Below are positions 1-64,000 of a stretch of DNA of 64,000 nt, piece by piece. The stretch comes from Thermoanaerobaculia bacterium (lineage in GTDB: Bacteria > Acidobacteriota > Thermoanaerobaculia > Multivoradales > UBA5704). Where the stretch lies: contig JBGAGQ010000008.1 of NCBI GenBank assembly GCA_044226625.1, positions 71,836-135,835 of the forward strand, read 5' to 3'. How positions within the stretch are numbered: the stretch's first letter is position 1; every line of letters starts with the position of its first letter. The notes beneath the pieces are model-generated. The model did no database searches and was not told where the DNA came from. It worked only from the letters and a program-made list of their open reading frames with translations. A program made the position numbers and the translations under genes.

Positions 1-455
1 TCGAAAACCACACGGTCAAACGCGCGCTCACCGATCCGCATCTGTTCTCCGGGATCGGCAACGCCTATTCGGACGAGATCCTCCACCGCGCCAAGATGTC
101 GCCGTTCAAGCAGACGCGCATCCTCTCCGCCGAGGAGGTCGAGCGCCTCTACGACACGATCCGCGCGGTCTGCGCCGAGTGGATCGAGCGTCTGCGCGAG
201 GAGACCGGCGAGGCCTTCCCCGAGGGGGTGACCGCCTTCCGGCCGGGCTTCGCCGTGCATGGCCGCTACGGTCTCCCGTGTCCGGTCTGCGGCACACCGG
301 TGCAGCGGATCGTCTACGCGGACGCGGACATGAACTACTGCCCGACCTGCCAGACCGACGGGCGCCTGCTCGCCGACCGCGCCCTCTCCCAGCTGCTCCG
401 CCAGGACTGGCCTAAGACGCTCGAAGAGCTGGAGGCGAGGAAGCGGGGAGCGTGA
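1..455 (+). CDS. Fpg/Nei family DNA glycosylase/AP lyase, C-terminal part (5' end outside window)
   Basis: Frame 3 is open from the window start: ...[20 protein letters not shown] (H2TH motif), then the CPVC...CPTCQ zinc finger. Confidence 0.9.
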
Positions 456-644
456 GGGCGACCACGGCCACGCTCGAGTACGGTCGGCCCGGCTCGCTCC
501 TCCCCGATGGACTGCCGTTCGAACCGCCGCACCTCGATCCTCCTTGACCGGCCCCGCGATTGCGGTGTCAACTCAAGTCATCACTCACAAAAGGGCGATG
601 GCGCCCTACGGTTCGGGACCTCGAACGTCCCGGGAGGACTTTCC

Positions 645-1253
645 ATGTACAGCCGCTCTTTCCCTTCCGTCCCGAGGCGTTTCCCGAGGGCCGCCGCGAT
701 GGCGGCGATCGCCGGAACCTTCCTCTTCGCGGCCGCCGCGTCCGCGCAGACGACAGCGACCGTCTATTCGGGGAAGTTCGCCTGCGGCACCGTCTCCGGG
801 ACGCTGCCCAACTCGACCGACGCCACGCCGCCGGCCGCCCAAGTCATCTATCGGGACGTCCAGCCGGGCAGCTATTCGACGGTGATGAACATCGTGCACA
901 CGCCCTATACCCCGCCCGATACCTCCCAGCTCGCGTCGATGAATCTCACGATCCTCGTCGAGGGCCTGGGCGCCACCACGTTCAACCTCGGCTTCGCTCC
1001 GTTCACCGAGAAGAAGATCGGCTGCCCGATCATCACCCAGCACCTCGCCCAGGCGTTCCCGGCGTTCGTCGCCGACGGCCGCTTCGTCGAGGGATACCTT
1101 CATCTCCGGGTGACCTCCGGCGGCCAGCCGGAGTTCCAGGACGTGTCGATCCTCTATTCGAGCGCGGTCCGCATGGGTACGACCGGCGTCGGCTCCTCGA
1201 TGCAGGTGGAGCACCTGGTCGGCAAGACCGTGCCGAACTACGACGTCGAATGA
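645..1253 (+). CDS. Secreted hypothetical protein (YSGKFACG N-terminal motif)
   Basis: GGAGG RBS before ATG 645; signal peptide ending AAASA-Q; two Cys; beta-rich mature part. Confidence 0.7.
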   Translation: MYSRSFPSVPRRFPRAAAMAAIAGTFLFAAAASAQTTATVYSGKFACGTVSGTLPNSTDATPPAAQVIYRDVQPGSYSTVMNIVHTPYTPPDTSQLASMNLTILVEGLGATTFNLGFAPFTEKKIGCPIITQHLAQAFPAFVADGRFVEGYLHLRVTSGGQPEFQDVSILYSSAVRMGTTGVGSSMQVEHLVGKTVPNYDVE

Positions 1254-1264
1254 GGTGACGCCCG

Positions 1265-1490
1265 CCTCGCTACGAGATCCCGAACCATCCGTTCCGGTGC
1301 TCCTCGGCGAGGCGGGCTTCGAGCCTGGCGATGGCGACCTCGAGGGGCACTGCCTCCACAACGCCCGCTTCAAGCTCTCGCTCTCGCCGGTCGGCCAATT
1401 CATCCCAAGCCGCTTCGGCGTCACTACAGACCTCGCTCATGAGATACCGAACCAACCGTTCCGGTGCTCCTCGGCGAGGCGGGCTTCGAG
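1265..1490. repeat. ~60-bp imperfect direct repeat (1265-1323 and 1431-1490) duplicating the 3' end of the HD gene
   Basis: Identical 35-bp core ccgttccggtgctcctcggcgaggcgggcttcgag at 1289-1323 and 1456-1490; remaining coding differences are synonymous plus a different stop codon. Confidence 0.9.
1270..1455 (-). pseudogene. Fragment of a putative addiction-module antitoxin fused to the duplicated HD-protein C-terminus
   Basis: AWDELADRRERELEAGVVEAVPLEVAIARL resembles the C-terminal half of addiction-module antitoxins; ends in LEARLAEEHRNGWFGIS, identical to the neighbouring gene. Confidence 0.55.
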
Positions 1491-2018
1491 GTACTCCCAG
1501 AGGGTCGGACAGCCGGCCTGGACTTCCGGGCCGACGCGGCGCACGACCGTTTCGTAGGCGATGCCGTTTTCCCGCCAGCTCTGGCCGTGGTTCGCGAGGT
1601 TGAGCAGGACCGGCATCGCCCGGTCGATCGCGTGGGCGAAACGGGATTCGGCGGTCTCGCCCGCCTCGAACTCGTGCCAGACCTCGAGGAGGCCGGCGCC
1701 TTCGCCGTCGGGCAACATGCCGAAGATGCGGGTGACCGTTTCGAGCTCCCCCGCTTTCCGCTCGGCGAGCCCTTCCTGGATGAAGAACATCGTGTCGCCG
1801 GTGCCGATCTCACCGACGTCGTGCACGAGCAGCATCCGGATTACCCGGTCGAGGTCCACCGGCTCGATCGCCCGCGGCGCGAGCGACGCCGCGAGCAACG
1901 CGAGCTGCCAGCTGTGCTCCGCCGAGTTTTCGTAGCGGTCGAGGCCGAGCGGCTTGACCTTCCGGGTCACGGTCTTGAGCTTGTCGAGCTCTAGGATGAA
2001 ATCGACGATCGGCTGCAT
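1437..2018 (-). CDS. HD-domain hydrolase (YfbR/HDDC2-like 5'-deoxynucleotidase family)
   Basis: ELDKLK...ENSAEHSW...MLLVHDVGE...GD...EFE...AIDR motifs. Confidence 0.88.
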   Translation of the reverse strand: MQPIVDFILELDKLKTVTRKVKPLGLDRYENSAEHSWQLALLAASLAPRAIEPVDLDRVIRMLLVHDVGEIGTGDTMFFIQEGLAERKAGELETVTRIFGMLPDGEGAGLLEVWHEFEAGETAESRFAHAIDRAMPVLLNLANHGQSWRENGIAYETVVRRVGPEVQAGCPTLWEYLEARLAEEHRNGWFGIS

Positions 2019-2140
2019 GGGGGCTCCCAGGGGCTCGCTCCTCGCGGTGCCCGTCCGCGAGCGCGCGGGAATCGTACATCGGAGCCATCGGCGGCTACCG
2101 GCGCCGATCGCCGCTACCGATTGCGGCCGGACTCCCCCGC

Positions 2141-2477
2141 AAGCCGTCATCCGTCTCCCATCGCCGCCATCGGCCGCCGATCGCCGTCTCCCGCGTCGTA
2201 GAGCCGACATCCGTCCTCGAGAATCGTCATCGACGGCGCCACACGGCGAGCGACCACGGCAAGCCGTTCTACGTCCCCGAATGGGATCGACGGTCCCAGG
2301 AAGGGAGTAGCCGTCCCAGAATGGGAAATCTCGGTCCCGGAATGGGAATTTGCGGTCCCAGATGGGGACGATCCGCCTCAGGCAGGGAACTGCGGTCCCG
2401 GGAAAGGACTATCCGTCCCAGAATGGGAATTTCATGTCCCGGAATGGGAACATACGCCTCGGAATGGGAGTACTGCC
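2141..2477. repeat. Degenerate tandem array with 20-21 bp period
   Basis: GCCG(T/A/C)C(A)T-type units at 2141, 2161, 2181, 2201, 2221, 2261; then 10 GTCCC-N5-GGGA-type units starting 2273, 2293, 2313, 2334, 2355, 2375, 2395, 2415, 2436, 2456. Confidence 0.85.
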
Positions 2478-2603
2478 TTCTCCCGCCACGTTTTAGCGCG
2501 CGCCGAGCGCCAGCGCCCGCGAATCACGCGGCGCGACGCCGGAAAGCGCTCGTAGAGGAAAGCAATGGGCAGGCGGGCTCGGCGAACGCCGATTCGTCGC
2601 CGC

Positions 2604-3323
2604 TTACGGCACTCGGTAGAGCCACTCCAACTCCTGGCGGAGAGAAGCCGCCATCTGCGGGTGCGCCTTGATCTCGGCCCGATTCCCCTCGATCTGCGCC
2701 TTGGCGTCGGATTCGTCGATCGTGAGGTCGCGGATCAGGCGATAGAGGGACAGGCAGAGCTGATCGGCCGCCGGCTCCCCGGTGACCATCAGCCGCAGCC
2801 GCTCCGAGCTCTTCTGTTCGCTCTCGGAGTCCTGGCTCACGAGCAGCCGCGCGGCCTGCAGGAACGCGAGCGGTTCGTCGGGCGAGCGGTCGTAGCAGGC
2901 GGCGAACCCGTCGCGGATCTTCTTGTTGATCTGCTTCGAGTGATGGCGCAGCAGGAATTGCGAGATCGAGTTGTAGATCCCGTCGAAACCGACCCCGAGC
3001 GTGGCGCCCTTGACCGTCAGGTCGAGGATGCTCGACCGGGCGACGAGCAGGTAGCCGAGACCCGCCGCGACGGCGCGGACCATCGGCGCTTGATCGAGCT
3101 TGGTGGCGAGGGTCGGTTCGAGGGCCACGGTTCCGAGGCCGGGCAAGGCGTAATAGACGACCAGGCAGAAGATCGAGTTCAACCCCGCGAAGGCGAGGTA
3201 GGGGCCGGAGAAGAAGATCTCCCGGAAGTTGCGCTCTTGGTATTTGGTGAGAAGCTCGACCGAGCTCAGGGTGACAGCGATAGCCACCGCGACGACGGGA
3301 GCCGTCCACTCGACCGGGTTCAT
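2604..3323 (-). CDS. Hypothetical membrane protein (about 3 TM helices plus helical C-terminal domain)
   Basis: Hydrophobic segments PVVAVAIAVTLSSV, YLAFAGLNSIFCLVVYYAL, VRAVAAGLGYLLVA; normal protein composition. Confidence 0.75.
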   Translation of the reverse strand: MNPVEWTAPVVAVAIAVTLSSVELLTKYQERNFREIFFSGPYLAFAGLNSIFCLVVYYALPGLGTVALEPTLATKLDQAPMVRAVAAGLGYLLVARSSILDLTVKGATLGVGFDGIYNSISQFLLRHHSKQINKKIRDGFAACYDRSPDEPLAFLQAARLLVSQDSESEQKSSERLRLMVTGEPAADQLCLSLYRLIRDLTIDESDAKAQIEGNRAEIKAHPQMAASLRQELEWLYRVP

Positions 3324-3344
3324 GTTCTTGAGGAGCGTGAGGGG

Positions 3345-3554
3345 CTATTGGAGGTGGATCAACGGCATCGAGAAAGGACCGGAGTTGTCGATCCGCACTT
3401 TGCCGCTGTCTCGCAGACCGTTCACCGCGATCTCCACCACGTCGAACGGCAACTCCGCCTCCGAGACGAGCTCGGCGGGCGTCAGCTGGCCGCCGTTGTC
3501 GTGGAGCGCGTTGAGGACTTTTTCCTGGACGTTCAAGGCCTGGAAATAGGTCAT
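3345..3554 (-). CDS. Small winged-helix-like protein (69 aa)
   Basis: GGAGG RBS; QEKVLNALHDNGGQLTPAELVSEAELPFDVVEIAVNGLRDSGKVRI follows a wHTH pattern. Confidence 0.65.
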   Translation of the reverse strand: MTYFQALNVQEKVLNALHDNGGQLTPAELVSEAELPFDVVEIAVNGLRDSGKVRIDNSGPFSMPLIHLQ

Positions 3555-3614
3555 GGAGTTCCTCCGTACGACCGAAACGCAGTTTACCACGCGCCGAATC
3601 GCGAGCGGGAGCAC

Positions 3615-4676
3615 CTAGCAGATGCGCGGCAGCTGCTCCCCGAGCATCATCGGGATCACGCGGGTGCCGCCGATGCCGGTCTTCGCGACCAGGAGACCGG
3701 GGTGGCTGTCGGTGACGCGGCCGATGATCGCCGCCCGCTGTCCGAGGGGATGGGCGCGCAGCGCCGCGAGCGCGGCGTCGGCGTCTTTCGGATCGACGAT
3801 CGCGAGGAGCTTGCCCTCGTTCGCGACGTAGAGGGGATCGAGGCCGAGCAGCTCGCAGGCGGACTGGACGTCCGGGCGAACCGGCAGCGCGCTCTCATCG
3901 AGGGCGATGCCGACGCGCGAACGTCCGGCGAACTCGTTGAGCGAGGAGGCTGCACCGCCGCGCGTGGGATCGCGTAGGGCGCGTACGCCGGGCGCCGCGG
4001 CGAGCAGATCGGCGACCAGGCCGGCGAGGGCCGCCGAATCGCTCTCGATCTCGGTCTCGAAGCGCAGTCCTTCGCGGACGCTCATCACCGCCATACCGTG
4101 GTCGCCCAGGGTCCCGGAGACGAGGACCACGTCGCCCGGCCGCGCGCGGTCGGGACCGATCGACACGCCGTCGGGGACGACCCCCACCCCCGCGGTCGAG
4201 ATGTAACAGCCGTGGCCGTGGCCTCGCTCCACGACTTTCGTGTCGCCGGTCGCGATGCGCACGCCGGCCGCCCGCGCGGCGGCGGCCATCCGCTCGACGA
4301 TCCGGCCGAGGACCGCCATCTCGAGCCCTTCTTCGAGAATGAAGGCGGCCGAGAGATAGAGCGGGCGCGCCCCGGCCATCGCGAGGTCGTTCACCGTGCC
4401 GTGCACCGCGAGATCGCCGATGCAGCCACCGGGGAAAAACAGGGGATGAACTACGAAGGAGTCGGTCGAAAACGCGAGGCGTCCGGTCTGCGGAGGCAGG
4501 AGCGCGGCGTCGCCCAGCTCCTCGAGCTCGGCGTTTCGGAACGCGGGCACGAACAGATGCTCGACCAGCTCGGCCGAGAGCTGGCCTCCGCCGCCGTGGC
4601 CGAGCACCACGCTGGGATAGTCGCGCAGCGGGAGCGGGCAGCTCCACGCGGAGAAATCCGGCGCGTTTACGCTCAC
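3615..4676 (-). CDS. hypE: Hydrogenase maturation protein HypE
   Basis: HGGGG, STDSFVV.PLFFPGG.IG.LAV.GTVND, GDTKVV, RDPTRGG, C-terminal QLPRIC. Confidence 0.97.
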   Translation of the reverse strand: MSVNAPDFSAWSCPLPLRDYPSVVLGHGGGGQLSAELVEHLFVPAFRNAELEELGDAALLPPQTGRLAFSTDSFVVHPLFFPGGCIGDLAVHGTVNDLAMAGARPLYLSAAFILEEGLEMAVLGRIVERMAAAARAAGVRIATGDTKVVERGHGHGCYISTAGVGVVPDGVSIGPDRARPGDVVLVSGTLGDHGMAVMSVREGLRFETEIESDSAALAGLVADLLAAAPGVRALRDPTRGGAASSLNEFAGRSRVGIALDESALPVRPDVQSACELLGLDPLYVANEGKLLAIVDPKDADAALAALRAHPLGQRAAIIGRVTDSHPGLLVAKTGIGGTRVIPMMLGEQLPRIC

Positions 4677-4680
4677 GACC

Positions 4681-5805
4681 TCACGCCTCTGGAGCGGCGG
4701 CGCTCCCCGCGCTCGCGGCGGTGAAGCGGCCGTAGTTGTAGTAGGCGGCGCACGCCCCCTCGGAGGAGACCATCGTCGCGCCGAGCGGCGTGCGCGGCGT
4801 GCACTCCTTCCCGAACGCCGGGCACTGGCTCGGCTTCAAGGTTCCCTGGAGCACCTCGCCCGCGCGGCAGAGCTCCGACTCGCGGGTCCGGATGCCGGAG
4901 ACGTCGAACCGGCTCTCGGCGTCGAAGTCGCGGTAGGCCTCGGCCAGGCGCCAGCCAGATTGGGGAATCGTGCCGATGCCGCGCCAACCGCGATCGGTCA
5001 CCTCGAACACCTGATGGAGCAGGTTCTGGGCCGCCGAGTTGCCGGCCTCGGTCACCACGCGCGGATAGGCGTTCTCCACCCGCGCCTCCCCCGCTTCGAG
5101 CTGGGCGACCGCGCAACGGATGCCGTAGAGCAGGTCGAGCGGCTCGAAGCCGGTGATCACGATCGGTACGCGGCACCTCGCCGCGAGGGGCGGATACTGC
5201 CAGGTGCCCATCACGCTACAGACGTGGCCGGCGGCGAGGAACGCCTGCACCCGGTTGCCCGGCGAGGCCATGATCGCCTCGATCGCCGGGGGGACGAGCA
5301 CGTGCGAGACGAGCATCGAGAAGTTGCGGATCCCCTGCTCTTTGGCGAGGTGGACCGCCATCGCGTTGGCGGGCGCCGTGGTCTCGAAACCGATGCCGAA
5401 GAAGACGACCTGGCGGTCGGGCAGCTCGCGGGCGAGCTTCAAGGCGTCGAGCGGCGAGTAGACGATGCGCACGTCGCCCCCTTCGCTCTTCACCCGGAAC
5501 AGGTCCTTCTCGCTCCCGGGCACGCGCAGCATGTCGCCGAAGCTGCAGAACGTGACCTCGGGCCGCGCGGCGATCGCGAGCGCGCGGTCGATCACCTCGA
5601 GCGGCGTCACGCAAACCGGGCAGCCGGGACCGTGGATCAGCTCGACCCCCTGCGGCAGCAGCTGATCGATGCCGTTCCTCAGGATCGAGTGGGTCTGGCC
5701 CCCGCAGACCTCCATGATCGCCCACGGCCGGGTCACCAGCGCTCGGATCTCGCCGGCCAGCCGCCGGGCCGTCTCGCCGTCACGGAACTCGGTGAGGTAC
5801 TTCAT
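4681..5805 (-). CDS. hypD: Hydrogenase maturation protein HypD
   Basis: [34 protein letters not shown] motifs. Confidence 0.97.
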
Positions 5806-5824
5806 GACGCCGCCTCCTGGACGC

Positions 5825-5999
5825 GGGAAGGGGCCCGGGGAAATCTCTTCTGCGGGCGCCCCCTCGTAACTCGCTTCGCTCAAACAGACTCGGGGGCGTC
5901 CTCGAAGAGATTTCCCCCGGGTCCCTTCCCTAGAACCCTCCCTCGGTGCTCACCCACGCTCAGACAGACTCGGGGGCGTCCTCGGAGAGATTCCCCCGG
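5825..5999. repeat. REP/MITE-like long hairpin (5825-5930) plus partial direct copy (5957-5999) between hypC and hypD
   Basis: Arms 5825-5863 and 5892-5930 are near-perfect reverse complements around a loop containing AACTCGCTTCGCTCAAACA; cgctca(a/g)acagactcgggggcgtcctcg.agagatt recurs 80 bp later. Confidence 0.8.
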
Positions 6000-6063
6000 C
6001 CTGGCACCGACCTGCCAATTTCGTTGCCCATCGAAGGGCAAGATTGAATCAAGCCGAGCTGGG

Positions 6064-6324
6064 TTAGTTGGCCGCCTCCGCCCCACCCAGCTCCTCTTCG
6101 AGCAGACCCAGCTCGCGAAACTGGCGCAGGGTCTCCATCGCGGAGGCCTCGTCGATCCGGCTGATCGCGAAGCCGACGTGGACGATCGCATAATCGCCCA
6201 CCACCGCGTCCGGCAGGTAGGCGAGGCAGACCTCTTTCGTGATGCCGCCGAAGTCGAGGCGCGCCATGCGCGTCCCGCCCCCTTCGTAGATCTCGGTGAT
6301 GCGGCCCGGTACCGCGAGGCACAT
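6064..6324 (-). CDS. hypC: Hydrogenase chaperone HypC
   Basis: MCLAVPG N-terminus, GDYAIVHVGFAI. Confidence 0.97.
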   Translation of the reverse strand: MCLAVPGRITEIYEGGGTRMARLDFGGITKEVCLAYLPDAVVGDYAIVHVGFAISRIDEASAMETLRQFRELGLLEEELGGAEAAN

Positions 6325-6328
6325 GGCG

Positions 6329-7489
6329 CTACTCCTGTCGGGAAAGATCCCAGAGCATGACGCGATTGTTGCCTGAATCGGCGATCGCCAGGCGGTCGCC
6401 GTCGAGGCAGATCCCATACGGCCAGCAGAGCGTGTCGGAGCGCACCGCCTGCCAGCGGTTCTCGCCGTTGCCGGCGAAATCGGCTTGGCCGATCACCCGG
6501 TCGGCGGGCGCGCCGCATTCGAGCGGCGCTCCGCGCCAGAGCAGGATCCGGTTGTTCGCGGTGTCCGCCACCGCCAATCGTCGGCCGTCGCTCGCCAGAG
6601 CATACGGAAAACGGAGCGTCGAGGCGCTCTGCGGCGCGTACGGGAACTCGCCCGCCGCCAAGAGGTCGGTCTGGCCCAGGGCGAAGTCGGCCTCGCGGTC
6701 TCCCTCCCCATCCCGCGGTCCGCCGACCCAGCCGAGCACACGGTGGTTGCCGGCGTCGGCGACATAGGTCACCCCCGCGGCGCCGACGATCGCGTGGGGC
6801 CAGCGAAACGAGCGCCCGGACGGCGCGCCGCCCCGGTTCTCGTCGGACGACAGGAAATCGGGCTGCCCGAGCACCGCGTCGGCCGCGCGGTCGCGCTCCG
6901 GCAGGCCGCGCCAGGCGAGGACGCGGCGGTTGCCGGTGTCGGCGACGTAGAACCAGCCCTCGACCCACCCGAGGCCGTAGGGCCAGTAGAGGCCGGCAGC
7001 CGAGACCGCGCCGCCCCGGTTCGGTTCGACCGAAGACAAATCGACCTGCCCGAGCGCCCAATCCGGCGCCTGGTCCGAACGGTCGGGAATTCGATCCCAG
7101 ATCAGAACGCGGTGATGCCAGGCGTCGGCCACGACCAGCCGTCCGTCGATCACGGCGAGGCCGGTGGGCAGATGGAAGCCGTTCTCCGGCCCGCGCCCTG
7201 CCCCCTTCGGACCTTCGCTCTCCGCCGACGGCTGACCGAGGATCACGTCGGCGGCCGCCCCGTCGTCCGTCGGAACGCCGTGCCAGAGCAGCAGCCGGTG
7301 GTTGCCCGAATCGGCGACCGCGAGCAGATCGCCGGAGAGGAAGACGCCGCGCGGCGCATAGAGCTGGCTCGCCGTCGGCGTGCCGCTCGGCAGGGCGAGA
7401 CCGCCCGGCGCGGGCGCCCCGACTCGGACGGGTGTTTTCGCCTCGACGCCGGTCCGATCGAGCTCGATCCCCGAGGGTCCGTTTCCCAT
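6329..7489 (-). CDS. NHL-repeat beta-propeller protein (group 2a hydrogenase accessory)
   Basis: Repeated VADSGNHR/VADTGNRR/ADAGNHR...LGQ units; position upstream of hypC. Confidence 0.9.
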   Translation of the reverse strand: MGNGPSGIELDRTGVEAKTPVRVGAPAPGGLALPSGTPTASQLYAPRGVFLSGDLLAVADSGNHRLLLWHGVPTDDGAAADVILGQPSAESEGPKGAGRGPENGFHLPTGLAVIDGRLVVADAWHHRVLIWDRIPDRSDQAPDWALGQVDLSSVEPNRGGAVSAAGLYWPYGLGWVEGWFYVADTGNRRVLAWRGLPERDRAADAVLGQPDFLSSDENRGGAPSGRSFRWPHAIVGAAGVTYVADAGNHRVLGWVGGPRDGEGDREADFALGQTDLLAAGEFPYAPQSASTLRFPYALASDGRRLAVADTANNRILLWRGAPLECGAPADRVIGQADFAGNGENRWQAVRSDTLCWPYGICLDGDRLAIADSGNNRVMLWDLSRQE

Positions 7490-7497
7490 ACGCGGGT

Positions 7498-8424
7498 CTA
7501 CTCGGGCCTCACGTAGATCGTCCCCCGCTCGACGCGCAGTGGATAGGGCTCGAGCTGCGCCTGCGGCGCGGTCAGGCATTCGCCCGTGCGCCCGTCGAAA
7601 CGGAAGCCGTGCCAGGGGCAGGAGATCGTCCGTCCAGACACGTCGACCAGGCCGCCGTCGACCGGCAAGCCCTGGTGGGCACAGGCGTTCTTGAACGCGT
7701 AGAGCGCGTCGCCGAAACGCAGCAGCACGGCGCTGCCGTCGGCGGTCTCCAGGCGGTAGGGCTTACCCTCCTCGACCGCGTCGGCGGCGGGACCTTCCAC
7801 CCAGCCCTGGTCCTCCAGCCGGACGTCCGCCCGGCGGCGCAACGCGTCGAGCGACACGAACCCCGCGGTCGGCTCGCCGCTGGTCGGTACCACCCGCTCG
7901 ATCTCCGGCACGTGGGTGCGGAGCGCTTCCTCCACCCCTTGCCGCAGCGTCGTCGCCGACATCGAACAGCCGTGGCAGGCGCCGGAGAGGCGCACGGTCG
8001 CCGTCGTCCCCTCGATCTCGACCAGCTCGACGTCGCCGCCGTGCGATCGGAGAAACGGGCGCACTTGGTCGAGGGCGCGCTCCACCCGCGTGCGCAGATC
8101 CGCCCGCACCAGGCCGTGCATGGCGAACAGGGCGTAGATCGAGGGCTCGTCGACGAACTCGTAGAGGATCTCCGCGCCGCGCGGATCGGCCTTGAGCGCG
8201 CGCACGATCCGCGTGAGCCCCTCTTTGTGGAACGCCTCGATCGCGCGGCGCAGCTCGACCGCCGGTTCGCGCGCGGAGGTCTCGAGCGCGTCAACCGCGG
8301 CGATCGCGCGGTCGACGCGCGACGCGAGCCGGTCGAGCTCGGACTCGGCCGGTCTCTCGGCCGGTCTCTCGGCCGGTAACCCGGCGTTCGGGGGATCGAT
8401 CCTGTTTTCCGTCACGGAGCTCAT
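7498..8424 (-). CDS. NifU-C plus Rieske [2Fe-2S] protein (HucE-like)
   Basis: VRPFLRSHGGDVEL...GACHGCSMS (NifU-C); CAH...CPWHG (Rieske). Confidence 0.9.
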   Translation of the reverse strand: MSSVTENRIDPPNAGLPAERPAERPAESELDRLASRVDRAIAAVDALETSAREPAVELRRAIEAFHKEGLTRIVRALKADPRGAEILYEFVDEPSIYALFAMHGLVRADLRTRVERALDQVRPFLRSHGGDVELVEIEGTTATVRLSGACHGCSMSATTLRQGVEEALRTHVPEIERVVPTSGEPTAGFVSLDALRRRADVRLEDQGWVEGPAADAVEEGKPYRLETADGSAVLLRFGDALYAFKNACAHQGLPVDGGLVDVSGRTISCPWHGFRFDGRTGECLTAPQAQLEPYPLRVERGTIYVRPE

Positions 8425-8816
8425 TCGACGATCTCACGATCCGGCTCGGTGCTCGAGAACGCGGCGCTCCGTTCGAGCGCCTCTTCGGCCTTGGCGCGCA
8501 AGAGATCGGCAAAAGCGGCGCGGGCGAGCGCCTGGAGCGTCTCGCCGACCGTGCCCCGCGGCGCGACACCCGCGGGCGCCGGCCGGCGCTCGAGCGCCTG
8601 GAGCACGAACGAGGCGCCGGCCGCGTCGCCGAGCAAAAACTCCTCGAACAGCGCGCCGCAAAACTCCGCGAGCCAGATCCCGGGCCCGTCCGGATCGCGG
8701 CGCAGCCGCTCGAGCGCCGGGGCGGCGCCGCCGTTGCGCTGCTCCAGCCGCTCGACATATCGCTCGACCGCGGTCGCGAACAGGAAATCGAACTGCTGTC
8801 GCGCGTAGAGGTCCAT
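8421..8816 (-). CDS. Hypothetical protein of the hydrogenase cluster (131 aa)
   Basis: ATG at 8816 coupled to the upstream stop; MDLYARQQFDFLFATAVERYVERL...; stop overlaps the next start. Confidence 0.75.
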   Translation of the reverse strand: MDLYARQQFDFLFATAVERYVERLEQRNGGAAPALERLRRDPDGPGIWLAEFCGALFEEFLLGDAAGASFVLQALERRPAPAGVAPRGTVGETLQALARAAFADLLRAKAEEALERSAAFSSTEPDREIVE

Positions 8817-10156
8817 CAGCTCCCCTCGCCGACCGCGGCGACGACGTCCAGGTTCGCGCCCTCGGCTCCCGAGCGGGCGGCCAGCCGCTCGTTGATCCGC
8901 GCCACCTGCTCGAGCGCGCTCGCGGCGAGGTCCGGCTCGCCATGCCAGTGGAAGAGCTTGTGCGCCTCTTCGAGCTTCGACAGGGCGGGGGCGAAGATGC
9001 CGAGATGCGCGAGCGCGTTCGCCTGGTTGGCGAGCAGGCGGGCGTAGCCGAGCGGGTCGAGCGCGCGGTTGCGGACCGCGAGCAGCTGCTCGTAGATCTC
9101 GACCGCCTGGACCAGATTCTCCTCGGGGTGGGACGAGGGAAGGTACTGGAGCGCGTTCGCTAGGTTGAGCTGGGCGGAGGACCAAGCTTCCGGATGGGCT
9201 TCCGGAGTCCAGACCTTGAGCGCCTCGCGGAACGACTGCACCGCGACCGCCATACGCAACGGCGAGGCCGCCTCTCCCATCGGCAGCGCAAGGTAGGCGA
9301 GCCCCAGGTTGTTCTGGGCGTGGGCGTAGCCCTCGGCGCCCCGTTCGAGCGAGAGCCCCGTGTGGATCGCCGCCTGATAGGCGCTCACCGCCTCGAGCAG
9401 GGCCGAGCGATCCGTGCCGGCCTCTTGGTGGTAGAGCTCGCCGAGCGAGAGATGGAGGCCCGCCCGCAGCGGCGAGCGCCCACCGTCCGCGACCTCGGGG
9501 ACCAGCGAGAGCGCCTCCCGTAGGAGAGTGATCGCGCGGCGGCGGTCGTTCGGCGCGAGCAGGCTGGCCTTCTGGGCGAGAAGCTGCGCGGCCAGCGACG
9601 GCGAGATCGCACGCGCCGCCTCGACGCCCGAGCCGAGCGTCGCGAGCGCGGCTTCGATCTCTCCCGCTCCCAGTTGCGCCGCCGCGCGCACCATCGCGAC
9701 GAGCGCCGACACGAGGGGATGGACGGATTCGCCGGCTCCGGGAGCCTCCGGCAACTCGTCGCTCCCTCCCGAAGCGAAGTCGGCGCAGGCGATCAACCGC
9801 GCGAGGTCGGCGGCGATCGGATCGGGCAGCGCGGCGAGCGCCTCGGGATCGCCCGAGAGGACGAAGCGATCGTAGGCGAGGGCGAACGTCGCCTGCTCGC
9901 TTACGGCTCCAGAGTGCAGATCGTGCGCATTGAGAGCATCGAGCGCCCCGTCGAAATCTCCCTCGGCGGCGCGCCGATAGAACTCCCATTCCTCGGGCAT
10001 GGGTCCGGAAAGGTCGCCCGCGATCCATCGGCGGTAGGCCTCCTCGGCGAGCGGCGACGCGCTCTCGGGCAGCAGGAGGAAGCCCGCGGGCGCGGGAAGG
10101 ATTCCGAGCGGCTGGGGCCCGAACGGTAGGTTGAAAGCGGCGGTCGGATCAGGCAT
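8816..10156 (-). CDS. TPR-containing hydrogenase accessory protein
   Basis: YAHAQNNLGLAY, WSSAQLNLANAL, YARLLANQANAL TPR-like helices. Confidence 0.85.
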   Translation of the reverse strand: MPDPTAAFNLPFGPQPLGILPAPAGFLLLPESASPLAEEAYRRWIAGDLSGPMPEEWEFYRRAAEGDFDGALDALNAHDLHSGAVSEQATFALAYDRFVLSGDPEALAALPDPIAADLARLIACADFASGGSDELPEAPGAGESVHPLVSALVAMVRAAAQLGAGEIEAALATLGSGVEAARAISPSLAAQLLAQKASLLAPNDRRRAITLLREALSLVPEVADGGRSPLRAGLHLSLGELYHQEAGTDRSALLEAVSAYQAAIHTGLSLERGAEGYAHAQNNLGLAYLALPMGEAASPLRMAVAVQSFREALKVWTPEAHPEAWSSAQLNLANALQYLPSSHPEENLVQAVEIYEQLLAVRNRALDPLGYARLLANQANALAHLGIFAPALSKLEEAHKLFHWHGEPDLAASALEQVARINERLAARSGAEGANLDVVAAVGEGS

Positions 10157-10505
10157 TCGAAGATTCCTGTCGCGGCGTCGTAACCGAGGACGTAGAGAGC
10201 GACGAGGACGGCGCGGGAAGCAGGGCGACCCGCAGGGCGCCGCGGGGCTCGTCCCAGAATGCCGGCAGGTCACCGCTCGCGACGTCCGGCGGCAGCACCT
10301 CCGAGATCAACACGGCGCGGTCGCCCGCGCGGTTGCGCTGCTTGAGCAGCATACCGCCGCCCCCCTGTCCGCGCACCGGCACTAACCAGAGCTCGCGATC
10401 GACCACCCGAGCGACCAGGGCGTCGGTCGGGAAATAGCGCTCGGCGACCGCGGCCGTCAGCCGGAGCGAGCCGTCCCGCGTGAGCTCGACTTCTACGAGC
10501 GCCAT
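10149..10505 (-). CDS. Small protein downstream of the hydrogenase protease
   Basis: Overlaps both neighbours; YFPTD...GGMLLKQRNRAGDRAVLI pattern recalled from group 2a clusters. Confidence 0.75.
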   Translation of the reverse strand: MALVEVELTRDGSLRLTAAVAERYFPTDALVARVVDRELWLVPVRGQGGGGMLLKQRNRAGDRAVLISEVLPPDVASGDLPAFWDEPRGALRVALLPAPSSSLSTSSVTTPRQESSNA

Positions 10506-11050
10506 GTCGGAACCTCCTCGGATCCGGCGCTCTCAGGAGCGTCGGCGACTTCCGCGAGGAGCCGCGGAGCGAGCTTCGCCATCGCCGCTTCGACCGGCGG
10601 CGACAGGGGTGCGCCCAATTCGAGCGATTCGGCTTCGATCAGGTAGATCGTGACCTTCCGAGGGTATTCGTCCTTGAGCAGCCAACGGGCGAACGCGAGC
10701 GCGTGGTCCCAACGGAACGCGTGGAGGTTGATCCCGGCGAGCGGCGGCAGCTGCTCCACCCGTTCGCCTGGAAGGCGGAACGTCGCGCCGGGCTCGCTAC
10801 CGCTGCGGCAGGCGTCGACCAGGATCACGTGCGGGACTCCGCGCATCTGGAACGCGACGTCCATGCCGCCGGTGCCGCCGTCGGCGCAGCGCACGCCGTG
10901 CGGTAACCCCAACTCCCAGAGGTGACGGACGAGGATCGGGCCGACCGCGTCGTCGCCGCGCAGGATGTTGCCGCAGCCGACGATCAAGGCCCGCACCCGC
11001 TCGCCCGAGGGCGGCGGGATGCGGGCGGCTTCGCTTGCCTGCTCGATCAT
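10493..11050 (-). CDS. Hydrogenase maturation endopeptidase (HupW/HybD family)
   Basis: GCGNILRGDDAVGP, DGGT, ILVDA, NLH motifs. Confidence 0.95.
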   Translation of the reverse strand: MIEQASEAARIPPPSGERVRALIVGCGNILRGDDAVGPILVRHLWELGLPHGVRCADGGTGGMDVAFQMRGVPHVILVDACRSGSEPGATFRLPGERVEQLPPLAGINLHAFRWDHALAFARWLLKDEYPRKVTIYLIEAESLELGAPLSPPVEAAMAKLAPRLLAEVADAPESAGSEEVPTWRS

Positions 11051-11063
11051 GCGCTCACGATCT

Positions 11064-12695
11064 CTAACCCAGCTCTCCGATCCGGAAGCTCGACAGCTCG
11101 CGGTCCGTCTTGCCGTCGTAGACGTGGACGGTGCAGACGAGGCACGAGTCGAACGAGCGCGCGACGTGCCCCATCTCGACCGGGTCGGTCGGATCGGTGA
11201 TCCGCGACCCGATGAACGCCTGCTCCATCGGTCCGAGCGTGCCGACTCGGTCGCGCGGGCCGATGTTCCACGCGGTCGGGGTAATGACCTGATAGTTCTC
11301 GATCTTGCCGCCGCTGATCACGATCCAGTCCGAGAGAGAGCCCCGCGCCGCCTCGGTCGAGCCGAAGCCGCGCCCTTCCGAAAGCTCCTCGGGCTTCTCG
11401 TAGAACCGGTCGTGCAGGTCGATCCGGTCGAGCCACGAGCGCGTGAGCTGGTAGTACTTCGCCGCCTCGTGCATGCGCGCCATGACGCGCACCAGAATGC
11501 TCGGACCGACCGTCTGGATCGCGTCGAGGAAGAGCGGATCGTAATCCTGATGGCCGAGCGCCCCCTGCCGGCCGGCGATCACCTGGCGCGACAGCGGCCC
11601 GACCTCGAGCGGCATCGGCCCCTTGCCCGGCACTTCGTAGCGCGGCGACTTCGCCCAGCTGTACTTGCCCTGCTTGTGGCCGTCGGCCGGATCGATCGGA
11701 TCGGTCTCCCCCTGCCAAGGATGGAGGAAACGATCGCCTTTATAAAACGAGTGCGACGTGTCCTCGCGCACGTTCAAGTGATCGAAGTCGTGGAAGCCCG
11801 AGCCGTCGTAGATCCCCGAACGGTTGATCAGCGCGTCGTTGCGACCTTCGATCGTCGGCCGCTCGTAGCGCTCGGGATCGAAATAGGTGCCGGTCGCGAG
11901 GTACGCGCCGCAGCCGCCGCCGAACTTGTCGAGCCCCGCGCGCTGCGCGAAGCGGAGGAACAGGCCGCAGTCCGAGTTGCGATGGCCGTCGTTTTCGTCC
12001 GCCCAGGCGAGCACGTCGGCCCAGGTCCGGTTTTCGAGCCAGCGCTCGACCGAGCCGCCGAGCCAGGACTTCTCCAGCCATTCGCGCTTCCAGTGATCGA
12101 GGATCGCGATCGCCCGGGTGACGTCGGAAAGGGTCGGCGCGCACATCACGCCGCCCGGGATCATGAAGCTCGAATGCGGCCACTGGCCGCCGAACATCGC
12201 GTAGACCTCGACCGGCTTGGCCGAGAGCGTGACTCCGTGCTCGTAGCTCGTGCCGACGAACGGCGCGAAACGGCGCACCACCTCGTCGTATTCGGGCAGG
12301 TGGGCGTAGTTCTTGTTCGTGAGGTCGATCGCGAACAGGGCATAGAACCAGCGCGGAATCGACAGCAGCGTCTCGCACGCCTGGGCGATGTTGCGCACGA
12401 GCGTCGCGTTGTGCGGCACCCGCGTCTTCCACGCCGTGTCGAGCGCGTAGACCGCCTTGTGGAGGTGGCTGCCGCCGCAGATGCCGCAGATGCGCGGCGT
12501 GACGATCAGGCCGGCCTGGGGATCCTTGCCGCGCAGGATGATCTCGAAACCGCGGAACATGCTCGCTTCGGTCCAGGCCTCGGTGACCACGCCGTCGCGA
12601 ATCTTGACCCGCAGGTCGAGGTCGCCTTCGACGCGTCCCAGGGGGCTGATCCGCAGGTCGGCGGGCATCGGCAGGGTCTCGGTCGCAGTTGTCAT
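11064..12695 (-). CDS. hucL: Group 2a [NiFe]-hydrogenase large subunit (HucL/HupL type)
   Basis: GRVEGDL; L1 TPRICGICGGSH; L2 ARSFDSCLVCTVH followed by a cleavable C-terminal extension. Confidence 0.93.
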   Translation of the reverse strand: MTTATETLPMPADLRISPLGRVEGDLDLRVKIRDGVVTEAWTEASMFRGFEIILRGKDPQAGLIVTPRICGICGGSHLHKAVYALDTAWKTRVPHNATLVRNIAQACETLLSIPRWFYALFAIDLTNKNYAHLPEYDEVVRRFAPFVGTSYEHGVTLSAKPVEVYAMFGGQWPHSSFMIPGGVMCAPTLSDVTRAIAILDHWKREWLEKSWLGGSVERWLENRTWADVLAWADENDGHRNSDCGLFLRFAQRAGLDKFGGGCGAYLATGTYFDPERYERPTIEGRNDALINRSGIYDGSGFHDFDHLNVREDTSHSFYKGDRFLHPWQGETDPIDPADGHKQGKYSWAKSPRYEVPGKGPMPLEVGPLSRQVIAGRQGALGHQDYDPLFLDAIQTVGPSILVRVMARMHEAAKYYQLTRSWLDRIDLHDRFYEKPEELSEGRGFGSTEAARGSLSDWIVISGGKIENYQVITPTAWNIGPRDRVGTLGPMEQAFIGSRITDPTDPVEMGHVARSFDSCLVCTVHVYDGKTDRELSSFRIGELG

Positions 12696-12727
12696 GTCTC
12701 TCTCCGTACCGTTTTACGCGTGAGCGC

Positions 12728-13699
12728 CTAGACGACGAACATGTCTTCCTTCGACCACTTCGGAGCCGCAACGCGGGCGGCGGCGGCGTGCGCCATGTAG
12801 GAAACGTGATCGGTCCCCACCGGCACCTCCTTCGGGATCGTGCCGCTGATCTTCTGGGTCTTGAACACGGTCCCCGGCTTCAAGTCGTGGAACGGGAACT
12901 CGGGCTCGGTGCAGCCGGTGCACGGCATGCCCGCGCGCGTCTTGCTCGACTGGCGGTTCCAGAGGATGCGGTTGCACGGCGAATGCGTGAGCGGGCCGCG
13001 GCAGCCGAATTCGTAGAACAGACAGCCGGTGCGCGTACCCTGGCCGAACTCCATCGTCGCCTGCTTGTACTCGAAGAACTGGACGCGGGTGCAGCCGGTC
13101 TGGGTGAAGGTCTTGAAGAAGGTCACCGGGCGCTGCAAGTCGTCGAGCGCGATGTCGGCCGCGCGCCCCGAGGCGATCGCGACCAGGATCTGGGTCACCC
13201 AATCCGGATGCGCGGGGCAGCCCGGGATGTTGATCACCGGCAGCCCCCACTTCGAGCGGAAGCCCGCGCCGAGGAAGCCGCCGTGGTTGCGCTTGAGATA
13301 TTGCAGCCCGACGTTGTCGACCGGGTTCGGCTCGGTCGCCGGGATGCCGCCCCAGCAGGCGCAGTCGCCGAGGGCGACCACGGCGTTGGCCCGCGCGGCG
13401 ATCTCTTTGACCCAATCCTTCATCGGTCGGTCGGCGAACATGTTGTAGCGGCCGGTGCCGTTCGGCCCCTGGATGACCGTCCCTTCGAAGACGAAGATGT
13501 CGAGCGGCCGGGCGCCGGTCGCGCAATCGTTGAAGATCTTCTTGGCGTTGTCGCCCATCTCCATCCCGAGCGACGGATGCCAGAGCACGTCGATCCCGAA
13601 GTCGGTGACCAGGTCGCACGCGCTCGGTTCTTCCGCGTTCAGGAACGACATCGTGTTGCCGCTGCATGCGCCACCTTGTAGCCAGAGAACGGTCGCCAT
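12728..13699 (-). CDS. hucS: Group 2a [NiFe]-hydrogenase small subunit (HucS/HupS type, no Tat signal)
   Basis: LWLQGGACSGNTMS (Asn in place of second Cys), GDCACWGG, PGCPAHP, CLFYEFGCRGP, C..C; AAGGAGG RBS. Confidence 0.93.
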   Translation of the reverse strand: MATVLWLQGGACSGNTMSFLNAEEPSACDLVTDFGIDVLWHPSLGMEMGDNAKKIFNDCATGARPLDIFVFEGTVIQGPNGTGRYNMFADRPMKDWVKEIAARANAVVALGDCACWGGIPATEPNPVDNVGLQYLKRNHGGFLGAGFRSKWGLPVINIPGCPAHPDWVTQILVAIASGRAADIALDDLQRPVTFFKTFTQTGCTRVQFFEYKQATMEFGQGTRTGCLFYEFGCRGPLTHSPCNRILWNRQSSKTRAGMPCTGCTEPEFPFHDLKPGTVFKTQKISGTIPKEVPVGTDHVSYMAHAAAARVAAPKWSKEDMFVV

Positions 13700-13952
13700 C
13701 GCGTGCGCCTCCTTGCTCGATCCGTGGAAAATCTGCGGCATCTTGCCCGCCCCTCCGACGCGGGGCAATAGCAAGAATTGGGTAGGCGGTCCCCGCGCCG
13801 CGCGGGTTCATGGGCATCGCGGATGGCGAGGGTGGAGATGCGGAAGAACGTGCGAAAACGAACGGGGCCTCCGCGTGCGCGGAGGCCCGGGCCCATCGAC
13901 TTCAAAGCTACAGACCGACAGAGCTTCGAACCTCTGAGGTCGCTCCCACCCT

Positions 13953-15263
13953 CTACCTCTTGCCGACCGATCCTTTCCGTTCGCGCATCTCCTCGGCCAT
14001 CTGACGGATTTCCGTGAGGTCTCGCTTCATCTCGCTCCACCCGTACCAGAGCGCGTAATCCGGGTTGGCGTGGAAGGTCCCCTGGAACAGGCGCATCCGA
14101 TGCTCGAGATGCATCTCGAAGAGCTTTTGCTCGATCGGCGTCGGCGCGTCATGGAACGTCAGCAGGTCGGGGAAGGCCGAGGCGTAGGACGCCGGCTTCT
14201 CCAGGATGCCGTCCTTGTAGAGCGCGACGATGGTGCGGATCGCCTCGGCGAGAAGGTGGTCGCCTTCGCGGATGAGCCGGTCGCCCTTCTCGAGCTCCGC
14301 CTTGGCGAAATTCTCCGAATGGCATTGGCTGCAAGCGTTCATCAGCTTCCGCCGCTCGGCCTGGAAATCCTCGGTGGTGAGGCGAGCGACGTCCGCCGCC
14401 TTCACCACGTCGAGGCGCGGGGTTGGCTTGCCGGCCGGATCGAGCACTCCCAGCGCCTGGAGGATCGTCACCTGGTCCGCGGACCATTGCGGATCGTCGG
14501 AGAGCGGCAAGCGAACGGCGAGGAAACCCCACGGCGTGCGGACCTCGTGGTTGCCCGCCTGCATGTGACAGGTCTGGCAGGTCGGGGCCGCGGTCGAGGC
14601 GGGGAGCGTGCCGTTCTGCTTGAGCAGGGCACGCACGCCGTGCTTGGAGGCGGAGTACATCTCCCACTGGGGATGGTCGAATCCCATGTGGCAGGTCTGG
14701 CAAGCCTGCGGCTGGCGCGCCTCGACCACGGAGAACGTGTGGCGCGTGTGGCAGGCGTCGCAGGAGGCGACGCCGAAGCCGGCGCCTTCACCGCGCAGGC
14801 GCCGGATCTCGTCCGCGCTCTTGATGCCGATCTTGTGGCAGCCGCCGCAGCCCTTCATGCCGTCAGAAAGCGCCACCGGCATGGCATGGGTCGTGGGCAT
14901 CGCCTGCAAGGCCGCCCAAGCCTTGGAATGTTTCCCGGCGGTGAACTGCGTAACCTGGTCGGAGTGGCACTGGCCGCAGGTCTCCGGCGTGGGGATCTCG
15001 ACCTTCGCGACGTCGACGGCCGAGGAGTGCTGGCTGCCGTGGCAATCCGCGCAATCGATCCCGCTCGAGCTGTGCTTGCTGATCTCCCAATCGGTGACGA
15101 TGCTCGGCGTGACGGTGCGATGGCATTCGACGCAGCTGGACGTGGACGCGGCATGCGCGGGGATCGGTGCCGGCGGCGCCTCGGCTCCCGCCGCGATCCG
15201 AGCTTGCCACGCCAGCACCGCGAACGACGAAACCGTCAAGGCCCGAACGAGCCTATTCCTCAT
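13953..15263 (-). CDS. Secreted octaheme cytochrome c, hydroxylamine oxidoreductase (HAO) family
   Basis: Signal peptide; eight CxxCH motifs; CDACHTRHTFS, CHMGFDHPQWEMY..SKHG, FHANPDY motifs. Confidence 0.88.
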   Translation of the reverse strand: MRNRLVRALTVSSFAVLAWQARIAAGAEAPPAPIPAHAASTSSCVECHRTVTPSIVTDWEISKHSSSGIDCADCHGSQHSSAVDVAKVEIPTPETCGQCHSDQVTQFTAGKHSKAWAALQAMPTTHAMPVALSDGMKGCGGCHKIGIKSADEIRRLRGEGAGFGVASCDACHTRHTFSVVEARQPQACQTCHMGFDHPQWEMYSASKHGVRALLKQNGTLPASTAAPTCQTCHMQAGNHEVRTPWGFLAVRLPLSDDPQWSADQVTILQALGVLDPAGKPTPRLDVVKAADVARLTTEDFQAERRKLMNACSQCHSENFAKAELEKGDRLIREGDHLLAEAIRTIVALYKDGILEKPASYASAFPDLLTFHDAPTPIEQKLFEMHLEHRMRLFQGTFHANPDYALWYGWSEMKRDLTEIRQMAEEMRERKGSVGKR

Positions 15264-15393
15264 CGAAGAATCCTCCCTTGGGTAGCTGAAAACCTTGCGG
15301 AGCACTCTACCCCAGCCCGCCCGTTCCGCCGCGGTGCGAGCGCCCACCTCGACGGGTAGATCGAAGGCCACCCGAACAGGCGGGACGCTCGTG

Positions 15394-16029
15394 CTACATG
15401 CCGGCGCGGGGCATCAGGATCAGGCCGTGGGCGACCGCAGCGCGCACCAGCTCGACTTGATTGTGGGCGTCGAGCTTCTGCATCAGGTTCGCGCGATGGC
15501 GGGTCGCCGTGTGCGGCGAAACGCCGAGAATCTCGGCGATCTGCTGCGTGGTGCGGCCGTCGGCGATCAGCTGCAATACCTCGCGCTCGCGCGCGGTGAG
15601 GCTCGAGCGCGAGGTCTCGATCGCCTCGATCTGCGCGAGGTCGAGGCTCCGACTGACGTAGCGTCGGCCGGCGAGAACTGACTCGAGCGCCTGGAAAAGC
15701 TCGTCGTCCATCGCGTGCTTGAGCAGGTAGCCGTCGGCGCCGTCGGCGAGAGCTTGGGCCACGAACTGCACGTCGTCGAACATCGAGAGGACGAGCACCC
15801 TCGTTCGCGCTCCCCTGGCACGCAGCCGGCGCAGCGTTTCGAGCCCGTCGAGGCGCGGCATCGAGAGGTCGAGCACCAGGGCGTGCGGCGACTTCTCGCT
15901 CACGGCCGCGAGAGCATCCTCGCCGTTGCCGGCTTCCGCCGCGATCTCGAACCGTCCGTCGGTCGCGAGCAGCGCCGCGAGACCGCGGCGGACCAGGGCG
16001 TGATCGTCGGCGAGTACGATCCTAAACAC
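15394..16029 (-). CDS. NarL/LuxR family response regulator
   Basis: LADDH, LDLSMP, GYLLK, LTAREREVLQLIADG...HRANLMQKL. Confidence 0.95.
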   Translation of the reverse strand: MFRIVLADDHALVRRGLAALLATDGRFEIAAEAGNGEDALAAVSEKSPHALVLDLSMPRLDGLETLRRLRARGARTRVLVLSMFDDVQFVAQALADGADGYLLKHAMDDELFQALESVLAGRRYVSRSLDLAQIEAIETSRSSLTAREREVLQLIADGRTTQQIAEILGVSPHTATRHRANLMQKLDAHNQVELVRAAVAHGLILMPRAGM

Positions 16030-17830
16030 CGTCGCCTCCGGCCCAGGGAACCGCCACCTCGATCGCCGTGCCGAGACCCGGCGAGGCGTCGATCGAGAGC
16101 GTGCCGCCGAACATTCCGACCCTTTCGCGCATGCCGAGCAGGCCGAGGCCGTGGCGAACCGTCGAGGGATCGAAGCCGCGGCCGTCGTCCGCCACGGTGA
16201 GCCGAAGGCTCCCCGCATCGGCGCGGAGCGACACGCGGACCCGCCGCGCCTCCGCGTGGGCGGCCACGTTGGTGAGCGCTTCCTGGGCGATGCGGTAGAT
16301 CGCGATCTCCGCGGCCGAGGCGAGGCAGGAGGGCAACGGAGGCAGGTCGAGGTCGACCTCGAAGCCCGCACGCACGCTGTACTCGATCGCGAGCTGTTTG
16401 AGCGCGACTTCGAGGCCGAGCTGATCGAGAGTCGGCGGTCGCAGGCGCCGCGCCAGATCTTTGATCCGCGCCGTCGCGGCGTTCACCTGCTCGCGCAACT
16501 GGTCGATCTGGTCGCGCAACGCCGCCTGCTCGGCGGGGACCAGTCGCGACATTACCTGGAGGCCGAGCTTGACGCCGACCAGAGCCTGCCCCGCCTCGTC
16601 GTGGAGTTCGCGCGCGATGTGCTTGCGCTCGTCTTCGAGGATCGTCACGTTGTGCATCGAGAGCGCCCGAATCTCCTCGCTCTTGTCTTCGAGGTCGGAG
16701 AGGAGCCGGGCGTTTTCGATCGCCACCGCCGTGGTGTTGGCGAGCGAATCCAAGAACGTCGCGTCCTGCCAAGTGAACGGCGGCTGTTCCGCGGAGCGGT
16801 GGAGCTCGAAGAATCCGAGCACGCGACCGTCGCTCGACTTGATCGGGATCGAGACCGCGCGCGCGATGCCGTAGGCCTCCACCAGGTCGGGATCGCCGAG
16901 CGAATCGCTCGCATAGTCGTTGATCAGACAGGGAAACTCGATCTCCAGCAGACGGCCCGCGAGCCCGTCGCCGCGCCGAAAGCGGCGCGGGCGCTCGCTC
17001 CAGCCGGAGCGGTGCCAATAGCAGGAGGCGACCAATTCGTGCTCACCGGACGGCGCCGGCTCGGCGAGACCCGCGAGCCCGCCACCCGCCTTGAGGAAGC
17101 GCGCGGCATGCTCGACAAGATGCCGCACCAGCTCCGCCGAATCGAGGCGCGCGTTGACCGCGGCGCCGAACGCGAGCAGCGCTTCGAGGCCGGTCGACCA
17201 ATCGCCCAAGCGCTCGATCAGCAGCGACCGCTCGAAGCCCACCGCCGCCTGAAGCGCGATCGTCTCGGCCAGGCGCAGCTCGATCGCCCCGAACGGCGAC
17301 GGTCCCTTTCGATCGATCGCCAGCAGAACCGCGACGGCGCGCCCCTGATGATCGAGCGCGGGGACCGCGAGTAGATTCCGCCAGCCGAAATCTCCGAGCG
17401 TCCAGCGCGACGCGACCGCGTCGCCGGGGGCGTTGGCGACGAACCCTCGGCGGTGACGGGCCACCTCCAGCAGGAGCTCGAGCGGCGCCTCGTCGCCCGT
17501 CTGTCGATCGGCACCACCGGTCCGGTGGTCGCCGATCGCTCCGAGCACCTGTTCGTCGGTCGCGGCGACCACCGCCCGGCGCGCGTGCAGGGCGGTCGCG
17601 AAGGCACGGGCGAGCGAGCCGGCGATCTCCGCGCTGCCGAGCTCGTCGACCACCGCGCGCGCCGTCGAATGGACCCGCTCGATCGCGGCGAGAATCCGGG
17701 CATCCTCGGCTCGCCCGGAGGGCGGGCTCCAGGAGGGGGCTACCCGTTGGGCCGGGGCCTCGGCCGGCTCCCCTTCGACCGGGTCCACGCCGCGCTCGGG
17801 CGTCAAGAGAATCGCGGAATCGGGGGGCAT
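16022..17830 (-). CDS. Soluble GAF-GAF-HisKA_3 sensor histidine kinase
   Basis: Two GAF-like domains; ERKHIARELHDE, YRIAQEALTNV, DDGRGF, GLGLLGMRER. Confidence 0.93.
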   Translation of the reverse strand: MPPDSAILLTPERGVDPVEGEPAEAPAQRVAPSWSPPSGRAEDARILAAIERVHSTARAVVDELGSAEIAGSLARAFATALHARRAVVAATDEQVLGAIGDHRTGGADRQTGDEAPLELLLEVARHRRGFVANAPGDAVASRWTLGDFGWRNLLAVPALDHQGRAVAVLLAIDRKGPSPFGAIELRLAETIALQAAVGFERSLLIERLGDWSTGLEALLAFGAAVNARLDSAELVRHLVEHAARFLKAGGGLAGLAEPAPSGEHELVASCYWHRSGWSERPRRFRRGDGLAGRLLEIEFPCLINDYASDSLGDPDLVEAYGIARAVSIPIKSSDGRVLGFFELHRSAEQPPFTWQDATFLDSLANTTAVAIENARLLSDLEDKSEEIRALSMHNVTILEDERKHIARELHDEAGQALVGVKLGLQVMSRLVPAEQAALRDQIDQLREQVNAATARIKDLARRLRPPTLDQLGLEVALKQLAIEYSVRAGFEVDLDLPPLPSCLASAAEIAIYRIAQEALTNVAAHAEARRVRVSLRADAGSLRLTVADDGRGFDPSTVRHGLGLLGMRERVGMFGGTLSIDASPGLGTAIEVAVPWAGGDGV

Positions 17831-17848
17831 CGCCCTATGCGCCGCGGT

Positions 17849-18553
17849 TCAGACCGGAGCGGCCGGCCGCGCCGCGGCCGACGGGTGATTCGGCCCGAGC
17901 CGGCGTCGGTCGGCGAGGAATTCGAGCCATGCCTCCATGCCGTGGCCGCTCTTGGCCGAGACGAGGAAGATCGGCAGCCCCGGCCGCACCGACTCGATGT
18001 TCGCCCGCGCCGCGTCGAGGTCGAACTCGCAGGGCTCCGCGAGGTCCCATTTCGTGATCACCGCGACGTCCGCCGAGTTGAAGATGCCGGGGTACTTGAG
18101 CGGCTTGTCCTCCCCTTCCGTCACCGACAGGAGGACCACGCGGATCGCCTCGCCGAGGTCGTAGCTCGAGGGGCAGACGAGATTGCCGACGTTTTCGACG
18201 AAGAGATAGTCGAGATCGGCGAGCGTCCAGGCGTCCAGGTGCGCCTCGACCCATTCGGCTTCGAGATGACACCGGCCGTGGGTGTTGATCTGCCGGACCG
18301 GCGCGCCGCTCGCCGCGAGGCGACGGGCGTCGTTATCCGTCTCGAGGTCGCCCACGAGCGCCGCGACCGGGACGCCGCGGGCGACCAGCTCGCGCAGCGT
18401 CCGCTCCAGAAAAGCGGTCTTCCCCGTGCCCGGGCTCGAGACCAAATTGAGGGCGAGGACGTCGGCCGCCTGGAACCGACCGCGCAGCGCGCGGGCGGCC
18501 GCGTCGTTCTTGTTCAGGAGGTCGTGACGCAGCTCGACGATGCGTGTGCTCAT
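17849..18553 (-). CDS. hypB: Hydrogenase nickel-insertion GTPase HypB
   Basis: SSPGTGKT, CHL, ENVGNLVCP, EGEDKPLKYP. Confidence 0.97.
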   Translation of the reverse strand: MSTRIVELRHDLLNKNDAAARALRGRFQAADVLALNLVSSPGTGKTAFLERTLRELVARGVPVAALVGDLETDNDARRLAASGAPVRQINTHGRCHLEAEWVEAHLDAWTLADLDYLFVENVGNLVCPSSYDLGEAIRVVLLSVTEGEDKPLKYPGIFNSADVAVITKWDLAEPCEFDLDAARANIESVRPGLPIFLVSAKSGHGMEAWLEFLADRRRLGPNHPSAAARPAAPV

Positions 18554-18942
18554 CCGTTTCGATTCCCAGGTACCGGTTCGTCGGAGGCATCCGCGGCCGT
18601 CTCGACCGAGAGGCCCTCGAGATGCAGCTCGCGCCCCTGGCGGATGTCGCCGCTCGGCGTGCCGCAGATCGGGCAGCGGAATCGATTGACGTCGGGCAGC
18701 TCGACGTCCCGATCACAGGCGCGACAGTAGACGACCAGAGGGACCTCGCGAACGATCAGCCGAGAACCTTCGAGCAGTGTACTCCGAGTCGCGATGTCGT
18801 AGCAGAAGAGCAAAGAGTCAATCGATACGCCCGACATCGCCCCGACCACGATCCGCACCTCGTCGACCCGCCGCGCACCGGCTCGCTCCGCGGCGGGGAT
18901 CGCGAGCTCGACCAGCGAATGAGCGATCGACAGCTCGTGCAT
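18550..18942 (-). CDS. hypA: Hydrogenase nickel metallochaperone HypA
   Basis: MHELSIA N-terminus, CRAC and CPIC. Confidence 0.97.
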   Translation of the reverse strand: MHELSIAHSLVELAIPAAERAGARRVDEVRIVVGAMSGVSIDSLLFCYDIATRSTLLEGSRLIVREVPLVVYCRACDRDVELPDVNRFRCPICGTPSGDIRQGRELHLEGLSVETAADASDEPVPGNRNG

Positions 18943-18954
18943 GCGCCAATCGGC

Positions 18955-19740
18955 TCAGTCGCCGAGGGCCCGACCGTAGCGCTTGGCGACGTAGAGGAAG
19001 AGGCGCAGCGTCGCCTGGATCTGCGGGTCCTTGAGCGAGCGATAGAGGTCCCAGAGGCCGAGCGGTTTGCCCTCCTCCGATTTGAAATCCTGATAGCTCG
19101 CCGCCACGATCCGGCCGAGCTGGGCGAGCACCTCGACCGTTTGCCGGTCGAACATTCCGGCCTCGTTGAGGACGTTGCCCGCGTCGACCAGCCCCGGCAG
19201 CGCCGCCATCACTTTGCGCACCTGCTCGCCGTCGACGTCGGGCAGCGCAGACTTGAGATCGCTCACCCCCGCCGCGACCGACTCGAGCACCGTGTCGCTC
19301 CGGCGCAGGAAGCCGTCGAGCGAGTCGAGGAGGAACGCGGCGACCTCGATCTTTTCGAGCAGACCCGAAAGGCTCGCCAACGTCTTCGGATCCGCGAGCT
19401 TTTCGAGCAGGCCGGAATCGAGCAGCCTCTCCACCTCGGGTCGACCGGCAACCTCCGCCATCCGTTCGCCGGCGCGCAACATCTGGGGGAGCTTTGCGAC
19501 CGCCGCGCCGCTCCCTTCTCCGCCGGCAAGTCCGCGCAGCTCGGTCAACCCTTGGGCGACCGAATCGGCGACCACCTCGGCCCGGCGCAGGAAGCCTTCG
19601 AGCGCCTCGGCGGTGAAGACGATGACGTCGAGGCGGTCGAGCAGCCGGTTGAGCGCGTCGACCGTCGCCGGCTCGGCGAGCCGCTCCTGCAACCGCTCCT
19701 GGGGCGTAAGCACCGCTGCACTTCCGTGGCCGCTCGCCAT
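18955..19740 (-). CDS. DUF1641-type helical protein (HucM/helical membrane plug-in-like) with internal duplication
   Basis: C-terminal KPLGLWDLYRSLKDPQIQATLRLFL; duplicated L(E/D)GFLRR.(E/D).V..SVA.G..(E/D)L segment. Confidence 0.75.
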   Translation of the reverse strand: MASGHGSAAVLTPQERLQERLAEPATVDALNRLLDRLDVIVFTAEALEGFLRRAEVVADSVAQGLTELRGLAGGEGSGAAVAKLPQMLRAGERMAEVAGRPEVERLLDSGLLEKLADPKTLASLSGLLEKIEVAAFLLDSLDGFLRRSDTVLESVAAGVSDLKSALPDVDGEQVRKVMAALPGLVDAGNVLNEAGMFDRQTVEVLAQLGRIVAASYQDFKSEEGKPLGLWDLYRSLKDPQIQATLRLFLYVAKRYGRALGD

Positions 19741-19924
19741 GCTCTGGTCTCTCCCTCGTGCGCTGGGGTCTGCCGATTTCGGGCGTTTATACTCCTCGCA
19801 CCCCCAAGCGACCATGGCATGAACATGCTATTCGGCCCGTCCGAGCCCGAGTCGAGCGAAGCTCGTGCGGCGCGATCCGGGGGCGCGCTTCCCTCCGGCC
19901 CTCGGCCTAGAATCGCCGCAGCGC

Positions 19925-22255
19925 ATGTCCTCCGAGCCGCTACTTCGTCGCCGCCTCCTCGTCGGCGGCATCGTCCAAGGGGTCGGATTCCGTCCGTTCG
20001 TCCACGGCCTCGCGCGCCGCCACGCCCTCGCGGGCTCGGTGCGGAACGTCGCCGGAGGCGTGGCGATCGAGATCGAGGGGCCGGCCGAGGCGGTCGCAGC
20101 GTTCGAGCGCGAGCTGGTCCACGACGCGCCGCCGCTCGCCGCGATCGACGAGATCCGGGCCGAGACGATCGCGCCTCTCGGCGAGCTCGATTTCCGCATC
20201 GAGGCGAGCGGCGCGGCCGAGGCGGTGCCCACCCCGGTCTCCCCCGATGTCGCGGTGTGCGACGCCTGCCGGGCCGAGCTGCTCGATCCGGCCGACCGGC
20301 GCTACCGTTATCCCTTCCTCAACTGCACCGACTGCGGCCCCCGCTTCACGATCATCGAGTCGCTCCCCTACGACCGGCCGCGCACCACCATGCGCCGGTT
20401 CTCGATGTGCCCGAGCTGCCGGGCCGAATACGACGATCCCGAGAGCCGGCGCTTTCACGCCCAGCCGAACGCGTGCCCGGTGTGCGGACCGCGGCTCCGC
20501 TTCGAGCGAGCGGGCGACCCGGCGCTCGAAGGGGAATCCGCGCGAGCCGCCAGCGGAGAGGCGCTCGACCGGGGAGAGATCGTAGCGGTCAAGGGGATCG
20601 GCGGTTTCCACCTCGCCTGCGACGCGAGGTCCGATGCGGCGGTCGCCACGTTGCGCGCGAGAAAAGCGCGCGGCGGAAAGCCGTTCGCGGTGATGGTCCC
20701 CGACCTCGCCGCGGCCCGCCGACTTGCCGAGCTCACCGAGGACGAGGAGCGCCTGCTCGAAAGCCGCGAGCGTCCGATCGTCCTGGTGCGCCGTCGGACC
20801 TCCGCCGAGGCAGGCCGGATCTCAGATCAAGTCGCTCCCGGGCAGGCGACGCTTGGGCTCCTCCTGCCCTATTCGCCGCTCCACCATCTTCTGCTCGCCG
20901 GCCGCGCGCTGGTCATGACCTCGGGCAACCGGAGCGAGGAGCCGATCTGCCGCGACGACGACGAGGCCCGCGAACGGCTCGGCGCGCTCGCCGACGCGTT
21001 CCTCCTTCACGACCGGGAGATCCACGCGGTGTGCGACGACTCGGTGGTCCGCACCTTCGCCGGTCACGAGCTGCCGCTCCGCCGGTCGCGCGGCTACGCG
21101 CCCTATCCCCTGCGGCTGCCGCGCGCCGCGCCGCCGCTCCTCGCCGTGGGGGCGGAGCTCAAGGCGACGTTCTGTCTCGCCACGGAGCGGCGCGCCTTCC
21201 TCTCCCAGCACATCGGCGACCTCGGAAACCTCGAGACGCTCACGGCGTTCGAGCGCGCGGTGGAGCACCTCTCCGGGCTGTTCCGCATCGAGCCCGAGCG
21301 GATCGCCTGCGACCTCCATCCCGGCTATCTCGGCATGCAATGGGCGGAGCGGCTCGCGAGAGAGCGCGCCCTTCCCCTCGTCAAGGTTCAGCACCATCAC
21401 GCCCACGTGGCGGCGGTGATGGCCGAGCATGGCCTGTCCGGCGACCGGCCGGTGCTCGGGGCGAGCTTCGACGGCACGGGCTACGGGCTCGACGGTGCGA
21501 TCTGGGGCGGCGAGATCCTGCTCGCCGACTACGCGAGAGCCGAGCGGATCGCCCACCTTCGCTACGCGCCGCTGCCCGGAGGGGACGCGGCGATCCGCCA
21601 CCCGCGGCGGATGGCGCTCGCCCACCTCGCCGCCGCGGGGATCGAATGGCACCCCGACCTTCCGCCGGTCGCGGCGACGCCGGAGGCCGAGCGGCGCATT
21701 CTCGCGCGCCAGGTCGAGACCGGTTTCGGCACGGTGCCCACGAGCAGCATGGGCCGGCTGTTCGACGCCGTCGCCGCGCTCGCCGGGCTCTGCCAGGAAT
21801 CGCGCTTCGAGGGAGAGGCCGCGATGGCCCTCGAGGCCGCGGCAGAGACCGCCACCGCACCCACCGAGCCCTACCGCTTCGCGTTGCGCGAGGAGGAGAC
21901 CCTGCGGATCGATCCCGCACCCGTGCTGGAGGCCATCGTCCGCGACGTTCGGCGCGGAGAGCCCGCCGCGCGCATCGCCCGAAGCTTCCATGCCGCCGTG
22001 GCCGATGCCCTCGTCGCGGCCTGCATCCACGGTCGTCGTCAAACCGGCGTCCGCACCGTCGCGCTCTCGGGCGGGGTGTTCCAGAACGTCCTGCTGTTGA
22101 GCTTCGCCGTCGAAGGTCTCGCTCGAGAAGGTTTCGAGGTTCTCACCCACCGGAAGGTCCCGCCGAACGATGGCGGCCTCGCGCTCGGGCAGGCGGCGAT
22201 CGCGGGCTTGGGGGGAGGCACGATCGGACCCACCTCGGATTCTCGCCGTTCGTAG
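19925..22255 (+). CDS. hypF: Carbamoyltransferase HypF
   Basis: GIVQGVGFRPF, zinc-finger Cys pairs, KGIGGFHL, QHHHAH, SSMGRLFD, PNDGGL. Confidence 0.97.
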   Translation: MSSEPLLRRRLLVGGIVQGVGFRPFVHGLARRHALAGSVRNVAGGVAIEIEGPAEAVAAFERELVHDAPPLAAIDEIRAETIAPLGELDFRIEASGAAEAVPTPVSPDVAVCDACRAELLDPADRRYRYPFLNCTDCGPRFTIIESLPYDRPRTTMRRFSMCPSCRAEYDDPESRRFHAQPNACPVCGPRLRFERAGDPALEGESARAASGEALDRGEIVAVKGIGGFHLACDARSDAAVATLRARKARGGKPFAVMVPDLAAARRLAELTEDEERLLESRERPIVLVRRRTSAEAGRISDQVAPGQATLGLLLPYSPLHHLLLAGRALVMTSGNRSEEPICRDDDEARERLGALADAFLLHDREIHAVCDDSVVRTFAGHELPLRRSRGYAPYPLRLPRAAPPLLAVGAELKATFCLATERRAFLSQHIGDLGNLETLTAFERAVEHLSGLFRIEPERIACDLHPGYLGMQWAERLARERALPLVKVQHHHAHVAAVMAEHGLSGDRPVLGASFDGTGYGLDGAIWGGEILLADYARAERIAHLRYAPLPGGDAAIRHPRRMALAHLAAAGIEWHPDLPPVAATPEAERRILARQVETGFGTVPTSSMGRLFDAVAALAGLCQESRFEGEAAMALEAAAETATAPTEPYRFALREEETLRIDPAPVLEAIVRDVRRGEPAARIARSFHAAVADALVAACIHGRRQTGVRTVALSGGVFQNVLLLSFAVEGLAREGFEVLTHRKVPPNDGGLALGQAAIAGLGGGTIGPTSDSRRS

Positions 22256-22285
22256 AAAGCCTCCCCGACGATCCAGACGATCCCG

Positions 22286-24535
22286 ATGATCCAAAAACAC
22301 CGCTGGCTCGCCTTCTGCCTCTTCACCCTCTCGCCGCTCGGTGCGCGGGCCGCGGCGGAGCCGCCGATCGAGCGACGGGCCGACAACCTCGCCGCGCTCG
22401 CGCGGCTCGTCTCGGTCGTGCGGTTCTTTCACCCGAGCGACGAGGCCGCCGCCGCGGACTGGAACCGGTTCGCGATGGCGGGGGTCGCCGCGGTTGAAGG
22501 CTCGCCCGATCCCACCTCGCTCGCGCGCTCTCTCGACGAGCTGTTTTGGCCGATCGCGCCGACCGTCCGCGTCTTCCCGACCGGCGCGGCCCCGCCGCCG
22601 CTTCCGGGGGCGCTGTTCGCAAAGAAAGACGCCCCGACCCAGACCGTCGTCTGGCGGCACTTCGGCGGCAAGTTCGAGGGAACTTCGAAAGCCTTCCGCA
22701 GCCAACGGATCGACGACGAGACCCCACCGTTCGGCACGCTGCTCCAGGCGATCGCACCGGGCGATCTCGCGGGGCGGCGGGTCCGGCTGCGCGCGCGGGT
22801 GCGGACCGCGCTCGAACCGGCGGCGAAGCTCCAGCTGGGCCTGCGCGTCGATCGCCCGAGGGGCTCCGAGAGCCCTCCCGGATTCTTCGACAACATGGCG
22901 GATCGCCCCATCGTCGGCTCGACACCGTGGCGGACGGTCGAGATCGAAGGGGAGGTCGCCGGCGACGCCGAGCGGATCGTGGTCCTCGCCGTACTCACCG
23001 GCCAGGGTAGCGTCTGGCTCGACGACCTTTCGCTCGCTCCGACGAGCGGCCGATCCGAGGTCCGACTCGCCAACGCCGGCTTCGACGAAGGGGAACCGGG
23101 GACCGAGCCCGCCGGCTGGTATTTCCCTTACGAATCGATCGGCGCGGGCTACCACCTCGACCTGCGGCGCGGCGCCGAATGCGAGCGCCGGGGCTGCGTC
23201 GCGATCGCCAGCGACGAGGTCGCGGCACCGCGTTTCGCGCGCCCGGACGACGCACTCCTTCTAGACCTCGGCGCGGGGGTGTCCGCCCGCGTGCCGATCG
23301 CTCTTTTCGCCGACGAACGCGGAACCCTCCCGCATCCGAGCCCAGGCGCGCCGGCACCTCCCGGGGCCGCGCTCGATCCCGCGCCGGACGGCCGCGCGGC
23401 GCGGATCGCGGCGCTCCTGCTCGCCTGGGGGAACCTCGGGCAGTTCCACCCGACGCTCTCCCTCTCCCCGGACGAATGGGCGGCCGCTCTGCGCGGTACC
23501 CTGCCGGAAGCGCTCGCCGCGGCGGGCCAAGCCGATCGCGAGCCGTTCCGCCGCGCGGTTCGGAAGCTGCTCGCCCGCCTCGACGACCCGGTGGCGAACG
23601 ACGTGACCCAGCGAGACGATCCGCGCCCCGCCTGGCTGCCGATCGAATGGGAGTGGATCGAGGGGCGGCTCGTGCTCACCCGGGTCGATGCCGAGCGCTC
23701 GGACGTTGCCGAGAGGAGCGTCGTCACCGAGATCGACGGCCGGCCCGCGGCCGAGGTGGTAGCCTCTGAAGGCGCGCTGATCTCCGGGACGAACGCCGAC
23801 GCCCGCCGCGCGCTGGCCCTGGCGGCACTCCGCATGGGTGCCCCCGGAAGCTCGGTTCGATTGAGGGCGCAGGCTCCTTCCGGCGAGGTGTGGAACGCGA
23901 CCTTGCAGAGGCCCGAACGGAATACCGGCGGCTCGGACCCGCCCGCGGTCGTCCCCCTGGAGCCGGGCATCCTTTACGTCGACCTGCGGTCGATGCGCGA
24001 TCCCGATTTCGAAAGAGCAATCCCCCGGCTCGCCGCCGCGAGCGGCATCGTCTTCGACCTGCGCGGTTGGAGCGAGGTGACGATGGGGCTCGTCGCGCAC
24101 CTGATCGGCGCGCCGGTCGACGCCCTCACGTGGGAGGTTCCGGTCTACCAGCTCCCCGACCGGCGTGACGCTCGTTCCCTGCGAACGGTGAACCGCGTAG
24201 CGCCTCAAGCGCCGAGGATCCACGCGAAGGTGGCGTTCCTCGCCGACGCTCGGACGTTCCAGAACAGCGAGCGGTTGCTCGAGACGATCGCCGCCTACCG
24301 GTTGGGAGAGATCGTCGGCTCCCCCTCCGCGGGGAATGTCGGCAACCCGAATTGGAGCGATCTGCCCGGCGGATGGACGATCGCTTGGACCGGGCGCCGT
24401 GCTCTACGGCGCGACGGCACGCCGCTCCGCGGCATCGGCATCGCGCCGACGATCCCCGCGGTGCGGACGCTCGCGGGGGCGCTCGCAGGTCGCGACGAGG
24501 TGATCGAGCGGGCGGTCGCGGCGATCCGGCGGTAG
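22286..24535 (+). CDS. Secreted S41-family peptidase-like protein with carbohydrate-binding-like insert and PDZ-like region
   Basis: Signal peptide; VRFFHPSD, FFDNM.DRPI, VFDLRG, VGSPSAG, GIGIAP. Confidence 0.75.
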   Translation: MIQKHRWLAFCLFTLSPLGARAAAEPPIERRADNLAALARLVSVVRFFHPSDEAAAADWNRFAMAGVAAVEGSPDPTSLARSLDELFWPIAPTVRVFPTGAAPPPLPGALFAKKDAPTQTVVWRHFGGKFEGTSKAFRSQRIDDETPPFGTLLQAIAPGDLAGRRVRLRARVRTALEPAAKLQLGLRVDRPRGSESPPGFFDNMADRPIVGSTPWRTVEIEGEVAGDAERIVVLAVLTGQGSVWLDDLSLAPTSGRSEVRLANAGFDEGEPGTEPAGWYFPYESIGAGYHLDLRRGAECERRGCVAIASDEVAAPRFARPDDALLLDLGAGVSARVPIALFADERGTLPHPSPGAPAPPGAALDPAPDGRAARIAALLLAWGNLGQFHPTLSLSPDEWAAALRGTLPEALAAAGQADREPFRRAVRKLLARLDDPVANDVTQRDDPRPAWLPIEWEWIEGRLVLTRVDAERSDVAERSVVTEIDGRPAAEVVASEGALISGTNADARRALALAALRMGAPGSSVRLRAQAPSGEVWNATLQRPERNTGGSDPPAVVPLEPGILYVDLRSMRDPDFERAIPRLAAASGIVFDLRGWSEVTMGLVAHLIGAPVDALTWEVPVYQLPDRRDARSLRTVNRVAPQAPRIHAKVAFLADARTFQNSERLLETIAAYRLGEIVGSPSAGNVGNPNWSDLPGGWTIAWTGRRALRRDGTPLRGIGIAPTIPAVRTLAGALAGRDEVIERAVAAIRR

Positions 24536-24576
24536 TGAAGATCGGCCGAGCGGCCCGAGCCCGCTCCGGCCTTGGG

Positions 24577-25287
24577 TCAGCGCTCGTCCTCCCACTGGAT
24601 GCCCTGGGGGGGCGAGAACGTCGCCTCGCGGCGCGGCATCTCGCGATAGCTCGCGAGGTCGAAACGGGTCTGGTTTCCTTCCGAATCGCGGTAGGAGACC
24701 TGGACCAGGCGCCGGTCGCCGCCGGAGGCCGAGGGCTCGACGATCAGCAGGGCGTCCTTGATCGGCGAAATCTTCGACTTGGGCGAGAGGGAAACCTCGA
24801 TCCGCGCCCCGGCGAGCGGCCGCGCCGCCGCCTTGTAGCGGGTCTTCAAATCGTCGACTCCAAGCAGGAGCAGATCGAGCCCGGGCTCGGTCTTCCGGTC
24901 GACGGCGTAGCGCCGCCCCGTCTTGTCCTTCGGATTCCAGGCGAAGGCGGTGCCGCCACAGAGCAGGAAACTCTTCGGATACGGATCCTGGTAGTCCCAG
25001 CGCAGACAATCGGGAAGCGCGAGCGCGAGCTTGCCCGTTTCCTTCTCGCCCGAGTTGAAGCCGGCGGGCACGTAAGTCTGGGTAAACGTCGCCTCCAGCG
25101 CCCCGGCCTCGGCCAGATCGGCGCGAACGGCGCGCAAGGTGTCCCAGGCGTCGGGGCTCGGAGCGGCCTCCCCGTCGAGTTGCTTCGGCTCCCGCTCCGG
25201 CACCGGTTTCTGGGCCGCGAACGACCCCGGCGCTCCGAGCACCCCGGCGACGGAAAAGACCAGCAAGAGGTGGATCCCTCGAATCAT
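24577..25287 (-). CDS. lolA: Outer-membrane lipoprotein carrier LolA family protein
   Basis: Signal peptide; ATFTQ...G.L.L..P..LRWDY..P; C-terminal F.PP.G. Confidence 0.75.
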   Translation of the reverse strand: MIRGIHLLLVFSVAGVLGAPGSFAAQKPVPEREPKQLDGEAAPSPDAWDTLRAVRADLAEAGALEATFTQTYVPAGFNSGEKETGKLALALPDCLRWDYQDPYPKSFLLCGGTAFAWNPKDKTGRRYAVDRKTEPGLDLLLLGVDDLKTRYKAAARPLAGARIEVSLSPKSKISPIKDALLIVEPSASGGDRRLVQVSYRDSEGNQTRFDLASYREMPRREATFSPPQGIQWEDER

Positions 25288-25370
25288 CGCAACTCTCCTT
25301 TCGCCTGCCTTCGGATCCGTTCGATCCTCCGGCAGGGGCACGCAAGGCTAGCAAGGTAGACTGACGCCCC

Positions 25371-27398
25371 GTGAGTGGAACCACCTCAGCGCGCCGTTCG
25401 ATCGCCCGCGCCTCGCTCGCGCTCGTCGCGGGGTTTTCGCTGCTCGCACCGGTCGCTTGCAAGCCGCGGACCGCCGCGGCGCCTGACGCCTGGGATCGGG
25501 TCGACCTCTGGTCGCTCCACCCCGAGGTCGAGGTGACCCCGATCTCGAGCCGCTGGTTCCATCCGACGACGCAGAAGATCTCGTTCCTGGGCGCCGCCGA
25601 GGTGCGCGACCTGTCGCGCGTGCCGCCGGAGCAGCTGGTTCATTTCCCACACCGCCCGGCCGGCCAGATTCGCGCGATCGAGCAAGTCGCGGCCTCCCGG
25701 GTCCGCTGGCGGGTGAGCCTAGGGGCAGCACCCTACCTCTCGTTCGTGCCGCTCGGCTTCGAGCGTCCGTGCGCCTGCTCGTACCGGGTTACCGCGAGCC
25801 GGGTGGCGGAGCCGAACGCCTCCGGCGAAGCATCGGCGGCGGCGCCCAAAACCCCGCCCGCCCTCACCGAGATCTACCGCGCCGAGGCGCCGCCGGTCCG
25901 CACCTTCGCGCCGCCGACCGTGACTCTCGATCTCGCGCCGTTCGCGGGCGGAACGGTCGACCTCCGGTTCGAGGTGCTCGGTACGGGGGAACGCCAAGCC
26001 GGGAAGCTCCCCGGGCTCCTCTGGGGAAGCCCCCAGATCCTCTCCCGAAAGGCCCTGCCGGCCGCGACGAACCGCGCCGAACCGCGAAGGCCGAACATCC
26101 TCCTGCTCGGAATCGACACGCTCCGAGCCGACGCGGTCGGCGCCTGGGGGCGCAAGCCGAGCCTCACGCCCGAGATCGACGCCCTGGCCCGCGAGTCGGA
26201 CGTCTACCTGGACGCGTTCAGCGCGTTCAACGTCACGAACCCGAGCTTCGTCTCGATCTTCACCGGCCTCTACGGCAAGAACCACGGCGTCTACGACCTG
26301 GAAACGCCGCTGCCCCGCTCGCACGTGACGCTCGCCGAGCACCTCCACCAGGCGGGCTACGCGACGTTGGCGATCCTCTCGGCGAGCCACCTCCAGGACG
26401 TCAACTCCGGCCTCGGCCAAGGGTTCGACGAAGTGACCCGCCCCACGGAGCACTTCGCGGGCGAGCTCGCCGTGGACATGACCATCGACTGGCTCGCGGC
26501 GCGCCGCGCGAGCGTCGAAGATCAGGGCGCGGGGAAGGCCGGAGCGGCCGGGTCCCCATCGAAGAAGCCGTTCTTCGTCTGGCTCCACCTGTTCGATCCG
26601 CACACCCCCCACACGCCCCCGGAGCCGTTCGCTTCCGGCTACGAGCCGAGCGCTCCGGCGGGGCTCACTCCCGTCGCGACCTGGGCTCCGTTCCGGACGC
26701 CCGGACTGCGCCCCTTCGTCGAGCAGGTCCTCGGCGCGAACAAGGACCTCTACGACGGCGAGGTGGCATACCTCGACCGGCAGGTCGGCCGGCTGCTCGA
26801 TTTCCTCCGCAGCCGCCACATGCTCGAAGACACCGTCGTCGTCCTGGTCGCCGACCATGGCGAGAGCCTGGGAGAGCACGGCGTGTCGTTTCGGCACGTC
26901 GGCCTCCACGACACGACGACCCACGTCCCGATGATGATCCGTTGGCCGGAGCGCCACGGCGTCGGTCGCAGGTTTCATGGGCTGGTGCAGACGATCGACC
27001 TCTTCCCGACCCTGCTCGGCGCGCTCGGGCTTCCCGTGCCGAAGCAAGACGGCGAGGACCTCCACAAGCTCACCGGCCCAGGGCGAGCCGGCCGAAGAGC
27101 GGTCTTCGCAGAGCACGCCGGCCGCCTAGGGTTGATGGTGCGCACGGCCGAATGGAAGTACATCCTCTCGGCCGGCAACACCCGCTTTTTCCCCGATGGC
27201 CCCTCGCTCTATGACCTGCGCACCGACCCGGGCGAGAACGCCAACCGCGCTGGCCAGGGGCTGCCGCAGGAGGCGGAGCTCGAACGCCTGCTCCAGCGGT
27301 TCCTCGCCGATCGCAGGAACCTCCCCCAGCCGACCCCGCGCGGCGACCTCACTCCTGAGGAAGAGCGCCGGCTGCGCGGATTGGGGTACGTGCGGTAG
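25371..27398 (+). CDS. Sulfatase-like (alkaline phosphatase superfamily) hydrolase/transferase, probable lipoprotein
   Basis: PNILLLGIDTLRAD, TNPSF.SIFTG, HLFDPH, YDGEV, ADHGE, RLRGLGY; lipobox-like PVAC. Confidence 0.85.
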   Translation: MSGTTSARRSIARASLALVAGFSLLAPVACKPRTAAAPDAWDRVDLWSLHPEVEVTPISSRWFHPTTQKISFLGAAEVRDLSRVPPEQLVHFPHRPAGQIRAIEQVAASRVRWRVSLGAAPYLSFVPLGFERPCACSYRVTASRVAEPNASGEASAAAPKTPPALTEIYRAEAPPVRTFAPPTVTLDLAPFAGGTVDLRFEVLGTGERQAGKLPGLLWGSPQILSRKALPAATNRAEPRRPNILLLGIDTLRADAVGAWGRKPSLTPEIDALARESDVYLDAFSAFNVTNPSFVSIFTGLYGKNHGVYDLETPLPRSHVTLAEHLHQAGYATLAILSASHLQDVNSGLGQGFDEVTRPTEHFAGELAVDMTIDWLAARRASVEDQGAGKAGAAGSPSKKPFFVWLHLFDPHTPHTPPEPFASGYEPSAPAGLTPVATWAPFRTPGLRPFVEQVLGANKDLYDGEVAYLDRQVGRLLDFLRSRHMLEDTVVVLVADHGESLGEHGVSFRHVGLHDTTTHVPMMIRWPERHGVGRRFHGLVQTIDLFPTLLGALGLPVPKQDGEDLHKLTGPGRAGRRAVFAEHAGRLGLMVRTAEWKYILSAGNTRFFPDGPSLYDLRTDPGENANRAGQGLPQEAELERLLQRFLADRRNLPQPTPRGDLTPEEERRLRGLGYVR

Positions 27399-27572
27399 GG
27401 AGATTCGGCGAAAGGGCGACACCCGCAATCAACTTGGAAATCGTGGAATTCTTTGAAGCCTTGAAGCTAGCAAACAGAACCAAACCCACGACCACGCCAG
27501 GCTAGACGGGCCGCAATGATCCGGAGCCTCCTAAACTCGTGCGGACTACTGAGCCTCGCAACTCTATGTTCG

Positions 27573-30500
27573 CTAGTTCGGCCCATAGTACTTGAGCCGA
27601 AGTTTTCCGCTTGCAAGAACCTCGGCTTCGAGCACGGCACCTAGTGGATTGAAGCGTAAATCCAGCTCGCCAAGGGGCTCGAGCGACTCGTCACACACGA
27701 GCGCGGATCGGTCGCTACGAGCTATCAGGCGAACAAACGATCCCTTCGCCGGCTCCTGCCCATGCCACCGAGGCGTAGCCTCGCTTGTTCGCCGGTTCCA
27801 CTGATGCGGATACTCCCCGATTTCCGGCGTCGCCAGGCGGCCCCAAAGAAGGCGGTGGTCGTCGTATTCCCAGAAGTCCTGCGCCTCAAGCACAGGCTCG
27901 TTTCCCTTGATCCACTCGCGCATCGCGGCCAAAGACGTGAAGTTGGCGGAGAGTTTCGTCGTCACCCAAACTGCGCCAATGCGTGACGCAAAGCCAGCTT
28001 GACAGAGAAGGGCCGCAGGTATCGACGGCACCCCATGAGTCAGCGCGAGCATTGGACCATCGCCAAGTTCCACTGCGCGAGAGTGTCCAGTACTCAACGC
28101 TTGGACGCGCACCGCCTCGGCAGCCCACACGAGTCGAAAGACAACACCGTCCTGCACAAACGTTTGCGTTTGCTGCTCCTGGCGGGTTGTAAGGCCTTCG
28201 AGAATCTCGCTGAAGGCCGTTCCCGTGACCCACTTGTCGAGCACCTCGCGCCAATTATCCGGTGGCTTTCGCACCGAGAAGTGAGGGTCGGCAGTCACGC
28301 GGTCTGCAAAGCTCAATGCGAGTGCCGCGACCTCCGTTTTGTCTGCTTTTAGGACGGCCGCCTGGAGGTCGGCCAGGATGTCGGTCAGTTCGTTTAGCTG
28401 GTCGAAAATGAAAGCTCCTGTTCGAGCGCCGAGACCCGCCGAGAAATAGGCCCGTCGCTGCTCGACGCTAGTTTTCCGCCAGAGCCAACGCGCTCGTGAG
28501 GTGATGACCTCTCGCTGCCATAGCTGTATATCAGCGGTCATATGATCGAGGGTGCGCTTCCAAAGCGAGTCCTTGAGGATCTCATCGAGGGCGGCAGCGA
28601 GTTGATCGACTGAGGTGTCCAGAGGGTCCACGAGTGACAGGACCGCGACATCGAGATCTGCCAAGTACTCGTCCAACGAACGGATCCCCTGGTCATCGTC
28701 ATCATCAAGGTGCTCGGGCGACGCGAGACGTTCTTCGGACCACAGGTCGGTGTTGTTCGCGACGTACTCTAGAAATTTCGCCGCATCGACACCCAGCTTC
28801 GACGAGATCCTCGAAGCGAGTTCGGACACCAGGTGGGCGAGTCCGCTGACTAGGCGCTGGTCCCGTGACTCCTTGATAAGTTGTCCAAACTGCCCGTGTC
28901 GCGTTTCGCGTGAGTTCCCCGTTTCGAAACTGGGCAAGACTATGATCCCATCGAGGTCCACATAGGCACGGCCTGCTCGACCGACGACATTCGCGAATTC
29001 AGCAGCCGAAATTGGGGCGTGCCGCTTCTTTTCCGGGTCGAAGCGCGTGAGAGACCGAAACACAAGGACGCTGCATGAGAGGTCAACACCTTGTGCCAAG
29101 GTCGGCGATGCAACAACAACTGGCAGACGCTTTCGTTCCAACAGTTCCTCGATCGCGCTCTGGAAAGGGCGCGGCAACGCACCATGGTGGGTGCCGACGC
29201 CCAACTCGAGCGCCTCGACAGCCGGGTGATTCTTCCCGAGCCACTCGCGCCCGATGGCCAACGCCGTCACGAGTTCGAAAGGGTCGGGAGCTTTGATGTC
29301 CGAGAGATACCCTTGCTTCCGAACCTGCGTGAACCCCCGGACGAGCGGATCAATCTGGTTACGCTGCGGAGAATAGATGAGGACAGCGTTGCCGTCGCGC
29401 GCGAAGGCATTTGCCGCAGCGAGGCAAAACTCAATCTCCTCGGCGGGGAAGGGTCTCTTTCTTCGCCCCTTAGGCGGCTGCTGTTCGACGAATCGCGTGA
29501 CATAAGCTTCCTCGCCCTCAAGAAAGGAGAGCCGGGCAGTCCCTCTCTTTTTAAACCAATCGAGCAGTGCCAGTCTTCGCCGCGTGGGACGCCACTCAAC
29601 GTGGATAGGTTCGCCGTCGGCATCGTTTCGAAGCCACGCGGCGAAATCTTTGAAGTAAGCGTCCTGCGGATTGAACATCGCGGAAAGGCACACGATTCGT
29701 CGCTTCCCGGCGTCCTCGCGCCGAAGCAACCTCTGGATGAGGACCTCGTACCGAATCTCTCGGCTGCCGAGCCCGATCATGTGCCCTTCGTCTAAAACGA
29801 CGAGCTCGACATCGTCAAGCACGTGAACATCCTGGCGTAGCGCAAAATCCAGCTTCTCGGGTGTCGCTACGACGACATCGGCATCAATCAGTGTTTGCCT
29901 ATCAACCGCGGAAGCTCCGATTGCCCCGTAGAGCGAAGTAACTGCTGCGCCGAGGGGGACAAACGTCCTCGCCAACACGCGCTCGACCTGCGCTGACAGT
30001 GCACGCAGCGGTGTGACGTAGACGACCCGCTTCTTATCGGCCAGTGTCCGGAGAATGCAAAGCTCCGCGATCTTCGTCTTGCCGGCGCTCGTCGGCAGCG
30101 CGATAACGAGATCGTCGGTTGAGTCGACCGATCGCTGCGCCGCCTCAAGCTGCGAAGGCCAAAGGTCGACGTGCGGCGGCTTTCGCACCGCGAGCTGGGC
30201 GATGAAGTTACGACGAAGGTCGCCCCATCGATTGGGGAGCTCGCCGCTGGGCCCCCCGTCGTCCGGGAGCTGGACGTGAAGGCACTGGTCCCAGAGATCC
30301 CGAACAAGATGAATCGTCAGCGTCGCAACCCACCAGATGGGGACGTTTCCGGTGTCGCCGGCGACCGCTACGAGTTTGGCGAGGGCCGCAATTGCGGACT
30401 CGTAGCGCGCTCGCTCGCCGGTAAGCAATGCGGTATCGGCCAACCCGAGCGCACGAAAGTAGATCGTCGTCAGGGCCAGCACCAACGCATCCTCGGGACC

Positions 30501-31064
30501 GAATTCGTCGTCTACGTTCGCGAGTCGGCGCGCAATCGCTTCGTCGGAGTGTTCGGCCCGTCCCAACCAATCTAGGATCAGCTCGCGTAGCACGAGGAGG
30601 TCGCGACGTAGCAAGAATGCCAGGGCGTGCTCGCTCGAAGCGAGGTTCTTGTCGAGGACGGACCGCGGCAGCATTGAGTACGAACGCGCGGCATACCCGG
30701 CGAGATGGAAGGCCGTGGCACCGACCACCAGGTGCCGACCCTGATCACCATCGCTCGGATCGCCTCGGCGAACCGCCGACTCGATTGCTTCCGCCGCGGC
30801 GACGAATGCGTCCTTTGTCTCGAATTCCCCGTTTGCGCGTGTCAGATTTGTGTCCCGTAACTCGAGCGCCAACACCAGCACCGCATAACCGAAATCGAGG
30901 AGATCGGCGCTGAGGTTGTCCACGAATGAAGGACGGCCTTCGGGAACGATGCCGTCGCGCCACACCATCCCTCGGGCAATGCCCTTGGCCCGAAGGCGAC
31001 CGCGGAAATCTGGCCCAAGATAGCGGTCGAGCGACCGACGGATTTCCTCAGGGTTTTGAGCCAT
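27573..31064 (-). CDS. hamB: Hachiman HamB, Ski2-like DEAD/DEAH helicase
   Basis: PTSAGKT Walker A, DEGH, TPEK, HHG, TLAQGV, GRAGR; long helical N-terminus; overlaps hamA. Confidence 0.85.
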   Translation of the reverse strand: MAQNPEEIRRSLDRYLGPDFRGRLRAKGIARGMVWRDGIVPEGRPSFVDNLSADLLDFGYAVLVLALELRDTNLTRANGEFETKDAFVAAAEAIESAVRRGDPSDGDQGRHLVVGATAFHLAGYAARSYSMLPRSVLDKNLASSEHALAFLLRRDLLVLRELILDWLGRAEHSDEAIARRLANVDDEFGPEDALVLALTTIYFRALGLADTALLTGERARYESAIAALAKLVAVAGDTGNVPIWWVATLTIHLVRDLWDQCLHVQLPDDGGPSGELPNRWGDLRRNFIAQLAVRKPPHVDLWPSQLEAAQRSVDSTDDLVIALPTSAGKTKIAELCILRTLADKKRVVYVTPLRALSAQVERVLARTFVPLGAAVTSLYGAIGASAVDRQTLIDADVVVATPEKLDFALRQDVHVLDDVELVVLDEGHMIGLGSREIRYEVLIQRLLRREDAGKRRIVCLSAMFNPQDAYFKDFAAWLRNDADGEPIHVEWRPTRRRLALLDWFKKRGTARLSFLEGEEAYVTRFVEQQPPKGRRKRPFPAEEIEFCLAAANAFARDGNAVLIYSPQRNQIDPLVRGFTQVRKQGYLSDIKAPDPFELVTALAIGREWLGKNHPAVEALELGVGTHHGALPRPFQSAIEELLERKRLPVVVASPTLAQGVDLSCSVLVFRSLTRFDPEKKRHAPISAAEFANVVGRAGRAYVDLDGIIVLPSFETGNSRETRHGQFGQLIKESRDQRLVSGLAHLVSELASRISSKLGVDAAKFLEYVANNTDLWSEERLASPEHLDDDDDQGIRSLDEYLADLDVAVLSLVDPLDTSVDQLAAALDEILKDSLWKRTLDHMTADIQLWQREVITSRARWLWRKTSVEQRRAYFSAGLGARTGAFIFDQLNELTDILADLQAAVLKADKTEVAALALSFADRVTADPHFSVRKPPDNWREVLDKWVTGTAFSEILEGLTTRQEQQTQTFVQDGVVFRLVWAAEAVRVQALSTGHSRAVELGDGPMLALTHGVPSIPAALLCQAGFASRIGAVWVTTKLSANFTSLAAMREWIKGNEPVLEAQDFWEYDDHRLLWGRLATPEIGEYPHQWNRRTSEATPRWHGQEPAKGSFVRLIARSDRSALVCDESLEPLGELDLRFNPLGAVLEAEVLASGKLRLKYYGPN

Positions 31065-31800
31065 GGATCGCGTAGACCGCTTCGACAAAGTCACCGTGGT
31101 CGGAGATCACGACGGCCGCCACAGTCCTCTTGATGCCGGTCTTCTTCGGTTTGGGCATGGCCGCAAGAAGTGTGCTCGGATCCTTCCCTACAAGGGTGAA
31201 GACTAGGTGTTGCAAGTCCTTCGCCTCGATCGCGCCGCTGGCCTGAAGTTCCTCGAATACCTTCCCCTCAGCATCTCGTTTATCCTCATAGAGACGCTTC
31301 GCGATGAAGGCAAGAGTCGACGGATTCGGCCGTCCGTCGTGGCAGTCGAGCCCTTCCGCTGCCCCCCTCAGGGTGGCTTCAGACATCTTCATAGCGCTTT
31401 TAGACTCACCCTTTAAGACTCGGATGGAACTTCCGTTCTGCGCAACTGCAATCACGTCGTTGCCGTGCATTGGCATCTTCCGGTCACTCTTCCAGCGAAG
31501 TTTGCGAATCGGAACTCGGAAGGATGTCTGGGTGTCCACGTACTCTGTGGCGATCAGCTCTCCGAGGTCCCCTGACTGCGTGCGTTTCGTCGTAGGCAGG
31601 CTATTTAGTATGGTATTCGCTGCCTTCGAAAAGCCGCCCATTTTCAGGACGATCTCCACTCCGACAAAATGCTCGATGAGCAGCTTGCCCAGCTCCTTCA
31701 AACCAGCAGAGCGGCCATTGACGCGCTCCCCGTAGAGAGGTACGCCAATCGCAGTCGAAGGCACGGATTCCAACCAGTCGGTGAACAAATTGCTCGGCAA
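31048..31800 (-). CDS. hamA: Hachiman HamA (DUF1837-like PD-(D/E)xK nuclease)
   Basis: SGDLGE, KLRWK...MHGND, GESK motifs; GGAGG plus TTG start at 31800; directly upstream of the helicase. Confidence 0.85.
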   Translation of the reverse strand: MPSNLFTDWLESVPSTAIGVPLYGERVNGRSAGLKELGKLLIEHFVGVEIVLKMGGFSKAANTILNSLPTTKRTQSGDLGELIATEYVDTQTSFRVPIRKLRWKSDRKMPMHGNDVIAVAQNGSSIRVLKGESKSAMKMSEATLRGAAEGLDCHDGRPNPSTLAFIAKRLYEDKRDAEGKVFEELQASGAIEAKDLQHLVFTLVGKDPSTLLAAMPKPKKTGIKRTVAAVVISDHGDFVEAVYAIHGSKP

Positions 31801-32026
31801 GTTTCGACCTCCCGCGGGCCAGGTTCCGCTAACTGCGTGGCGCATGCAAGCACACAAATACTAATTGATGAGGCCGCCTTCGGCCTACCTACCGCAGCGG
31901 CCTGTTCGGTGGCAGAAAGTCACCGGCGAGCAGAGAGCAATGCAAGTCGCGGATAGATAGCCGGAATCAAGAGGGTGGGAAGCGATCCAGCATCGGCCAA
32001 CTTGGAGGCGTGTTACTACTAAGCGC

Positions 32027-32110
32027 ATGTCGCGCAAGCTCACCACGACCGTCCGGTTGGACCCCGAGGATGCCGACAGGTTCGGCCTCCCCAGGGGCCG
32101 CGCGGACTGA
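32027..32110 (+). pseudogene. Truncated ribbon-helix-helix (CopG-like) ORF remnant
   Basis: Manual translation MSRKLTTTVRLDPEDADRFGLPRGRAD*; N-terminus has an RHH strand-helix pattern; AT-rich TACTACT just upstream. Confidence 0.35.
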
Positions 32111-32165
32111 CGTTCAACCGCCGGTCGATGGATGTCACTCCTCTACGGATCCCTGCCTCTCCGCT

Positions 32166-33719
32166 TCACCTCAAGCCGCGGATGAAGGCCCGGATATCCG
32201 CCGAGAGCGCGGCGAGCGAGGCGTCGCGGAGGTACATCATGTGCCCTCCCTCGTAGGTCTTGAGCGTGACGCGGTCCTTCGGGATGCCGCTGTGGTTGAA
32301 CGTCTGCTCGACACCGTAGAAGGTGGTCGTCAGGTCGTAGTAGCCTCCCGCCACGAACACGCGGAAGTCTCGGTTCGTCGCCGCCGCCTGGGCCAGATAG
32401 TCGGTCGTGTTCAGGAATCCCGCGAAGGCGTTCTGCTGGTTCGCGGGCCGTTTCCAAGCGCCTCCGGCGCGCTCCTGGAAGACCTCGTAGCTCTCCCCCA
32501 TGTCGACCTTCAGATCGTCGGTGAGGTAGCCGTTGATCGCCGTCACGAACGGTCCGGCGATGCCGAATAGGAAGGGATCCCAGGCGACGAACTCGCCGGC
32601 CTCGTCGGGGTCCTTGCCGCGGAAGCGGGTGTCGTGGATCGCGAGGACCTGGCCGCGATCGCGCAGCAGCTCCTTGAGGAAATGGTCCACCGACACGCGC
32701 AGGTGGCTCCGGCGCAGGTACGCCTCCGAAAGGCCCGTGAAGCGGTGGAGCTTCGCGGCGACCGCCGCGGTGTCCGCCTCGGAAAGGGAGTCGCCCCGAA
32801 AGAGCGCCGTCAGGTACTCGGTCGCGGCGAACTCGCGCGCCTCGGCGAGGAACGCCTGGAAATCCGCCGGCTTGTCCGGGAGCTGGTTGTGGTAGTACGC
32901 CGTCGCCGCGTACGTCGGCAGCCCGGTCGCGTAGGCGAGGTCGTTGCCCGGCGCGCCGGACAGGAAGATGCGGACGTCGGTCGCGGTCGAGATCAGGATC
33001 ACGCCGTTGAACGCGACGCCATCCAGGACGTCCAGCGATAGGTCGCGCACCAGCACGCTCGCCCGGATCGTGCCGTAGCTCTCGCCCGCGAGGTACTTCG
33101 GTGAGGCCCAGCGGCGCTCCCGCGTCAGATAGGTGCGGATGAACGAGGCCATCGAGGCCGCGTCCTCGTCGACGCCCCAGTAATCGCTGTCCTTACCCTC
33201 CCCCAGGGCGTGGCTGTAGCCGGTCCCCACGGGATCGACGAACACCATATCGGTGACGTCGAGCAGGCTGTAGGCGTTCGGTTTCAGCGGGTACGGCGGG
33301 CTACCGGCATCGAGCGGATCGGCGCCGAGGTCGAGCCGCTCGGGACCGAAGGCGCCGAGATGGAGCCAGGTCGCGGTCGAGCCCGGGCCACCGTTGAACA
33401 GGAACGTGATCGGTCGCTTGGCCGGGGCGTCCGCCCCTTCGAGCATGTAGGCGACGCTCCAGATGCTCGCCTTCGGGTTGCCCTTGACGTCCTTGATGAA
33501 GGTCTCCCCCGCCACCGCCTTGTAGCGAAGCGTCTTGCCGCCGATCTCCAGCGTGTGATGGGTGACGAACCTCCTCGGAGACCCGACCGCCGGCTTGCTC
33601 GGCGCCGCGGCGTCGCCTCCAGGGGCCCCAGCGCCCTGGGCGGCCAGTACGCACGGCAGGAACAGGCTCAAAACGAAAACGGGCACGACGAGACCGGTAC
33701 GACGCAATCGACTGGGCAT
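32166..33719 (-). CDS. Secreted serine carboxypeptidase, family S10
   Basis: FNGGPGS, DPVGTGYS, GESYG, GGHMMY. Confidence 0.93.
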   Translation of the reverse strand: MPSRLRRTGLVVPVFVLSLFLPCVLAAQGAGAPGGDAAAPSKPAVGSPRRFVTHHTLEIGGKTLRYKAVAGETFIKDVKGNPKASIWSVAYMLEGADAPAKRPITFLFNGGPGSTATWLHLGAFGPERLDLGADPLDAGSPPYPLKPNAYSLLDVTDMVFVDPVGTGYSHALGEGKDSDYWGVDEDAASMASFIRTYLTRERRWASPKYLAGESYGTIRASVLVRDLSLDVLDGVAFNGVILISTATDVRIFLSGAPGNDLAYATGLPTYAATAYYHNQLPDKPADFQAFLAEAREFAATEYLTALFRGDSLSEADTAAVAAKLHRFTGLSEAYLRRSHLRVSVDHFLKELLRDRGQVLAIHDTRFRGKDPDEAGEFVAWDPFLFGIAGPFVTAINGYLTDDLKVDMGESYEVFQERAGGAWKRPANQQNAFAGFLNTTDYLAQAAATNRDFRVFVAGGYYDLTTTFYGVEQTFNHSGIPKDRVTLKTYEGGHMMYLRDASLAALSADIRAFIRGLR

Positions 33720-33916
33720 GACGGCTCCTTTCAGGAACTGAGTACGCAAGCGGGTGGAGTCTGTTGCATTGAACGGTGCTCGCTCGGAGCCTCGCTCTCC
33801 GCCGATAGGCTTCTGGCGGCCTGCCGCCCCCGCGTGACAAACTTCGCCGACCGTTTTCGGCACCTAAACAACCGGGGCTCTTCGCGGAGGACGCCCCACG
33901 AGTCGGAGGACGCACC

Positions 33917-35656
<1,740 letters not shown>

Positions 35657-35680
35657 TCGGAGCGGGCGCGAAGGGAAGGC

Positions 35681-36280
35681 GTGGCGAAGAGCTATCGGAT
35701 CAACGAGATCTTCCTGAGCCTTCAGGGGGAAGGGGTTCGCGCCGGGACGGCGAACCTCTTCCTCCGCTTCTCGAAGTGCAACCTCGCCTGCCGGGTGGAG
35801 ACCCACGGCTTCGACTGCGACACCGAGTTCGAGTCGGGGCGCGACCTCACGATCGAGGAGATCCTCGCCGAGTTTCGCGCCCTCTCCACCGTCTGCCGCT
35901 GGGTCATCCTGACCGGCGGCGAGCCCGCGCTCCAAGTGGACGAGGAGTTGATCGAGGCGCTTCATACCGCCGGCTACTCGCTGGCGATCGAAACCAACGG
36001 AGCGTTCGAGCTGCCGCCCGGCATCGACTGGATCACCGTCTCGCCGAAGGTGGCCGAGCACGCGATCCGCCAGCGCACCGCCCACGAGGTCAAATACGTC
36101 CGCGGCCACGGCCAAGGCATTCCGAAGACCGTGGTCGAGGCGGAGCATTACCTCCTCTCCCCCGCCTTCGCGGGCGACCGACTCGATCCTCGCGCGCTCG
36201 CCTGGTGCATCCAACTGATAGGGGAAAACCCGATTTGGCGCCTATCCATTCAACAACACAAGCTGTGGGGTGTCCGTTAG
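35681..36280 (+). CDS. queE: 7-carboxy-7-deazaguanine synthase QueE (radical SAM)
   Basis: EIFLSLQGEG, FLRF..CNL.C, CDT, TGGEP, IETNG, SPK, Q.HK. Confidence 0.9.
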   Translation: MAKSYRINEIFLSLQGEGVRAGTANLFLRFSKCNLACRVETHGFDCDTEFESGRDLTIEEILAEFRALSTVCRWVILTGGEPALQVDEELIEALHTAGYSLAIETNGAFELPPGIDWITVSPKVAEHAIRQRTAHEVKYVRGHGQGIPKTVVEAEHYLLSPAFAGDRLDPRALAWCIQLIGENPIWRLSIQQHKLWGVR

Positions 36281-36298
36281 GAGGATAGGGCGCAAGAG

Positions 36299-37279
36299 AT
36301 GATCGGGACCGCGATAACCGAGACGGAAAAGACCGCAACGACCGCGACGCCTGCCACGGACTGTGCCGCGCATCCGGGCACCGGAGCGCTGTACGTCTGC
36401 GACGGCTGCAAGCGGCCGCTCTGCGATTTGTGCATCTCGGCGGGGCACGCGCTGTTGTTCTGCCGCCACTGCGGGGAGCGCGCGCTCCCGCTCGCGCCCG
36501 CCGTCGGGCCTGGCGGGGGAGCCGATGCCCGCCCCTCGCCCGCCGCCACCTCGGCCAAGGAGCACAAACGCCGCAAGGCGATCAACCTGGACTATCGGCT
36601 CGTCCAGGCGTTCGGCTACCCGTTCCGCGGCATGGGGAAGTTTCTCTTCTTCATCGCGCTGTTCTGCCAGGCGGGCGTCGAGATCCTCGTCCGTTTCGGC
36701 GCCGGCGGCTTCCGCTTCATGCTCGCGTTCGGCTTCTGGTCGCTCCTGGTCGGGCTACAGCTCAAGATCGCCCGCTCGACCTGCCTCGGCGACGACGAGC
36801 TGCCCGACTGGCCGGACTATTTCTCGGTCGGCGAGCGGGCGCACGACCTCTGGACGTTCGCGATCCTCACGGTTCTACGCTACGGCCTGCCGGGCCTCTT
36901 CGTGTACGCTGGCAAGAACCTGATCGAACGCGGCGCGGGCCTCCCGTTCTGGATCGGAATCGCCCTCGCCGGCTGGATCGGCGCGGCCGCCTTCGCCACC
37001 GCGCTTGGCGCGGTCGGCCAGTTCAGCCTCGATCTCGCGCCGTACGTCAAGCGCCACGCCCAGGCGTTCTTCGCCTGCGGCGGCGACGCGGTGAGGATCA
37101 CCAACATGATCTTCGGGCTCGACCTCGCGGTCTGGCTCGCCCGCCTCGCCTTCGTCGGCGTGCCGATCGCCAACAGCGCCGTGCCCGGCATCCTGGGAAC
37201 CTATGGGATGTTCGTCTCGGCGCACCTCGCCGGGCTCCTGTTTCGGAGGAATGCGCACCGCCTCGACGAGATCTACTGA
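36299..37279 (+). CDS. B-box-like zinc finger fused to a multi-pass (DUF4013-like) membrane domain
   Basis: CAAH...CDGC..PLCDLC...CRHC; AFGYP, LPDW and several TM helices. Confidence 0.7.
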   Translation: MIGTAITETEKTATTATPATDCAAHPGTGALYVCDGCKRPLCDLCISAGHALLFCRHCGERALPLAPAVGPGGGADARPSPAATSAKEHKRRKAINLDYRLVQAFGYPFRGMGKFLFFIALFCQAGVEILVRFGAGGFRFMLAFGFWSLLVGLQLKIARSTCLGDDELPDWPDYFSVGERAHDLWTFAILTVLRYGLPGLFVYAGKNLIERGAGLPFWIGIALAGWIGAAAFATALGAVGQFSLDLAPYVKRHAQAFFACGGDAVRITNMIFGLDLAVWLARLAFVGVPIANSAVPGILGTYGMFVSAHLAGLLFRRNAHRLDEIY

Positions 37280-37397
37280 TCCAACTCCCCTTGGGTCCAA
37301 GGGGGCTCGACGGCGGACGGTCGGATGAACCCCTCGTGCTAGCATTCGAACGGCTCCGCGAGAGCCCATCCCAACCGAATCGAGGAAGCGAAACCCG

Positions 37398-39089
37398 ATG
37401 TCCACCGAGCGGGAAACCCTGGAGCTCGACGTCGTTTTCGTCGGCGCGGGCCCGGCGAGCCTCGCCGGCGCCTATCGCCTGGCGCGGCGGGTCGAAGAAC
37501 ACAACCGGTCGATCCAAGAAAAGGGCGGCAAGAAGCTCGAGCTCGCGATCGCCGTGCTCGAAAAAGGCAAGGACGCGAGCGCCCACGCGATCTCGGGTGC
37601 CGTGGTCGATCCGCGGGCGATGAAGGAGCTGTTCCCCGACGACTGGCAGAGCGCTCCGTTCGAGGCCGAGGTCGGCAAAGAGAAGCTCCTCTATCTCACC
37701 GAAAAGGGATCTTTTTCGCTCCCGATCCCGCCGCCGCTCAACAACCACGGCTGCTACGTCGCCTCGCTCGGCCGTCTGGTCAAATGGCTCGCCGGCAAGG
37801 TCGAAGGCGCGGGCGTCGACGTGTTCTACGAGTTCCCGGCGGTCGAGGCGCTGATCGAAGAGGGTCGCGTCGTCGGCGTGCGCACGGGCGACAAAGGGGT
37901 CGGCAAGGAAGGACAGAAGAAGGCGAATTACGAGCCCGGCATCGACATCCGCGCCCGCGCGGTGGTGTTCGGTGAGGGGCCGCGCGGGACGATCGCCAAG
38001 CAGCTCGACGAGCGGTTCGCTCTGAGCCAAGGGCAGAACCCGCAGATCTACGCGATCGGCATCAAGGAGATCTGGGAGCTCCCCCCGGGCCGGATCGCGC
38101 CGGGTCAGGTGATCCACACCATGGGCTGGCCGCTCGGCTGGGGGAACTTCGGCGGCGGCTTCCTGTACGGGATGAAGGGCGATCAAGCGATCGTCGGCCT
38201 CGTCGCCGGCCTCGACTATGAGAACCCGCTGTTCGATCCGCACGCCCAGTTCCAGCGGATGAAGACCCACCCGGAGATCTCGAAGATCCTCTCCGGCGGC
38301 AAGATGGCGTTCTACGGCGCGAAGGCGATCCCCGAAGGGGGCTGGTGGTCGATGCCGCGCGCCCACGGCGACGGCTTCCTGATCGTCGGCGACTCGGCCG
38401 GAATGCTCAACAGCCAGCGGCTCAAGGGCATCCACCTCGCGATGAAGTCGGGCATGCTCGCGGCCGACACGATCTTCGAGGCGCTCGTGGACGGCGAGGC
38501 GACCGCCGACCGCCTGGCGCTCTATCGGAAGAAGGTCGAAGAGAGCTGGATCAAGGAGGAGATGTTCCCGGTCCGCAACTTCCACCAGGCGTTCGACCAC
38601 GGCCTGCCGTTCGGCATGCTCCAGGCGGGTCTCGGACTGGTCACCGGTGGCCGCGGCTGGGGCTTCAAGGACCGCCTGCCGACCGAGGCGGGCCACGAAC
38701 GGATGCTCGCGCTCGACTCCCCCCCGGGACGAAAGCTCGACCGGCCGAAGCCGTTCGTCCCCGACGGCGTTCTCACCTTCGATCGCCTGACCGACGTCTA
38801 CAACTCCGGCACCGCCCACGACGAGGACCAGCCGGTCCACCTCCACGTCGCCGACCCGAGCATCTGCGCCGACCAGTGCGCGCGGGCCTACGACAACCCC
38901 TGCCAGCGCTTCTGCCCAGCCGCCGTCTACGAAATGGTCGCGGACCCCTCGACCCCCTCGGGCAAGAGGCTCCAGATCAACGCCAGCAACTGCGTCCACT
39001 GCAAGACCTGCGACATCATGGACCCGTACGAGATCATCACCTGGGTCCCCCCCGAGGGAGGCGGCGGACCGAGCTACGGGAAGATGTAG
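37398..39089 (+). CDS. Electron transfer flavoprotein-quinone oxidoreductase
   Basis: VGAGPAS FAD motif, KGIHLAMKSG, C-terminal FCPA.VYE and NCVHCKTCDI. Confidence 0.95.
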   Translation: MSTERETLELDVVFVGAGPASLAGAYRLARRVEEHNRSIQEKGGKKLELAIAVLEKGKDASAHAISGAVVDPRAMKELFPDDWQSAPFEAEVGKEKLLYLTEKGSFSLPIPPPLNNHGCYVASLGRLVKWLAGKVEGAGVDVFYEFPAVEALIEEGRVVGVRTGDKGVGKEGQKKANYEPGIDIRARAVVFGEGPRGTIAKQLDERFALSQGQNPQIYAIGIKEIWELPPGRIAPGQVIHTMGWPLGWGNFGGGFLYGMKGDQAIVGLVAGLDYENPLFDPHAQFQRMKTHPEISKILSGGKMAFYGAKAIPEGGWWSMPRAHGDGFLIVGDSAGMLNSQRLKGIHLAMKSGMLAADTIFEALVDGEATADRLALYRKKVEESWIKEEMFPVRNFHQAFDHGLPFGMLQAGLGLVTGGRGWGFKDRLPTEAGHERMLALDSPPGRKLDRPKPFVPDGVLTFDRLTDVYNSGTAHDEDQPVHLHVADPSICADQCARAYDNPCQRFCPAAVYEMVADPSTPSGKRLQINASNCVHCKTCDIMDPYEIITWVPPEGGGGPSYGKM

Positions 39090-39172
39090 GGGCGGCGGGC
39101 CGAGCTACCGCAATTTTGACTACCGGCCCCTAACGCGGCAACCCGGCGCGGCCAAGGGAGTAGGCTAAGTCC

Positions 39173-39394
39173 ATGCGAGTCACGTCCGGCACCGTCGTCT
39201 CCGGCCAAGTTGCCCTCGACGAGCCATCGCTCTCCGAAGGAGCAAGCGTCTGGGTCATCAGCCGAGAGGAAAACCAGGAAACTCCACTCACTCCCGACGA
39301 GCTCGCCGGATTGGAAGCAGGGATCGCCGAGGCTGATCGCGGCGAGACGGTCTCGGGCGACGAGTTCTTCGCCCGACTGCGTCGCTTCGGCTAA
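39173..39394 (+). CDS. Putative type II antitoxin (73 aa)
   Basis: Acidic; LEAGIAEADRGETVSGDEFFARL resembles ParD/addiction antitoxin C-termini; precedes a ParE-like fragment. Confidence 0.65.
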   Translation: MRVTSGTVVSGQVALDEPSLSEGASVWVISREENQETPLTPDELAGLEAGIAEADRGETVSGDEFFARLRRFG

Positions 39395-39397
39395 AAC

Positions 39398-39541
39398 GTG
39401 CCCCTCGAGCTCCACGTTTCGCGCCGCGCCGCCAGGCAGGTGGAGAGAATCGCCGAGTGGTGGTCTGTACATCGGCCCGGCGCACCCGGAGCCGTTCGCA
39501 AAGACCTAGAAAGAACCTGCCTCGCGAAGGGAGGCACGTGA
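39398..39541 (+). pseudogene. Truncated RelE/ParE-family toxin
   Basis: Manual translation MPLELHVSRRAARQVERIAEWWSVHRPGAPGAVRKDLER.. stops after 47 aa. Confidence 0.6.
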
Positions 39542-39586
39542 CCCGGATCGAGGAGGTGAAGGGGCGGCCGACGTGGTTGGCTGAGG

Positions 39587-39737
39587 CCCCCCTCCTGGCC
39601 TCCCCCCGCAAGCGGGGGGAGGGACGCTTCGCTCAGAGGATGTGAGGACTGGAGCGAGGGCGAGGCGGAGACGCAAGGACGTGAAGAGGGACGGGCGGGC
39701 CTCCTCCCCCGCTTGCGGGGGAGGACCGAGGTGGGGG
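39587..39737. repeat. Inverted pair of REP-like palindromes
   Basis: cctccccccgcaagcggggggagg (unit 39587-39624) and ctcccccgcttgcgggggagg..gaggtggggg (unit 39700-39737) in opposite orientation. Confidence 0.85.
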
Positions 39738-39952
39738 TCGGCACGGTTCGCCGAAAGAGTCCCCTCCTAAGAAGCGGGCGCGAGACACCCATGGAACTCC
39801 GACCTCGATGCCGGCTTCTAGAAAAGTCTAAACCTGACCACCGTTTCATCCTGCGGACCCGGCGTAAGACGGTGGGGAAGCAACGAAAACCGGTGAGAAA
39901 TTAGGGCTAGTCGGACTAGTAGTCGAGCACGACGCAGCGCTTGTTCCCGCCG

Positions 39953-40206
39953 GGAATCACCTGCCGGACCGTCCCGACGCAACCGACTCCGGCAAGCCAC
40001 TTTCCGAATTCGCAAGCCGCCCTCGAAGGCGCAAGTCCGCGAGAAGCTCCCGGAGCTCGCTGCTCGGCAGGGGAAGTCGCCTCCTCGGTCGGCAAGCTAC
40101 TTCCCGCGCCAGGAGGTCGCTTCCTGAGTCTGGGAAGTCACTTCCTGGCTTCGCGGTGCGCCTGCGGGTAGAGGAAACCTCTTGCGGGTAGCGGAAGCCG
40201 CTTGCG
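39953..40206. repeat. Degenerate ~20-bp-period array of G(G/C)AAG-N3-CTT(C/G)C palindromes
   Basis: Units start at 39992, 40012, 40031, 40052, 40072, 40092, 40112, 40133, 40153, 40173, 40193 (weaker at 39953). Confidence 0.8.
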
Positions 40207-40324
40207 GGGGGTGGACTTCGTGCGCTCGCCAAGCCATCGTCTGGCTCGACGCGCACCAAAACACGAACCGCCCGGTGAGCCCACCGGGCGGTTCGCTGCA
40301 ACCGGGCGATTCGTCGCCGACGGC

Positions 40325-41533
40325 CTACATCGAATGCGGCGTGATCGTGCAGTCGCCGCTGCCCGTCTCGACGTGGATGGCGGTCTGGCCGTCGAGGCGC
40401 TTGGCGCCGACCACTTTGCGGCCGTCCTTCTTGAGGACCGCGTCGGCGTAACCGACGATCAGACGTCCGCTCCCCTGGTCGGAGGAGATATTGAACGAGG
40501 CTTGCTGGCCGGCGTGGATGGAGACCTCGCCCGAGCCGGTGTCGATGGTCATCTTGCGGGTGTTCGCGAGCGAGCTCCGGACCGAAACGTCGCCCGAGCC
40601 GGTGTCGGCGACCAGCTCTTCGAGCTCTACGCCGAGCACGTCGACCGAGCCGGATCCGGTATCGGCGCTCAGGCGGCCGGCCGCGCCGTTCTTGACGCTC
40701 ACGTCGCCCGAGCCGGTGTCGATGTCGAGCTTGCCGGCCGAGACACCCTCGACCCGCACGTCGCCCGAGCCGGTGTCGATCACTCCGTTGCCGATCAGCT
40801 TCGCCACGAACACGTCGCCCGAACCGGTGTCGATCGAGCTTTCTCCGCGCGTCGTGCCGACCTTGACGTCGCCCGAGCCGGTGTCGATCAAGAGGTGGCC
40901 GTCGAACGAGGCGACCTTGACGTCGCCGCAGCCCGTGTCGATCGAGAGGTCGCCCGCCAAGCTCGCGCCGTCGACCGGGCCGACCACGTTGCGGACGTAG
41001 ACTTTTCCGGAAGGCGGCATGGCGATCCGCACGTTCGCGTACAGGGTGGGGATCCCCGACCGCCGCGAGCCGTAGATGCGCACCTTCTCGCCTCGGTAGA
41101 GGGTCGAGGTGGCGCCGTCGAACATGCCGACGAGGAACGAGGGCACCTCGTCGTTCCGGTCCTTGGCGCTCGGATAGTGGAAGCCGCGATACTTCTCGAC
41201 CGGGTAGGAAAGCGCCCACTCCTCGCGTCCCTTGGAGTCCTTCCCCTTGACCCACTTGACCCGCTGCAGGAGATCCTGTGTCTCCGCCGCGTCGCGCCCC
41301 TCGGCGTAGACGGTCGTCTCGACGTTCATCGGGTTCGAGTTGCCGGGGATGATCTCGATCCGGCCCGCGAGGTTGGCGAGGCGGATCGGCTGTTCTCCTG
41401 CCGAGGCGGGCAGCTGGACACGGAAGGACCGCCGGCCGAGCTCGTCCGCGTGAGCGATGTCGGAAAAAGCGGCGAAGGCGATCGGAACCGCCAGGAGGGC
41501 GGCGTAACGGGAGAGGTTCGAGTGGGCGGTCAT
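40325..41533 (-). CDS. Secreted DUF4097-family beta-strand repeat protein
   Basis: Signal peptide; about 8 IDTGSGDV-type repeats. Confidence 0.88.
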   Translation of the reverse strand: MTAHSNLSRYAALLAVPIAFAAFSDIAHADELGRRSFRVQLPASAGEQPIRLANLAGRIEIIPGNSNPMNVETTVYAEGRDAAETQDLLQRVKWVKGKDSKGREEWALSYPVEKYRGFHYPSAKDRNDEVPSFLVGMFDGATSTLYRGEKVRIYGSRRSGIPTLYANVRIAMPPSGKVYVRNVVGPVDGASLAGDLSIDTGCGDVKVASFDGHLLIDTGSGDVKVGTTRGESSIDTGSGDVFVAKLIGNGVIDTGSGDVRVEGVSAGKLDIDTGSGDVSVKNGAAGRLSADTGSGSVDVLGVELEELVADTGSGDVSVRSSLANTRKMTIDTGSGEVSIHAGQQASFNISSDQGSGRLIVGYADAVLKKDGRKVVGAKRLDGQTAIHVETGSGDCTITPHSM

Positions 41534-41741
41534 GGCGTTCCTCCTCGGAGTCAGCGCCTTGGTCGTCGCTCCAGGGGGCCCTTTGGACTTCCCGTGGGAC
41601 CTCCTGGAGCCGGGACCTGGCGCTCAGACCTTCCTTACGAGAGGAAGCCGGGAAAAGTTGCCGCCGCGCTATGCTCTGCCGCGAAATTTCCCATCGAAGC
41701 TCGGCTCCTCCCTCCAGGAAGCCGTTTCGGAGACCCGTCCG

Positions 41742-44006
41742 ATGCCGAAAGCCTCCCGCCTCGCCTTCGCCTTCCTCGTCGCCGGAACGTTCGGGGTGCT
41801 CGCCGCGGCCGCCGCGGCGGCCGGCTCCGCGACAGATCCTCTGGCGCACCCCGCCCTTCCACCGCTGGAGGACGTCCTCGCGCCGAACGTCTTCGGCAAG
41901 CTGCCGGCTCAGCTCTCCTGGTCGCCGGACGGTAAACGGCTCGGGTACGTCTGGGACGACGGCACGGGCGAGGCGCTCTGGGTGCTCGATCCGGCGAGCG
42001 GCGGCGCGGCCGAAAAGCGCCTGGCCGGCTCCGCGCTCCAAGCCGAGCCGGCGAAGGGGACGAAGGAGAAGACGGAGTCCCCCCCGCCCGGCGAGCCGCA
42101 CGGTGTGGGCGAAATCTCCTGGCTGCCCGACGGTAAGGGATTCCTCGCGGTCTCGGACGGTGACCTCTTCCTTGCCTACCCGGGCGCCGCGCCACGGCGG
42201 CTCACCCACACGGACGCCCAGGAGGAAGGGGCGGAGGTCTCGCCGACCTCCGATCGCGTCGCGTTCGTACGCGACCACGATCTCTGGACGATCGATCTCG
42301 CGACCGGCGCCGAGCATCGGCAGACCCAAGACGGCAAAGAGAACGTGACGCTCAACGGCGAGACCGACTGGGTCTACTGGGAGGAGATCTGGAGTCGGGA
42401 CGCGACCGGCTTCTGGTGGCATCCCGACGGCCGGCGCATCGCCTTCTACCGCTTCGACGAGACGCCGGTGGGCGTCTACCCGCTGATCGACGACGCGCCG
42501 AAGGACGCGACCGTCCGCTACCAGAAGTATCCGCGCCCGGGCACGCCGAATCCCAACGTCAAGATCGGCGTTCGCGACACCACCCGGCCGACCTCCGCGA
42601 CGGTTTGGATGCAGACCGGCGGCGCGCCGGGCGACTACCTGGCTCGCGTCGCTTGGTCCAAGGATGGCTCCTGGCTCGCGATCGAGCGGCTGAACCGCGA
42701 CCAGACGGAGCTCGACCTGCTCCGCTGCGCGCCCGCGACGGGCCAGTGCAGCGTGCTCGCGAGCGACCGCGATCCGAACTGGGTGAACCTCGCGAACGAC
42801 TTCCGCCCGTTGAACGACGGACGGTTCCTCTGGAGCTCCGAGCGCGAAGGGGTGCGCCGGCTCTACCTCTACGCCGCGGACGGCAAGCCGATCGGCGCGG
42901 TCACCCCCGACGGCTGGGTCCACGAGTCGCTCGACGGCCTGGACGAGGCGTCCGGTCGAGTGATCTCGATCGGCTATCCGACCACGCCGCTGCTCGCCGC
43001 GGCGGGCCGGCAGGTGCTCTCGGTCCGGATCGACGGTTCCGATCCGAAGCCGCTCACCTCGGGCCGTGGCTGGCACGCCGCGACCGTCGCTCCCAGGGGC
43101 GGTTGGTGGGTCGATACGGTGAGCGACGCCGACACCCCGCCGCGGCAGCGTCTGATGCGCCCGGACGGGCAGGAGGCGGACGCGAAGCTGCCGGCGAAGG
43201 CCCCGCTGATCGATCCGGCCAGCCTGCCGCAATACGAATTCCTCACGGTCGCGGGCCCGGAAGGCTCGACGCTTCCGGCCCGGCTGCTCAAGCCGGCGGA
43301 TTTCAACGCGGCGAAGAAATACCCCGTCCTCACCTACCATTACGGCGGCCCCGCTTCCCAGGTGGTGGTCGACCGATGGGGCGGCGCTTGGGCGAAGTGG
43401 ATGGCGGCGCGGGGCTACGGTGTGTGGAGCGTCGACAACCAGGCGTCGATCTTCTTCGGGCACAAGGGGGAGGTTCGCCTCCACCGCCGCTTCGGCGAGC
43501 TCGAGCTCGCGGGCCAGCTCGCCGGGGTCGACTACCTGAAAACTCAGCCGTGGGTCGACGGCAGCCGCCTCGGCCTCTGGGGTTGGTCGGGCGGCGGCTC
43601 GAACACGCTCTATTCGCTCCTCCATTCCCCCGGGACTTGGAAGGTCGGGGTGGCCGGAGCGCCGGTGACCGATTGGCAGCTCTACGACTCGATCTGGACC
43701 GAGCGCTACTTCGATCTACCCGAGCAGAACGCGGAGGGGTATCGGCTCTCCTCCGCGGTCACCGCGGCCGCAAGCCTCAAGGACTACCTGGTGATCGTCC
43801 ACGGCACGGCGGACGACAACGTCCACCCGCAGAACACCTGGAACATGATCCGGGCGTTCCAGAAGGCGCACGTCTCGTACGAGGACGTCGCGTTGCCTGG
43901 CCAGAAGCACGGCATCCGCGGGGACGGCCAGATTCACTACTACCGAAGGATGACGGAAGTCTTCGACCGCGAGCTGGGCGGAGGGCCTCAGCCCTCGTCG
44001 CGGTAG
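41742..44006 (+). CDS. Dipeptidyl peptidase IV (S9B), secreted
   Basis: DWVYWEE, YGGP, GWSGGG, HGTADDNVH, H catalytic motifs. Confidence 0.93.
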   Translation: MPKASRLAFAFLVAGTFGVLAAAAAAAGSATDPLAHPALPPLEDVLAPNVFGKLPAQLSWSPDGKRLGYVWDDGTGEALWVLDPASGGAAEKRLAGSALQAEPAKGTKEKTESPPPGEPHGVGEISWLPDGKGFLAVSDGDLFLAYPGAAPRRLTHTDAQEEGAEVSPTSDRVAFVRDHDLWTIDLATGAEHRQTQDGKENVTLNGETDWVYWEEIWSRDATGFWWHPDGRRIAFYRFDETPVGVYPLIDDAPKDATVRYQKYPRPGTPNPNVKIGVRDTTRPTSATVWMQTGGAPGDYLARVAWSKDGSWLAIERLNRDQTELDLLRCAPATGQCSVLASDRDPNWVNLANDFRPLNDGRFLWSSEREGVRRLYLYAADGKPIGAVTPDGWVHESLDGLDEASGRVISIGYPTTPLLAAAGRQVLSVRIDGSDPKPLTSGRGWHAATVAPRGGWWVDTVSDADTPPRQRLMRPDGQEADAKLPAKAPLIDPASLPQYEFLTVAGPEGSTLPARLLKPADFNAAKKYPVLTYHYGGPASQVVVDRWGGAWAKWMAARGYGVWSVDNQASIFFGHKGEVRLHRRFGELELAGQLAGVDYLKTQPWVDGSRLGLWGWSGGGSNTLYSLLHSPGTWKVGVAGAPVTDWQLYDSIWTERYFDLPEQNAEGYRLSSAVTAAASLKDYLVIVHGTADDNVHPQNTWNMIRAFQKAHVSYEDVALPGQKHGIRGDGQIHYYRRMTEVFDRELGGGPQPSSR

Positions 44007-45247
44007 CGCTTGAGCACGACGGCGCCGTTGGTGCCGCCGAAGCCGAACGAGTTGGTGATCGCGTACTCGAGATCGGTCTTGCGCGGGCTGTTCGGTACGA
44101 AATCGAGATCGCACCCCTCGCCCGGATTCTCGAGGTTGATCGTCGCGGGGAGGATCTGGTCGCGCATCGACAGCGCCAGGATCCCCATCTCCAGGCCGCC
44201 CGCCGCACCGAGGAGGTGACCGGTCGAGGACTTGGTGGATGAGACCGCGAGCTTGTGGGCGTGGTCGCCGAAGATCCGCTTGACCGCGTGGACCTCGGCG
44301 AGGTCGCCCAGGTCGGTCGAGGTCCCGTGGGCGTTGATGTAGCCGATCGCCTCCGGGGCGATCTGGGCGTCGGCGAGGGCGATCTTCATCACCCGCGCGG
44401 CGCCGTCCCCTTCCGGATGGGGCGCCGAGATGTGGTAGGCGTCGGCGCTCATGCCGTAGCCCACGACCTCGCCGTAGATCGGCGCGCCGCGGCGCTTGGC
44501 GTGCTCGAGCTCCTCCATCACGACGATTCCCGCGCCTTCGCCGATCACGAACCCGTCGCGATCGCGATCCCACGGGCGCGAGGCCCGCGCCGGATCGTCG
44601 TTGCGGGTCGAGAGCGCGCGCATCGCCGAGAAGCCTGCGACGGCGAGCGGGCTCACGACCGCCTCCGCGCCGCCCGCGATCATCGCGTCGGCGTCGTCGT
44701 GCTGGATGAAGCGGAAAGCGTCGCCCACCGCGTGAAGGCCGGTCGTGCAGGCGGTGCAGGGCGCCGTGTTCGGTCCCTTGGCACCCCAGCGGATCGACAC
44801 CAGGCCGGCCGCCATGTTGACGATCAGGCCCGGGATGAAGAACGGCGAAACCCGGCTGGGCCCCCGGTCGAGCAGCGTCCGATGAGTCGACTCGATCAGC
44901 GGCAGCCCGCCGATGCCGGAGCCGATGTTCACCCCGACGCGCTCGGCGTTGCTCTCGTCGATCACCAGGCCGGAATCCGCGATCGCGAAATGCGCCGCCG
45001 CCACCGCGTAGTGGATGAAGACGTCGCTCTTCTTGATCTCCTTCTTGTCGAAGAAGGCGAGCGGGTCGAATCCCTTGACCTCTCCGGCGAAGCGGGTCGG
45101 GTAATCGGTGGTGTCGAAACGGGTGATCGGCGCAATGCCGCTCTTGCCCGCGAGCAGGGCGTCCCAGGTCTCTTGGGTCCCGATCCCCAGAGGGGAGACG
45201 AGACCGACTCCGGTGACGACGACACGACGGCGGTTCGGTGGGCTCAA
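43988..45247 (-). CDS. fabF: Beta-ketoacyl-ACP synthase II
   Basis: RRVVVTG, TACTTG, INAHGTST, GHLLGAAG, NSFGFGG. Confidence 0.97.
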   Translation of the reverse strand: MSPPNRRRVVVTGVGLVSPLGIGTQETWDALLAGKSGIAPITRFDTTDYPTRFAGEVKGFDPLAFFDKKEIKKSDVFIHYAVAAAHFAIADSGLVIDESNAERVGVNIGSGIGGLPLIESTHRTLLDRGPSRVSPFFIPGLIVNMAAGLVSIRWGAKGPNTAPCTACTTGLHAVGDAFRFIQHDDADAMIAGGAEAVVSPLAVAGFSAMRALSTRNDDPARASRPWDRDRDGFVIGEGAGIVVMEELEHAKRRGAPIYGEVVGYGMSADAYHISAPHPEGDGAARVMKIALADAQIAPEAIGYINAHGTSTDLGDLAEVHAVKRIFGDHAHKLAVSSTKSSTGHLLGAAGGLEMGILALSMRDQILPATINLENPGEGCDLDFVPNSPRKTDLEYAITNSFGFGGTNGAVVLKRYRDEG

Positions 45248-45349
45248 ATCGATGGGCTCGCGGGTGAGGCTCAGGATGGCTCGGCTGGTTGGCTTCGGGT
45301 GGCGATCGGGGCGATGAAAAAGCGGCCCCGAGGACCTTCCTACGGCTCG

Positions 45350-45595
45350 TTAGTTCTTCGGCTCTCCGGCGTTCGCTTCGATGTACTCGACCGCCTGCCG
45401 GACCGTGCTGATCTTCTCGGCCGACTCGTCCGGGATTTCGATGCCGAACTCCTCTTCGAAGGCCATGACCAGCTCGACGATGTCGAGGGAATCCGCACCG
45501 AGATCGTCGGTGAAGCTCGCCTCCATCGTGACTTCGTCTTCGTCCACCCCGAGCTGTTCGACGATGATGCCTTTAACCTTTTCCATGACCGCCAT
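45350..45595 (-). CDS. acpP: Acyl carrier protein
   Basis: [20 protein letters not shown]. Confidence 0.97.
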
Positions 45596-45782
45596 GAGTG
45601 CTGCCCTCCAGTCTTTTGCGAGAGATGGACCGCGGTGACCGATTCCGTCGGCGCAGTTTTCTAGCACAATCGTCTCGGTCCGTCCACGGCTCGAATCCCG
45701 ATTCAGGCCGCGATGCGGCCCTTCGAACGTTTGGAATGAGCGACTTCCGTGAGCCGCTCGCGATCCCGGCTGAAATCCAGGT

Positions 45783-46529
45783 TCAAATGTAGAGACCGCC
45801 CGAGACGTTGATCGTCTCGCCGGTGATGTAGGCGGCGTCTTCGCTCGCGAGAAACGCCACGACGCCCGCGATGTCGGCGACGTGCCCGAGCCGCTTGAGC
45901 GCGATCTGGCTCGCGAGCTCGGCGCGGTTGGCCTCCGGCAGCGCATCGGTCATCGCGGTTTCGATGTAGCCCGGCGCGACCACGTTCACGGTCAGGTTCC
46001 GGCTGCCGAGCTCGCGCGCGAGCGATTTGGTGAACCCGATCAGGCCGGCTTTCGACGCGGCGTAGTTCGCCTGTCCGGCGTTGCCCATCAGGCCCACCAC
46101 GGAGGAGACCGAGATCACCCGGCCCCAGCGCTTCTTCATCATGCCGCGCACCAGCTCCTTGGTGAGCGCGAAGGCCCCGGTGAGATTGGTCCGGAGTACC
46201 CGGTCCCAGTCCTCGAGGCTCATACGCAGCAGGAGATTGTCGGCGGTGATGCCGGCGTTGTTCACCAAGATGTCGATCGCGGCGAGATCCGCGGGCAGCT
46301 CCTTCAAGCGCTCCGGAATGGACGCCGGCTCGGAGACGTCGAGAGTGAAGGCGTGGGCGCGACCGCCCGAGCCCTCGATCGCGGCGACGAGCGCCGCGAG
46401 CTTTTCGGCGTTGCGCGCCGCGACGATTACCTTCGCCCCCTCGGCAGCCAGCCGTTTCGCGATCGCCTCGCCGATGCCCTGCGACGCCCCGGTGACCAGG
46501 GCGGTCTTTCCCTCGAGTCGGCCTTCCAT
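45783..46529 (-). CDS. fabG: 3-oxoacyl-ACP reductase
   Basis: [19 protein letters not shown]. Confidence 0.96.
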
Positions 46530-46603
46530 GCGTGTTCTCCTCCTCCGGATCCTACTTTTCGAAGCGTCGCTTCTCGAATCTCGGCTCGAGGGCGCGAGCC
46601 GCC

Positions 46604-47587
46604 CTACTTGTCCTCGTCGGACATCGCGAGCAGCTTTTCGAGCTGCGCCGGCTCGCCCGTCGAGCCCACGCGCAAACCTTCTTTGATTCGCCGGTTGAGC
46701 CCCGCGAGCACCGTGCCCGGTCCGACCTCGACGAACAGGCCGACTTCCATCCGCTCCGCCATGTAGAGCACCGACTCGGCCCAGCGGACACCATGGTCGA
46801 TCTGGCGGATCAGCGCGTCGCGCGCCGCCTCGCCGGTCGTGACCGGCGCCGCGTCGACGTTGGTGATCACCGGCGCCACCGGATCGGCGAACGGAACCGC
46901 GGCGAGCAGCTCCGCCATCCCCTCGCGCGCCGGCTTCATGAGCGGCGAGTGGAACGGAGCGGAGACCGCGAGAATCGTCGCCTTGCGGGCGCCGCGCGCC
47001 TTGGCGAGCTCGACCGCGCGATCGATCGCGGACCGGTGGCCCGCGAGCACCGTCTGCCCCGGGCCGTTCAGGTTCGCGACGGCGCAGACCTCGTCCGGCG
47101 TCTCGGCGACCGCGTCGCGGGCGACCTCGCCGATCGTCTCGGGATCCATGCCGATGATCGCAGCCATCGCCCCGACGCCCACCGGCACCGCCGCCTGCAT
47201 CAGCTCGCCGCGGCGGCGCACCAGGCGGAGCGCGGCGCCGAAATCGAGCGCCCCGGCGGCCACGAGCGCCGACCATTCGCCGAGGGAATGTCCGGCGTAC
47301 GCCACGGGCGAAAACGGCGTGCCGGTCTCCCGGAGCGCACGGTGGACCGCGATCGACGTCGCGAGCAGCGCGGGCTGGGTGTTGGCGGTCAGGTTCAGCT
47401 CGTCTTCCGGACCTTCGAAGCAGAGCTTCGAGAGCGGCTCACCGAGCGCGTCGTCGGCCTCGGCGAAGGTCTCGCGCGCGGCGGCCGAAGCGTCGGCCCA
47501 GGCGCGCCCCATCCCGACCTTCTGCGCCCCCTGCCCGGGGAAGACGAAAGCGTGCGTACGTGCGAGCGGGCCAGTCGCTTCACTCAT
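46604..47587 (-). CDS. fabD: Malonyl-CoA:ACP transacylase
   Basis: FPGQGAQ, GHSLGE, SAPFHS. Confidence 0.96.
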   Translation of the reverse strand: MSEATGPLARTHAFVFPGQGAQKVGMGRAWADASAAARETFAEADDALGEPLSKLCFEGPEDELNLTANTQPALLATSIAVHRALRETGTPFSPVAYAGHSLGEWSALVAAGALDFGAALRLVRRRGELMQAAVPVGVGAMAAIIGMDPETIGEVARDAVAETPDEVCAVANLNGPGQTVLAGHRSAIDRAVELAKARGARKATILAVSAPFHSPLMKPAREGMAELLAAVPFADPVAPVITNVDAAPVTTGEAARDALIRQIDHGVRWAESVLYMAERMEVGLFVEVGPGTVLAGLNRRIKEGLRVGSTGEPAQLEKLLAMSDEDK

Positions 47588-48636
47588 CGAACGGGAATCT
47601 CCTCGGTCTCCACCGGAGCGGCGAGCAGGCTCGCCTCTTGCCGGTGCATCTCCGCCAGCTTGTCGCGGATCTTTTCGTGCACGCGCCCCTCGGCGAACTC
47701 GACCGCCCGCCGGATCGCGTTGCGGATCGCCCGCGGCGTCGAGCGGCCGTGGCCGATGAAGCACCCGCCTTCGACACCCAAGAGCGGCGCCGCACCGTAC
47801 TCGGTGTAATCGGTGCGGGTGCGGAAACGGTCGATCGCCGGCTTCAAGATCGCGTAACCGAGCTGGGTTCGGCGGCTCTTGCCGATCTCCTCGCCGAGCA
47901 TCCGCCCGAGGAGCTCGGCGAGCGCCTCGGCGCTCTTCAACACGACGTTGCCGACGAAACCGTCGCAGACGACCACGTCGACCGTGCCCTGGAAGACGTC
48001 TCCCCCTTCGACGTTGCCGACGAAGTGGAGGCCGGTTCGCTTGAGCACCTTGAAGACCTCGCGGGTGAGCTCGCTCCCTTTGGTCTCCTCCTCGCCGATC
48101 GACAGCAGGCCGATTCGCGGCGACTCGGTGCCGATCACCTCTTGGGCATAGAAATGCCCCATGACGGCGAACTGGCGGAGGTGGGCGGGCTTGCTGTCGA
48201 CGTTCGCGCCCACGTCGAGCAGCACCGTGCGCCCGTGGGCGCTAGGAACGACCGCCGCGAGCGCCGGCCGGTCGACCCCGGCGGTGGTGCCGAGGACCAT
48301 CTTGGCGGCGATCATCGCGGCGCCGGTGTGCCCTGCGGTCACCATCGACTGCGCGCGCCCGTCGCGCACCAGCTCGGCGCACAGGCGCACGGACGAGCGG
48401 CGCTTTTTTCGCAGCGGCGCGGTCGCCGGGTCGTCCATGTCGATGAACTCGTCGGCGTGCACCAGCTCGATGCGCCCCCGCGGATCGCCGAGCCGCGCGA
48501 TCTCCGACGCGATCCGCTCGCGGTCCCCGACCAGGAGGATCGAGATCCCGTCCTCGACCGCCGCGAGAAAAGCGCCCTCCACCGCGGCTCGCGGCGCGAA
48601 GTCTCCCCCCATGGCGTCGACGGCGATGCGCATCAC
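47584..48636 (-). CDS. plsX: Phosphate acyltransferase PlsX
   Basis: IAVDAMGGD, LDVGAN, DGFVGN..LK. Confidence 0.96.
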   Translation of the reverse strand: MMRIAVDAMGGDFAPRAAVEGAFLAAVEDGISILLVGDRERIASEIARLGDPRGRIELVHADEFIDMDDPATAPLRKKRRSSVRLCAELVRDGRAQSMVTAGHTGAAMIAAKMVLGTTAGVDRPALAAVVPSAHGRTVLLDVGANVDSKPAHLRQFAVMGHFYAQEVIGTESPRIGLLSIGEEETKGSELTREVFKVLKRTGLHFVGNVEGGDVFQGTVDVVVCDGFVGNVVLKSAEALAELLGRMLGEEIGKSRRTQLGYAILKPAIDRFRTRTDYTEYGAAPLLGVEGGCFIGHGRSTPRAIRNAIRRAVEFAEGRVHEKIRDKLAEMHRQEASLLAAPVETEEIPVR

Positions 48637-48829
48637 GTTTCGGATTGTGGCGTAAGGAGCGGCACGATTCTACCCGCAATGCGATCCGCCGGGCGGCGGG
48701 GCGGATCGGTGCCGGCGTCGCCTGGTCGCGGCCAGACGCCGGCTACAGCGGAGGCACGAATAAACCTCCGGCCGCGAGCGAACCGTTTCGCGGCTCGCTC
48801 CGGCGGCGCTCGGCGGGGCGTGAGGGGCC

Positions 48830-49015
48830 TTAGGCCTTCTCGGCGACTTCGATGACCTGGCGGTCGTTGTAGAACCCGCAGCTGCCACAGGCGCGATGCG
48901 GCAGCTTCGACTCGCCGCAGTTCGGGCAGTTGGAGGTGGCGGGCCGCGCCAGGGCGTCGTGCGACCGGCGGCGGTCGCGGCGGGCTTTGGAATGGCGGCG
49001 CTTTGGATTAGGCAT
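48830..49015 (-). CDS. rpmF: 50S ribosomal protein L32
   Basis: MPNPKRRHSK, CPNC...CGSC. Confidence 0.96.
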   Translation of the reverse strand: MPNPKRRHSKARRDRRRSHDALARPATSNCPNCGESKLPHRACGSCGFYNDRQVIEVAEKA

Positions 49016-49213
49016 CGTCGACCTCTAGCGTCTCGGAAGGAATGGTGCCTTCCGGCGTCTCTCGAACATCGTCAAATTCGGCGGATTTCAGTCTTCCGGC
49101 CCACGAACGCGGCCCGGGACCCTCGAAATCGGCGCGGCTTGCTTCGTCCCACGATTCTAACGTCTAACCGCCTCCGGGCGCGATCCTCCGCGCCGAGGCG
49201 GGAAACTCCCTGG

Positions 49214-49759
49214 CTACGACCCGCTCCCCTCGCTCTTCCCCAGCTTCTCGCGGATCGCCGCGAGGCCGGCCCAACGGGGGTCGGGCACCTCGCGGTCGCA
49301 GCCGCAGTCGCCCGCGTTCAAATCCGCGCCGCAGCGCGGGCAAAGGCCCTGGCAGTCGTCGCGGCAGAGCGGCTTCATCGGGATGTTCAGCTGGACCTGC
49401 TCGAAGAGGACCGGCTCCGTGCGGAACTTGTCGCCCTCGACCTGCCAGACCCCGAGATCGCGCGCCCCCAGCTCACGCTCCTCGCCTTCGACCAACTCCT
49501 TGCCCTGCACCACGAGCAACTCGATCCTCGGCTCCACCTTCTCGACGAACTGCGAGAGGCAGCGCGTGCAGGCGAGCGTCTGCTCGTACGCGAGATCCGC
49601 CGTGAACAGGAACCCCGGATCGGCGAACACCATCCGTCCGGAGCAGTCGATCGGGCTCAAAGCGACCAAATCGGGGCTATCCAGCTCCGACGGTGCAACC
49701 TCGACCGTCTCCCGCCAGGCGAGGGGCTCCTCGCGAACCTGTTCCAACCAAATCTGCAT
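49214..49759 (-). CDS. yceD: DUF177/YceD family protein
   Basis: CTRCL, P.KPLC.DDC.GLCP.CG, DPRW; position upstream of rpmF. Confidence 0.92.
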   Translation of the reverse strand: MQIWLEQVREEPLAWRETVEVAPSELDSPDLVALSPIDCSGRMVFADPGFLFTADLAYEQTLACTRCLSQFVEKVEPRIELLVVQGKELVEGEERELGARDLGVWQVEGDKFRTEPVLFEQVQLNIPMKPLCRDDCQGLCPRCGADLNAGDCGCDREVPDPRWAGLAAIREKLGKSEGSGS

Positions 49760-49881
49760 CGGGGCCCCTTCGGCGAACTCGCGGCGCGACCACTAAGGCT
49801 ACGGGAACGGGGCTGGGCTGTCAAATAACGAACGCCTCCGGATTGGGGTGCATCGCCACCGGCGAGCCGTCGGGAACAGGC

Positions 49882-50493
49882 TTACCCCACCTCCGCCATC
49901 CTCCATTCGACCTTCCCTGCTTGGTAGCCGCCGATCATCAGGCAGGGACGTTCGAAGCAGTCCGGCGTCTCGCCGCGGCCGAGGGCGGCGAGGAGGGGCA
50001 AGGGATCGTGGACGAACTCGACGATCTGGAGCGGGGCGTCCTCCCCTTCCGGCCGTGGGCGCTGGAGCTCGAGCCCGGCGCGTTCCCAGGCCGCGACTTC
50101 GGCGAGGTAGGGCGTCGGGGGCTCCAGGCCCTCTTCCAGGCGACGGAGAAGGAAGTCGCAGAACGAGACCGCCTCGCCGAGGTAGTAGAAGCTCACCGGC
50201 GGATGACGGCGCCAGAACTCGGCCACCTCGTCGGCGAGCGCCTCCTTCCCTAAGGCCGCGCAGGTGAGCGGCAGCTGGCCCATCAGCTTGCTCAGGCGGA
50301 ACCCCTTGTGGAGCGTGCGGGTGACGTCCATTCCGGGGTCGGAGGCGACGGCGAACAGGCGCTCGCGCTCCAGCTCCGAAAGGCCGGCACGATCCGCGGC
50401 CAAGGTGGCCTCCCGACCGGTCCGCACCTCGTCACGAAACTCGGGATCGATCACCAGCCGCGCGAAGAGCGCTTGAAACGCCGTGGCGCTCAC
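49882..50493 (-). CDS. MNIO partner protein (DUF2063/RiPP-recognition-element-like)
   Basis: GTG start overlaps the DUF692 stop (GTGA); FQALFARL, LPLT..ALG, EA..F..FL, EVA.WE patterns. Confidence 0.75.
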   Translation of the reverse strand: MSATAFQALFARLVIDPEFRDEVRTGREATLAADRAGLSELERERLFAVASDPGMDVTRTLHKGFRLSKLMGQLPLTCAALGKEALADEVAEFWRRHPPVSFYYLGEAVSFCDFLLRRLEEGLEPPTPYLAEVAAWERAGLELQRPRPEGEDAPLQIVEFVHDPLPLLAALGRGETPDCFERPCLMIGGYQAGKVEWRMAEVG

Positions 50494-51413
50494 GCCGCCA
50501 CCTCCGCGAGGTGGGTGGGAACCGGCTGCCAGCGGCGCCAAGCTTCGCGCAGCGCGTCGAGCTCCTCCGCCAACCGGTCGCTTCCCATGTCGACGAACCA
50601 CGAGCCCATCATCTCGAAGGTGACGCCGCCGAGGTTCGGGCAGCGCGGCAGGCAATAGCGCAGCAGCTCCCAAACCGGCTCGGGGAGCGGCCCGCAGTGC
50701 GCGTCGAGATACCAACCGTCATGCTCCATCCCGCCCGCCACGTGGATCTCTCCCACATTGCCGAGATCGAGCTCGCCGAGCAGGCGGAAAGGATCGGTCT
50801 GATGGTTCCGGGCGTTGCAGTAGACGTTGTGAAGATCGAGCAGCAGGCCGCAGCCGGTCTCGGCGCAGAGTGAATTCAGGAATTCGGCGTCGCCCATCTC
50901 CTCGCCCGGCATCGAGAAGAAGTAGACGTTGTTCTCGAGCAGAAACGGCAGCGGCACGCGGCGCTTCACCTCGGCCACGCGGGGCGCCAGCGCGTCCAGG
51001 GTTTCCCGGTCGCGCGGGAGCGGCAGCGTCACCCCCACGTTGAGCTCGTCGACGCCGTGCTCGGCGAGGTTCCAGGCCAGGTGGTCGCTATGCCAGGGAA
51101 AGTCGAACCAGCGGCGCCATGTCTCGATCTGGTCGAGGTGCCCGTGGTTGAACCGATGCGCCGAGCCGATCGAGAGGCCGATGCCATGCGGTACGACCGG
51201 CCGGCCGGCGGAGATTCGCCGCAGATAGTCGATCCCTTCCCGGTCGTCGAGGTAGCGCGGCGTCTTTCCCGCCCCTCGATCGGTCCAGAGGATGTCGGGG
51301 ACGACTTCCAAATAGTCGAAGGTGTCGCCTCGAGCTTCGAGGAACGGGCGGAGGGCGGGCTGGTACGCGAGCCCCACCCCCAGCTTCGGAACGGCCAACG
51401 AGACGTCGCTCAT
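50490..51413 (-). CDS. DUF692 multinuclear non-heme iron oxidative enzyme (MNIO)
   Basis: HGIGLSIG, SDHL, LLEN, LLLDLHN, EIHVAG, DAH, TFE iron-ligand motifs. Confidence 0.93.
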   Translation of the reverse strand: MSDVSLAVPKLGVGLAYQPALRPFLEARGDTFDYLEVVPDILWTDRGAGKTPRYLDDREGIDYLRRISAGRPVVPHGIGLSIGSAHRFNHGHLDQIETWRRWFDFPWHSDHLAWNLAEHGVDELNVGVTLPLPRDRETLDALAPRVAEVKRRVPLPFLLENNVYFFSMPGEEMGDAEFLNSLCAETGCGLLLDLHNVYCNARNHQTDPFRLLGELDLGNVGEIHVAGGMEHDGWYLDAHCGPLPEPVWELLRYCLPRCPNLGGVTFEMMGSWFVDMGSDRLAEELDALREAWRRWQPVPTHLAEVAA

Positions 51414-51473
51414 CGCGAGACCTCCCTTTTTTCGGCCCGAGTGGAAGAGCGGTGCGGCGGGCGAAGGGAGAGA

Positions 51474-51683
51474 TCAGCGAAGGGTCGAGAGCGTTTCGTC
51501 CTGCAGGAGGAGCCGGTCGAGGCCGGAGAGGCAGGGAGCGCAGCCGCGAACGCCCGGCAGCTCCGGGACGGTCAGCGTCCGCTCGAGGATCTTGACCAAG
51601 TCGTCGAATTTCGTGGTCGGGGCGACGGCGACGGTCAACGAGCGCACGCCGGGGTGGGCCTTCTTGAGCTGATATTCACTCAT
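51474..51683 (-). CDS. Putative MNIO substrate/precursor (69 aa, GCAPCLSG motif)
   Basis: AGGAG RBS; same strand, 60 bp upstream of DUF692; its only two Cys form a CxxC. Confidence 0.8.
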   Translation of the reverse strand: MSEYQLKKAHPGVRSLTVAVAPTTKFDDLVKILERTLTVPELPGVRGCAPCLSGLDRLLLQDETLSTLR

Positions 51684-51893
51684 GTTCGTTCTCCTGTGGT
51701 GGCCGGCCCAGGTCAGGAGCCGACCGAGAGTTGGGGGCGAAAGCCTTCGCCCGCCGCACCGCGTCTTCCACAGGAGTCAGGCGCTCTCGAGGCGCGCCCG
51801 TTACATCGAATCTTTACAAACCCGGTTCTTTACGAACGAAACCGAGCGGACGAGGAGCCCTTCGAACGCAGAAGCCGTTCTAGGTCCCGAGGC

Positions 51894-52859
51894 TCACTCC
51901 GGCGTCGGGCTCGGATCCGCCTGCTCCTCTTGCTGCTGGCGTTGCCGCATTTGCATCTCGCCGAACCGCTCGATCTCCCCCACGACGTAGCTCCCGATCC
52001 ACAGGAACAGGAGCACGCCGACGACCGCGGCGATCGCGAGGCGGAGGCGGCGACCCGGCTTCTCTCCCCCCTCGATCCACGGGCGCGGCAGCCGCGCGCT
52101 CTCGGAGCGCAGGCCACGGGCGGCGCGGATCCACGGGGCGTGCTCCCGCTTCAAGTAGCGCGGCAGGACCGCGGCGTCGTTCTTGACCTCGTCGAGCAGC
52201 CGCCGCGCCTCGTCTTTCTCGCCGCGCACGATCAGCAGGCGGGCGAGCCGAACCTGCGCTTCGATGATCGTGCGGCGCTCCAAGACCTGGCGGAGGACCT
52301 GCTCGGCGCGCGCCTTGTCGCCGCTCTCGTCGAGCGAGCGGCCGAGCTGCAACATCGCCCGGCCGAGATAAGCGTCCGGCGTCTGCCGAACCAGCTCGTC
52401 GAGCATCGGCACGGCCTGGTCGTAACGCCCGAGCATCTGGTGGGCCTGCGCGAGGCCGAAATTGACGTCCTCGACCGCGCCGCCGTTTTCTTTCGCCTCC
52501 AGGAACAGCTTGAGCGCCTCGTCGTACTTGCCGAGGACGAGCAACTCGTCGCCCATCTCCGCGAGCACCGCAGGTCCGCGCCAATGATTGAGCTGGATCG
52601 TGAGCGCCCGGATCCGCCGCCGCGCCTGCAGCCGGCGCGCGGTCGCCGGAGATAGGGACTGCGCCCGGCTTCCGAGCCAACCGCTGCGGACGACGACGAA
52701 ATAGGCCACGGCCCCGATCCCAGGAAACATCAGGATGATCCAGATCCAATACCAGCTCGCGCCCATGCGTACGACGTCGACGATCGCGATCAGGTTGAGG
52801 ATCCAGGGCAGATAGCCGAAAACGCCGAGGCTGGACAGCCCGAAGAGAAGTTGCGCCAT
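51894..52859 (-). CDS. Membrane-anchored TPR protein
   Basis: N-terminal TM hairpin (W.WIILMFPGIG..AYF), TPR-like helices, C-terminal TM. Confidence 0.8.
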   Translation of the reverse strand: MAQLLFGLSSLGVFGYLPWILNLIAIVDVVRMGASWYWIWIILMFPGIGAVAYFVVVRSGWLGSRAQSLSPATARRLQARRRIRALTIQLNHWRGPAVLAEMGDELLVLGKYDEALKLFLEAKENGGAVEDVNFGLAQAHQMLGRYDQAVPMLDELVRQTPDAYLGRAMLQLGRSLDESGDKARAEQVLRQVLERRTIIEAQVRLARLLIVRGEKDEARRLLDEVKNDAAVLPRYLKREHAPWIRAARGLRSESARLPRPWIEGGEKPGRRLRLAIAAVVGVLLFLWIGSYVVGEIERFGEMQMRQRQQQEEQADPSPTPE

Positions 52860-52929
52860 GACGGTGCTCCGAGAGGAGAGGACGGAAATCGGTCGCCGAT
52901 GTTATCCCGTCCGGTCGGGGGCGGGGCGG

Positions 52930-52966
52930 CCTCCTCCCCCGCTTGCGGGGGAAGATCGAGGTGGGG
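52930..52966 (+). repeat. Single REP-like element, same family as 39700-39737
   Basis: cctcctcccccgcttgcggggga.ga.cgaggtgggg shared with the 39700 copy. Confidence 0.85.
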
Positions 52967-53021
52967 ACCTTCGGCTCTCGATCGGCTGGCGTGGCCCGGA
53001 GGGGCGACATACACTGCTCCG

Positions 53022-53465
53022 ATGCCTCCCATCGATGAGCGCGTTCCCTCTCCTGATGAGGCGCCCCCTTCTTCCAATCCGCCTCGGCCGATCGGTCTCT
53101 GGATCCTCACGCTCACGCTCTTGGCGAGCCCGTTGATCCACGGCGCGGCGCTTTGGAGCGGCCGGCGCTGGCTCAATTACGGCAGCCTCCGGCCCTGGGA
53201 CGGATTCGTCTATTTCCTGATCGCACCGATCGTCGGCGTGTTGATGTGGCGCCGCCACGAGCGGGCTCGCTTTTCGGCCTACGTCTTCCTGAGCTGCGAG
53301 ATCCTACGAGCGGTGCACATCCATTCGCGCCTGCTCGGCGCGCTCGCGCTGGGCGCGATCGTCTATCTGCAACTTCCGGCCGCCCGGCGGTACCACCCGC
53401 GCGTCGATCCGCGCCGAGTTTTGGAGCGCATCCGGCTCCGACGCCCCCCTCGGGCCGCCGGGTAG
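53022..53465 (+). CDS. Small multi-pass membrane protein
   Basis: About four hydrophobic segments. Confidence 0.6.
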   Translation: MPPIDERVPSPDEAPPSSNPPRPIGLWILTLTLLASPLIHGAALWSGRRWLNYGSLRPWDGFVYFLIAPIVGVLMWRRHERARFSAYVFLSCEILRAVHIHSRLLGALALGAIVYLQLPAARRYHPRVDPRRVLERIRLRRPPRAAG

Positions 53466-53509
53466 GAAGCTCCGGCGGACGAGGGAAGCGACGATTCCTT
53501 CAGCGTCTC

Positions 53510-54322
53510 TCAGTCGATCGAGAAGGTGGTGAGACCGACCGGCAGGGTCGTGACGACGAGCTCCCAGCCCTGGTTCGCCACCGGCATGCCGCCGAAAGCG
53601 AGCCCCGCTCCGGCCGGATTGTCGGTGGGAAAAAAGCTTCCGGCCGCCGTCGTCTCGAACAACGTGTCGGTGGACGAGCCGAGGTCGACCGGATTGAACA
53701 TCGCCTGGCCGAAGTTGCTCAGCTCGGTGTCGGTCGCTCCCGTCGTGGTGCCCACGTTGTCGAAGGTCAAGCCCGCCCATAGGGTCGTCGTCGTCCCCGC
53801 CGGCACCGTGAAACCGGCACCGAGGTTGCCGGTGAGCGTCGTTACGCCCGGAGTGAAGCTGAAGGCGTTGAAGCTGAAGCCGACCGCCGTGCCTCCCGGC
53901 GAATAGTAGGTGCCCGGACGATTCGCGAGCCCCGGTCCGAGCGAGGTGCCGTCGGCGTTCCAGAACCGGACGCGCGCCCGCACCGATTGGGTCGTCGCGT
54001 TCAGGTTCGCGACCGAGAACCGGATCGTCGTCACCGCGCTCACGCCCGGATTCGTGGTGAAGGTGATGTCGTCCATGACCATCCGCGTGATTCCGCCCGA
54101 CGCGGCGCCCTGGGCGAACGCCTGGCCGGTGAAGCTGGAGACGTTCGAGTAGATGGCCAGCGGATCGACGACCCGGATCTCCGCGTGCTGGGAGAGCTCC
54201 GAGAGCGGGATGACCCTTTCGACCCGGAGGTTCGAGACCGGCAGGATGACGTCCGAAGCCAGGGCCGATCCGGTGATGGGAAGGATCGCTACAAAGGTGA
54301 CGGCGACGAGAATTCGCTTCAT
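53510..54322 (-). CDS. Secreted Thr/Gly-rich beta protein with C-terminal LPVGLTTFSID tail
   Basis: GAGAGG RBS; signal peptide MKRILVA...ALA; ends TTLPVGLTTFSID. Confidence 0.8.
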   Translation of the reverse strand: MKRILVAVTFVAILPITGSALASDVILPVSNLRVERVIPLSELSQHAEIRVVDPLAIYSNVSSFTGQAFAQGAASGGITRMVMDDITFTTNPGVSAVTTIRFSVANLNATTQSVRARVRFWNADGTSLGPGLANRPGTYYSPGGTAVGFSFNAFSFTPGVTTLTGNLGAGFTVPAGTTTTLWAGLTFDNVGTTTGATDTELSNFGQAMFNPVDLGSSTDTLFETTAAGSFFPTDNPAGAGLAFGGMPVANQGWELVVTTLPVGLTTFSID

Positions 54323-54642
54323 GGTGGTGCCTCTCCCGGAGCTTGAGTGGTTGAGTACGAGGACCCGTGGCCACTCTAAGGACGCTCCCCTCACGTGTCA
54401 ACGGCGCTCGTCTCACCCTTTCTCCCTGAGCCGCCGCCCCCTTGAGAGAAGGCTACGGTTAGAGGCGGCGCAAGTCCCGGATTTAGGAGGTCGTGGCACT
54501 CAGCAGTTACACCCACCCTGCAAGGGGCGCCGCGCTGCGGGCTCACTCCCCCCAAGGCTGGGCGGGATCGGCGTTCCGCTCACCTCCTGCCGCTCCGGCC
54601 GGAGGTGACGAGCCGAAACGATCCAACGCTAAGGAGGCGTGC

Positions 54643-55941
54643 ATGAAAAGGAGTCTCGCGCTGGGCAGAGCGGCCGGCTTCGGGGCCATCGGGCTGCTGT
54701 TTTCGCTGGCCGCCGGAGCCCAGGTCTTGGAGATCGCGGCGATTTACCAGAACACCTTCGGCGGGGTGAACGGCATTCGGGGCAACCGCTCCGTCATCGT
54801 TTCGGACGACGGCCTGTTCGCCTATGCCACGGGCGAGGGTGACTCTTCCGTCGTCGCCTTCTCGCGGGATCCGTCGAACGGGTTCCTCACCCAGATCCAG
54901 CAGCTCAAGAACGCCGTCGACGGCATCGACGGCCTGCGCGGCGCCAACACCGTCCGCCTGAGCCCGAACGGCAAGAACCTCTATGCGACCGGCTTCTTCG
55001 GCGACGCCTTGGCGGTCTTCTCGCGCGACGAGACCACGGGCCTGCTCACCGAAATCCAGGTGCTCAAGGACAACACGCCGGAGGTGCCGGACGGCCTGGA
55101 CGGACCCCTCTGGATCGCCGTGTCGGACGACGGCAAGAACCTCTACACCACGGGTTTCTTCGATGATTCGGTCGTCGTCTTCGACCGCGACCGGAACACC
55201 GGCACGCTCACCTACCGCCAGCTGCTCAAGGACGGCGTGGGCGGAGTCAACGGCCTGAACGGCGCCTACGCGATGTGGATGGATTCCAAGAGCAAGTACA
55301 TCTACGTCGGCGGTCTCGACGACAACGCGGTGAGCGTCTTCCGCCGCGGCTCGCACGGCTCGCTCTCGCAGGTCCAGCAGGTCACCCAGGGGGTCGACGG
55401 GGTGAGCGGTATCACGGGCGTCCGCGGCCTGGTCGGCGACAAGCGCGGCGACCATCTCTACGCGGTCTCGCTCGACGACAGCGCGATCTCGACCTTCGAC
55501 ATCCGCAACGGCCACGGCACGTTGACCCAGACCCAGGTGATTCGCGATACCGATGCGGGGATCGACGGCCTCGGCGGCGCCACCGGCATCAACATCACGC
55601 CGGACGGCCGGTACGTGATCGCCACCGGATTCCTCGAGCGCAAGATGTCGGTCTGGGCGGTCGACCGCGGGGACGACGACGACGATGACGACAGCCACGA
55701 GGGCGACGCCTACCAGGCCAACGACGACCACCATGGAACCGGACAGCTGTCGCTCGTCCAGGTGCTCGCCAACCTGGTGGACACGCCGTTCGGCTTGAAC
55801 GGTCCGATCGATCTCAATTCGTCGCGCGACGGCTGCTACGTCTATTCGTCGAGCTACAACGTCCACATCATCCTGCAGTGGCACGTGATCAACTGCGTGC
55901 CCGGCGGCGATGACGACGACGACGAGGAAGAGGACGACTAA
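54643..55941 (+). CDS. Secreted lactonase-family beta-propeller protein with poly-Asp tracts
   Basis: AAGGAGG RBS; signal peptide; repeated S.DG.NLY.TG..D...VF.RD blades. Confidence 0.85.
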   Translation: MKRSLALGRAAGFGAIGLLFSLAAGAQVLEIAAIYQNTFGGVNGIRGNRSVIVSDDGLFAYATGEGDSSVVAFSRDPSNGFLTQIQQLKNAVDGIDGLRGANTVRLSPNGKNLYATGFFGDALAVFSRDETTGLLTEIQVLKDNTPEVPDGLDGPLWIAVSDDGKNLYTTGFFDDSVVVFDRDRNTGTLTYRQLLKDGVGGVNGLNGAYAMWMDSKSKYIYVGGLDDNAVSVFRRGSHGSLSQVQQVTQGVDGVSGITGVRGLVGDKRGDHLYAVSLDDSAISTFDIRNGHGTLTQTQVIRDTDAGIDGLGGATGINITPDGRYVIATGFLERKMSVWAVDRGDDDDDDDSHEGDAYQANDDHHGTGQLSLVQVLANLVDTPFGLNGPIDLNSSRDGCYVYSSSYNVHIILQWHVINCVPGGDDDDDEEEDD

Positions 55942-55954
55942 AACCCCGAAGCAC

Positions 55955-55980
55955 CGGCGGCGTCCGCCCGGGCGCCGCCG
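55955..55980. terminator. GC-rich hairpin between convergent genes
   Basis: cggcggcgtcc / gggcgccgccg stem; weak U-tract. Confidence 0.45.
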
Positions 55981-56024
55981 TCTCCCCGACCTCCCGATCC
56001 TTCGGTTTTAGATCGAAACGGCGC

Positions 56025-57665
<1,641 letters not shown>

Positions 57666-57735
57666 GGGGGGCGGAGTATAGCGCCCCGGCTCGGTGCGAG
57701 AATGTTGGTCCCAACCCCTTCCGGAGGCTAACCCC

Positions 57736-58248
57736 ATGCGCCCGACCCTCGCCACGCTCCTCCTTCTTGCCTGCCTCTCCACCCTCTACCCCGTCTCCGC
57801 TGCCCATGGCGCCGAAGGCTTCGCGGCCCCTTCCGTCGGAGTCGAAGCGTTGCTCGACGCGTTCCACGCCGCGGCGGCCCAGGCGAACGAGGCGGCCTAT
57901 TTCGACCTGTTCGCTCCGACCGGGGTCTTTCTCGGCACGGACGCCACCGAGCGGTGGGACAAGGAGGCGTTCCAGAAGTTCGCTCACCCCTATTTCGCCA
58001 AAGGCACCGCCTGGACCTTCAAGCCGCGCGACCGGCACGTGAGCTTTTCCGCCGACGGCCGGGTCGCCTGGTTCGACGAACTGCTCGACAGCGCGAGCTA
58101 CGGCGAATGTCGCGGCAGCGGCGTTCTCGAGAAGATCGACGGCCGATGGAAGGTGCAGCAGTACAACCTCTCGATCCCCCTGCCGAACGACCTCGCCAAG
58201 GGAGTCGTGGCGCAGATCCGCGCGGCGAAAGGTGCGGCCAAGCCCTGA
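57736..58248 (+). CDS. Secreted SnoaL/NTF2-like protein
   Basis: FLGTDATERW, AWFDE.L, RGSGVL, QYNLS. Confidence 0.85.
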   Translation: MRPTLATLLLLACLSTLYPVSAAHGAEGFAAPSVGVEALLDAFHAAAAQANEAAYFDLFAPTGVFLGTDATERWDKEAFQKFAHPYFAKGTAWTFKPRDRHVSFSADGRVAWFDELLDSASYGECRGSGVLEKIDGRWKVQQYNLSIPLPNDLAKGVVAQIRAAKGAAKP

Positions 58249-58355
58249 GGCTCGGCGTCTCCCTCGGATCCGACGACGCCAGACGCTCGTCCCCGCGGAT
58301 CTCCCCCGGACGGTTTGACCGGCACCCCCGACCTATGGGGAAGATGGTGTCTCGC

Positions 58356-60614
58356 ATGCGCGCCTCCTCCTCGCCGTCGTTTCCCGCCCTTCTAGCTCTC
58401 CTCGCGTTCGGCCTTTCGAGCCTCGGCTGCGAGAAGCCGCCGCCGACCTATCCGGCGGTTCGGCCGCTGTTCGACGGGCTCCATGCGCCGGATCTCCTGA
58501 CCGAATCGGCGTCGATCGCTCTCCCGCCGTCGCTCTCCGGCAACCGCTTTCTCTCCGGCTGGCAGGCCTGGCGGGACGGCGGCCAGGTGGCCCTCGCTCC
58601 GTCGCCCGGCGGCGGTCGGATCGAGATCGTTCGCCTCGCCGCCGAAGAGCGCCGGCTCGTCCTCGATCTCCAGGATGCCTCGGTTCCCCCTGCGGCGGCC
58701 GGAAGCGTTCGCGTTCGGGCGGGCGACCGCGACCTGGGGACCTTCCCCTGGAGCGATCCGCTCGAGATCTCGCTGCCGGCCGACCTGCCGCTCGGCCGCC
58801 TCGCGATCGACCTCGAGCCCGTCCTTCCCTCCCCGGAGGCGCCGGTTCCGAGCGTGACGAACGCCGCAGTCCGACCCGTCCGTCCCGCCGGCCCGCTCGA
58901 GGTGGAAGGGCACGATCTGGTCCAGGCGGGGACCTCCCGCGTCGCCGGCGTCTTTCGGATCACGAGCGAAACGGACCTATTAGGCACCTTCGTCCCACCC
59001 GCGGAGCCGCGATCGGGGCAGCGCTGGCGGCTGGTCCTCGAACGGGAGGACGGATCGAGCATCCGCCGCTTCGAGTGGTCGGCGAGCTTCTGGAACCGCT
59101 TCCGGGGCCAGCGGTCCTTCCGTCTGCCGCTCCGAGGCGCGACCGGCCTCGTGCGCGTCCGGTTCGACGCCGTGGGCGATGGGCCCCCCGCGCGCTGGCG
59201 GGACCTGGCCTGGGCGGGTCCTCCCTCTCGCGGCGCCGAGCCCGACCGCTCCCACGAGCCGGCCTCGCCGCCGCGGCTCGTCGTGGTCTACGTCCTCGAC
59301 GCCCTGCGCGCCGATCGGGTCGGCGCGTTCGGCGGGCCGAAGGACGCCACCCCGACGATCGACGCGCTCGGCCGCGAGGGGTTGATAGCGCTCCGCCATC
59401 GGAGCAACGCCCCGAACACCCTCCCTTCGACGAAGACCCTGTTCACCGGCCACGCCTATCTCTCGCGGGGCGGCTGGAAGCTCGGTCCCGAGGACGGTCC
59501 GACGCTCGCGGAGGCCTTCTCTCGCGCCGGCTACCGGACCGGCCTGTTCTCGGGCAACGTCTACGTGAGCGCCGCCTACGGCACCGACCGCGGTTTCGAG
59601 CACCAGGCGCCGGAGGTCCTGATCGAGGGGTACTCCGCGGCGCGGAAGCCCCCCTACAACGACAACGCCGAGCGGGTGAACGCGGCGGCGCTCGCCTGGC
59701 TCCGGTCGCTGCCGCCGGGGAGCCGCGCCTTCCTCTATCTCCATGTGATCCACCCGCACAATCCTTATGACCCGCCGGAGCCGTTCCGCTCCCGCTTCAC
59801 GGGCGGCGCGAAATCCTCGCTCGACGGTTCGACGGAGACGCTTACCGGCATCAAGCAGGGGCGGATCGAGCCGGACGACGCGGGGCGCGCCCGGATCGCT
59901 GGCCTTTATGAAGGGGGCGTCGCCTACGCCGACTTCGAGCTGGGGCGTCTCGTCGCCTCGCTCGCCGAGATCGTGCCGCCGGCCGAGACGTTGATCGCCG
60001 TCACCGCCGATCACGGCGAGGAGCTGTTCGACCATGGCGGCGTGCTGCACGGCTACACCCTCGCCGAGGAGATGCTGCGAATCCCCCTCGCTCTCCGCTG
60101 GCCGGGACATGTCGGCCACGCCGAGATCGAGGAGCCGACGGACACCCGCGACCTCCACGCGACACTGGTCGACGCCTGCGGGCTGCGCGGCAAAGACGGC
60201 CGGCCGCTCCCCACCGAGGGTCGCTCGCTGCTCCGCCGTCCGCTCCCCGTCGAGGAAGGGGAGCCGCTCCATTTCGCCGCCGCCTCCAGCGTCAAGGGGG
60301 GGATCTACTCCGTCCAATCGGCGCGCTGGAAACTGATCTGGGCGCCGCGGACGGGAATCGGCTGGGGGATGGGCGAAGGGGCAGGGCGCTCGCGCGATCC
60401 GGAGTACCTCTACGACCTCGAGGGCGATCCCGGCGAAAAGACCAACCTCGCCGGGCTCGGTCATCCAGGCGATCGAAACGGCGCTCTGGAGACCGACTGG
60501 CTGCGCGGGCGTCTGCTCGCCTGGATCGCGAAGGCGCAGCCCGAGACCGAAGGCGAGGCCCCGGTCGACCGCGAAACCCTCGATCGCCTGCGGGCGCTCG
60601 GTTACGTCAACTGA
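58356..60614 (+). CDS. Sulfatase-like (alkaline phosphatase superfamily) hydrolase/transferase, probable lipoprotein
   Basis: VLDALRAD, TLPST.TLFTG, H...PHNPY, TADHGE, RLRALGY; lipobox-like SLGC. Confidence 0.85.
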   Translation: MRASSSPSFPALLALLAFGLSSLGCEKPPPTYPAVRPLFDGLHAPDLLTESASIALPPSLSGNRFLSGWQAWRDGGQVALAPSPGGGRIEIVRLAAEERRLVLDLQDASVPPAAAGSVRVRAGDRDLGTFPWSDPLEISLPADLPLGRLAIDLEPVLPSPEAPVPSVTNAAVRPVRPAGPLEVEGHDLVQAGTSRVAGVFRITSETDLLGTFVPPAEPRSGQRWRLVLEREDGSSIRRFEWSASFWNRFRGQRSFRLPLRGATGLVRVRFDAVGDGPPARWRDLAWAGPPSRGAEPDRSHEPASPPRLVVVYVLDALRADRVGAFGGPKDATPTIDALGREGLIALRHRSNAPNTLPSTKTLFTGHAYLSRGGWKLGPEDGPTLAEAFSRAGYRTGLFSGNVYVSAAYGTDRGFEHQAPEVLIEGYSAARKPPYNDNAERVNAAALAWLRSLPPGSRAFLYLHVIHPHNPYDPPEPFRSRFTGGAKSSLDGSTETLTGIKQGRIEPDDAGRARIAGLYEGGVAYADFELGRLVASLAEIVPPAETLIAVTADHGEELFDHGGVLHGYTLAEEMLRIPLALRWPGHVGHAEIEEPTDTRDLHATLVDACGLRGKDGRPLPTEGRSLLRRPLPVEEGEPLHFAAASSVKGGIYSVQSARWKLIWAPRTGIGWGMGEGAGRSRDPEYLYDLEGDPGEKTNLAGLGHPGDRNGALETDWLRGRLLAWIAKAQPETEGEAPVDRETLDRLRALGYVN

Positions 60615-60663
60615 CCGGCCGGGTCAACTGCCCGGCCGGGCGGCCGTTTGGTACAGTCGCCCC

Positions 60664-61698
60664 GTGCGCGCCCGCTCCCCCGTCCTGCTCCTCGCCGGGA
60701 TCGGCGCCACCTTCGCGTTCGCGGCCTCGGCGAACTGGCTGCGCGAGTCCTACGCGCGTCACGCCTTGCCGACCCGGGGCGCCGAGTGGATCTGGTCCGG
60801 CGACGCCCGGCGCGAAAAGGCGCCGCAGGCGTTCTGGGCCGCGCGCGATTTCACCCTCGAGGCGGCGCCCCGTAGCGCGGCGCTCTACGTCCAGGCCGAT
60901 CCCGAATACGTGCTCTATTTGAACGGCCGCCGGCTGGGAGCCGGCCGTTTCGCCGAAGGCGCGCCGCTCGACGGCTACGAGGTCGCTCCTCTCCTCCAAG
61001 CGGGACCGAACCGATTGCTCGCCGAGCTGCGCAGCGACCACGGCGCGGGAGGATTCCTCCTCTCGCTCGAAGAGCGGCCCAGCGGGCGGCAACTCCTCGC
61101 GTCGGACCGGGATTGGACGATCCTCCGCCGCGACGATCCCGCCCTGCTCGCCGGCTTGCGCCCGCTCGAAGGGGGCACCCCCGCGTATAGCTGGTCGGTC
61201 CCCCCCCTTGGACGCTGGGGCGTCCCCCGCTTCGGTCCGTTGCGCCCGCTGCGGGAACCCTCCTCGATACCCGCCGCGCGCGATTCAGTCTCGCGCTCGG
61301 GCACTCCGGGACGCGACGTGCGGTTCGATTGGGGTGGCGAGCCGCAGGTCGGCCGCCTTCGGCTCACGGTGGCACCTCAGGAACTCACCCAGCTCGCGGT
61401 GGTGCGCTTGATCGACGACGGGACGCCCGACCTCCGTCCGTGCGCGGCGATCCCGGTGATCCTTATGCCGAACCAGCGCGAGTGGCTGGACACGAAGGTA
61501 CGCCGTTTCCGGGCCGTCGAAATCCTCGGCACGCTCGCGATCGAGCGAGCCCGCGTGCTCGCGCCCGACGGACCCGAGGACGAGCCCGCGGCCTCCGCGG
61601 TTCCGGCGCGAGGCCTGCTCGGCCTCACCCCGCCGCCGCTACGAACGCCGGTGGAGGACGAAGTCGGGCGCCAGCTCGAGCGCCTCGCGCACCGCTGA
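60664..61698 (+). CDS. Exported protein with alpha-L-rhamnosidase N-terminal-like (galactose-binding) domain
   Basis: AEWIW, A.LYVQAD..Y.LYLNG, YEVA.LL..GPN, SD.DW; no catalytic barrel. Confidence 0.65.
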   Translation: MRARSPVLLLAGIGATFAFAASANWLRESYARHALPTRGAEWIWSGDARREKAPQAFWAARDFTLEAAPRSAALYVQADPEYVLYLNGRRLGAGRFAEGAPLDGYEVAPLLQAGPNRLLAELRSDHGAGGFLLSLEERPSGRQLLASDRDWTILRRDDPALLAGLRPLEGGTPAYSWSVPPLGRWGVPRFGPLRPLREPSSIPAARDSVSRSGTPGRDVRFDWGGEPQVGRLRLTVAPQELTQLAVVRLIDDGTPDLRPCAAIPVILMPNQREWLDTKVRRFRAVEILGTLAIERARVLAPDGPEDEPAASAVPARGLLGLTPPPLRTPVEDEVGRQLERLAHR

Positions 61699-62700
61699 GG
61701 GGGGGAAGAACTCCAGCTCCCGTCGGGCCGCCCGCGCGTGCTCGGCCGCGAGCTGCTCGGTCTCTTCGAGCGTCCCTTCGGCCTTCACCCGCTCGAGGAT
61801 CTCCTCCGGGGCCACGCGGTCGAAGCTCCGATCCGTAAGCACCGTCTCGATCCGCCGCCGATCGGCCGCGCCGACGCGTGGCAGCAGCAGGAGGATCGGC
61901 AGCGTGAGCTTCCCCTCCCGCAGGTCCGAGAGCACCGGCTTGCCCAGCTCGGCCTCGCGCGCGGTGAAATCGAGCAGGTCGTCGACCAGTTGGAAGCAGG
62001 TGCCGAGCGCGCGGCCGTAGCGCGCGAGCACCGCTCCGGCCTCGGGGCGGAACGGCGGGATCAGACTCGGGATCGAGCAGGCCGCCGCGAACAGGTGCGC
62101 CGTCTTCCGGTCGATGATCTCGAAATACTCGTCCCGCGAGAGGTCGGGCGCGCCGAGCCGGGCGAGCGCGAGCAGCTCGCCCTCGGTCATCTTGAGCGTC
62201 GCGTCGCACAGCCTCTGCACCACCTCGAGATGGCCGTGCGAAAGCGCCATGCGCATCGCCGTCGTGTAGATCCAGTCGCCGAGCAGAACGGTCTGGTTGT
62301 TGCCCCAGAGGTGGTTCAACGTCGGCTGGCCGCGCCGAAGCTTCGCGTGGTCGATGATGTCGTCGTGGATCAGCGTCGCGGTGTGGATGAACTCGACGAC
62401 CGCGGCGTAGGTGACCTCTTCCGGCCCGTCGTGGCCGAGCAGGCGCGCGCAGAGCAGCAGGAGCGCCGGACGCACCCGCTTGCCGCCGCCGTCGGCGATA
62501 TAGACGCCGGCCTGCTGGATGAACGGCACGTCGGAGCCGAGGTGGTAACGGAACACCTCTTCGGTGGCGGCCAGTTTGTCGGCGACCAGCCCGAGGAATC
62601 GGGCCGGCGACACCGGAGCGCCCCCGTCTTGCGCCAGGGGATCGGCCGCCAGGTCGAGCAGTTGAGGGTCGGTCGCCACGTCGGGTCCTCTTTCGGTCAT
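61639..62700 (-). CDS. Polyprenyl diphosphate synthase (IspB-like)
   Basis: GGKRVRP, HDDIID...RRG, FQLVDDLLD, DLREGKLTLP. Confidence 0.93.
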   Translation of the reverse strand: MTERGPDVATDPQLLDLAADPLAQDGGAPVSPARFLGLVADKLAATEEVFRYHLGSDVPFIQQAGVYIADGGGKRVRPALLLLCARLLGHDGPEEVTYAAVVEFIHTATLIHDDIIDHAKLRRGQPTLNHLWGNNQTVLLGDWIYTTAMRMALSHGHLEVVQRLCDATLKMTEGELLALARLGAPDLSRDEYFEIIDRKTAHLFAAACSIPSLIPPFRPEAGAVLARYGRALGTCFQLVDDLLDFTAREAELGKPVLSDLREGKLTLPILLLLPRVGAADRRRIETVLTDRSFDRVAPEEILERVKAEGTLEETEQLAAEHARAARRELEFFPPSAVREALELAPDFVLHRRS

Positions 62701-62757
62701 CGGCTCAGGTCAGCGGATCGCACGTCACAGATCGAATATTCAAGATGAAGTCAGGGC

Positions 62758-63441
62758 TCAAAACTTCCGAATCGGATCGAAGGGAATGACCTGGACCAGA
62801 CGGCCGGACTCGAAACGATAGGCGCGGCCGCTCTCGAAATACCACCAGGTCACCTCGCGGCGGTCCGGATATTCGACGACGCGCACCTCCTCGGGTTGGC
62901 CGAGCTCGGCGAAGACCCGCCGCTCGTCCTCGGTCTTCACCTGCTGCTCGAACGAACGGAGCTTGGCGAACCGTTCGGCGTCGCGCACCACGAGCGGCAG
63001 GACGACCGCGCCGGTCTCCATCGAGCGGGCCGAAACGCTCTGGCGCTCGAACACCTCGAACCGCTCCTCCTTGCCCTGCCGGATCGCCACGCCCGCCTCG
63101 ACTTGGAAGCGGTTGAAGTACGGGTCCCAGGGCCAGGTCATGCTATACGACCCCTGCGCGTCGGTGGTCGCCACGACGCGGCGCACCTCGTTCTCGCTCG
63201 ACCGGAGGCTCTTGCGCGAAGCCTCGAGCACGACGCGCGCCCCGGCGAGTGGATGGCCTCCCGCGTCGGTGACCGTGCCGCGGATCGCCACCGGGTCTAG
63301 GGTCGAAAGCGCATGGGCCGGCGCCCCGGCCACGAATCCCACGAGAGCCCCGGCGACCAGGCCGACGAAGACTCCCGGGCCGGCCACGAGCGCGCGGGAC
63401 GGATGCCCAGGGCACCCTCGGTGCGAGCGCGGGCTGCTCAC
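62758..63441 (-). CDS. Exported protein with carboxypeptidase-regulatory-like domain
   Basis: IRGTVTDAGG.PLAGA.V, TTDAQG.Y; C-terminal LGQP...WWY (SmpA/OmlA-like). Confidence 0.7.
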   Translation of the reverse strand: MSSPRSHRGCPGHPSRALVAGPGVFVGLVAGALVGFVAGAPAHALSTLDPVAIRGTVTDAGGHPLAGARVVLEASRKSLRSSENEVRRVVATTDAQGSYSMTWPWDPYFNRFQVEAGVAIRQGKEERFEVFERQSVSARSMETGAVVLPLVVRDAERFAKLRSFEQQVKTEDERRVFAELGQPEEVRVVEYPDRREVTWWYFESGRAYRFESGRLVQVIPFDPIRKF

Positions 63442-63938
63442 TGGGAGCGATAGTTCGTGAAGGTGAGAGGGACGTCCAGCGAGTCGAGCCCCTTGAGCAT
63501 CGCGATCACCGTCTGCAGGTCGTCGCGCGCCTTGCCCGAGACCCGTACCGTGTCGCCCTGGATCGACGCCTGGACCTTGATCTTCCGCGCCTTGATCTCG
63601 GCGACGATCTTCTTCGCGGTCTCGATCGGAATGCCCTGCTGGAAGGTGATCCGCTGCTTCGCCCGGCCGCCGTGCGCCGGCTCGACCTTGCCGTAGCGTG
63701 CCGACTTCAAGTTGATGCCACGCTTGACCAGCTTGGTCTTCAACACCTCGAGCGCCTGACCGACGCTGAACTCGTCTGACGCTTCGAGCGCGATCTCCTC
63801 CCCTTCGAGCTCCATGCTCGCCCCGGCGTGCTTCAAGTCGTACCGGGTCCCGATCTCCTTCGCGGCCTGCTGCACCGCGTTCTTGATCTCTTGAAAATCT
63901 ACCGTGGAGACGATGTCGAAGGAGTTTTCGGCGGCCAT
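63438..63938 (-). CDS. yajQ: YajQ family nucleotide/c-di-GMP-binding protein
   Basis: SFDIVS, RYD, VQASIQGD.VRVSGK.RDDLQ, FTNYR. Confidence 0.95.
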   Translation of the reverse strand: MAAENSFDIVSTVDFQEIKNAVQQAAKEIGTRYDLKHAGASMELEGEEIALEASDEFSVGQALEVLKTKLVKRGINLKSARYGKVEPAHGGRAKQRITFQQGIPIETAKKIVAEIKARKIKVQASIQGDTVRVSGKARDDLQTVIAMLKGLDSLDVPLTFTNYRSQ

Positions 63939-64000
63939 GGTGTCGAGGGCGTTCTATGGGAGATTTTCGGGACGGTTCTCGGGTGGAATGCCGAGGCGGA

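Follow-up and report, generated by a model that had tools for sequence, protein, structure and literature searches.

In a 64,000-nucleotide stretch of DNA (the window), we found an HAO-like gene, hao, nested within a cluster of hydrogenase genes. We consider it fairly probable that this gene encodes a stand-alone, cross-link-free HAO, likely an N-oxide reductase, that it forms a transcription unit of its own and that its link to H2 oxidation is indirect.

The hao gene occupies 13953..15263 on the minus strand, with an ATG at 15263 (a longer, GTG-started ORF reaches 15371), and encodes a predicted periplasmic octaheme cytochrome c of 436 aa. The translation contains eight CxxCH motifs (residues 44, 71, 96, 139, 168, 188, 229 and 311) and no CxxCK, and its N-terminus, MRNRLVRALTVSSFAVLAWQARIAAGA, resembles a Sec signal peptide when judged by eye. 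Direct repeats within the gene are heme-motif codons. The product matched Pfam PF13447 with an E value of 1.2e-29 (103.8 bits, cut-off 21.9). Its PDB matches ranged from E 7e-32 to 5e-19 and included Kustc0458 (6h5l, 7e-32), N. europaea HAO (NeHAO; 1fgj, 4e-29) and Kuenenia HOX (KsHOX; 4n4j, 8e-27). A profile built from 22 family members strengthened these matches to 9e-40, 1e-34 and 2e-33, respectively, so that Kustc0458 was the best solved match of both the single sequence and the profile. The heme motifs align with those of all three proteins in the HAO order. Asp196-His197, invariant in the 22-member alignment, aligns with NeHAO D267-H268, which is presumably the distal Asp-His pair at the catalytic heme. 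An AlphaFold2 monomer model from the 22-sequence alignment had a poor heme domain (mean pLDDT 61.5, with residues 78-149 and 159-214 below 50). By these sequence criteria, the hao product is an HAO-family octaheme cytochrome c, in agreement with the preliminary description of a secreted, eight-CxxCH protein of this family.

The neighbouring hydrogenase, also on the minus strand, matched Huc of M. smegmatis end to end, bearing out its earlier assignment to group 2a. The large subunit gene, hucL (11064..12695), encodes a product that matched 7utd/7uus over residues 12-524 (E ~1e-261). The product of the small subunit gene, hucS (12728..13699), matched 7uur_D (residues 1-322; E 8e-185); this match starts at residue 2 of the query and HucS therefore has no Tat leader. 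A HucM-like, membrane-associated subunit with a DUF1641 domain (18955..19815) matched 7uus_Q over residues 36-110 (E 2e-11). As far as homology can tell, the enzyme is thus a group 2a/Huc hydrogenase, with its large, small and HucM-like subunits all present. The hao gene lies inside this island, in the order hucM-hypA-hypB-kinase-regulator-hao-hucS-hucL. The intervening minus-strand genes are hypA (18554-18942), hypB (17849-18553), a sensor histidine kinase gene with GAF, HisKA_3 and HATPase_c domains (16022..17830) and a gene for a NarL/LuxR-family response regulator (15394..16050; best match NarL 1a04, E 4e-29), whose approximate start overlaps the end of the kinase gene. The rest of the huc/hyp island (3615..11050, minus strand) comprises genes for a maturation protease (10493-11050), a NifU-Rieske protein (7498-8424) and an NHL-repeat protein (6329-7579), together with hypC (6064-6417), hypD (4681-5883), hypE (3615-4676) and, downstream of the protease gene, two ORFs without assignment (10149-10505 and 8816-10273) that gave no PDB matches. 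The hypF gene (19865..22255) is on the plus strand, divergent from the island. The source genome is probably from Acidobacteriota, class Thermoanaerobaculia. A low-GC stretch of the window is not an rRNA operon, as Rfam gave no match across the whole window.

The preliminary description had read this arrangement as a dedicated module coupling H2 oxidation through the quinone pool to N-oxide reduction. In a narrower form, a lineage-specific module would have the GAF-kinase/NarL-type regulator pair controlling hao and hucSL, possibly with read-through, and nitrite, NO or hydroxylamine would be reduced in the periplasm at the expense of Huc-derived menaquinol under one signal. Several observations favour this: hao sits between the regulator gene and hucS on the same strand, in a complete island with hucM, hypA-F and hucSL; its composition shows no anomaly; and a proposal for Caldithrix abyssi has nitrate ammonified at the expense of H2, with a nitrite reductase of the HAO type (PMC5317091). 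The evidence from relatives, from the hao-hucS spacer and from the gene content of the window argues against it, and we consider such a module unlikely.

The hao family is large, with 7566 homologous proteins at E<=1e-5 among 8000 scored and at least 578 confirmed genomic relatives; the best 120 homologues are 68-88% identical and come from many phyla, and identities of ~70-76% are typical across phyla. We found no Huc or Hyp homologue within 10 kb in any of 80 related loci from many phyla, even with tblastn at E<=1e-3, and the positive control for this search, the window itself, worked. The hao genes of these 80 loci are 66-76% identical, and the closest relatives, P0006 (88%) and P0007-P0009 (80-81%), lie outside the set. 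Recurrent synteny of HAO with group 2a hydrogenases, which had been put forward as a check, was thus not seen at this level of identity. No neighbour of hao is conserved, the commonest neighbour family occurring in 9 of the 80 loci. At loci of 66-76% identity, the family therefore does not look like one normally found beside hydrogenases, and its pairing with huc looks local. The hao gene is a further member of a very large, strikingly conserved and biochemically uncharacterised clade of Tyr-less HAO homologues; because no genomic partner is constant across the clade, a single adjacency is a poor guide to function.

The spacer points the same way. Between the end of the hao stop codon (13953) and the hucS ATG (13699) there are 253 nt, confirming that hao is upstream of hucS by this distance and co-directional with it, as first described. 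Within the spacer, a strong terminator-like hairpin on the minus strand (13855..13888; GGGCCTCCGCG-CA-CGCGGAGGCCC, 10 pairs, 9 of them G-C) is followed by a T-rich tail, CGTTCGTTTT, and is located ~65 nt past the hao stop and ~155 nt ahead of the hucS ATG. No other minus-strand site was reported between 10000 and 19000 (9 kb scanned), although the three terminator-like sites on both strands are no excess over the 4.0 expected from shuffling, and the entire spacer folds in an ordinary way (z -1.24). The regions upstream of hao and hucS had no motif in common beyond two 8-mers, versus about one expected by our own estimate. From this layout, hao is probably transcribed as a separate unit that ends at the hairpin (13865-13888).

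As noted earlier, the window offers no quinol dehydrogenase of the NapC/NrfH type: neither a NapC/NrfH or cytochrome bc gene nor any Nap domain was found among 47 window ORFs, picked by GC3 or reading frame, in a non-exhaustive Pfam scan. Coupling through the quinone pool, which had been proposed as the link within the module, is a generic mechanism that requires a quinol dehydrogenase, absent from these ORFs. Moreover, direct contact is impossible between Huc, a cytoplasmic enzyme, and the HAO, which is predicted to be periplasmic. With Huc/Hyp genes at none of the 80 loci and a hairpin in the spacer, our results do not support the huc-hao pairing as a dedicated unit.

The two-component system appears to have a different allegiance from hao. 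When homologue lists were compared by the size of the longest contig, 11 of 119 non-own kinase rows equalled a top-120 HucL row (five of these contigs being <=16.8 kb), versus one equal-sized contig for hao and HucL, which at 2757 bp is too short for both genes. This matching is indirect and prone to false negatives, and serves as supporting evidence only; the three closest kinase relatives (P0395-P0397) match neither other list. The closest HucL relatives (P0275-P0284) are 84-91% identical. The two-component system looks tied to Huc rather than to hao, as part of the hydrogenase cluster, and hao looks like an insertion in that cluster. The GC content of hao (0.667) is no anomaly beside that of hucS and hucL (0.662-0.669); we found no compositional sign of recent hao transfer and no mobile-element repeats flanking the gene. 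Among solved structures, only the core of the kinase found matches (DesK and, weakly, DevS/DosT). A DosS-like reading of the kinase was dropped, as its GAF domains match no heme-GAF structure at E<=1e-3. As a by-product, the GAF/HisKA_3 kinase and the NarL-type regulator emerge as a candidate regulator of group 2a hydrogenases.

Nesting, co-direction and uniform composition may nonetheless reflect a lineage-specific functional recruitment of hao. In that case, a Thermoanaerobaculia-like lineage would have drawn a normally stand-alone reductive HAO into its Huc regulon, immediately downstream of the GAF-kinase/NarL-type regulator found with group 2a hydrogenases, and high-affinity H2 oxidation would supply menaquinol for the periplasmic reduction of NO, nitrite or hydroxylamine. 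We regard this scenario as improbable; if true, it would describe an acidobacterium of soil or sediment with an N-oxide sink powered by trace gas. More generally, a functional pairing would link the scavenging of atmospheric or trace H2 to nitrogen-oxide turnover in abundant uncultured Acidobacteriota.

In the stand-alone reading that we favour, the hao product would be exported by Sec, receive its hemes and assemble into a trimer. By analogy with its relatives, it is most likely a nitrite, NO and/or hydroxylamine reductase, and its role could be detoxification or ammonifying/NO-forming respiration. Menaquinol would supply the electrons by way of a quinol dehydrogenase whose gene lies elsewhere, and any tie to H2 oxidation would run indirectly through the shared menaquinone pool, possibly with shared regulation. 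Beside this putative quinol supply, we note that neighbours in relatives include Rieske/cytochrome b, NapH-like proteins and multiheme cytochromes. The adjacent neighbours are heterogeneous (145 of 146 ORFs scanned); among them, Rieske proteins occur 3 times, NapH-like Fer4_5 proteins 4 times and hemerythrins 4 times, alongside multiheme cytochromes, ResB and Rrf2.

These neighbourhoods also bear on whether the protein has the HAO fold only and serves in electron transfer or as a non-nitrogen enzyme, acting for example on sulfur compounds or metals. The lack of a conserved N-cycle partner would fit such a role, as would the relatives that adjoin large multiheme cytochromes, an MtrB/PioB-like porin or ResB. 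However, conservation extends to the catalytic Asp-His pair and to the HAO-like motif surrounding the hemes, and several types of neighbour with links to NO or redox stress are seen repeatedly (Rrf2 in 7 loci, hemerythrin, NapH-like proteins and a Crp/Fnr regulator), which makes a role of this kind improbable.

Whether the enzyme is oxidative or reductive turns on the residue at the cross-link position. In the motif FHANPDYALWYGW of the hao product, W406 and Y407 lie eight and nine residues after H398, and this pattern is invariant in 22 family members. In printed alignments, both oxidative enzymes have a Tyr eight residues after the conserved His (H459..Y467 in NeHAO and H407..Y415 in KsHOX, chain numbering); we take Y467 and Y415 to be the P460 cross-link residues. 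This mark of oxidative HAOs is absent from the hao product, in which Trp406 occupies His398+8, as had been concluded by eye. HMMER pairwise alignments were off by one residue in both directions, pairing NeHAO Y467 with L405 and KsHOX Y415 with Y407, and an earlier caveat about the Tyr at +9 therefore stands. In a wider alignment of the query with 55 of 150 listed representatives (those >=370 aa; n=56), His398 was kept in 54 sequences; the +8 position was Trp in 28 and Tyr in none, and the +9 position was Tyr in only 17, with L, R, E, K, N, G or F replacing the +9 Tyr in relatives that retain Trp at +8. The loop after the conserved His is of equal length in Kustc0458 (HAQQDVSWWWGQ versus HANPDYALWYGW, ungapped). 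On present alignments, the hao product is an HAO-family octaheme cytochrome without a Tyr at the canonical His+8 position, with Tyr407 at +9 as a possible alternative.

An oxidative HAO, in which Tyr407 would reach heme 4 of the neighbouring subunit to form a P460-type cross-link and the family would oxidise hydroxylamine or hydrazine, could draw on the invariance of Tyr407 in the 22-member alignment, its place next to the canonical position, its HMMER pairing with the presumed KsHOX cross-link Tyr and the conserved Asp-His pair, but is very improbable given the +8 spacing in both oxidative enzymes where the query has Trp, the lack of a cross-link in the closest solved relative with equal loop length and the replacement of the +9 Tyr in relatives that retain the +8 Trp. 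In addition, published analyses assign the majority of HAOs from outside anammox bacteria and nitrifiers to the reductive class (PMC12758564, PMC8940962). The earlier assignment of the protein to the reductive type thus stands as regards the missing Tyr at His+8 and the closeness to cross-link-free Kustc0458, with Tyr407 at +9 remaining as an alternative. The preliminary description had named two outcomes that would count against its reading, a Tyr aligned with the cross-link position or an observed P460, and synteny unique to this genome with independent transcription; our results approach both.

Among known systems, the closest is Kustc0458 (HAOr) of Kuenenia stuttgartiensis, which has no cross-link and converts nitrite to NO (PMC8042395). 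The hao product shares with it eight hemes, the post-His loop length and the absence of a Tyr at His+8, but has LWY rather than WWW at +7 to +9. Kustc0458 and its diheme partner, Kustc0457, act together as a complex of 60 hemes, whereas hao is flanked by the response regulator gene and hucS, with no cytochrome gene. The eHao proteins of epsilonproteobacteria, like those called 'eHao' in Caldithrix and Deferribacter, are octaheme homologues of HAO that lack the Tyr and have a Trp at the equivalent position; reduction of nitrite and hydroxylamine has been proposed or shown for them (PMC8940962, PMC5317091, PMC6896113). The hao product resembles them in lacking the Tyr and having W406, a comparison by published criteria and not by sequence relatedness. 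It differs from them in that a conserved Met eight residues before the Trp, given as an eHao criterion (PMC8940962), is replaced by H398, and in that eHao genes adjoin nap clusters, whereas the 47 scanned window ORFs contain no Nap domains. With the oxidative HAO/HOX/HDH enzymes (1fgj/4fas of N. europaea, 4n4j of Kuenenia, and 6hif), it has in common the fold family, the heme motif order and the Asp-His pair; those enzymes have the cross-link Tyr at His+8 and chains of 500-582 aa, compared with Trp and 436 aa here. The hydrogenase resembles M. smegmatis Huc (7utd, 7uus and 7uur) in that HucL, HucS and a HucM-like subunit are all encoded in the window. In M. smegmatis, hucM presumably directly precedes hucS, whereas in the window hypA, hypB, the two-component system and hao separate the two genes.

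The hao gene (13953–15263, minus strand) encodes a 436-aa protein that matches PF13447 in Pfam (E = 1.2e-29). Its N terminus is basic and then hydrophobic, resembling by eye a Sec signal peptide, and its eight CxxCH motifs lie at residues 44, 71, 96, 139, 168, 188, 229 and 311; a motif search of the 436 residues found no CxxCK. Among solved structures, the single sequence best matched Kustc0458, the HAOr of Kuenenia (6h5l, E = 7e-32), followed by N. europaea HAO (NeHAO; 1fgj/4fas, E about 4e-29) and Kuenenia HOX (KsHOX; 4n4j, E = 8e-27), with further matches to 6t5e, Ignicoccus 4qo5 and hydrazine dehydrogenase 6hif. A 22-member family profile gave 9e-40, about 1e-34 and 2e-33 for the first three, respectively. 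No NCBIfam model reached its cut-off, the top one being hydrazine dehydrogenase (82 bits versus a cut-off of 900). Asp196-His197 aligned with D267-H268 of NeHAO, and this pair does not vary across the family alignment. The preliminary description of an HAO-family protein with eight CxxCH motifs is borne out; its observation is real.

That description had also placed a Trp eight residues after a conserved His and read the protein as reductive-type. The Trp is where it was reported: His398 is followed by Trp406 at +8 and Tyr407 at +9, and the motif FHANPDYALWYGWSEM is invariant across 22 family members. When the loop was aligned in the query and 55 representatives no shorter than 370 aa, taken from 150 listed of 1767 matches, the His398 position was kept in 54 of the 56 sequences and the loop length was equal in 53; residue +8 was Trp in 28 and Tyr in none. 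The Kustc0458 loop aligned ungapped with that of the query (HAQQDVSWWWGQ) and lacks a Tyr at this place; passages of PMC8042395 describe Kustc0458 as lacking the P460 feature and converting nitrite to NO. One alternative is that Tyr407 is the cross-link residue, which would make the protein oxidative-type, and HMMER indeed places KsHOX Y415 opposite Tyr407, although its gap placement is inconsistent, with NeHAO Y467 opposite Leu405. However, in the printed alignments, Y467 and Y415, which we take to be the cross-link Tyr residues, stand eight residues after the His in both NeHAO (H459..Y467) and KsHOX (H407..Y415, chain numbering), where the query has Trp406. Moreover, Tyr occupies +9 in just 17 of the 56 sequences, and sequences that retain Trp at +8 may instead have L, R, E, K, N, G, V or F at +9. 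The only structure model was poor (pLDDT 61.5). Judged from the alignments, the reductive-type reading appears to be the better one and 'reductive-type HAO' a reasonable label, with Tyr407 still a candidate.

Downstream of hao on the same strand lie hucS (12728–13699) and hucL (11064–12695), encoding the group 2a small and large subunits; the ORF coordinates confirm the reported 253-nt spacer between hao and hucS. HucL matched M. smegmatis Huc (E about 1e-261), and HucS, from its second residue, covered all of the 322-residue Huc small-subunit chain (E = 8e-185), so HucS has no Tat leader. A HucM-like DUF1641 protein (18955–19815, minus strand) matched the membrane-associated subunit HucM (7uus_Q, E = 2e-11), and these three matches uphold the group 2a assignment. 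The HucM-like gene is upstream of hypA, with five genes between it and hucS. The minus-strand order is hucM, hypA, hypB, a GAF/HisKA_3 kinase, a NarL-type regulator, hao, hucS, hucL, the maturation protease, two unassigned ORFs, a NifU-Rieske protein, an NHL-repeat protein, hypC, hypD and hypE, with hypF divergent. We liken the NifU-Rieske fusion protein (7498–8424, minus strand) to the iron-sulfur proteins described next to mycobacterial uptake hydrogenases. The two ORFs downstream of the protease (485 and 118 aa; 8816–10505, minus strand) had no match in Pfam or PDB. A 535-aa ORF in a different frame offers an alternative over this stretch, making the gene model there uncertain.

The hao–hucS spacer contains the sole minus-strand terminator-like site in 10000–19000, a hairpin (13888–13865, minus strand) with a 10-pair stem, nine pairs being G-C, followed by CGTTCGTTTT. 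Such sites were not in excess (3 on both strands versus 4.0 expected from shuffling), and the fold of the whole spacer was unremarkable (z = −1.24); the hairpin is suggestive of a terminator between hao and hucS, short of proof. The upstream regions of the two genes had two 8-mers in common, versus about one expected by our own estimate, and no shared motif beyond these. Elsewhere in the window, a low-GC island (27573–31857, minus strand; GC 0.59–0.60, the window as a whole being at 0.68) encodes a Hachiman-type defence pair identified with PADLOC (HamB helicase PDLC00174, 1210 bits; HamA PDLC00159, E = 1.5e-60), and a MbnB/TglH/ChrH-family (DUF692) RiPP-modifying enzyme is encoded at 50490–51413 (minus strand; E = 1e-55).

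Relatives of the hao protein are numerous. A word-based search gave at least 7566 homologues at E ≤ 1e-5 among 8000 candidates scored, the best 120 of which were 68–88% identical and about 400–460 aa long, from named sources including Acidobacteriota, Planctomycetota, Zixibacteria, Deltaproteobacteria and Xenobia. A genome scan confirmed at least 578 relatives, and we studied the loci of the best 80 (66–76% identical), whose hosts include Gemmatimonadota, Ignavibacteria, Acidobacteriota, Calditrichota, Bacteroidota and Zixibacteria. None of the 80 had a tblastn match to HucS, HucL, the protease, HypA–F or HucM at E ≤ 1e-10 or at E ≤ 1e-3, the latter run including the window as a positive control, which worked. 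Clustering of the ORFs within 5 kb revealed no conserved neighbour: the commonest families were a NapH-like Fer4_5 protein (9 of 80 loci) and an Rrf2 regulator (7 of 80), and about 4 loci apiece had Rieske with cytochrome b, cytochrome bd, or another multiheme cytochrome. The immediate neighbours (145 of 146 ORFs scanned with Pfam, one left out by size) were heterogeneous, comprising Rieske (3), Fer4_5 (4), hemerythrin (4, one a DUF438-hemerythrin-PAS protein) and ResB (3) proteins, several multiheme cytochromes, one Crp/Fnr regulator, one fragment that matched the cytochrome c552 (NrfA-type) family, and numerous unrelated housekeeping genes. Two further arrangements were seen among the relatives (L005:11234–11935, L036:8289–9830 and the upstream ORFs of L068, L070 and L078): the hao-like gene of some adjoins a gene for a cytochrome c554-like protein, or genes for large multiheme cytochromes and ResB, and three loci have another hao-like paralogue some 1.6 kb upstream.

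These contexts suggest a periplasmic N-oxide or redox enzyme fed by whatever quinol-oxidising system its host has available; they do not suggest a hydrogenase partner for the family. The proposed H2-to-N-oxide module, for which recurrent synteny had been sought, was not borne out by these 80 loci, and the hao–huc pairing is at most a local arrangement.

By contrast, the kinase and regulator (15394–17830, minus strand), which lie between hypB and hao, seem to belong to the group 2a cluster, a reading to be taken cautiously. We compared the sizes of the longest contig per homologue cluster among the best-120 kinase, HucL and hao lists. Besides the window's own contig (135835 bp), the kinase and HucL lists had 11 sizes in common (3637, 11037, 15761, 16739, 16753, 90195, 96038, 222051, 376305, 507264 and 750946 bp). 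Because five of these are at most 16.8 kb, the kinase gene and hucL lie close together in several other lineages. The two-component system may thus be conserved alongside group 2a clusters, which makes it a candidate Huc regulator. The test gives false negatives, as the three closest kinase relatives (76–79% identity; 19-, 133- and 142-kb contigs) have no size in common with the HucL or the hao list. In the best 120 listed, the closest named homologues of HucL (84–89% identity) and of the kinase (64–76%) came from Thermoanaerobaculia and Acidobacteriota MAGs. The hao list shared only 2757 bp with HucL, too short for hao, hucS and hucL, and only 12212 bp with the kinase, from entries of different sources; both overlaps are at chance level. 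With due caution, hao appears to be an insertion specific to this lineage, placed between the regulator gene and hucS. Its GC content (0.667 versus 0.662–0.669 for hucS/hucL) is not anomalous and no flanking repeats were found around it, so any insertion was not recent.

Among the papers listed by full-text searches that also covered Thermoanaerobaculia, none described a group 2a–HAO pairing at title and abstract level; in the passages of an Acidobacteriota paper that mention an octaheme, it is Otr (PMC8528874). The hao protein is a further member of an already known group: Tyr-less HAO homologues are described, in parts of PMC8940962 and PMC12758564, as widespread and presumed reductive. Those of Caldithrix and Deferribacter, encoded next to nap genes, are proposed in sections of PMC5317091 and PMC6896113 to be nitrite reductases, H2 being one of the electron donors. 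The eHao-like proteins in the relevant passages of a metagenome study (PMC8940962) carry Trp at the Tyr-equivalent position and Met eight residues before it, whereas the protein studied here has His398 there.

Follow-up and report, generated by a model that had tools for sequence, protein, structure and literature searches.

A rare three-gene cassette of Thermoanaerobaculia joins an MNIO outside the characterised subfamilies to a small two-cysteine protein, its candidate substrate

[quoted passage not shown] A second is whether the products of MNIOs can work intracellularly. A locus in the genome of a Thermoanaerobaculia bacterium, located within the 64,000-nucleotide stretch of DNA that was analysed (the window), offers a compact three-gene case for both: a small protein with two cysteines and no signal peptide is encoded directly upstream of an MNIO and a third protein. 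The question raised by this locus is whether the small protein is the substrate and, if so, what is made from it. The cassette spans about 1.8 kb and has the following features (window positions).

51474 to 51683, minus strand: gene A, a putative substrate or precursor of 69 residues with the core G47-C48-A-P-C51-L-S-G54, a conserved region at residues 14-62 and no signal peptide.
50490 to 51413, minus strand: gene B, an MNIO (DUF692, PF05114) of 307 residues, assigned by its match to PF05114 (E 1.1e-55).
49882 to 50493, minus strand: gene C, a predicted TglI-like partner ("PME-type 2") of 203 residues, assigned by AlphaFold2 model, Foldseek search and structural alignment.
51689 to 51694, minus strand: a Shine-Dalgarno-like AGGAGA, 5 nt 5' of the ATG of A, read from the sequence and kept in all 7 upstream regions that were aligned.
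51421 to 51426, minus strand: a Shine-Dalgarno-like GGGAGG, 7 nt 5' of the ATG of B and within the A-B spacer, read from the sequence.
51700 to 51805, minus strand: an upstream block conserved in the genus, TGTAAC...CGCCT followed by TGGAAG.TGCGGTG and a weak hairpin, found in the aligned upstream regions.

A preliminary description of this DNA had proposed three co-directional genes, a translationally coupled partner and the absence of protease, exporter and DoxX genes, and the layout bore out all three points. The A-B spacer is 60 nt, and the GTG start of C overlaps the TGA stop of B in a GTGA sequence; the C homologues of other genomes likewise start at the stop codon of B. The flanking genes encode a TPR/PLDc_N membrane protein and YceD. 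When nine loci were compared, A, B and C had no other conserved neighbours. No protease, exporter or DoxX gene flanked the cassette or was conserved across the nine loci, no PEARL ligase, other tgl gene or other tailoring gene was conserved beside it in these loci, and no linked metal-related gene was seen in the flanks or the compared loci.

The upstream block is possibly a promoter or a 5' leader. As a regulon motif, TGTAAC-N16-18-CGCCT showed no enrichment: it had 8 hits in the genome, whereas 40 permuted hexamers averaged 5.1 and 10 of these controls gave at least 8. The RNA structure of the 5' leader was weak, the covariation term in the RNAalifold energy being positive (+1.28 kcal/mol), and a search of the leader against Rfam returned no family and one sub-threshold match. 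Scans for sigma-70 promoters and terminators found none. In an RNA library, three small contigs covered only 51483-51633, a weak hint of transcription for which DNA carry-over is possible.

The differences between A and seven orthologues numbered 219, 88 and 32 at codon positions 3, 1 and 2, respectively, and synonymous changes exceeded non-synonymous changes in 6 of the 7 comparisons. By this codon pattern, A is a genuine coding gene under purifying selection. As described earlier, its only two cysteines, C48 and C51, lie in a single motif that is followed by 18 residues. A motif of the type G-C-x-P-C-x-S-G was present in all 120 matches listed, out of 180 A homologues, and in 40 of 47 family representatives at 50% identity. 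S53 and G54 were as invariant as C51, and the region after the motif, like the whole of residues 14-62, was as conserved as the core. The residue following the second cysteine was L, I, V, Y, R, H or others but never Gly, both in the A homologues and in the cores of the sister clades described below.

The maximal 11-residue Kyte-Doolittle mean of A was only 1.1, so the protein has no signal peptide, as had been claimed. The term "non-secreted" probably fits A but fails for the family as a whole, in which five homologues of 108-109 residues carry twin-arginine-like signals. These signals are placed ahead of the complete conserved domain, and a few relatives appear to export the product through Tat. 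Two scans of metagenome contigs for loci of the Tat form gave nothing in the first case and, in the second, four ordinary family members, none of the Tat form.

The strand-helix-(CxxC)-strand pattern and the small folded cytoplasmic protein of the preliminary description fared less well. The AlphaFold2 model of A, built with 95 homologues, had a mean pLDDT of 63 with only the helix at residues 26-38 reasonably confident, and the sister clades use short peptides, sometimes in tandem, as is usual for RiPP precursors. A profile of A compared with the PDB sequences gave only chance matches (E 0.35 or worse). A search of the ESM Atlas with A scored at most 0.83, with faint ubiquitin-like rows at 0.80 that were regarded as leads only.

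B matched PF05114 with 189.2 bits (gathering cut-off 25), and eight of the nine iron ligands listed for TglH (PMC10880893) aligned to identical residues, H111, E160, D193, N196, H224, D237, H239 and E267, in agreement with the claim of a DUF692 enzyme with intact iron-ligand motifs. The ninth TglH ligand, His71, fell just outside the HMMER alignment; the matching motif of B contains H76, which is invariant. B was scored against the NCBIfam profiles of the curated MNIO subfamilies, with these results (score/cut-off): BufB (NF050167) 157.4/310, HvfB (NF003818) 121.7/360, ApyH 114/400, ChrH (NF050165) 63.8/600 and MbnB (TIGR04159) 19.9/325. BufB is thus the best-scoring curated profile, but B is under the equivalog cut-off of every curated subfamily, which upholds the placing of the system outside the characterised subfamilies. 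The closest hit to B in a plasmid collection (tblastn) was about 34% identical, and no close copy was found there. Matches that seemed to carry a TGA within relatives of B were examined for selenocysteine and rejected, being explained by stop codons. The in-frame TGA of L028 is the enzyme's own stop, followed by the partner gene in frame; L033 has the same stop and a break in the enzyme frame, and in L027 and L030 the frame closes at an ordinary stop codon.

The partner gave only weak profile matches, to DUF2063/HvfC (DUF2063 E 0.011, below the cut-off). Its AlphaFold2 model had a pLDDT of 91.4, with a helical N-domain and a short beta-alpha-beta-beta C-domain. Foldseek matched the model to TglI (8hi7_A, E 3.5e-5), and structural alignment with VIA gave Z 13.9 and an rmsd of 3.6 Å over 191 of the 203 residues, the next row having a Z of 6.8. 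The alignment covered residues 2-219 of the 268-residue TglI chain (8hci_A), leaving the last 50 or so uncovered. On this predicted structure, C is a TglI-like partner. TglI is the substrate-recruiting subunit of TglHI, and partners of its type bind leaders (PMC10880893); PME-type 2 partners are reported to accompany precursors that have no signal peptide (PMC12452194).

Besides Thermoanaerobaculia, in which it recurs, the cassette appears sporadically in Proteobacteria (Hydrogenophaga), with Hydrogenophaga taeniospiralis as one cultured carrier. The preliminary description had called for a check that a CxxC ORF is conserved beside orthologous DUF692 genes. Among 61 related genomes, every one of the 17 orthologues of B (identity 47% or higher) was accompanied by a small [C/H]-x-x-C-x-S-G ORF, a count that takes in G036, whose ORF and enzyme are on separate short contigs, C450 and C425. 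B came directly after A wherever downstream sequence existed, in 9 of 9, 11 of 11 and 4 of 4 loci (the last being L023 and L034-L036). In the tree, the enzymes form three clades, each with its own type of precursor. The sister clades have peptides of 45-51 residues with the same core in the form C-P-T-C-x-S-G, sometimes as two tandem copies. The cysteine motif was invariant over the three clades while the remainder of the small ORF changed completely. The first cysteine was replaced by histidine in L031 and L032, only two loci with uncertain ORF starts.

The family is rare: a scan of the phylum (401 genomes) yielded two real matches, and a scan of the class to which the Hydrogenophaga genome belongs (401 genomes) yielded one; any function is therefore dispensable. 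Several other candidates were rejected: G403, from the phylum scan, is an antisense-looking open frame of 701 residues with no MNIO nearby, and the 13-residue matches L025 and L026, from an Actinomycetota MAG, lie in short GC-rich frames with no MNIO.

A is small, contains a CxxC, has no signal peptide and is adjacent to an MNIO gene, a combination that corresponds to the description of adjamnio-7, a group of signal-peptide-less small CxxC proteins beside a small MNIO cluster in an in-silico survey (Antoine et al. 2025, PMC12452194). The survey's representative is from Novilysobacter, and some A homologues come from records with the labels Lysobacter/Marilutibacter and Xanthomonadaceae. The A family is probably adjamnio-7, to judge by the description and this taxonomic hint. 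The survey offers no chemistry or function for adjamnio-7 and does not refer to Acidobacteriota, and no chemistry or function for the A-B-C family was found in the literature. The earlier claim that the substrate matches none known was thus correct in that it fits no characterised subfamily but too strong, since adjamnio-7, probably the same family, had already been named; the core also resembles the CPxCGxG of ChrA.

Two of the closest known systems are TglHI and the bufferins. The TglHI enzyme of the Pseudomonas syringae 3-thiaglutamate pathway (PDB 8HCI/8HI7) resembles it in the MNIO TIM-barrel, the iron ligand set, the two-subunit holoenzyme, the partner fold and a substrate without a signal peptide. 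However, B is distant from TglH (71 bits by phmmer), C is short of the last residues of TglI, the PEARL ligase and other tgl genes of TglHI and the pearlin pathways are missing beside the cassette, and the cysteines of A are internal, whereas TglA-Cys has an appended C-terminal cysteine (PMC10880893). The bufferin and captophorin systems (BufABC, HvfABC, FonABC) have the same precursor-MNIO-partner order and a likely cysteine target, and their BufB is the profile nearest to B. They differ in that C is not a DUF2063-RRE protein (PME1), no DoxX gene is present, and A has no Sec signal, only two cysteines and no Lys-Cys, Cys-Lys or DUF2282 features.

Starting from the observed gene order, coupling, conservation, enzyme family and ligand set, and from the predicted partner fold, we propose the following mechanism. 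A is very probably the substrate of B and C. B would be a tri-iron, O2-dependent oxidase, and C would join it in a holoenzyme as the TglI-like recognition subunit. C would bind the conserved N-terminal strand-helix part of A, approximately residues 14-40, the strand being a guess because A alone models poorly, and would feed the [C/H]-x-x-C-x-S-G loop into the iron site of B. There, B would oxidise the universally conserved second cysteine, and Cys51 is probably the modified residue. A four-electron oxidation would yield a sulfur-bearing heterocycle, of either the 5-thiooxazole or the oxazolone-thioamide type, which, with the residue at position 48 (a Cys in this protein and a His in the two distant variants), would create a soft-metal site, probably for copper. 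The heterocycle is favoured because the best curated profile for B is the 5-thiooxazole-forming BufB (157 bits), and the metal site because histidine, another metal ligand, replaces the first cysteine in L031 and L032. The chemistry may nevertheless differ, since B is below the BufB cut-off and C is TglI-like rather than the DUF2063-RRE of the known thiooxazole formers. A heterocycle or metal site as the product is a tentative assignment, with the balance leaning somewhat against it. The product would probably stay in the cell as a modified peptide or protein of about 7 kDa, because A lacks a signal peptide and neither a protease nor an exporter is encoded in the cassette. The reading of A, B and C as an MNIO maturation cassette that is self-contained and works by this mechanism falls just short of an even chance.

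The resemblance of the core, C-x-x-C-x-x-G, to the ChrH substrate motif CPxCGxG would favour a cysteine-cysteine macrocycle over a heterocycle. B and C would then link Cys48 to the former Cys51, forming a thioether macrocycle and a hydantoin with or without S-methylation. The spacing of the motif is identical, down to the C-P-T-C-x-S-G cores of the sister clades (PMC13056109, PMC10214503), and some substrates of the ChrHI/DybH type have the motif embedded in the peptide or are large proteins (PMC13056109). Such a reaction is nonetheless unlikely. The ChrH score of B is about a tenth of the cut-off, the model having 363 positions, and B, at 307 residues, is too short to include the C-terminal helical bundle found in ChrH-family enzymes (PMC13056109). 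The partner is soluble and TglI-like, not a DUF1772 membrane protein (PMC10214503), the glycine after the second cysteine never occurs, and the two variants without the first cysteine indicate that a cysteine-cysteine link cannot be universal.

The short peptides of the sister clades, some of them in tandem pairs, the predicted disorder of most of A alone and the leader binding by TglI-type partners (PMC10880893) are also what would be expected of a leader-plus-core RiPP. Residues 1 to about 46 would be a leader cut by a protease encoded elsewhere, and the modified C-terminal peptide would be exported as a metallophore or antibiotic. This is improbable, as no protease or transporter was conserved beside the cassette in any of the nine loci (0/9), conservation does not distinguish the core from the rest of residues 14-62, and the placement of the Tat signal suggests that the whole domain is the product. 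Equally improbable is some other MNIO chemistry on A: beta-carbon excision of the TglH type, hydroxylation, backbone cleavage, or modification of Ser53 or Gly54 instead of cysteine. MNIOs catalyse many types of reaction (PMC13056109), TglI is the closest partner fold, and Ser53 and Gly54 match Cys51 in invariance; on the other hand, the cassette has no PEARL-type or other tailoring gene, its motif is internal, and cysteine is the target of most characterised MNIOs (PMC12452194). That A is an accessory, chaperone or regulatory protein for a true substrate encoded elsewhere is very improbable: a complex prediction of A, B and C with three irons scored 0.01, which was used neither way as evidence, whereas the motif persists across the enzyme clades as the rest of the ORF changes, precursors are canonically encoded directly upstream of the MNIO, where A lies (PMC12452194), and the genome has only one A-like gene.

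By these comparisons, the cassette is a real, rare and uncharacterised branch of the known MNIO family that could perform new cysteine chemistry. The branch combines a TglI-type partner, a two-cysteine spacing like that of ChrH substrates and a signal-less precursor conserved over its whole length. A more speculative extension of the proposed mechanism, and a doubtful one, is that the Cys51-derived heterocycle and Cys/His48 form a protein-derived cofactor in a mini-protein of some 60 residues that stays intact and would handle metal or redox chemistry in the cytoplasm, while in sister lineages the same domain, already modified, would reach the periplasm via Tat. If true, it would be the first MNIO product known to be cytoplasmic and left uncleaved. 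The three co-varying enzyme and precursor types, the His-for-Cys variants and the Tat-signal variants constitute a structure-activity panel.

The genome also has another MNIO, which passes the BufB model with a score of 361.2, and a canonical bufferin-type cluster is located elsewhere in the same genome.

The cassette comprised three genes on the minus strand of the window: a small ORF encoding the putative substrate (A), an MNIO (DUF692) enzyme (B) and a partner protein (C).

Genes of the cassette
51474-51683, minus strand: A, 69 aa, small ORF with two cysteines
50490-51413, minus strand: B, 307 aa, MNIO enzyme
49882-50493, minus strand: C, 203 aa, partner protein

All three co-directional ORFs of the preliminary description were present, and its account of their layout was confirmed. 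Cys48 and Cys51, the sole cysteines of A, were located in a single G-C-A-P-C-L-S-G motif followed by 18 residues, while the TGA stop of B overlapped the GTG start of C in a common GTGA, the arrangement described as translational coupling. Shine-Dalgarno-like sequences preceded A (AGGAGA) and B (GGGAGG), the two genes being separated by a 60 nt spacer. No hydrophobic N-terminal stretch was found in A, the highest 11-residue hydropathy mean being 1.1. Comparison of A with seven orthologues gave 219, 88 and 32 differences at codon positions 3, 1 and 2, respectively, and synonymous changes exceeded non-synonymous changes in six of the seven comparisons; judged by its substitution pattern, A evolves like a coding gene. 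In one metatranscriptome library, three contigs of 78-103 nt with 0-3 differences covered 51483-51633 inside A, while the rest of the 3.8-kb stretch matched chance-length pieces only. DNA may occur in such libraries and the contigs cannot rank genes, so they are at most a weak hint that A is transcribed. Upstream of A, at 51700-51805 (minus strand), lay a block conserved throughout the genus, in which TGTAAC and CGCCT, about 17 nt apart, are followed by TGGAAG.TGCGGTG and a GC hairpin. The TGTAAC/CGCCT motif showed no genome-wide enrichment and Rfam gave no above-threshold match to the block.

B matched PF05114 (MbnB_TglH_ChrH) with an E-value of 1.1e-55. Of the nine iron ligands listed for TglH in the TglHI structure paper (PMC10880893), eight were identical in the HMMER alignment (H111, E160, D193, N196, H224, D237, H239 and E267). 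The ninth falls just beyond the aligned stretch; in the corresponding motif of B, H-G-[IV]-[GS]-L-S, His76 is invariant. The alignment thus places B among the MNIOs with a full predicted ligand set, and the iron-ligand motifs were intact, as initially proposed. B nevertheless scored below the curated cut-off of every NCBIfam MNIO equivalog.

Scores of B against the NCBIfam equivalog models
BufB: 157 bits, cut-off 310
HvfB: 122 bits, cut-off 360
ApyH: 114 bits, cut-off 400
ChrH: 64 bits, cut-off 600
MbnB: 20 bits, cut-off 325

A second MNIO on another contig of the same genome passed the BufB model (361 vs 310 bits), indicating that the low scores of B reflect real divergence and not sequence composition. 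The second cluster (locus L011, contig C66, 957-3751) was of the canonical bufferin type, with a Cys-rich 144-aa precursor that has a twin-arginine-like N-terminus and a weak BufA2 match, an HvfC/DUF2063-like partner, and a LIC_13387-family membrane protein at the usual place of DoxX.

A was present in six of the seven other genomes of the genus and in three others of the family, one copy being divergent (E 0.001), for a total of 10 of the 61 relatives searched, the window's own genome included. Wherever downstream sequence existed, B directly followed A (9/9 loci, 11/11 loci and 4/4 further contigs), and the start of C overlapped or abutted the end of B. When the flanks of nine loci were compared all against all, A, B and C were the sole genes conserved across them, in agreement with the earlier claim of a cluster lacking a protease, exporter or DoxX gene. 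An upstream TPR membrane gene was common to members of the genus only. In the window, the cassette adjoins a housekeeping run, YceD-RpmF-PlsX-FabD-FabG (45783-49759), in which YceD was confirmed by Pfam and the other names were read from translations. Among the loci compared, YceD was found downstream at the window's own locus only, indicating that the insertion site of the cassette varies between close relatives. A Hydrogenophaga genome carried the same cassette (B 56% and C 44% identical) among unrelated neighbors. A 482-aa secreted-looking repeat protein with poly-Asp runs (D7-D8) close to its middle and at its C-terminus is encoded elsewhere in the window (54493-55941, plus strand).

A search of the same 61 relatives with B gave 17 orthologous places (at least 47% identity), and an ORF with the Cys motif or its variants accompanied the enzyme at 17 of 17, counting genome G036, where adjacency cannot be seen because A and B are on two short contigs. 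Nine of the orthologs, at least 74% identical, were in A-bearing genomes. At each of the remaining eight, the enzyme gene was immediately preceded by a small ORF that shared the core but differed elsewhere, most of these ORFs being 45-51 aa with C-P-T-C-x-S-G-x-D-P. Two loci, L030 and L033, had two tandem short precursors, L010 had a longer form (A-C-P-H-C-Y-S-G), and the first Cys was replaced by His in L031 (H-P-K-C-C-S-G) and L032 (H-Q-A-C-L-S-G). In a maximum-likelihood tree of 17 enzymes, those with long G-C-x-P-C-L-S-G precursors formed one clade (support 100/100) and those with short precursors another (94/90), with the L010/L032 pair outside both; the bufferin-type paralog was a distant outlier, and the tree, built on a small set of related sequences, is descriptive and not a statistical test. 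Comparison of the cores reduced the common piece to [C/H]-x-x-C-x-S-G, in these sequences the sole element of the upstream ORF kept across the three enzyme clades. The MNIO gene of L033 (G022, contig C14) was split into two frames by a frameshift or assembly error.

The partner C gave only sub-threshold matches to DUF2063 and HvfC. In its AlphaFold2 model (71 aligned homologues, pLDDT 91.4), residues 1-143 form a helical N-domain, which is followed by a short beta-alpha-beta-beta C-domain. The best Foldseek match in the PDB was TglI in the TglHI holoenzyme (E 3.5e-5), and VIA-align superimposed 191 residues with a Z-score of 13.9 and an rmsd of 3.6 Å (next row 6.8; MbnC 5.7), with C aligned to residues 2-219 of TglI, whose chain has 268 residues. 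The predicted structure thus identifies C, translationally coupled to B, as a TglI-fold partner, and so as a "PME-type 2" partner of Antoine et al., a class that they report to accompany precursors lacking signal peptides (PMC12452194). Residues 1-66 of C are similar to the NHLP-clan, RiPP-leader-like protein Os1348 (VIA Z 6.8 to 6lk7_C; NCBIfam NF038399 at E 0.042); PF14407 was found in one homologue and matched a sister partner at E 0.0038. A leader-peptide-like fold inside a partner is curious. The partners in five of the sister-clade loci (L027-L031) were longer than C, at 211-293 aa.

A had been suggested to be a small folded cytoplasmic protein and described as showing a strand-helix-(CxxC)-strand pattern. 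Neither statement was supported by the AlphaFold2 model of A alone (95 homologues), with a mean pLDDT of 63, a pTM of 0.39 and only helix 26-38 reasonably confident. Conservation in A extended over the whole of residues 14-62 and so took in the part that follows the motif. In five homologues of 108-109 aa (P0131-P0135), a twin-arginine-like signal (R-R-R-A-L, a hydrophobic stretch, A-x-A) and a third Cys preceded the complete conserved domain; the match to the Tat-target profile was weak and sub-threshold in all five. The claim that the protein is not secreted is therefore probable for the A of the window, which lacks a signal, but does not apply to every member of the family. The conservation of 14-62 and the signal ahead of a complete domain favor a domain that stays whole; the short, sometimes tandem peptides of the sister clades and the lack of a confident fold in A favor a classical precursor.

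In TglHI, the substrate peptide is recruited by the C-terminal RRE-like domain of the partner (PMC10880893). By the mechanism we propose, C would dock the N-terminal portion of A while Cys51 would be oxidized by B, the product being a 5-thiooxazole or oxazolone-thioamide-type heterocycle that, with the Cys or His at position 48, may form a soft-metal site. This product was chosen because BufB is the nearest curated profile to B, because heterocycle formation is given as the commonest MNIO outcome in the abstract of PMC13097082, and because the Cys-to-His swap retains a metal ligand at position 48. The main alternative, a ChrH-like macrocyclization by B and C, draws on the C-x-x-C-x-x-G spacing common to the A core and the ChrH substrate. 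However, the ChrH score of B is very low (64 vs 600), B lacks the helical bundle of ChrH-type enzymes, C differs from their partner, single-Cys variants exist, and no Gly follows the second Cys in A-type cores. Heterocycle formation is tentatively preferred. Judged from missing genes, the product would probably stay in the cell, since the A of the window lacks a signal and neither a protease nor an exporter is linked to the cassette.

Among the titles and abstracts listed for the MNIO, DUF692, RiPP and TglHI literature, none described a characterized MNIO system with an A-type substrate, and the core claim of an uncharacterized MNIO-partner-substrate system, distinct from the bufferin, ChrH, TglH, ApyH and MbnB subfamilies, was upheld. 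The system is not a new kind but a variant of one already well known, and it is probably already in a bioinformatic survey. Antoine et al. (PMC12452194) list "adjamnio-7", putative CxxC precursors without signal peptides adjoining MNIO cluster #7 and represented by a Novilysobacter sequence; Acidobacteria are nowhere mentioned in the paper. Compared by description, the A family is probably adjamnio-7, because A homologues occur in Lysobacter/Marilutibacter and Xanthomonadaceae records; if so, it has been flagged in silico and never studied experimentally. The compact cassette is a good target for new MNIO chemistry, if unsurprising to a specialist.

The A family is rare. A profile of A matched 180 proteins among 90%-identity clusters, and among the 120 matches listed the motif was present in all and exactly two cysteines in 115. 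When 1.84 billion 50%-identity representatives were searched in full with HMMER, 47 matched at E ≤0.001, 40 of them with C-x-[PG]-C-x-S-G; the other seven included three long unrelated proteins and a few that look truncated or frameshifted. At least three matches were found in 401 genomes across the phylum, two of them in the window's genus, and at least one, the Hydrogenophaga genome itself, in 401 genomes of its class, both counts being lower bounds because at most 15 candidates were scored per genome. The third phylum match was rejected as a spurious antisense frame. Source labels of A homologues included Hydrogenophaga taeniospiralis, and one C homologue was labeled Blastocatellia. Four homologues of A (P0248, P0251, P0267 and P0269) carried long Lys/Ala-rich, histone-tail-like N-terminal extensions ahead of the conserved domain.
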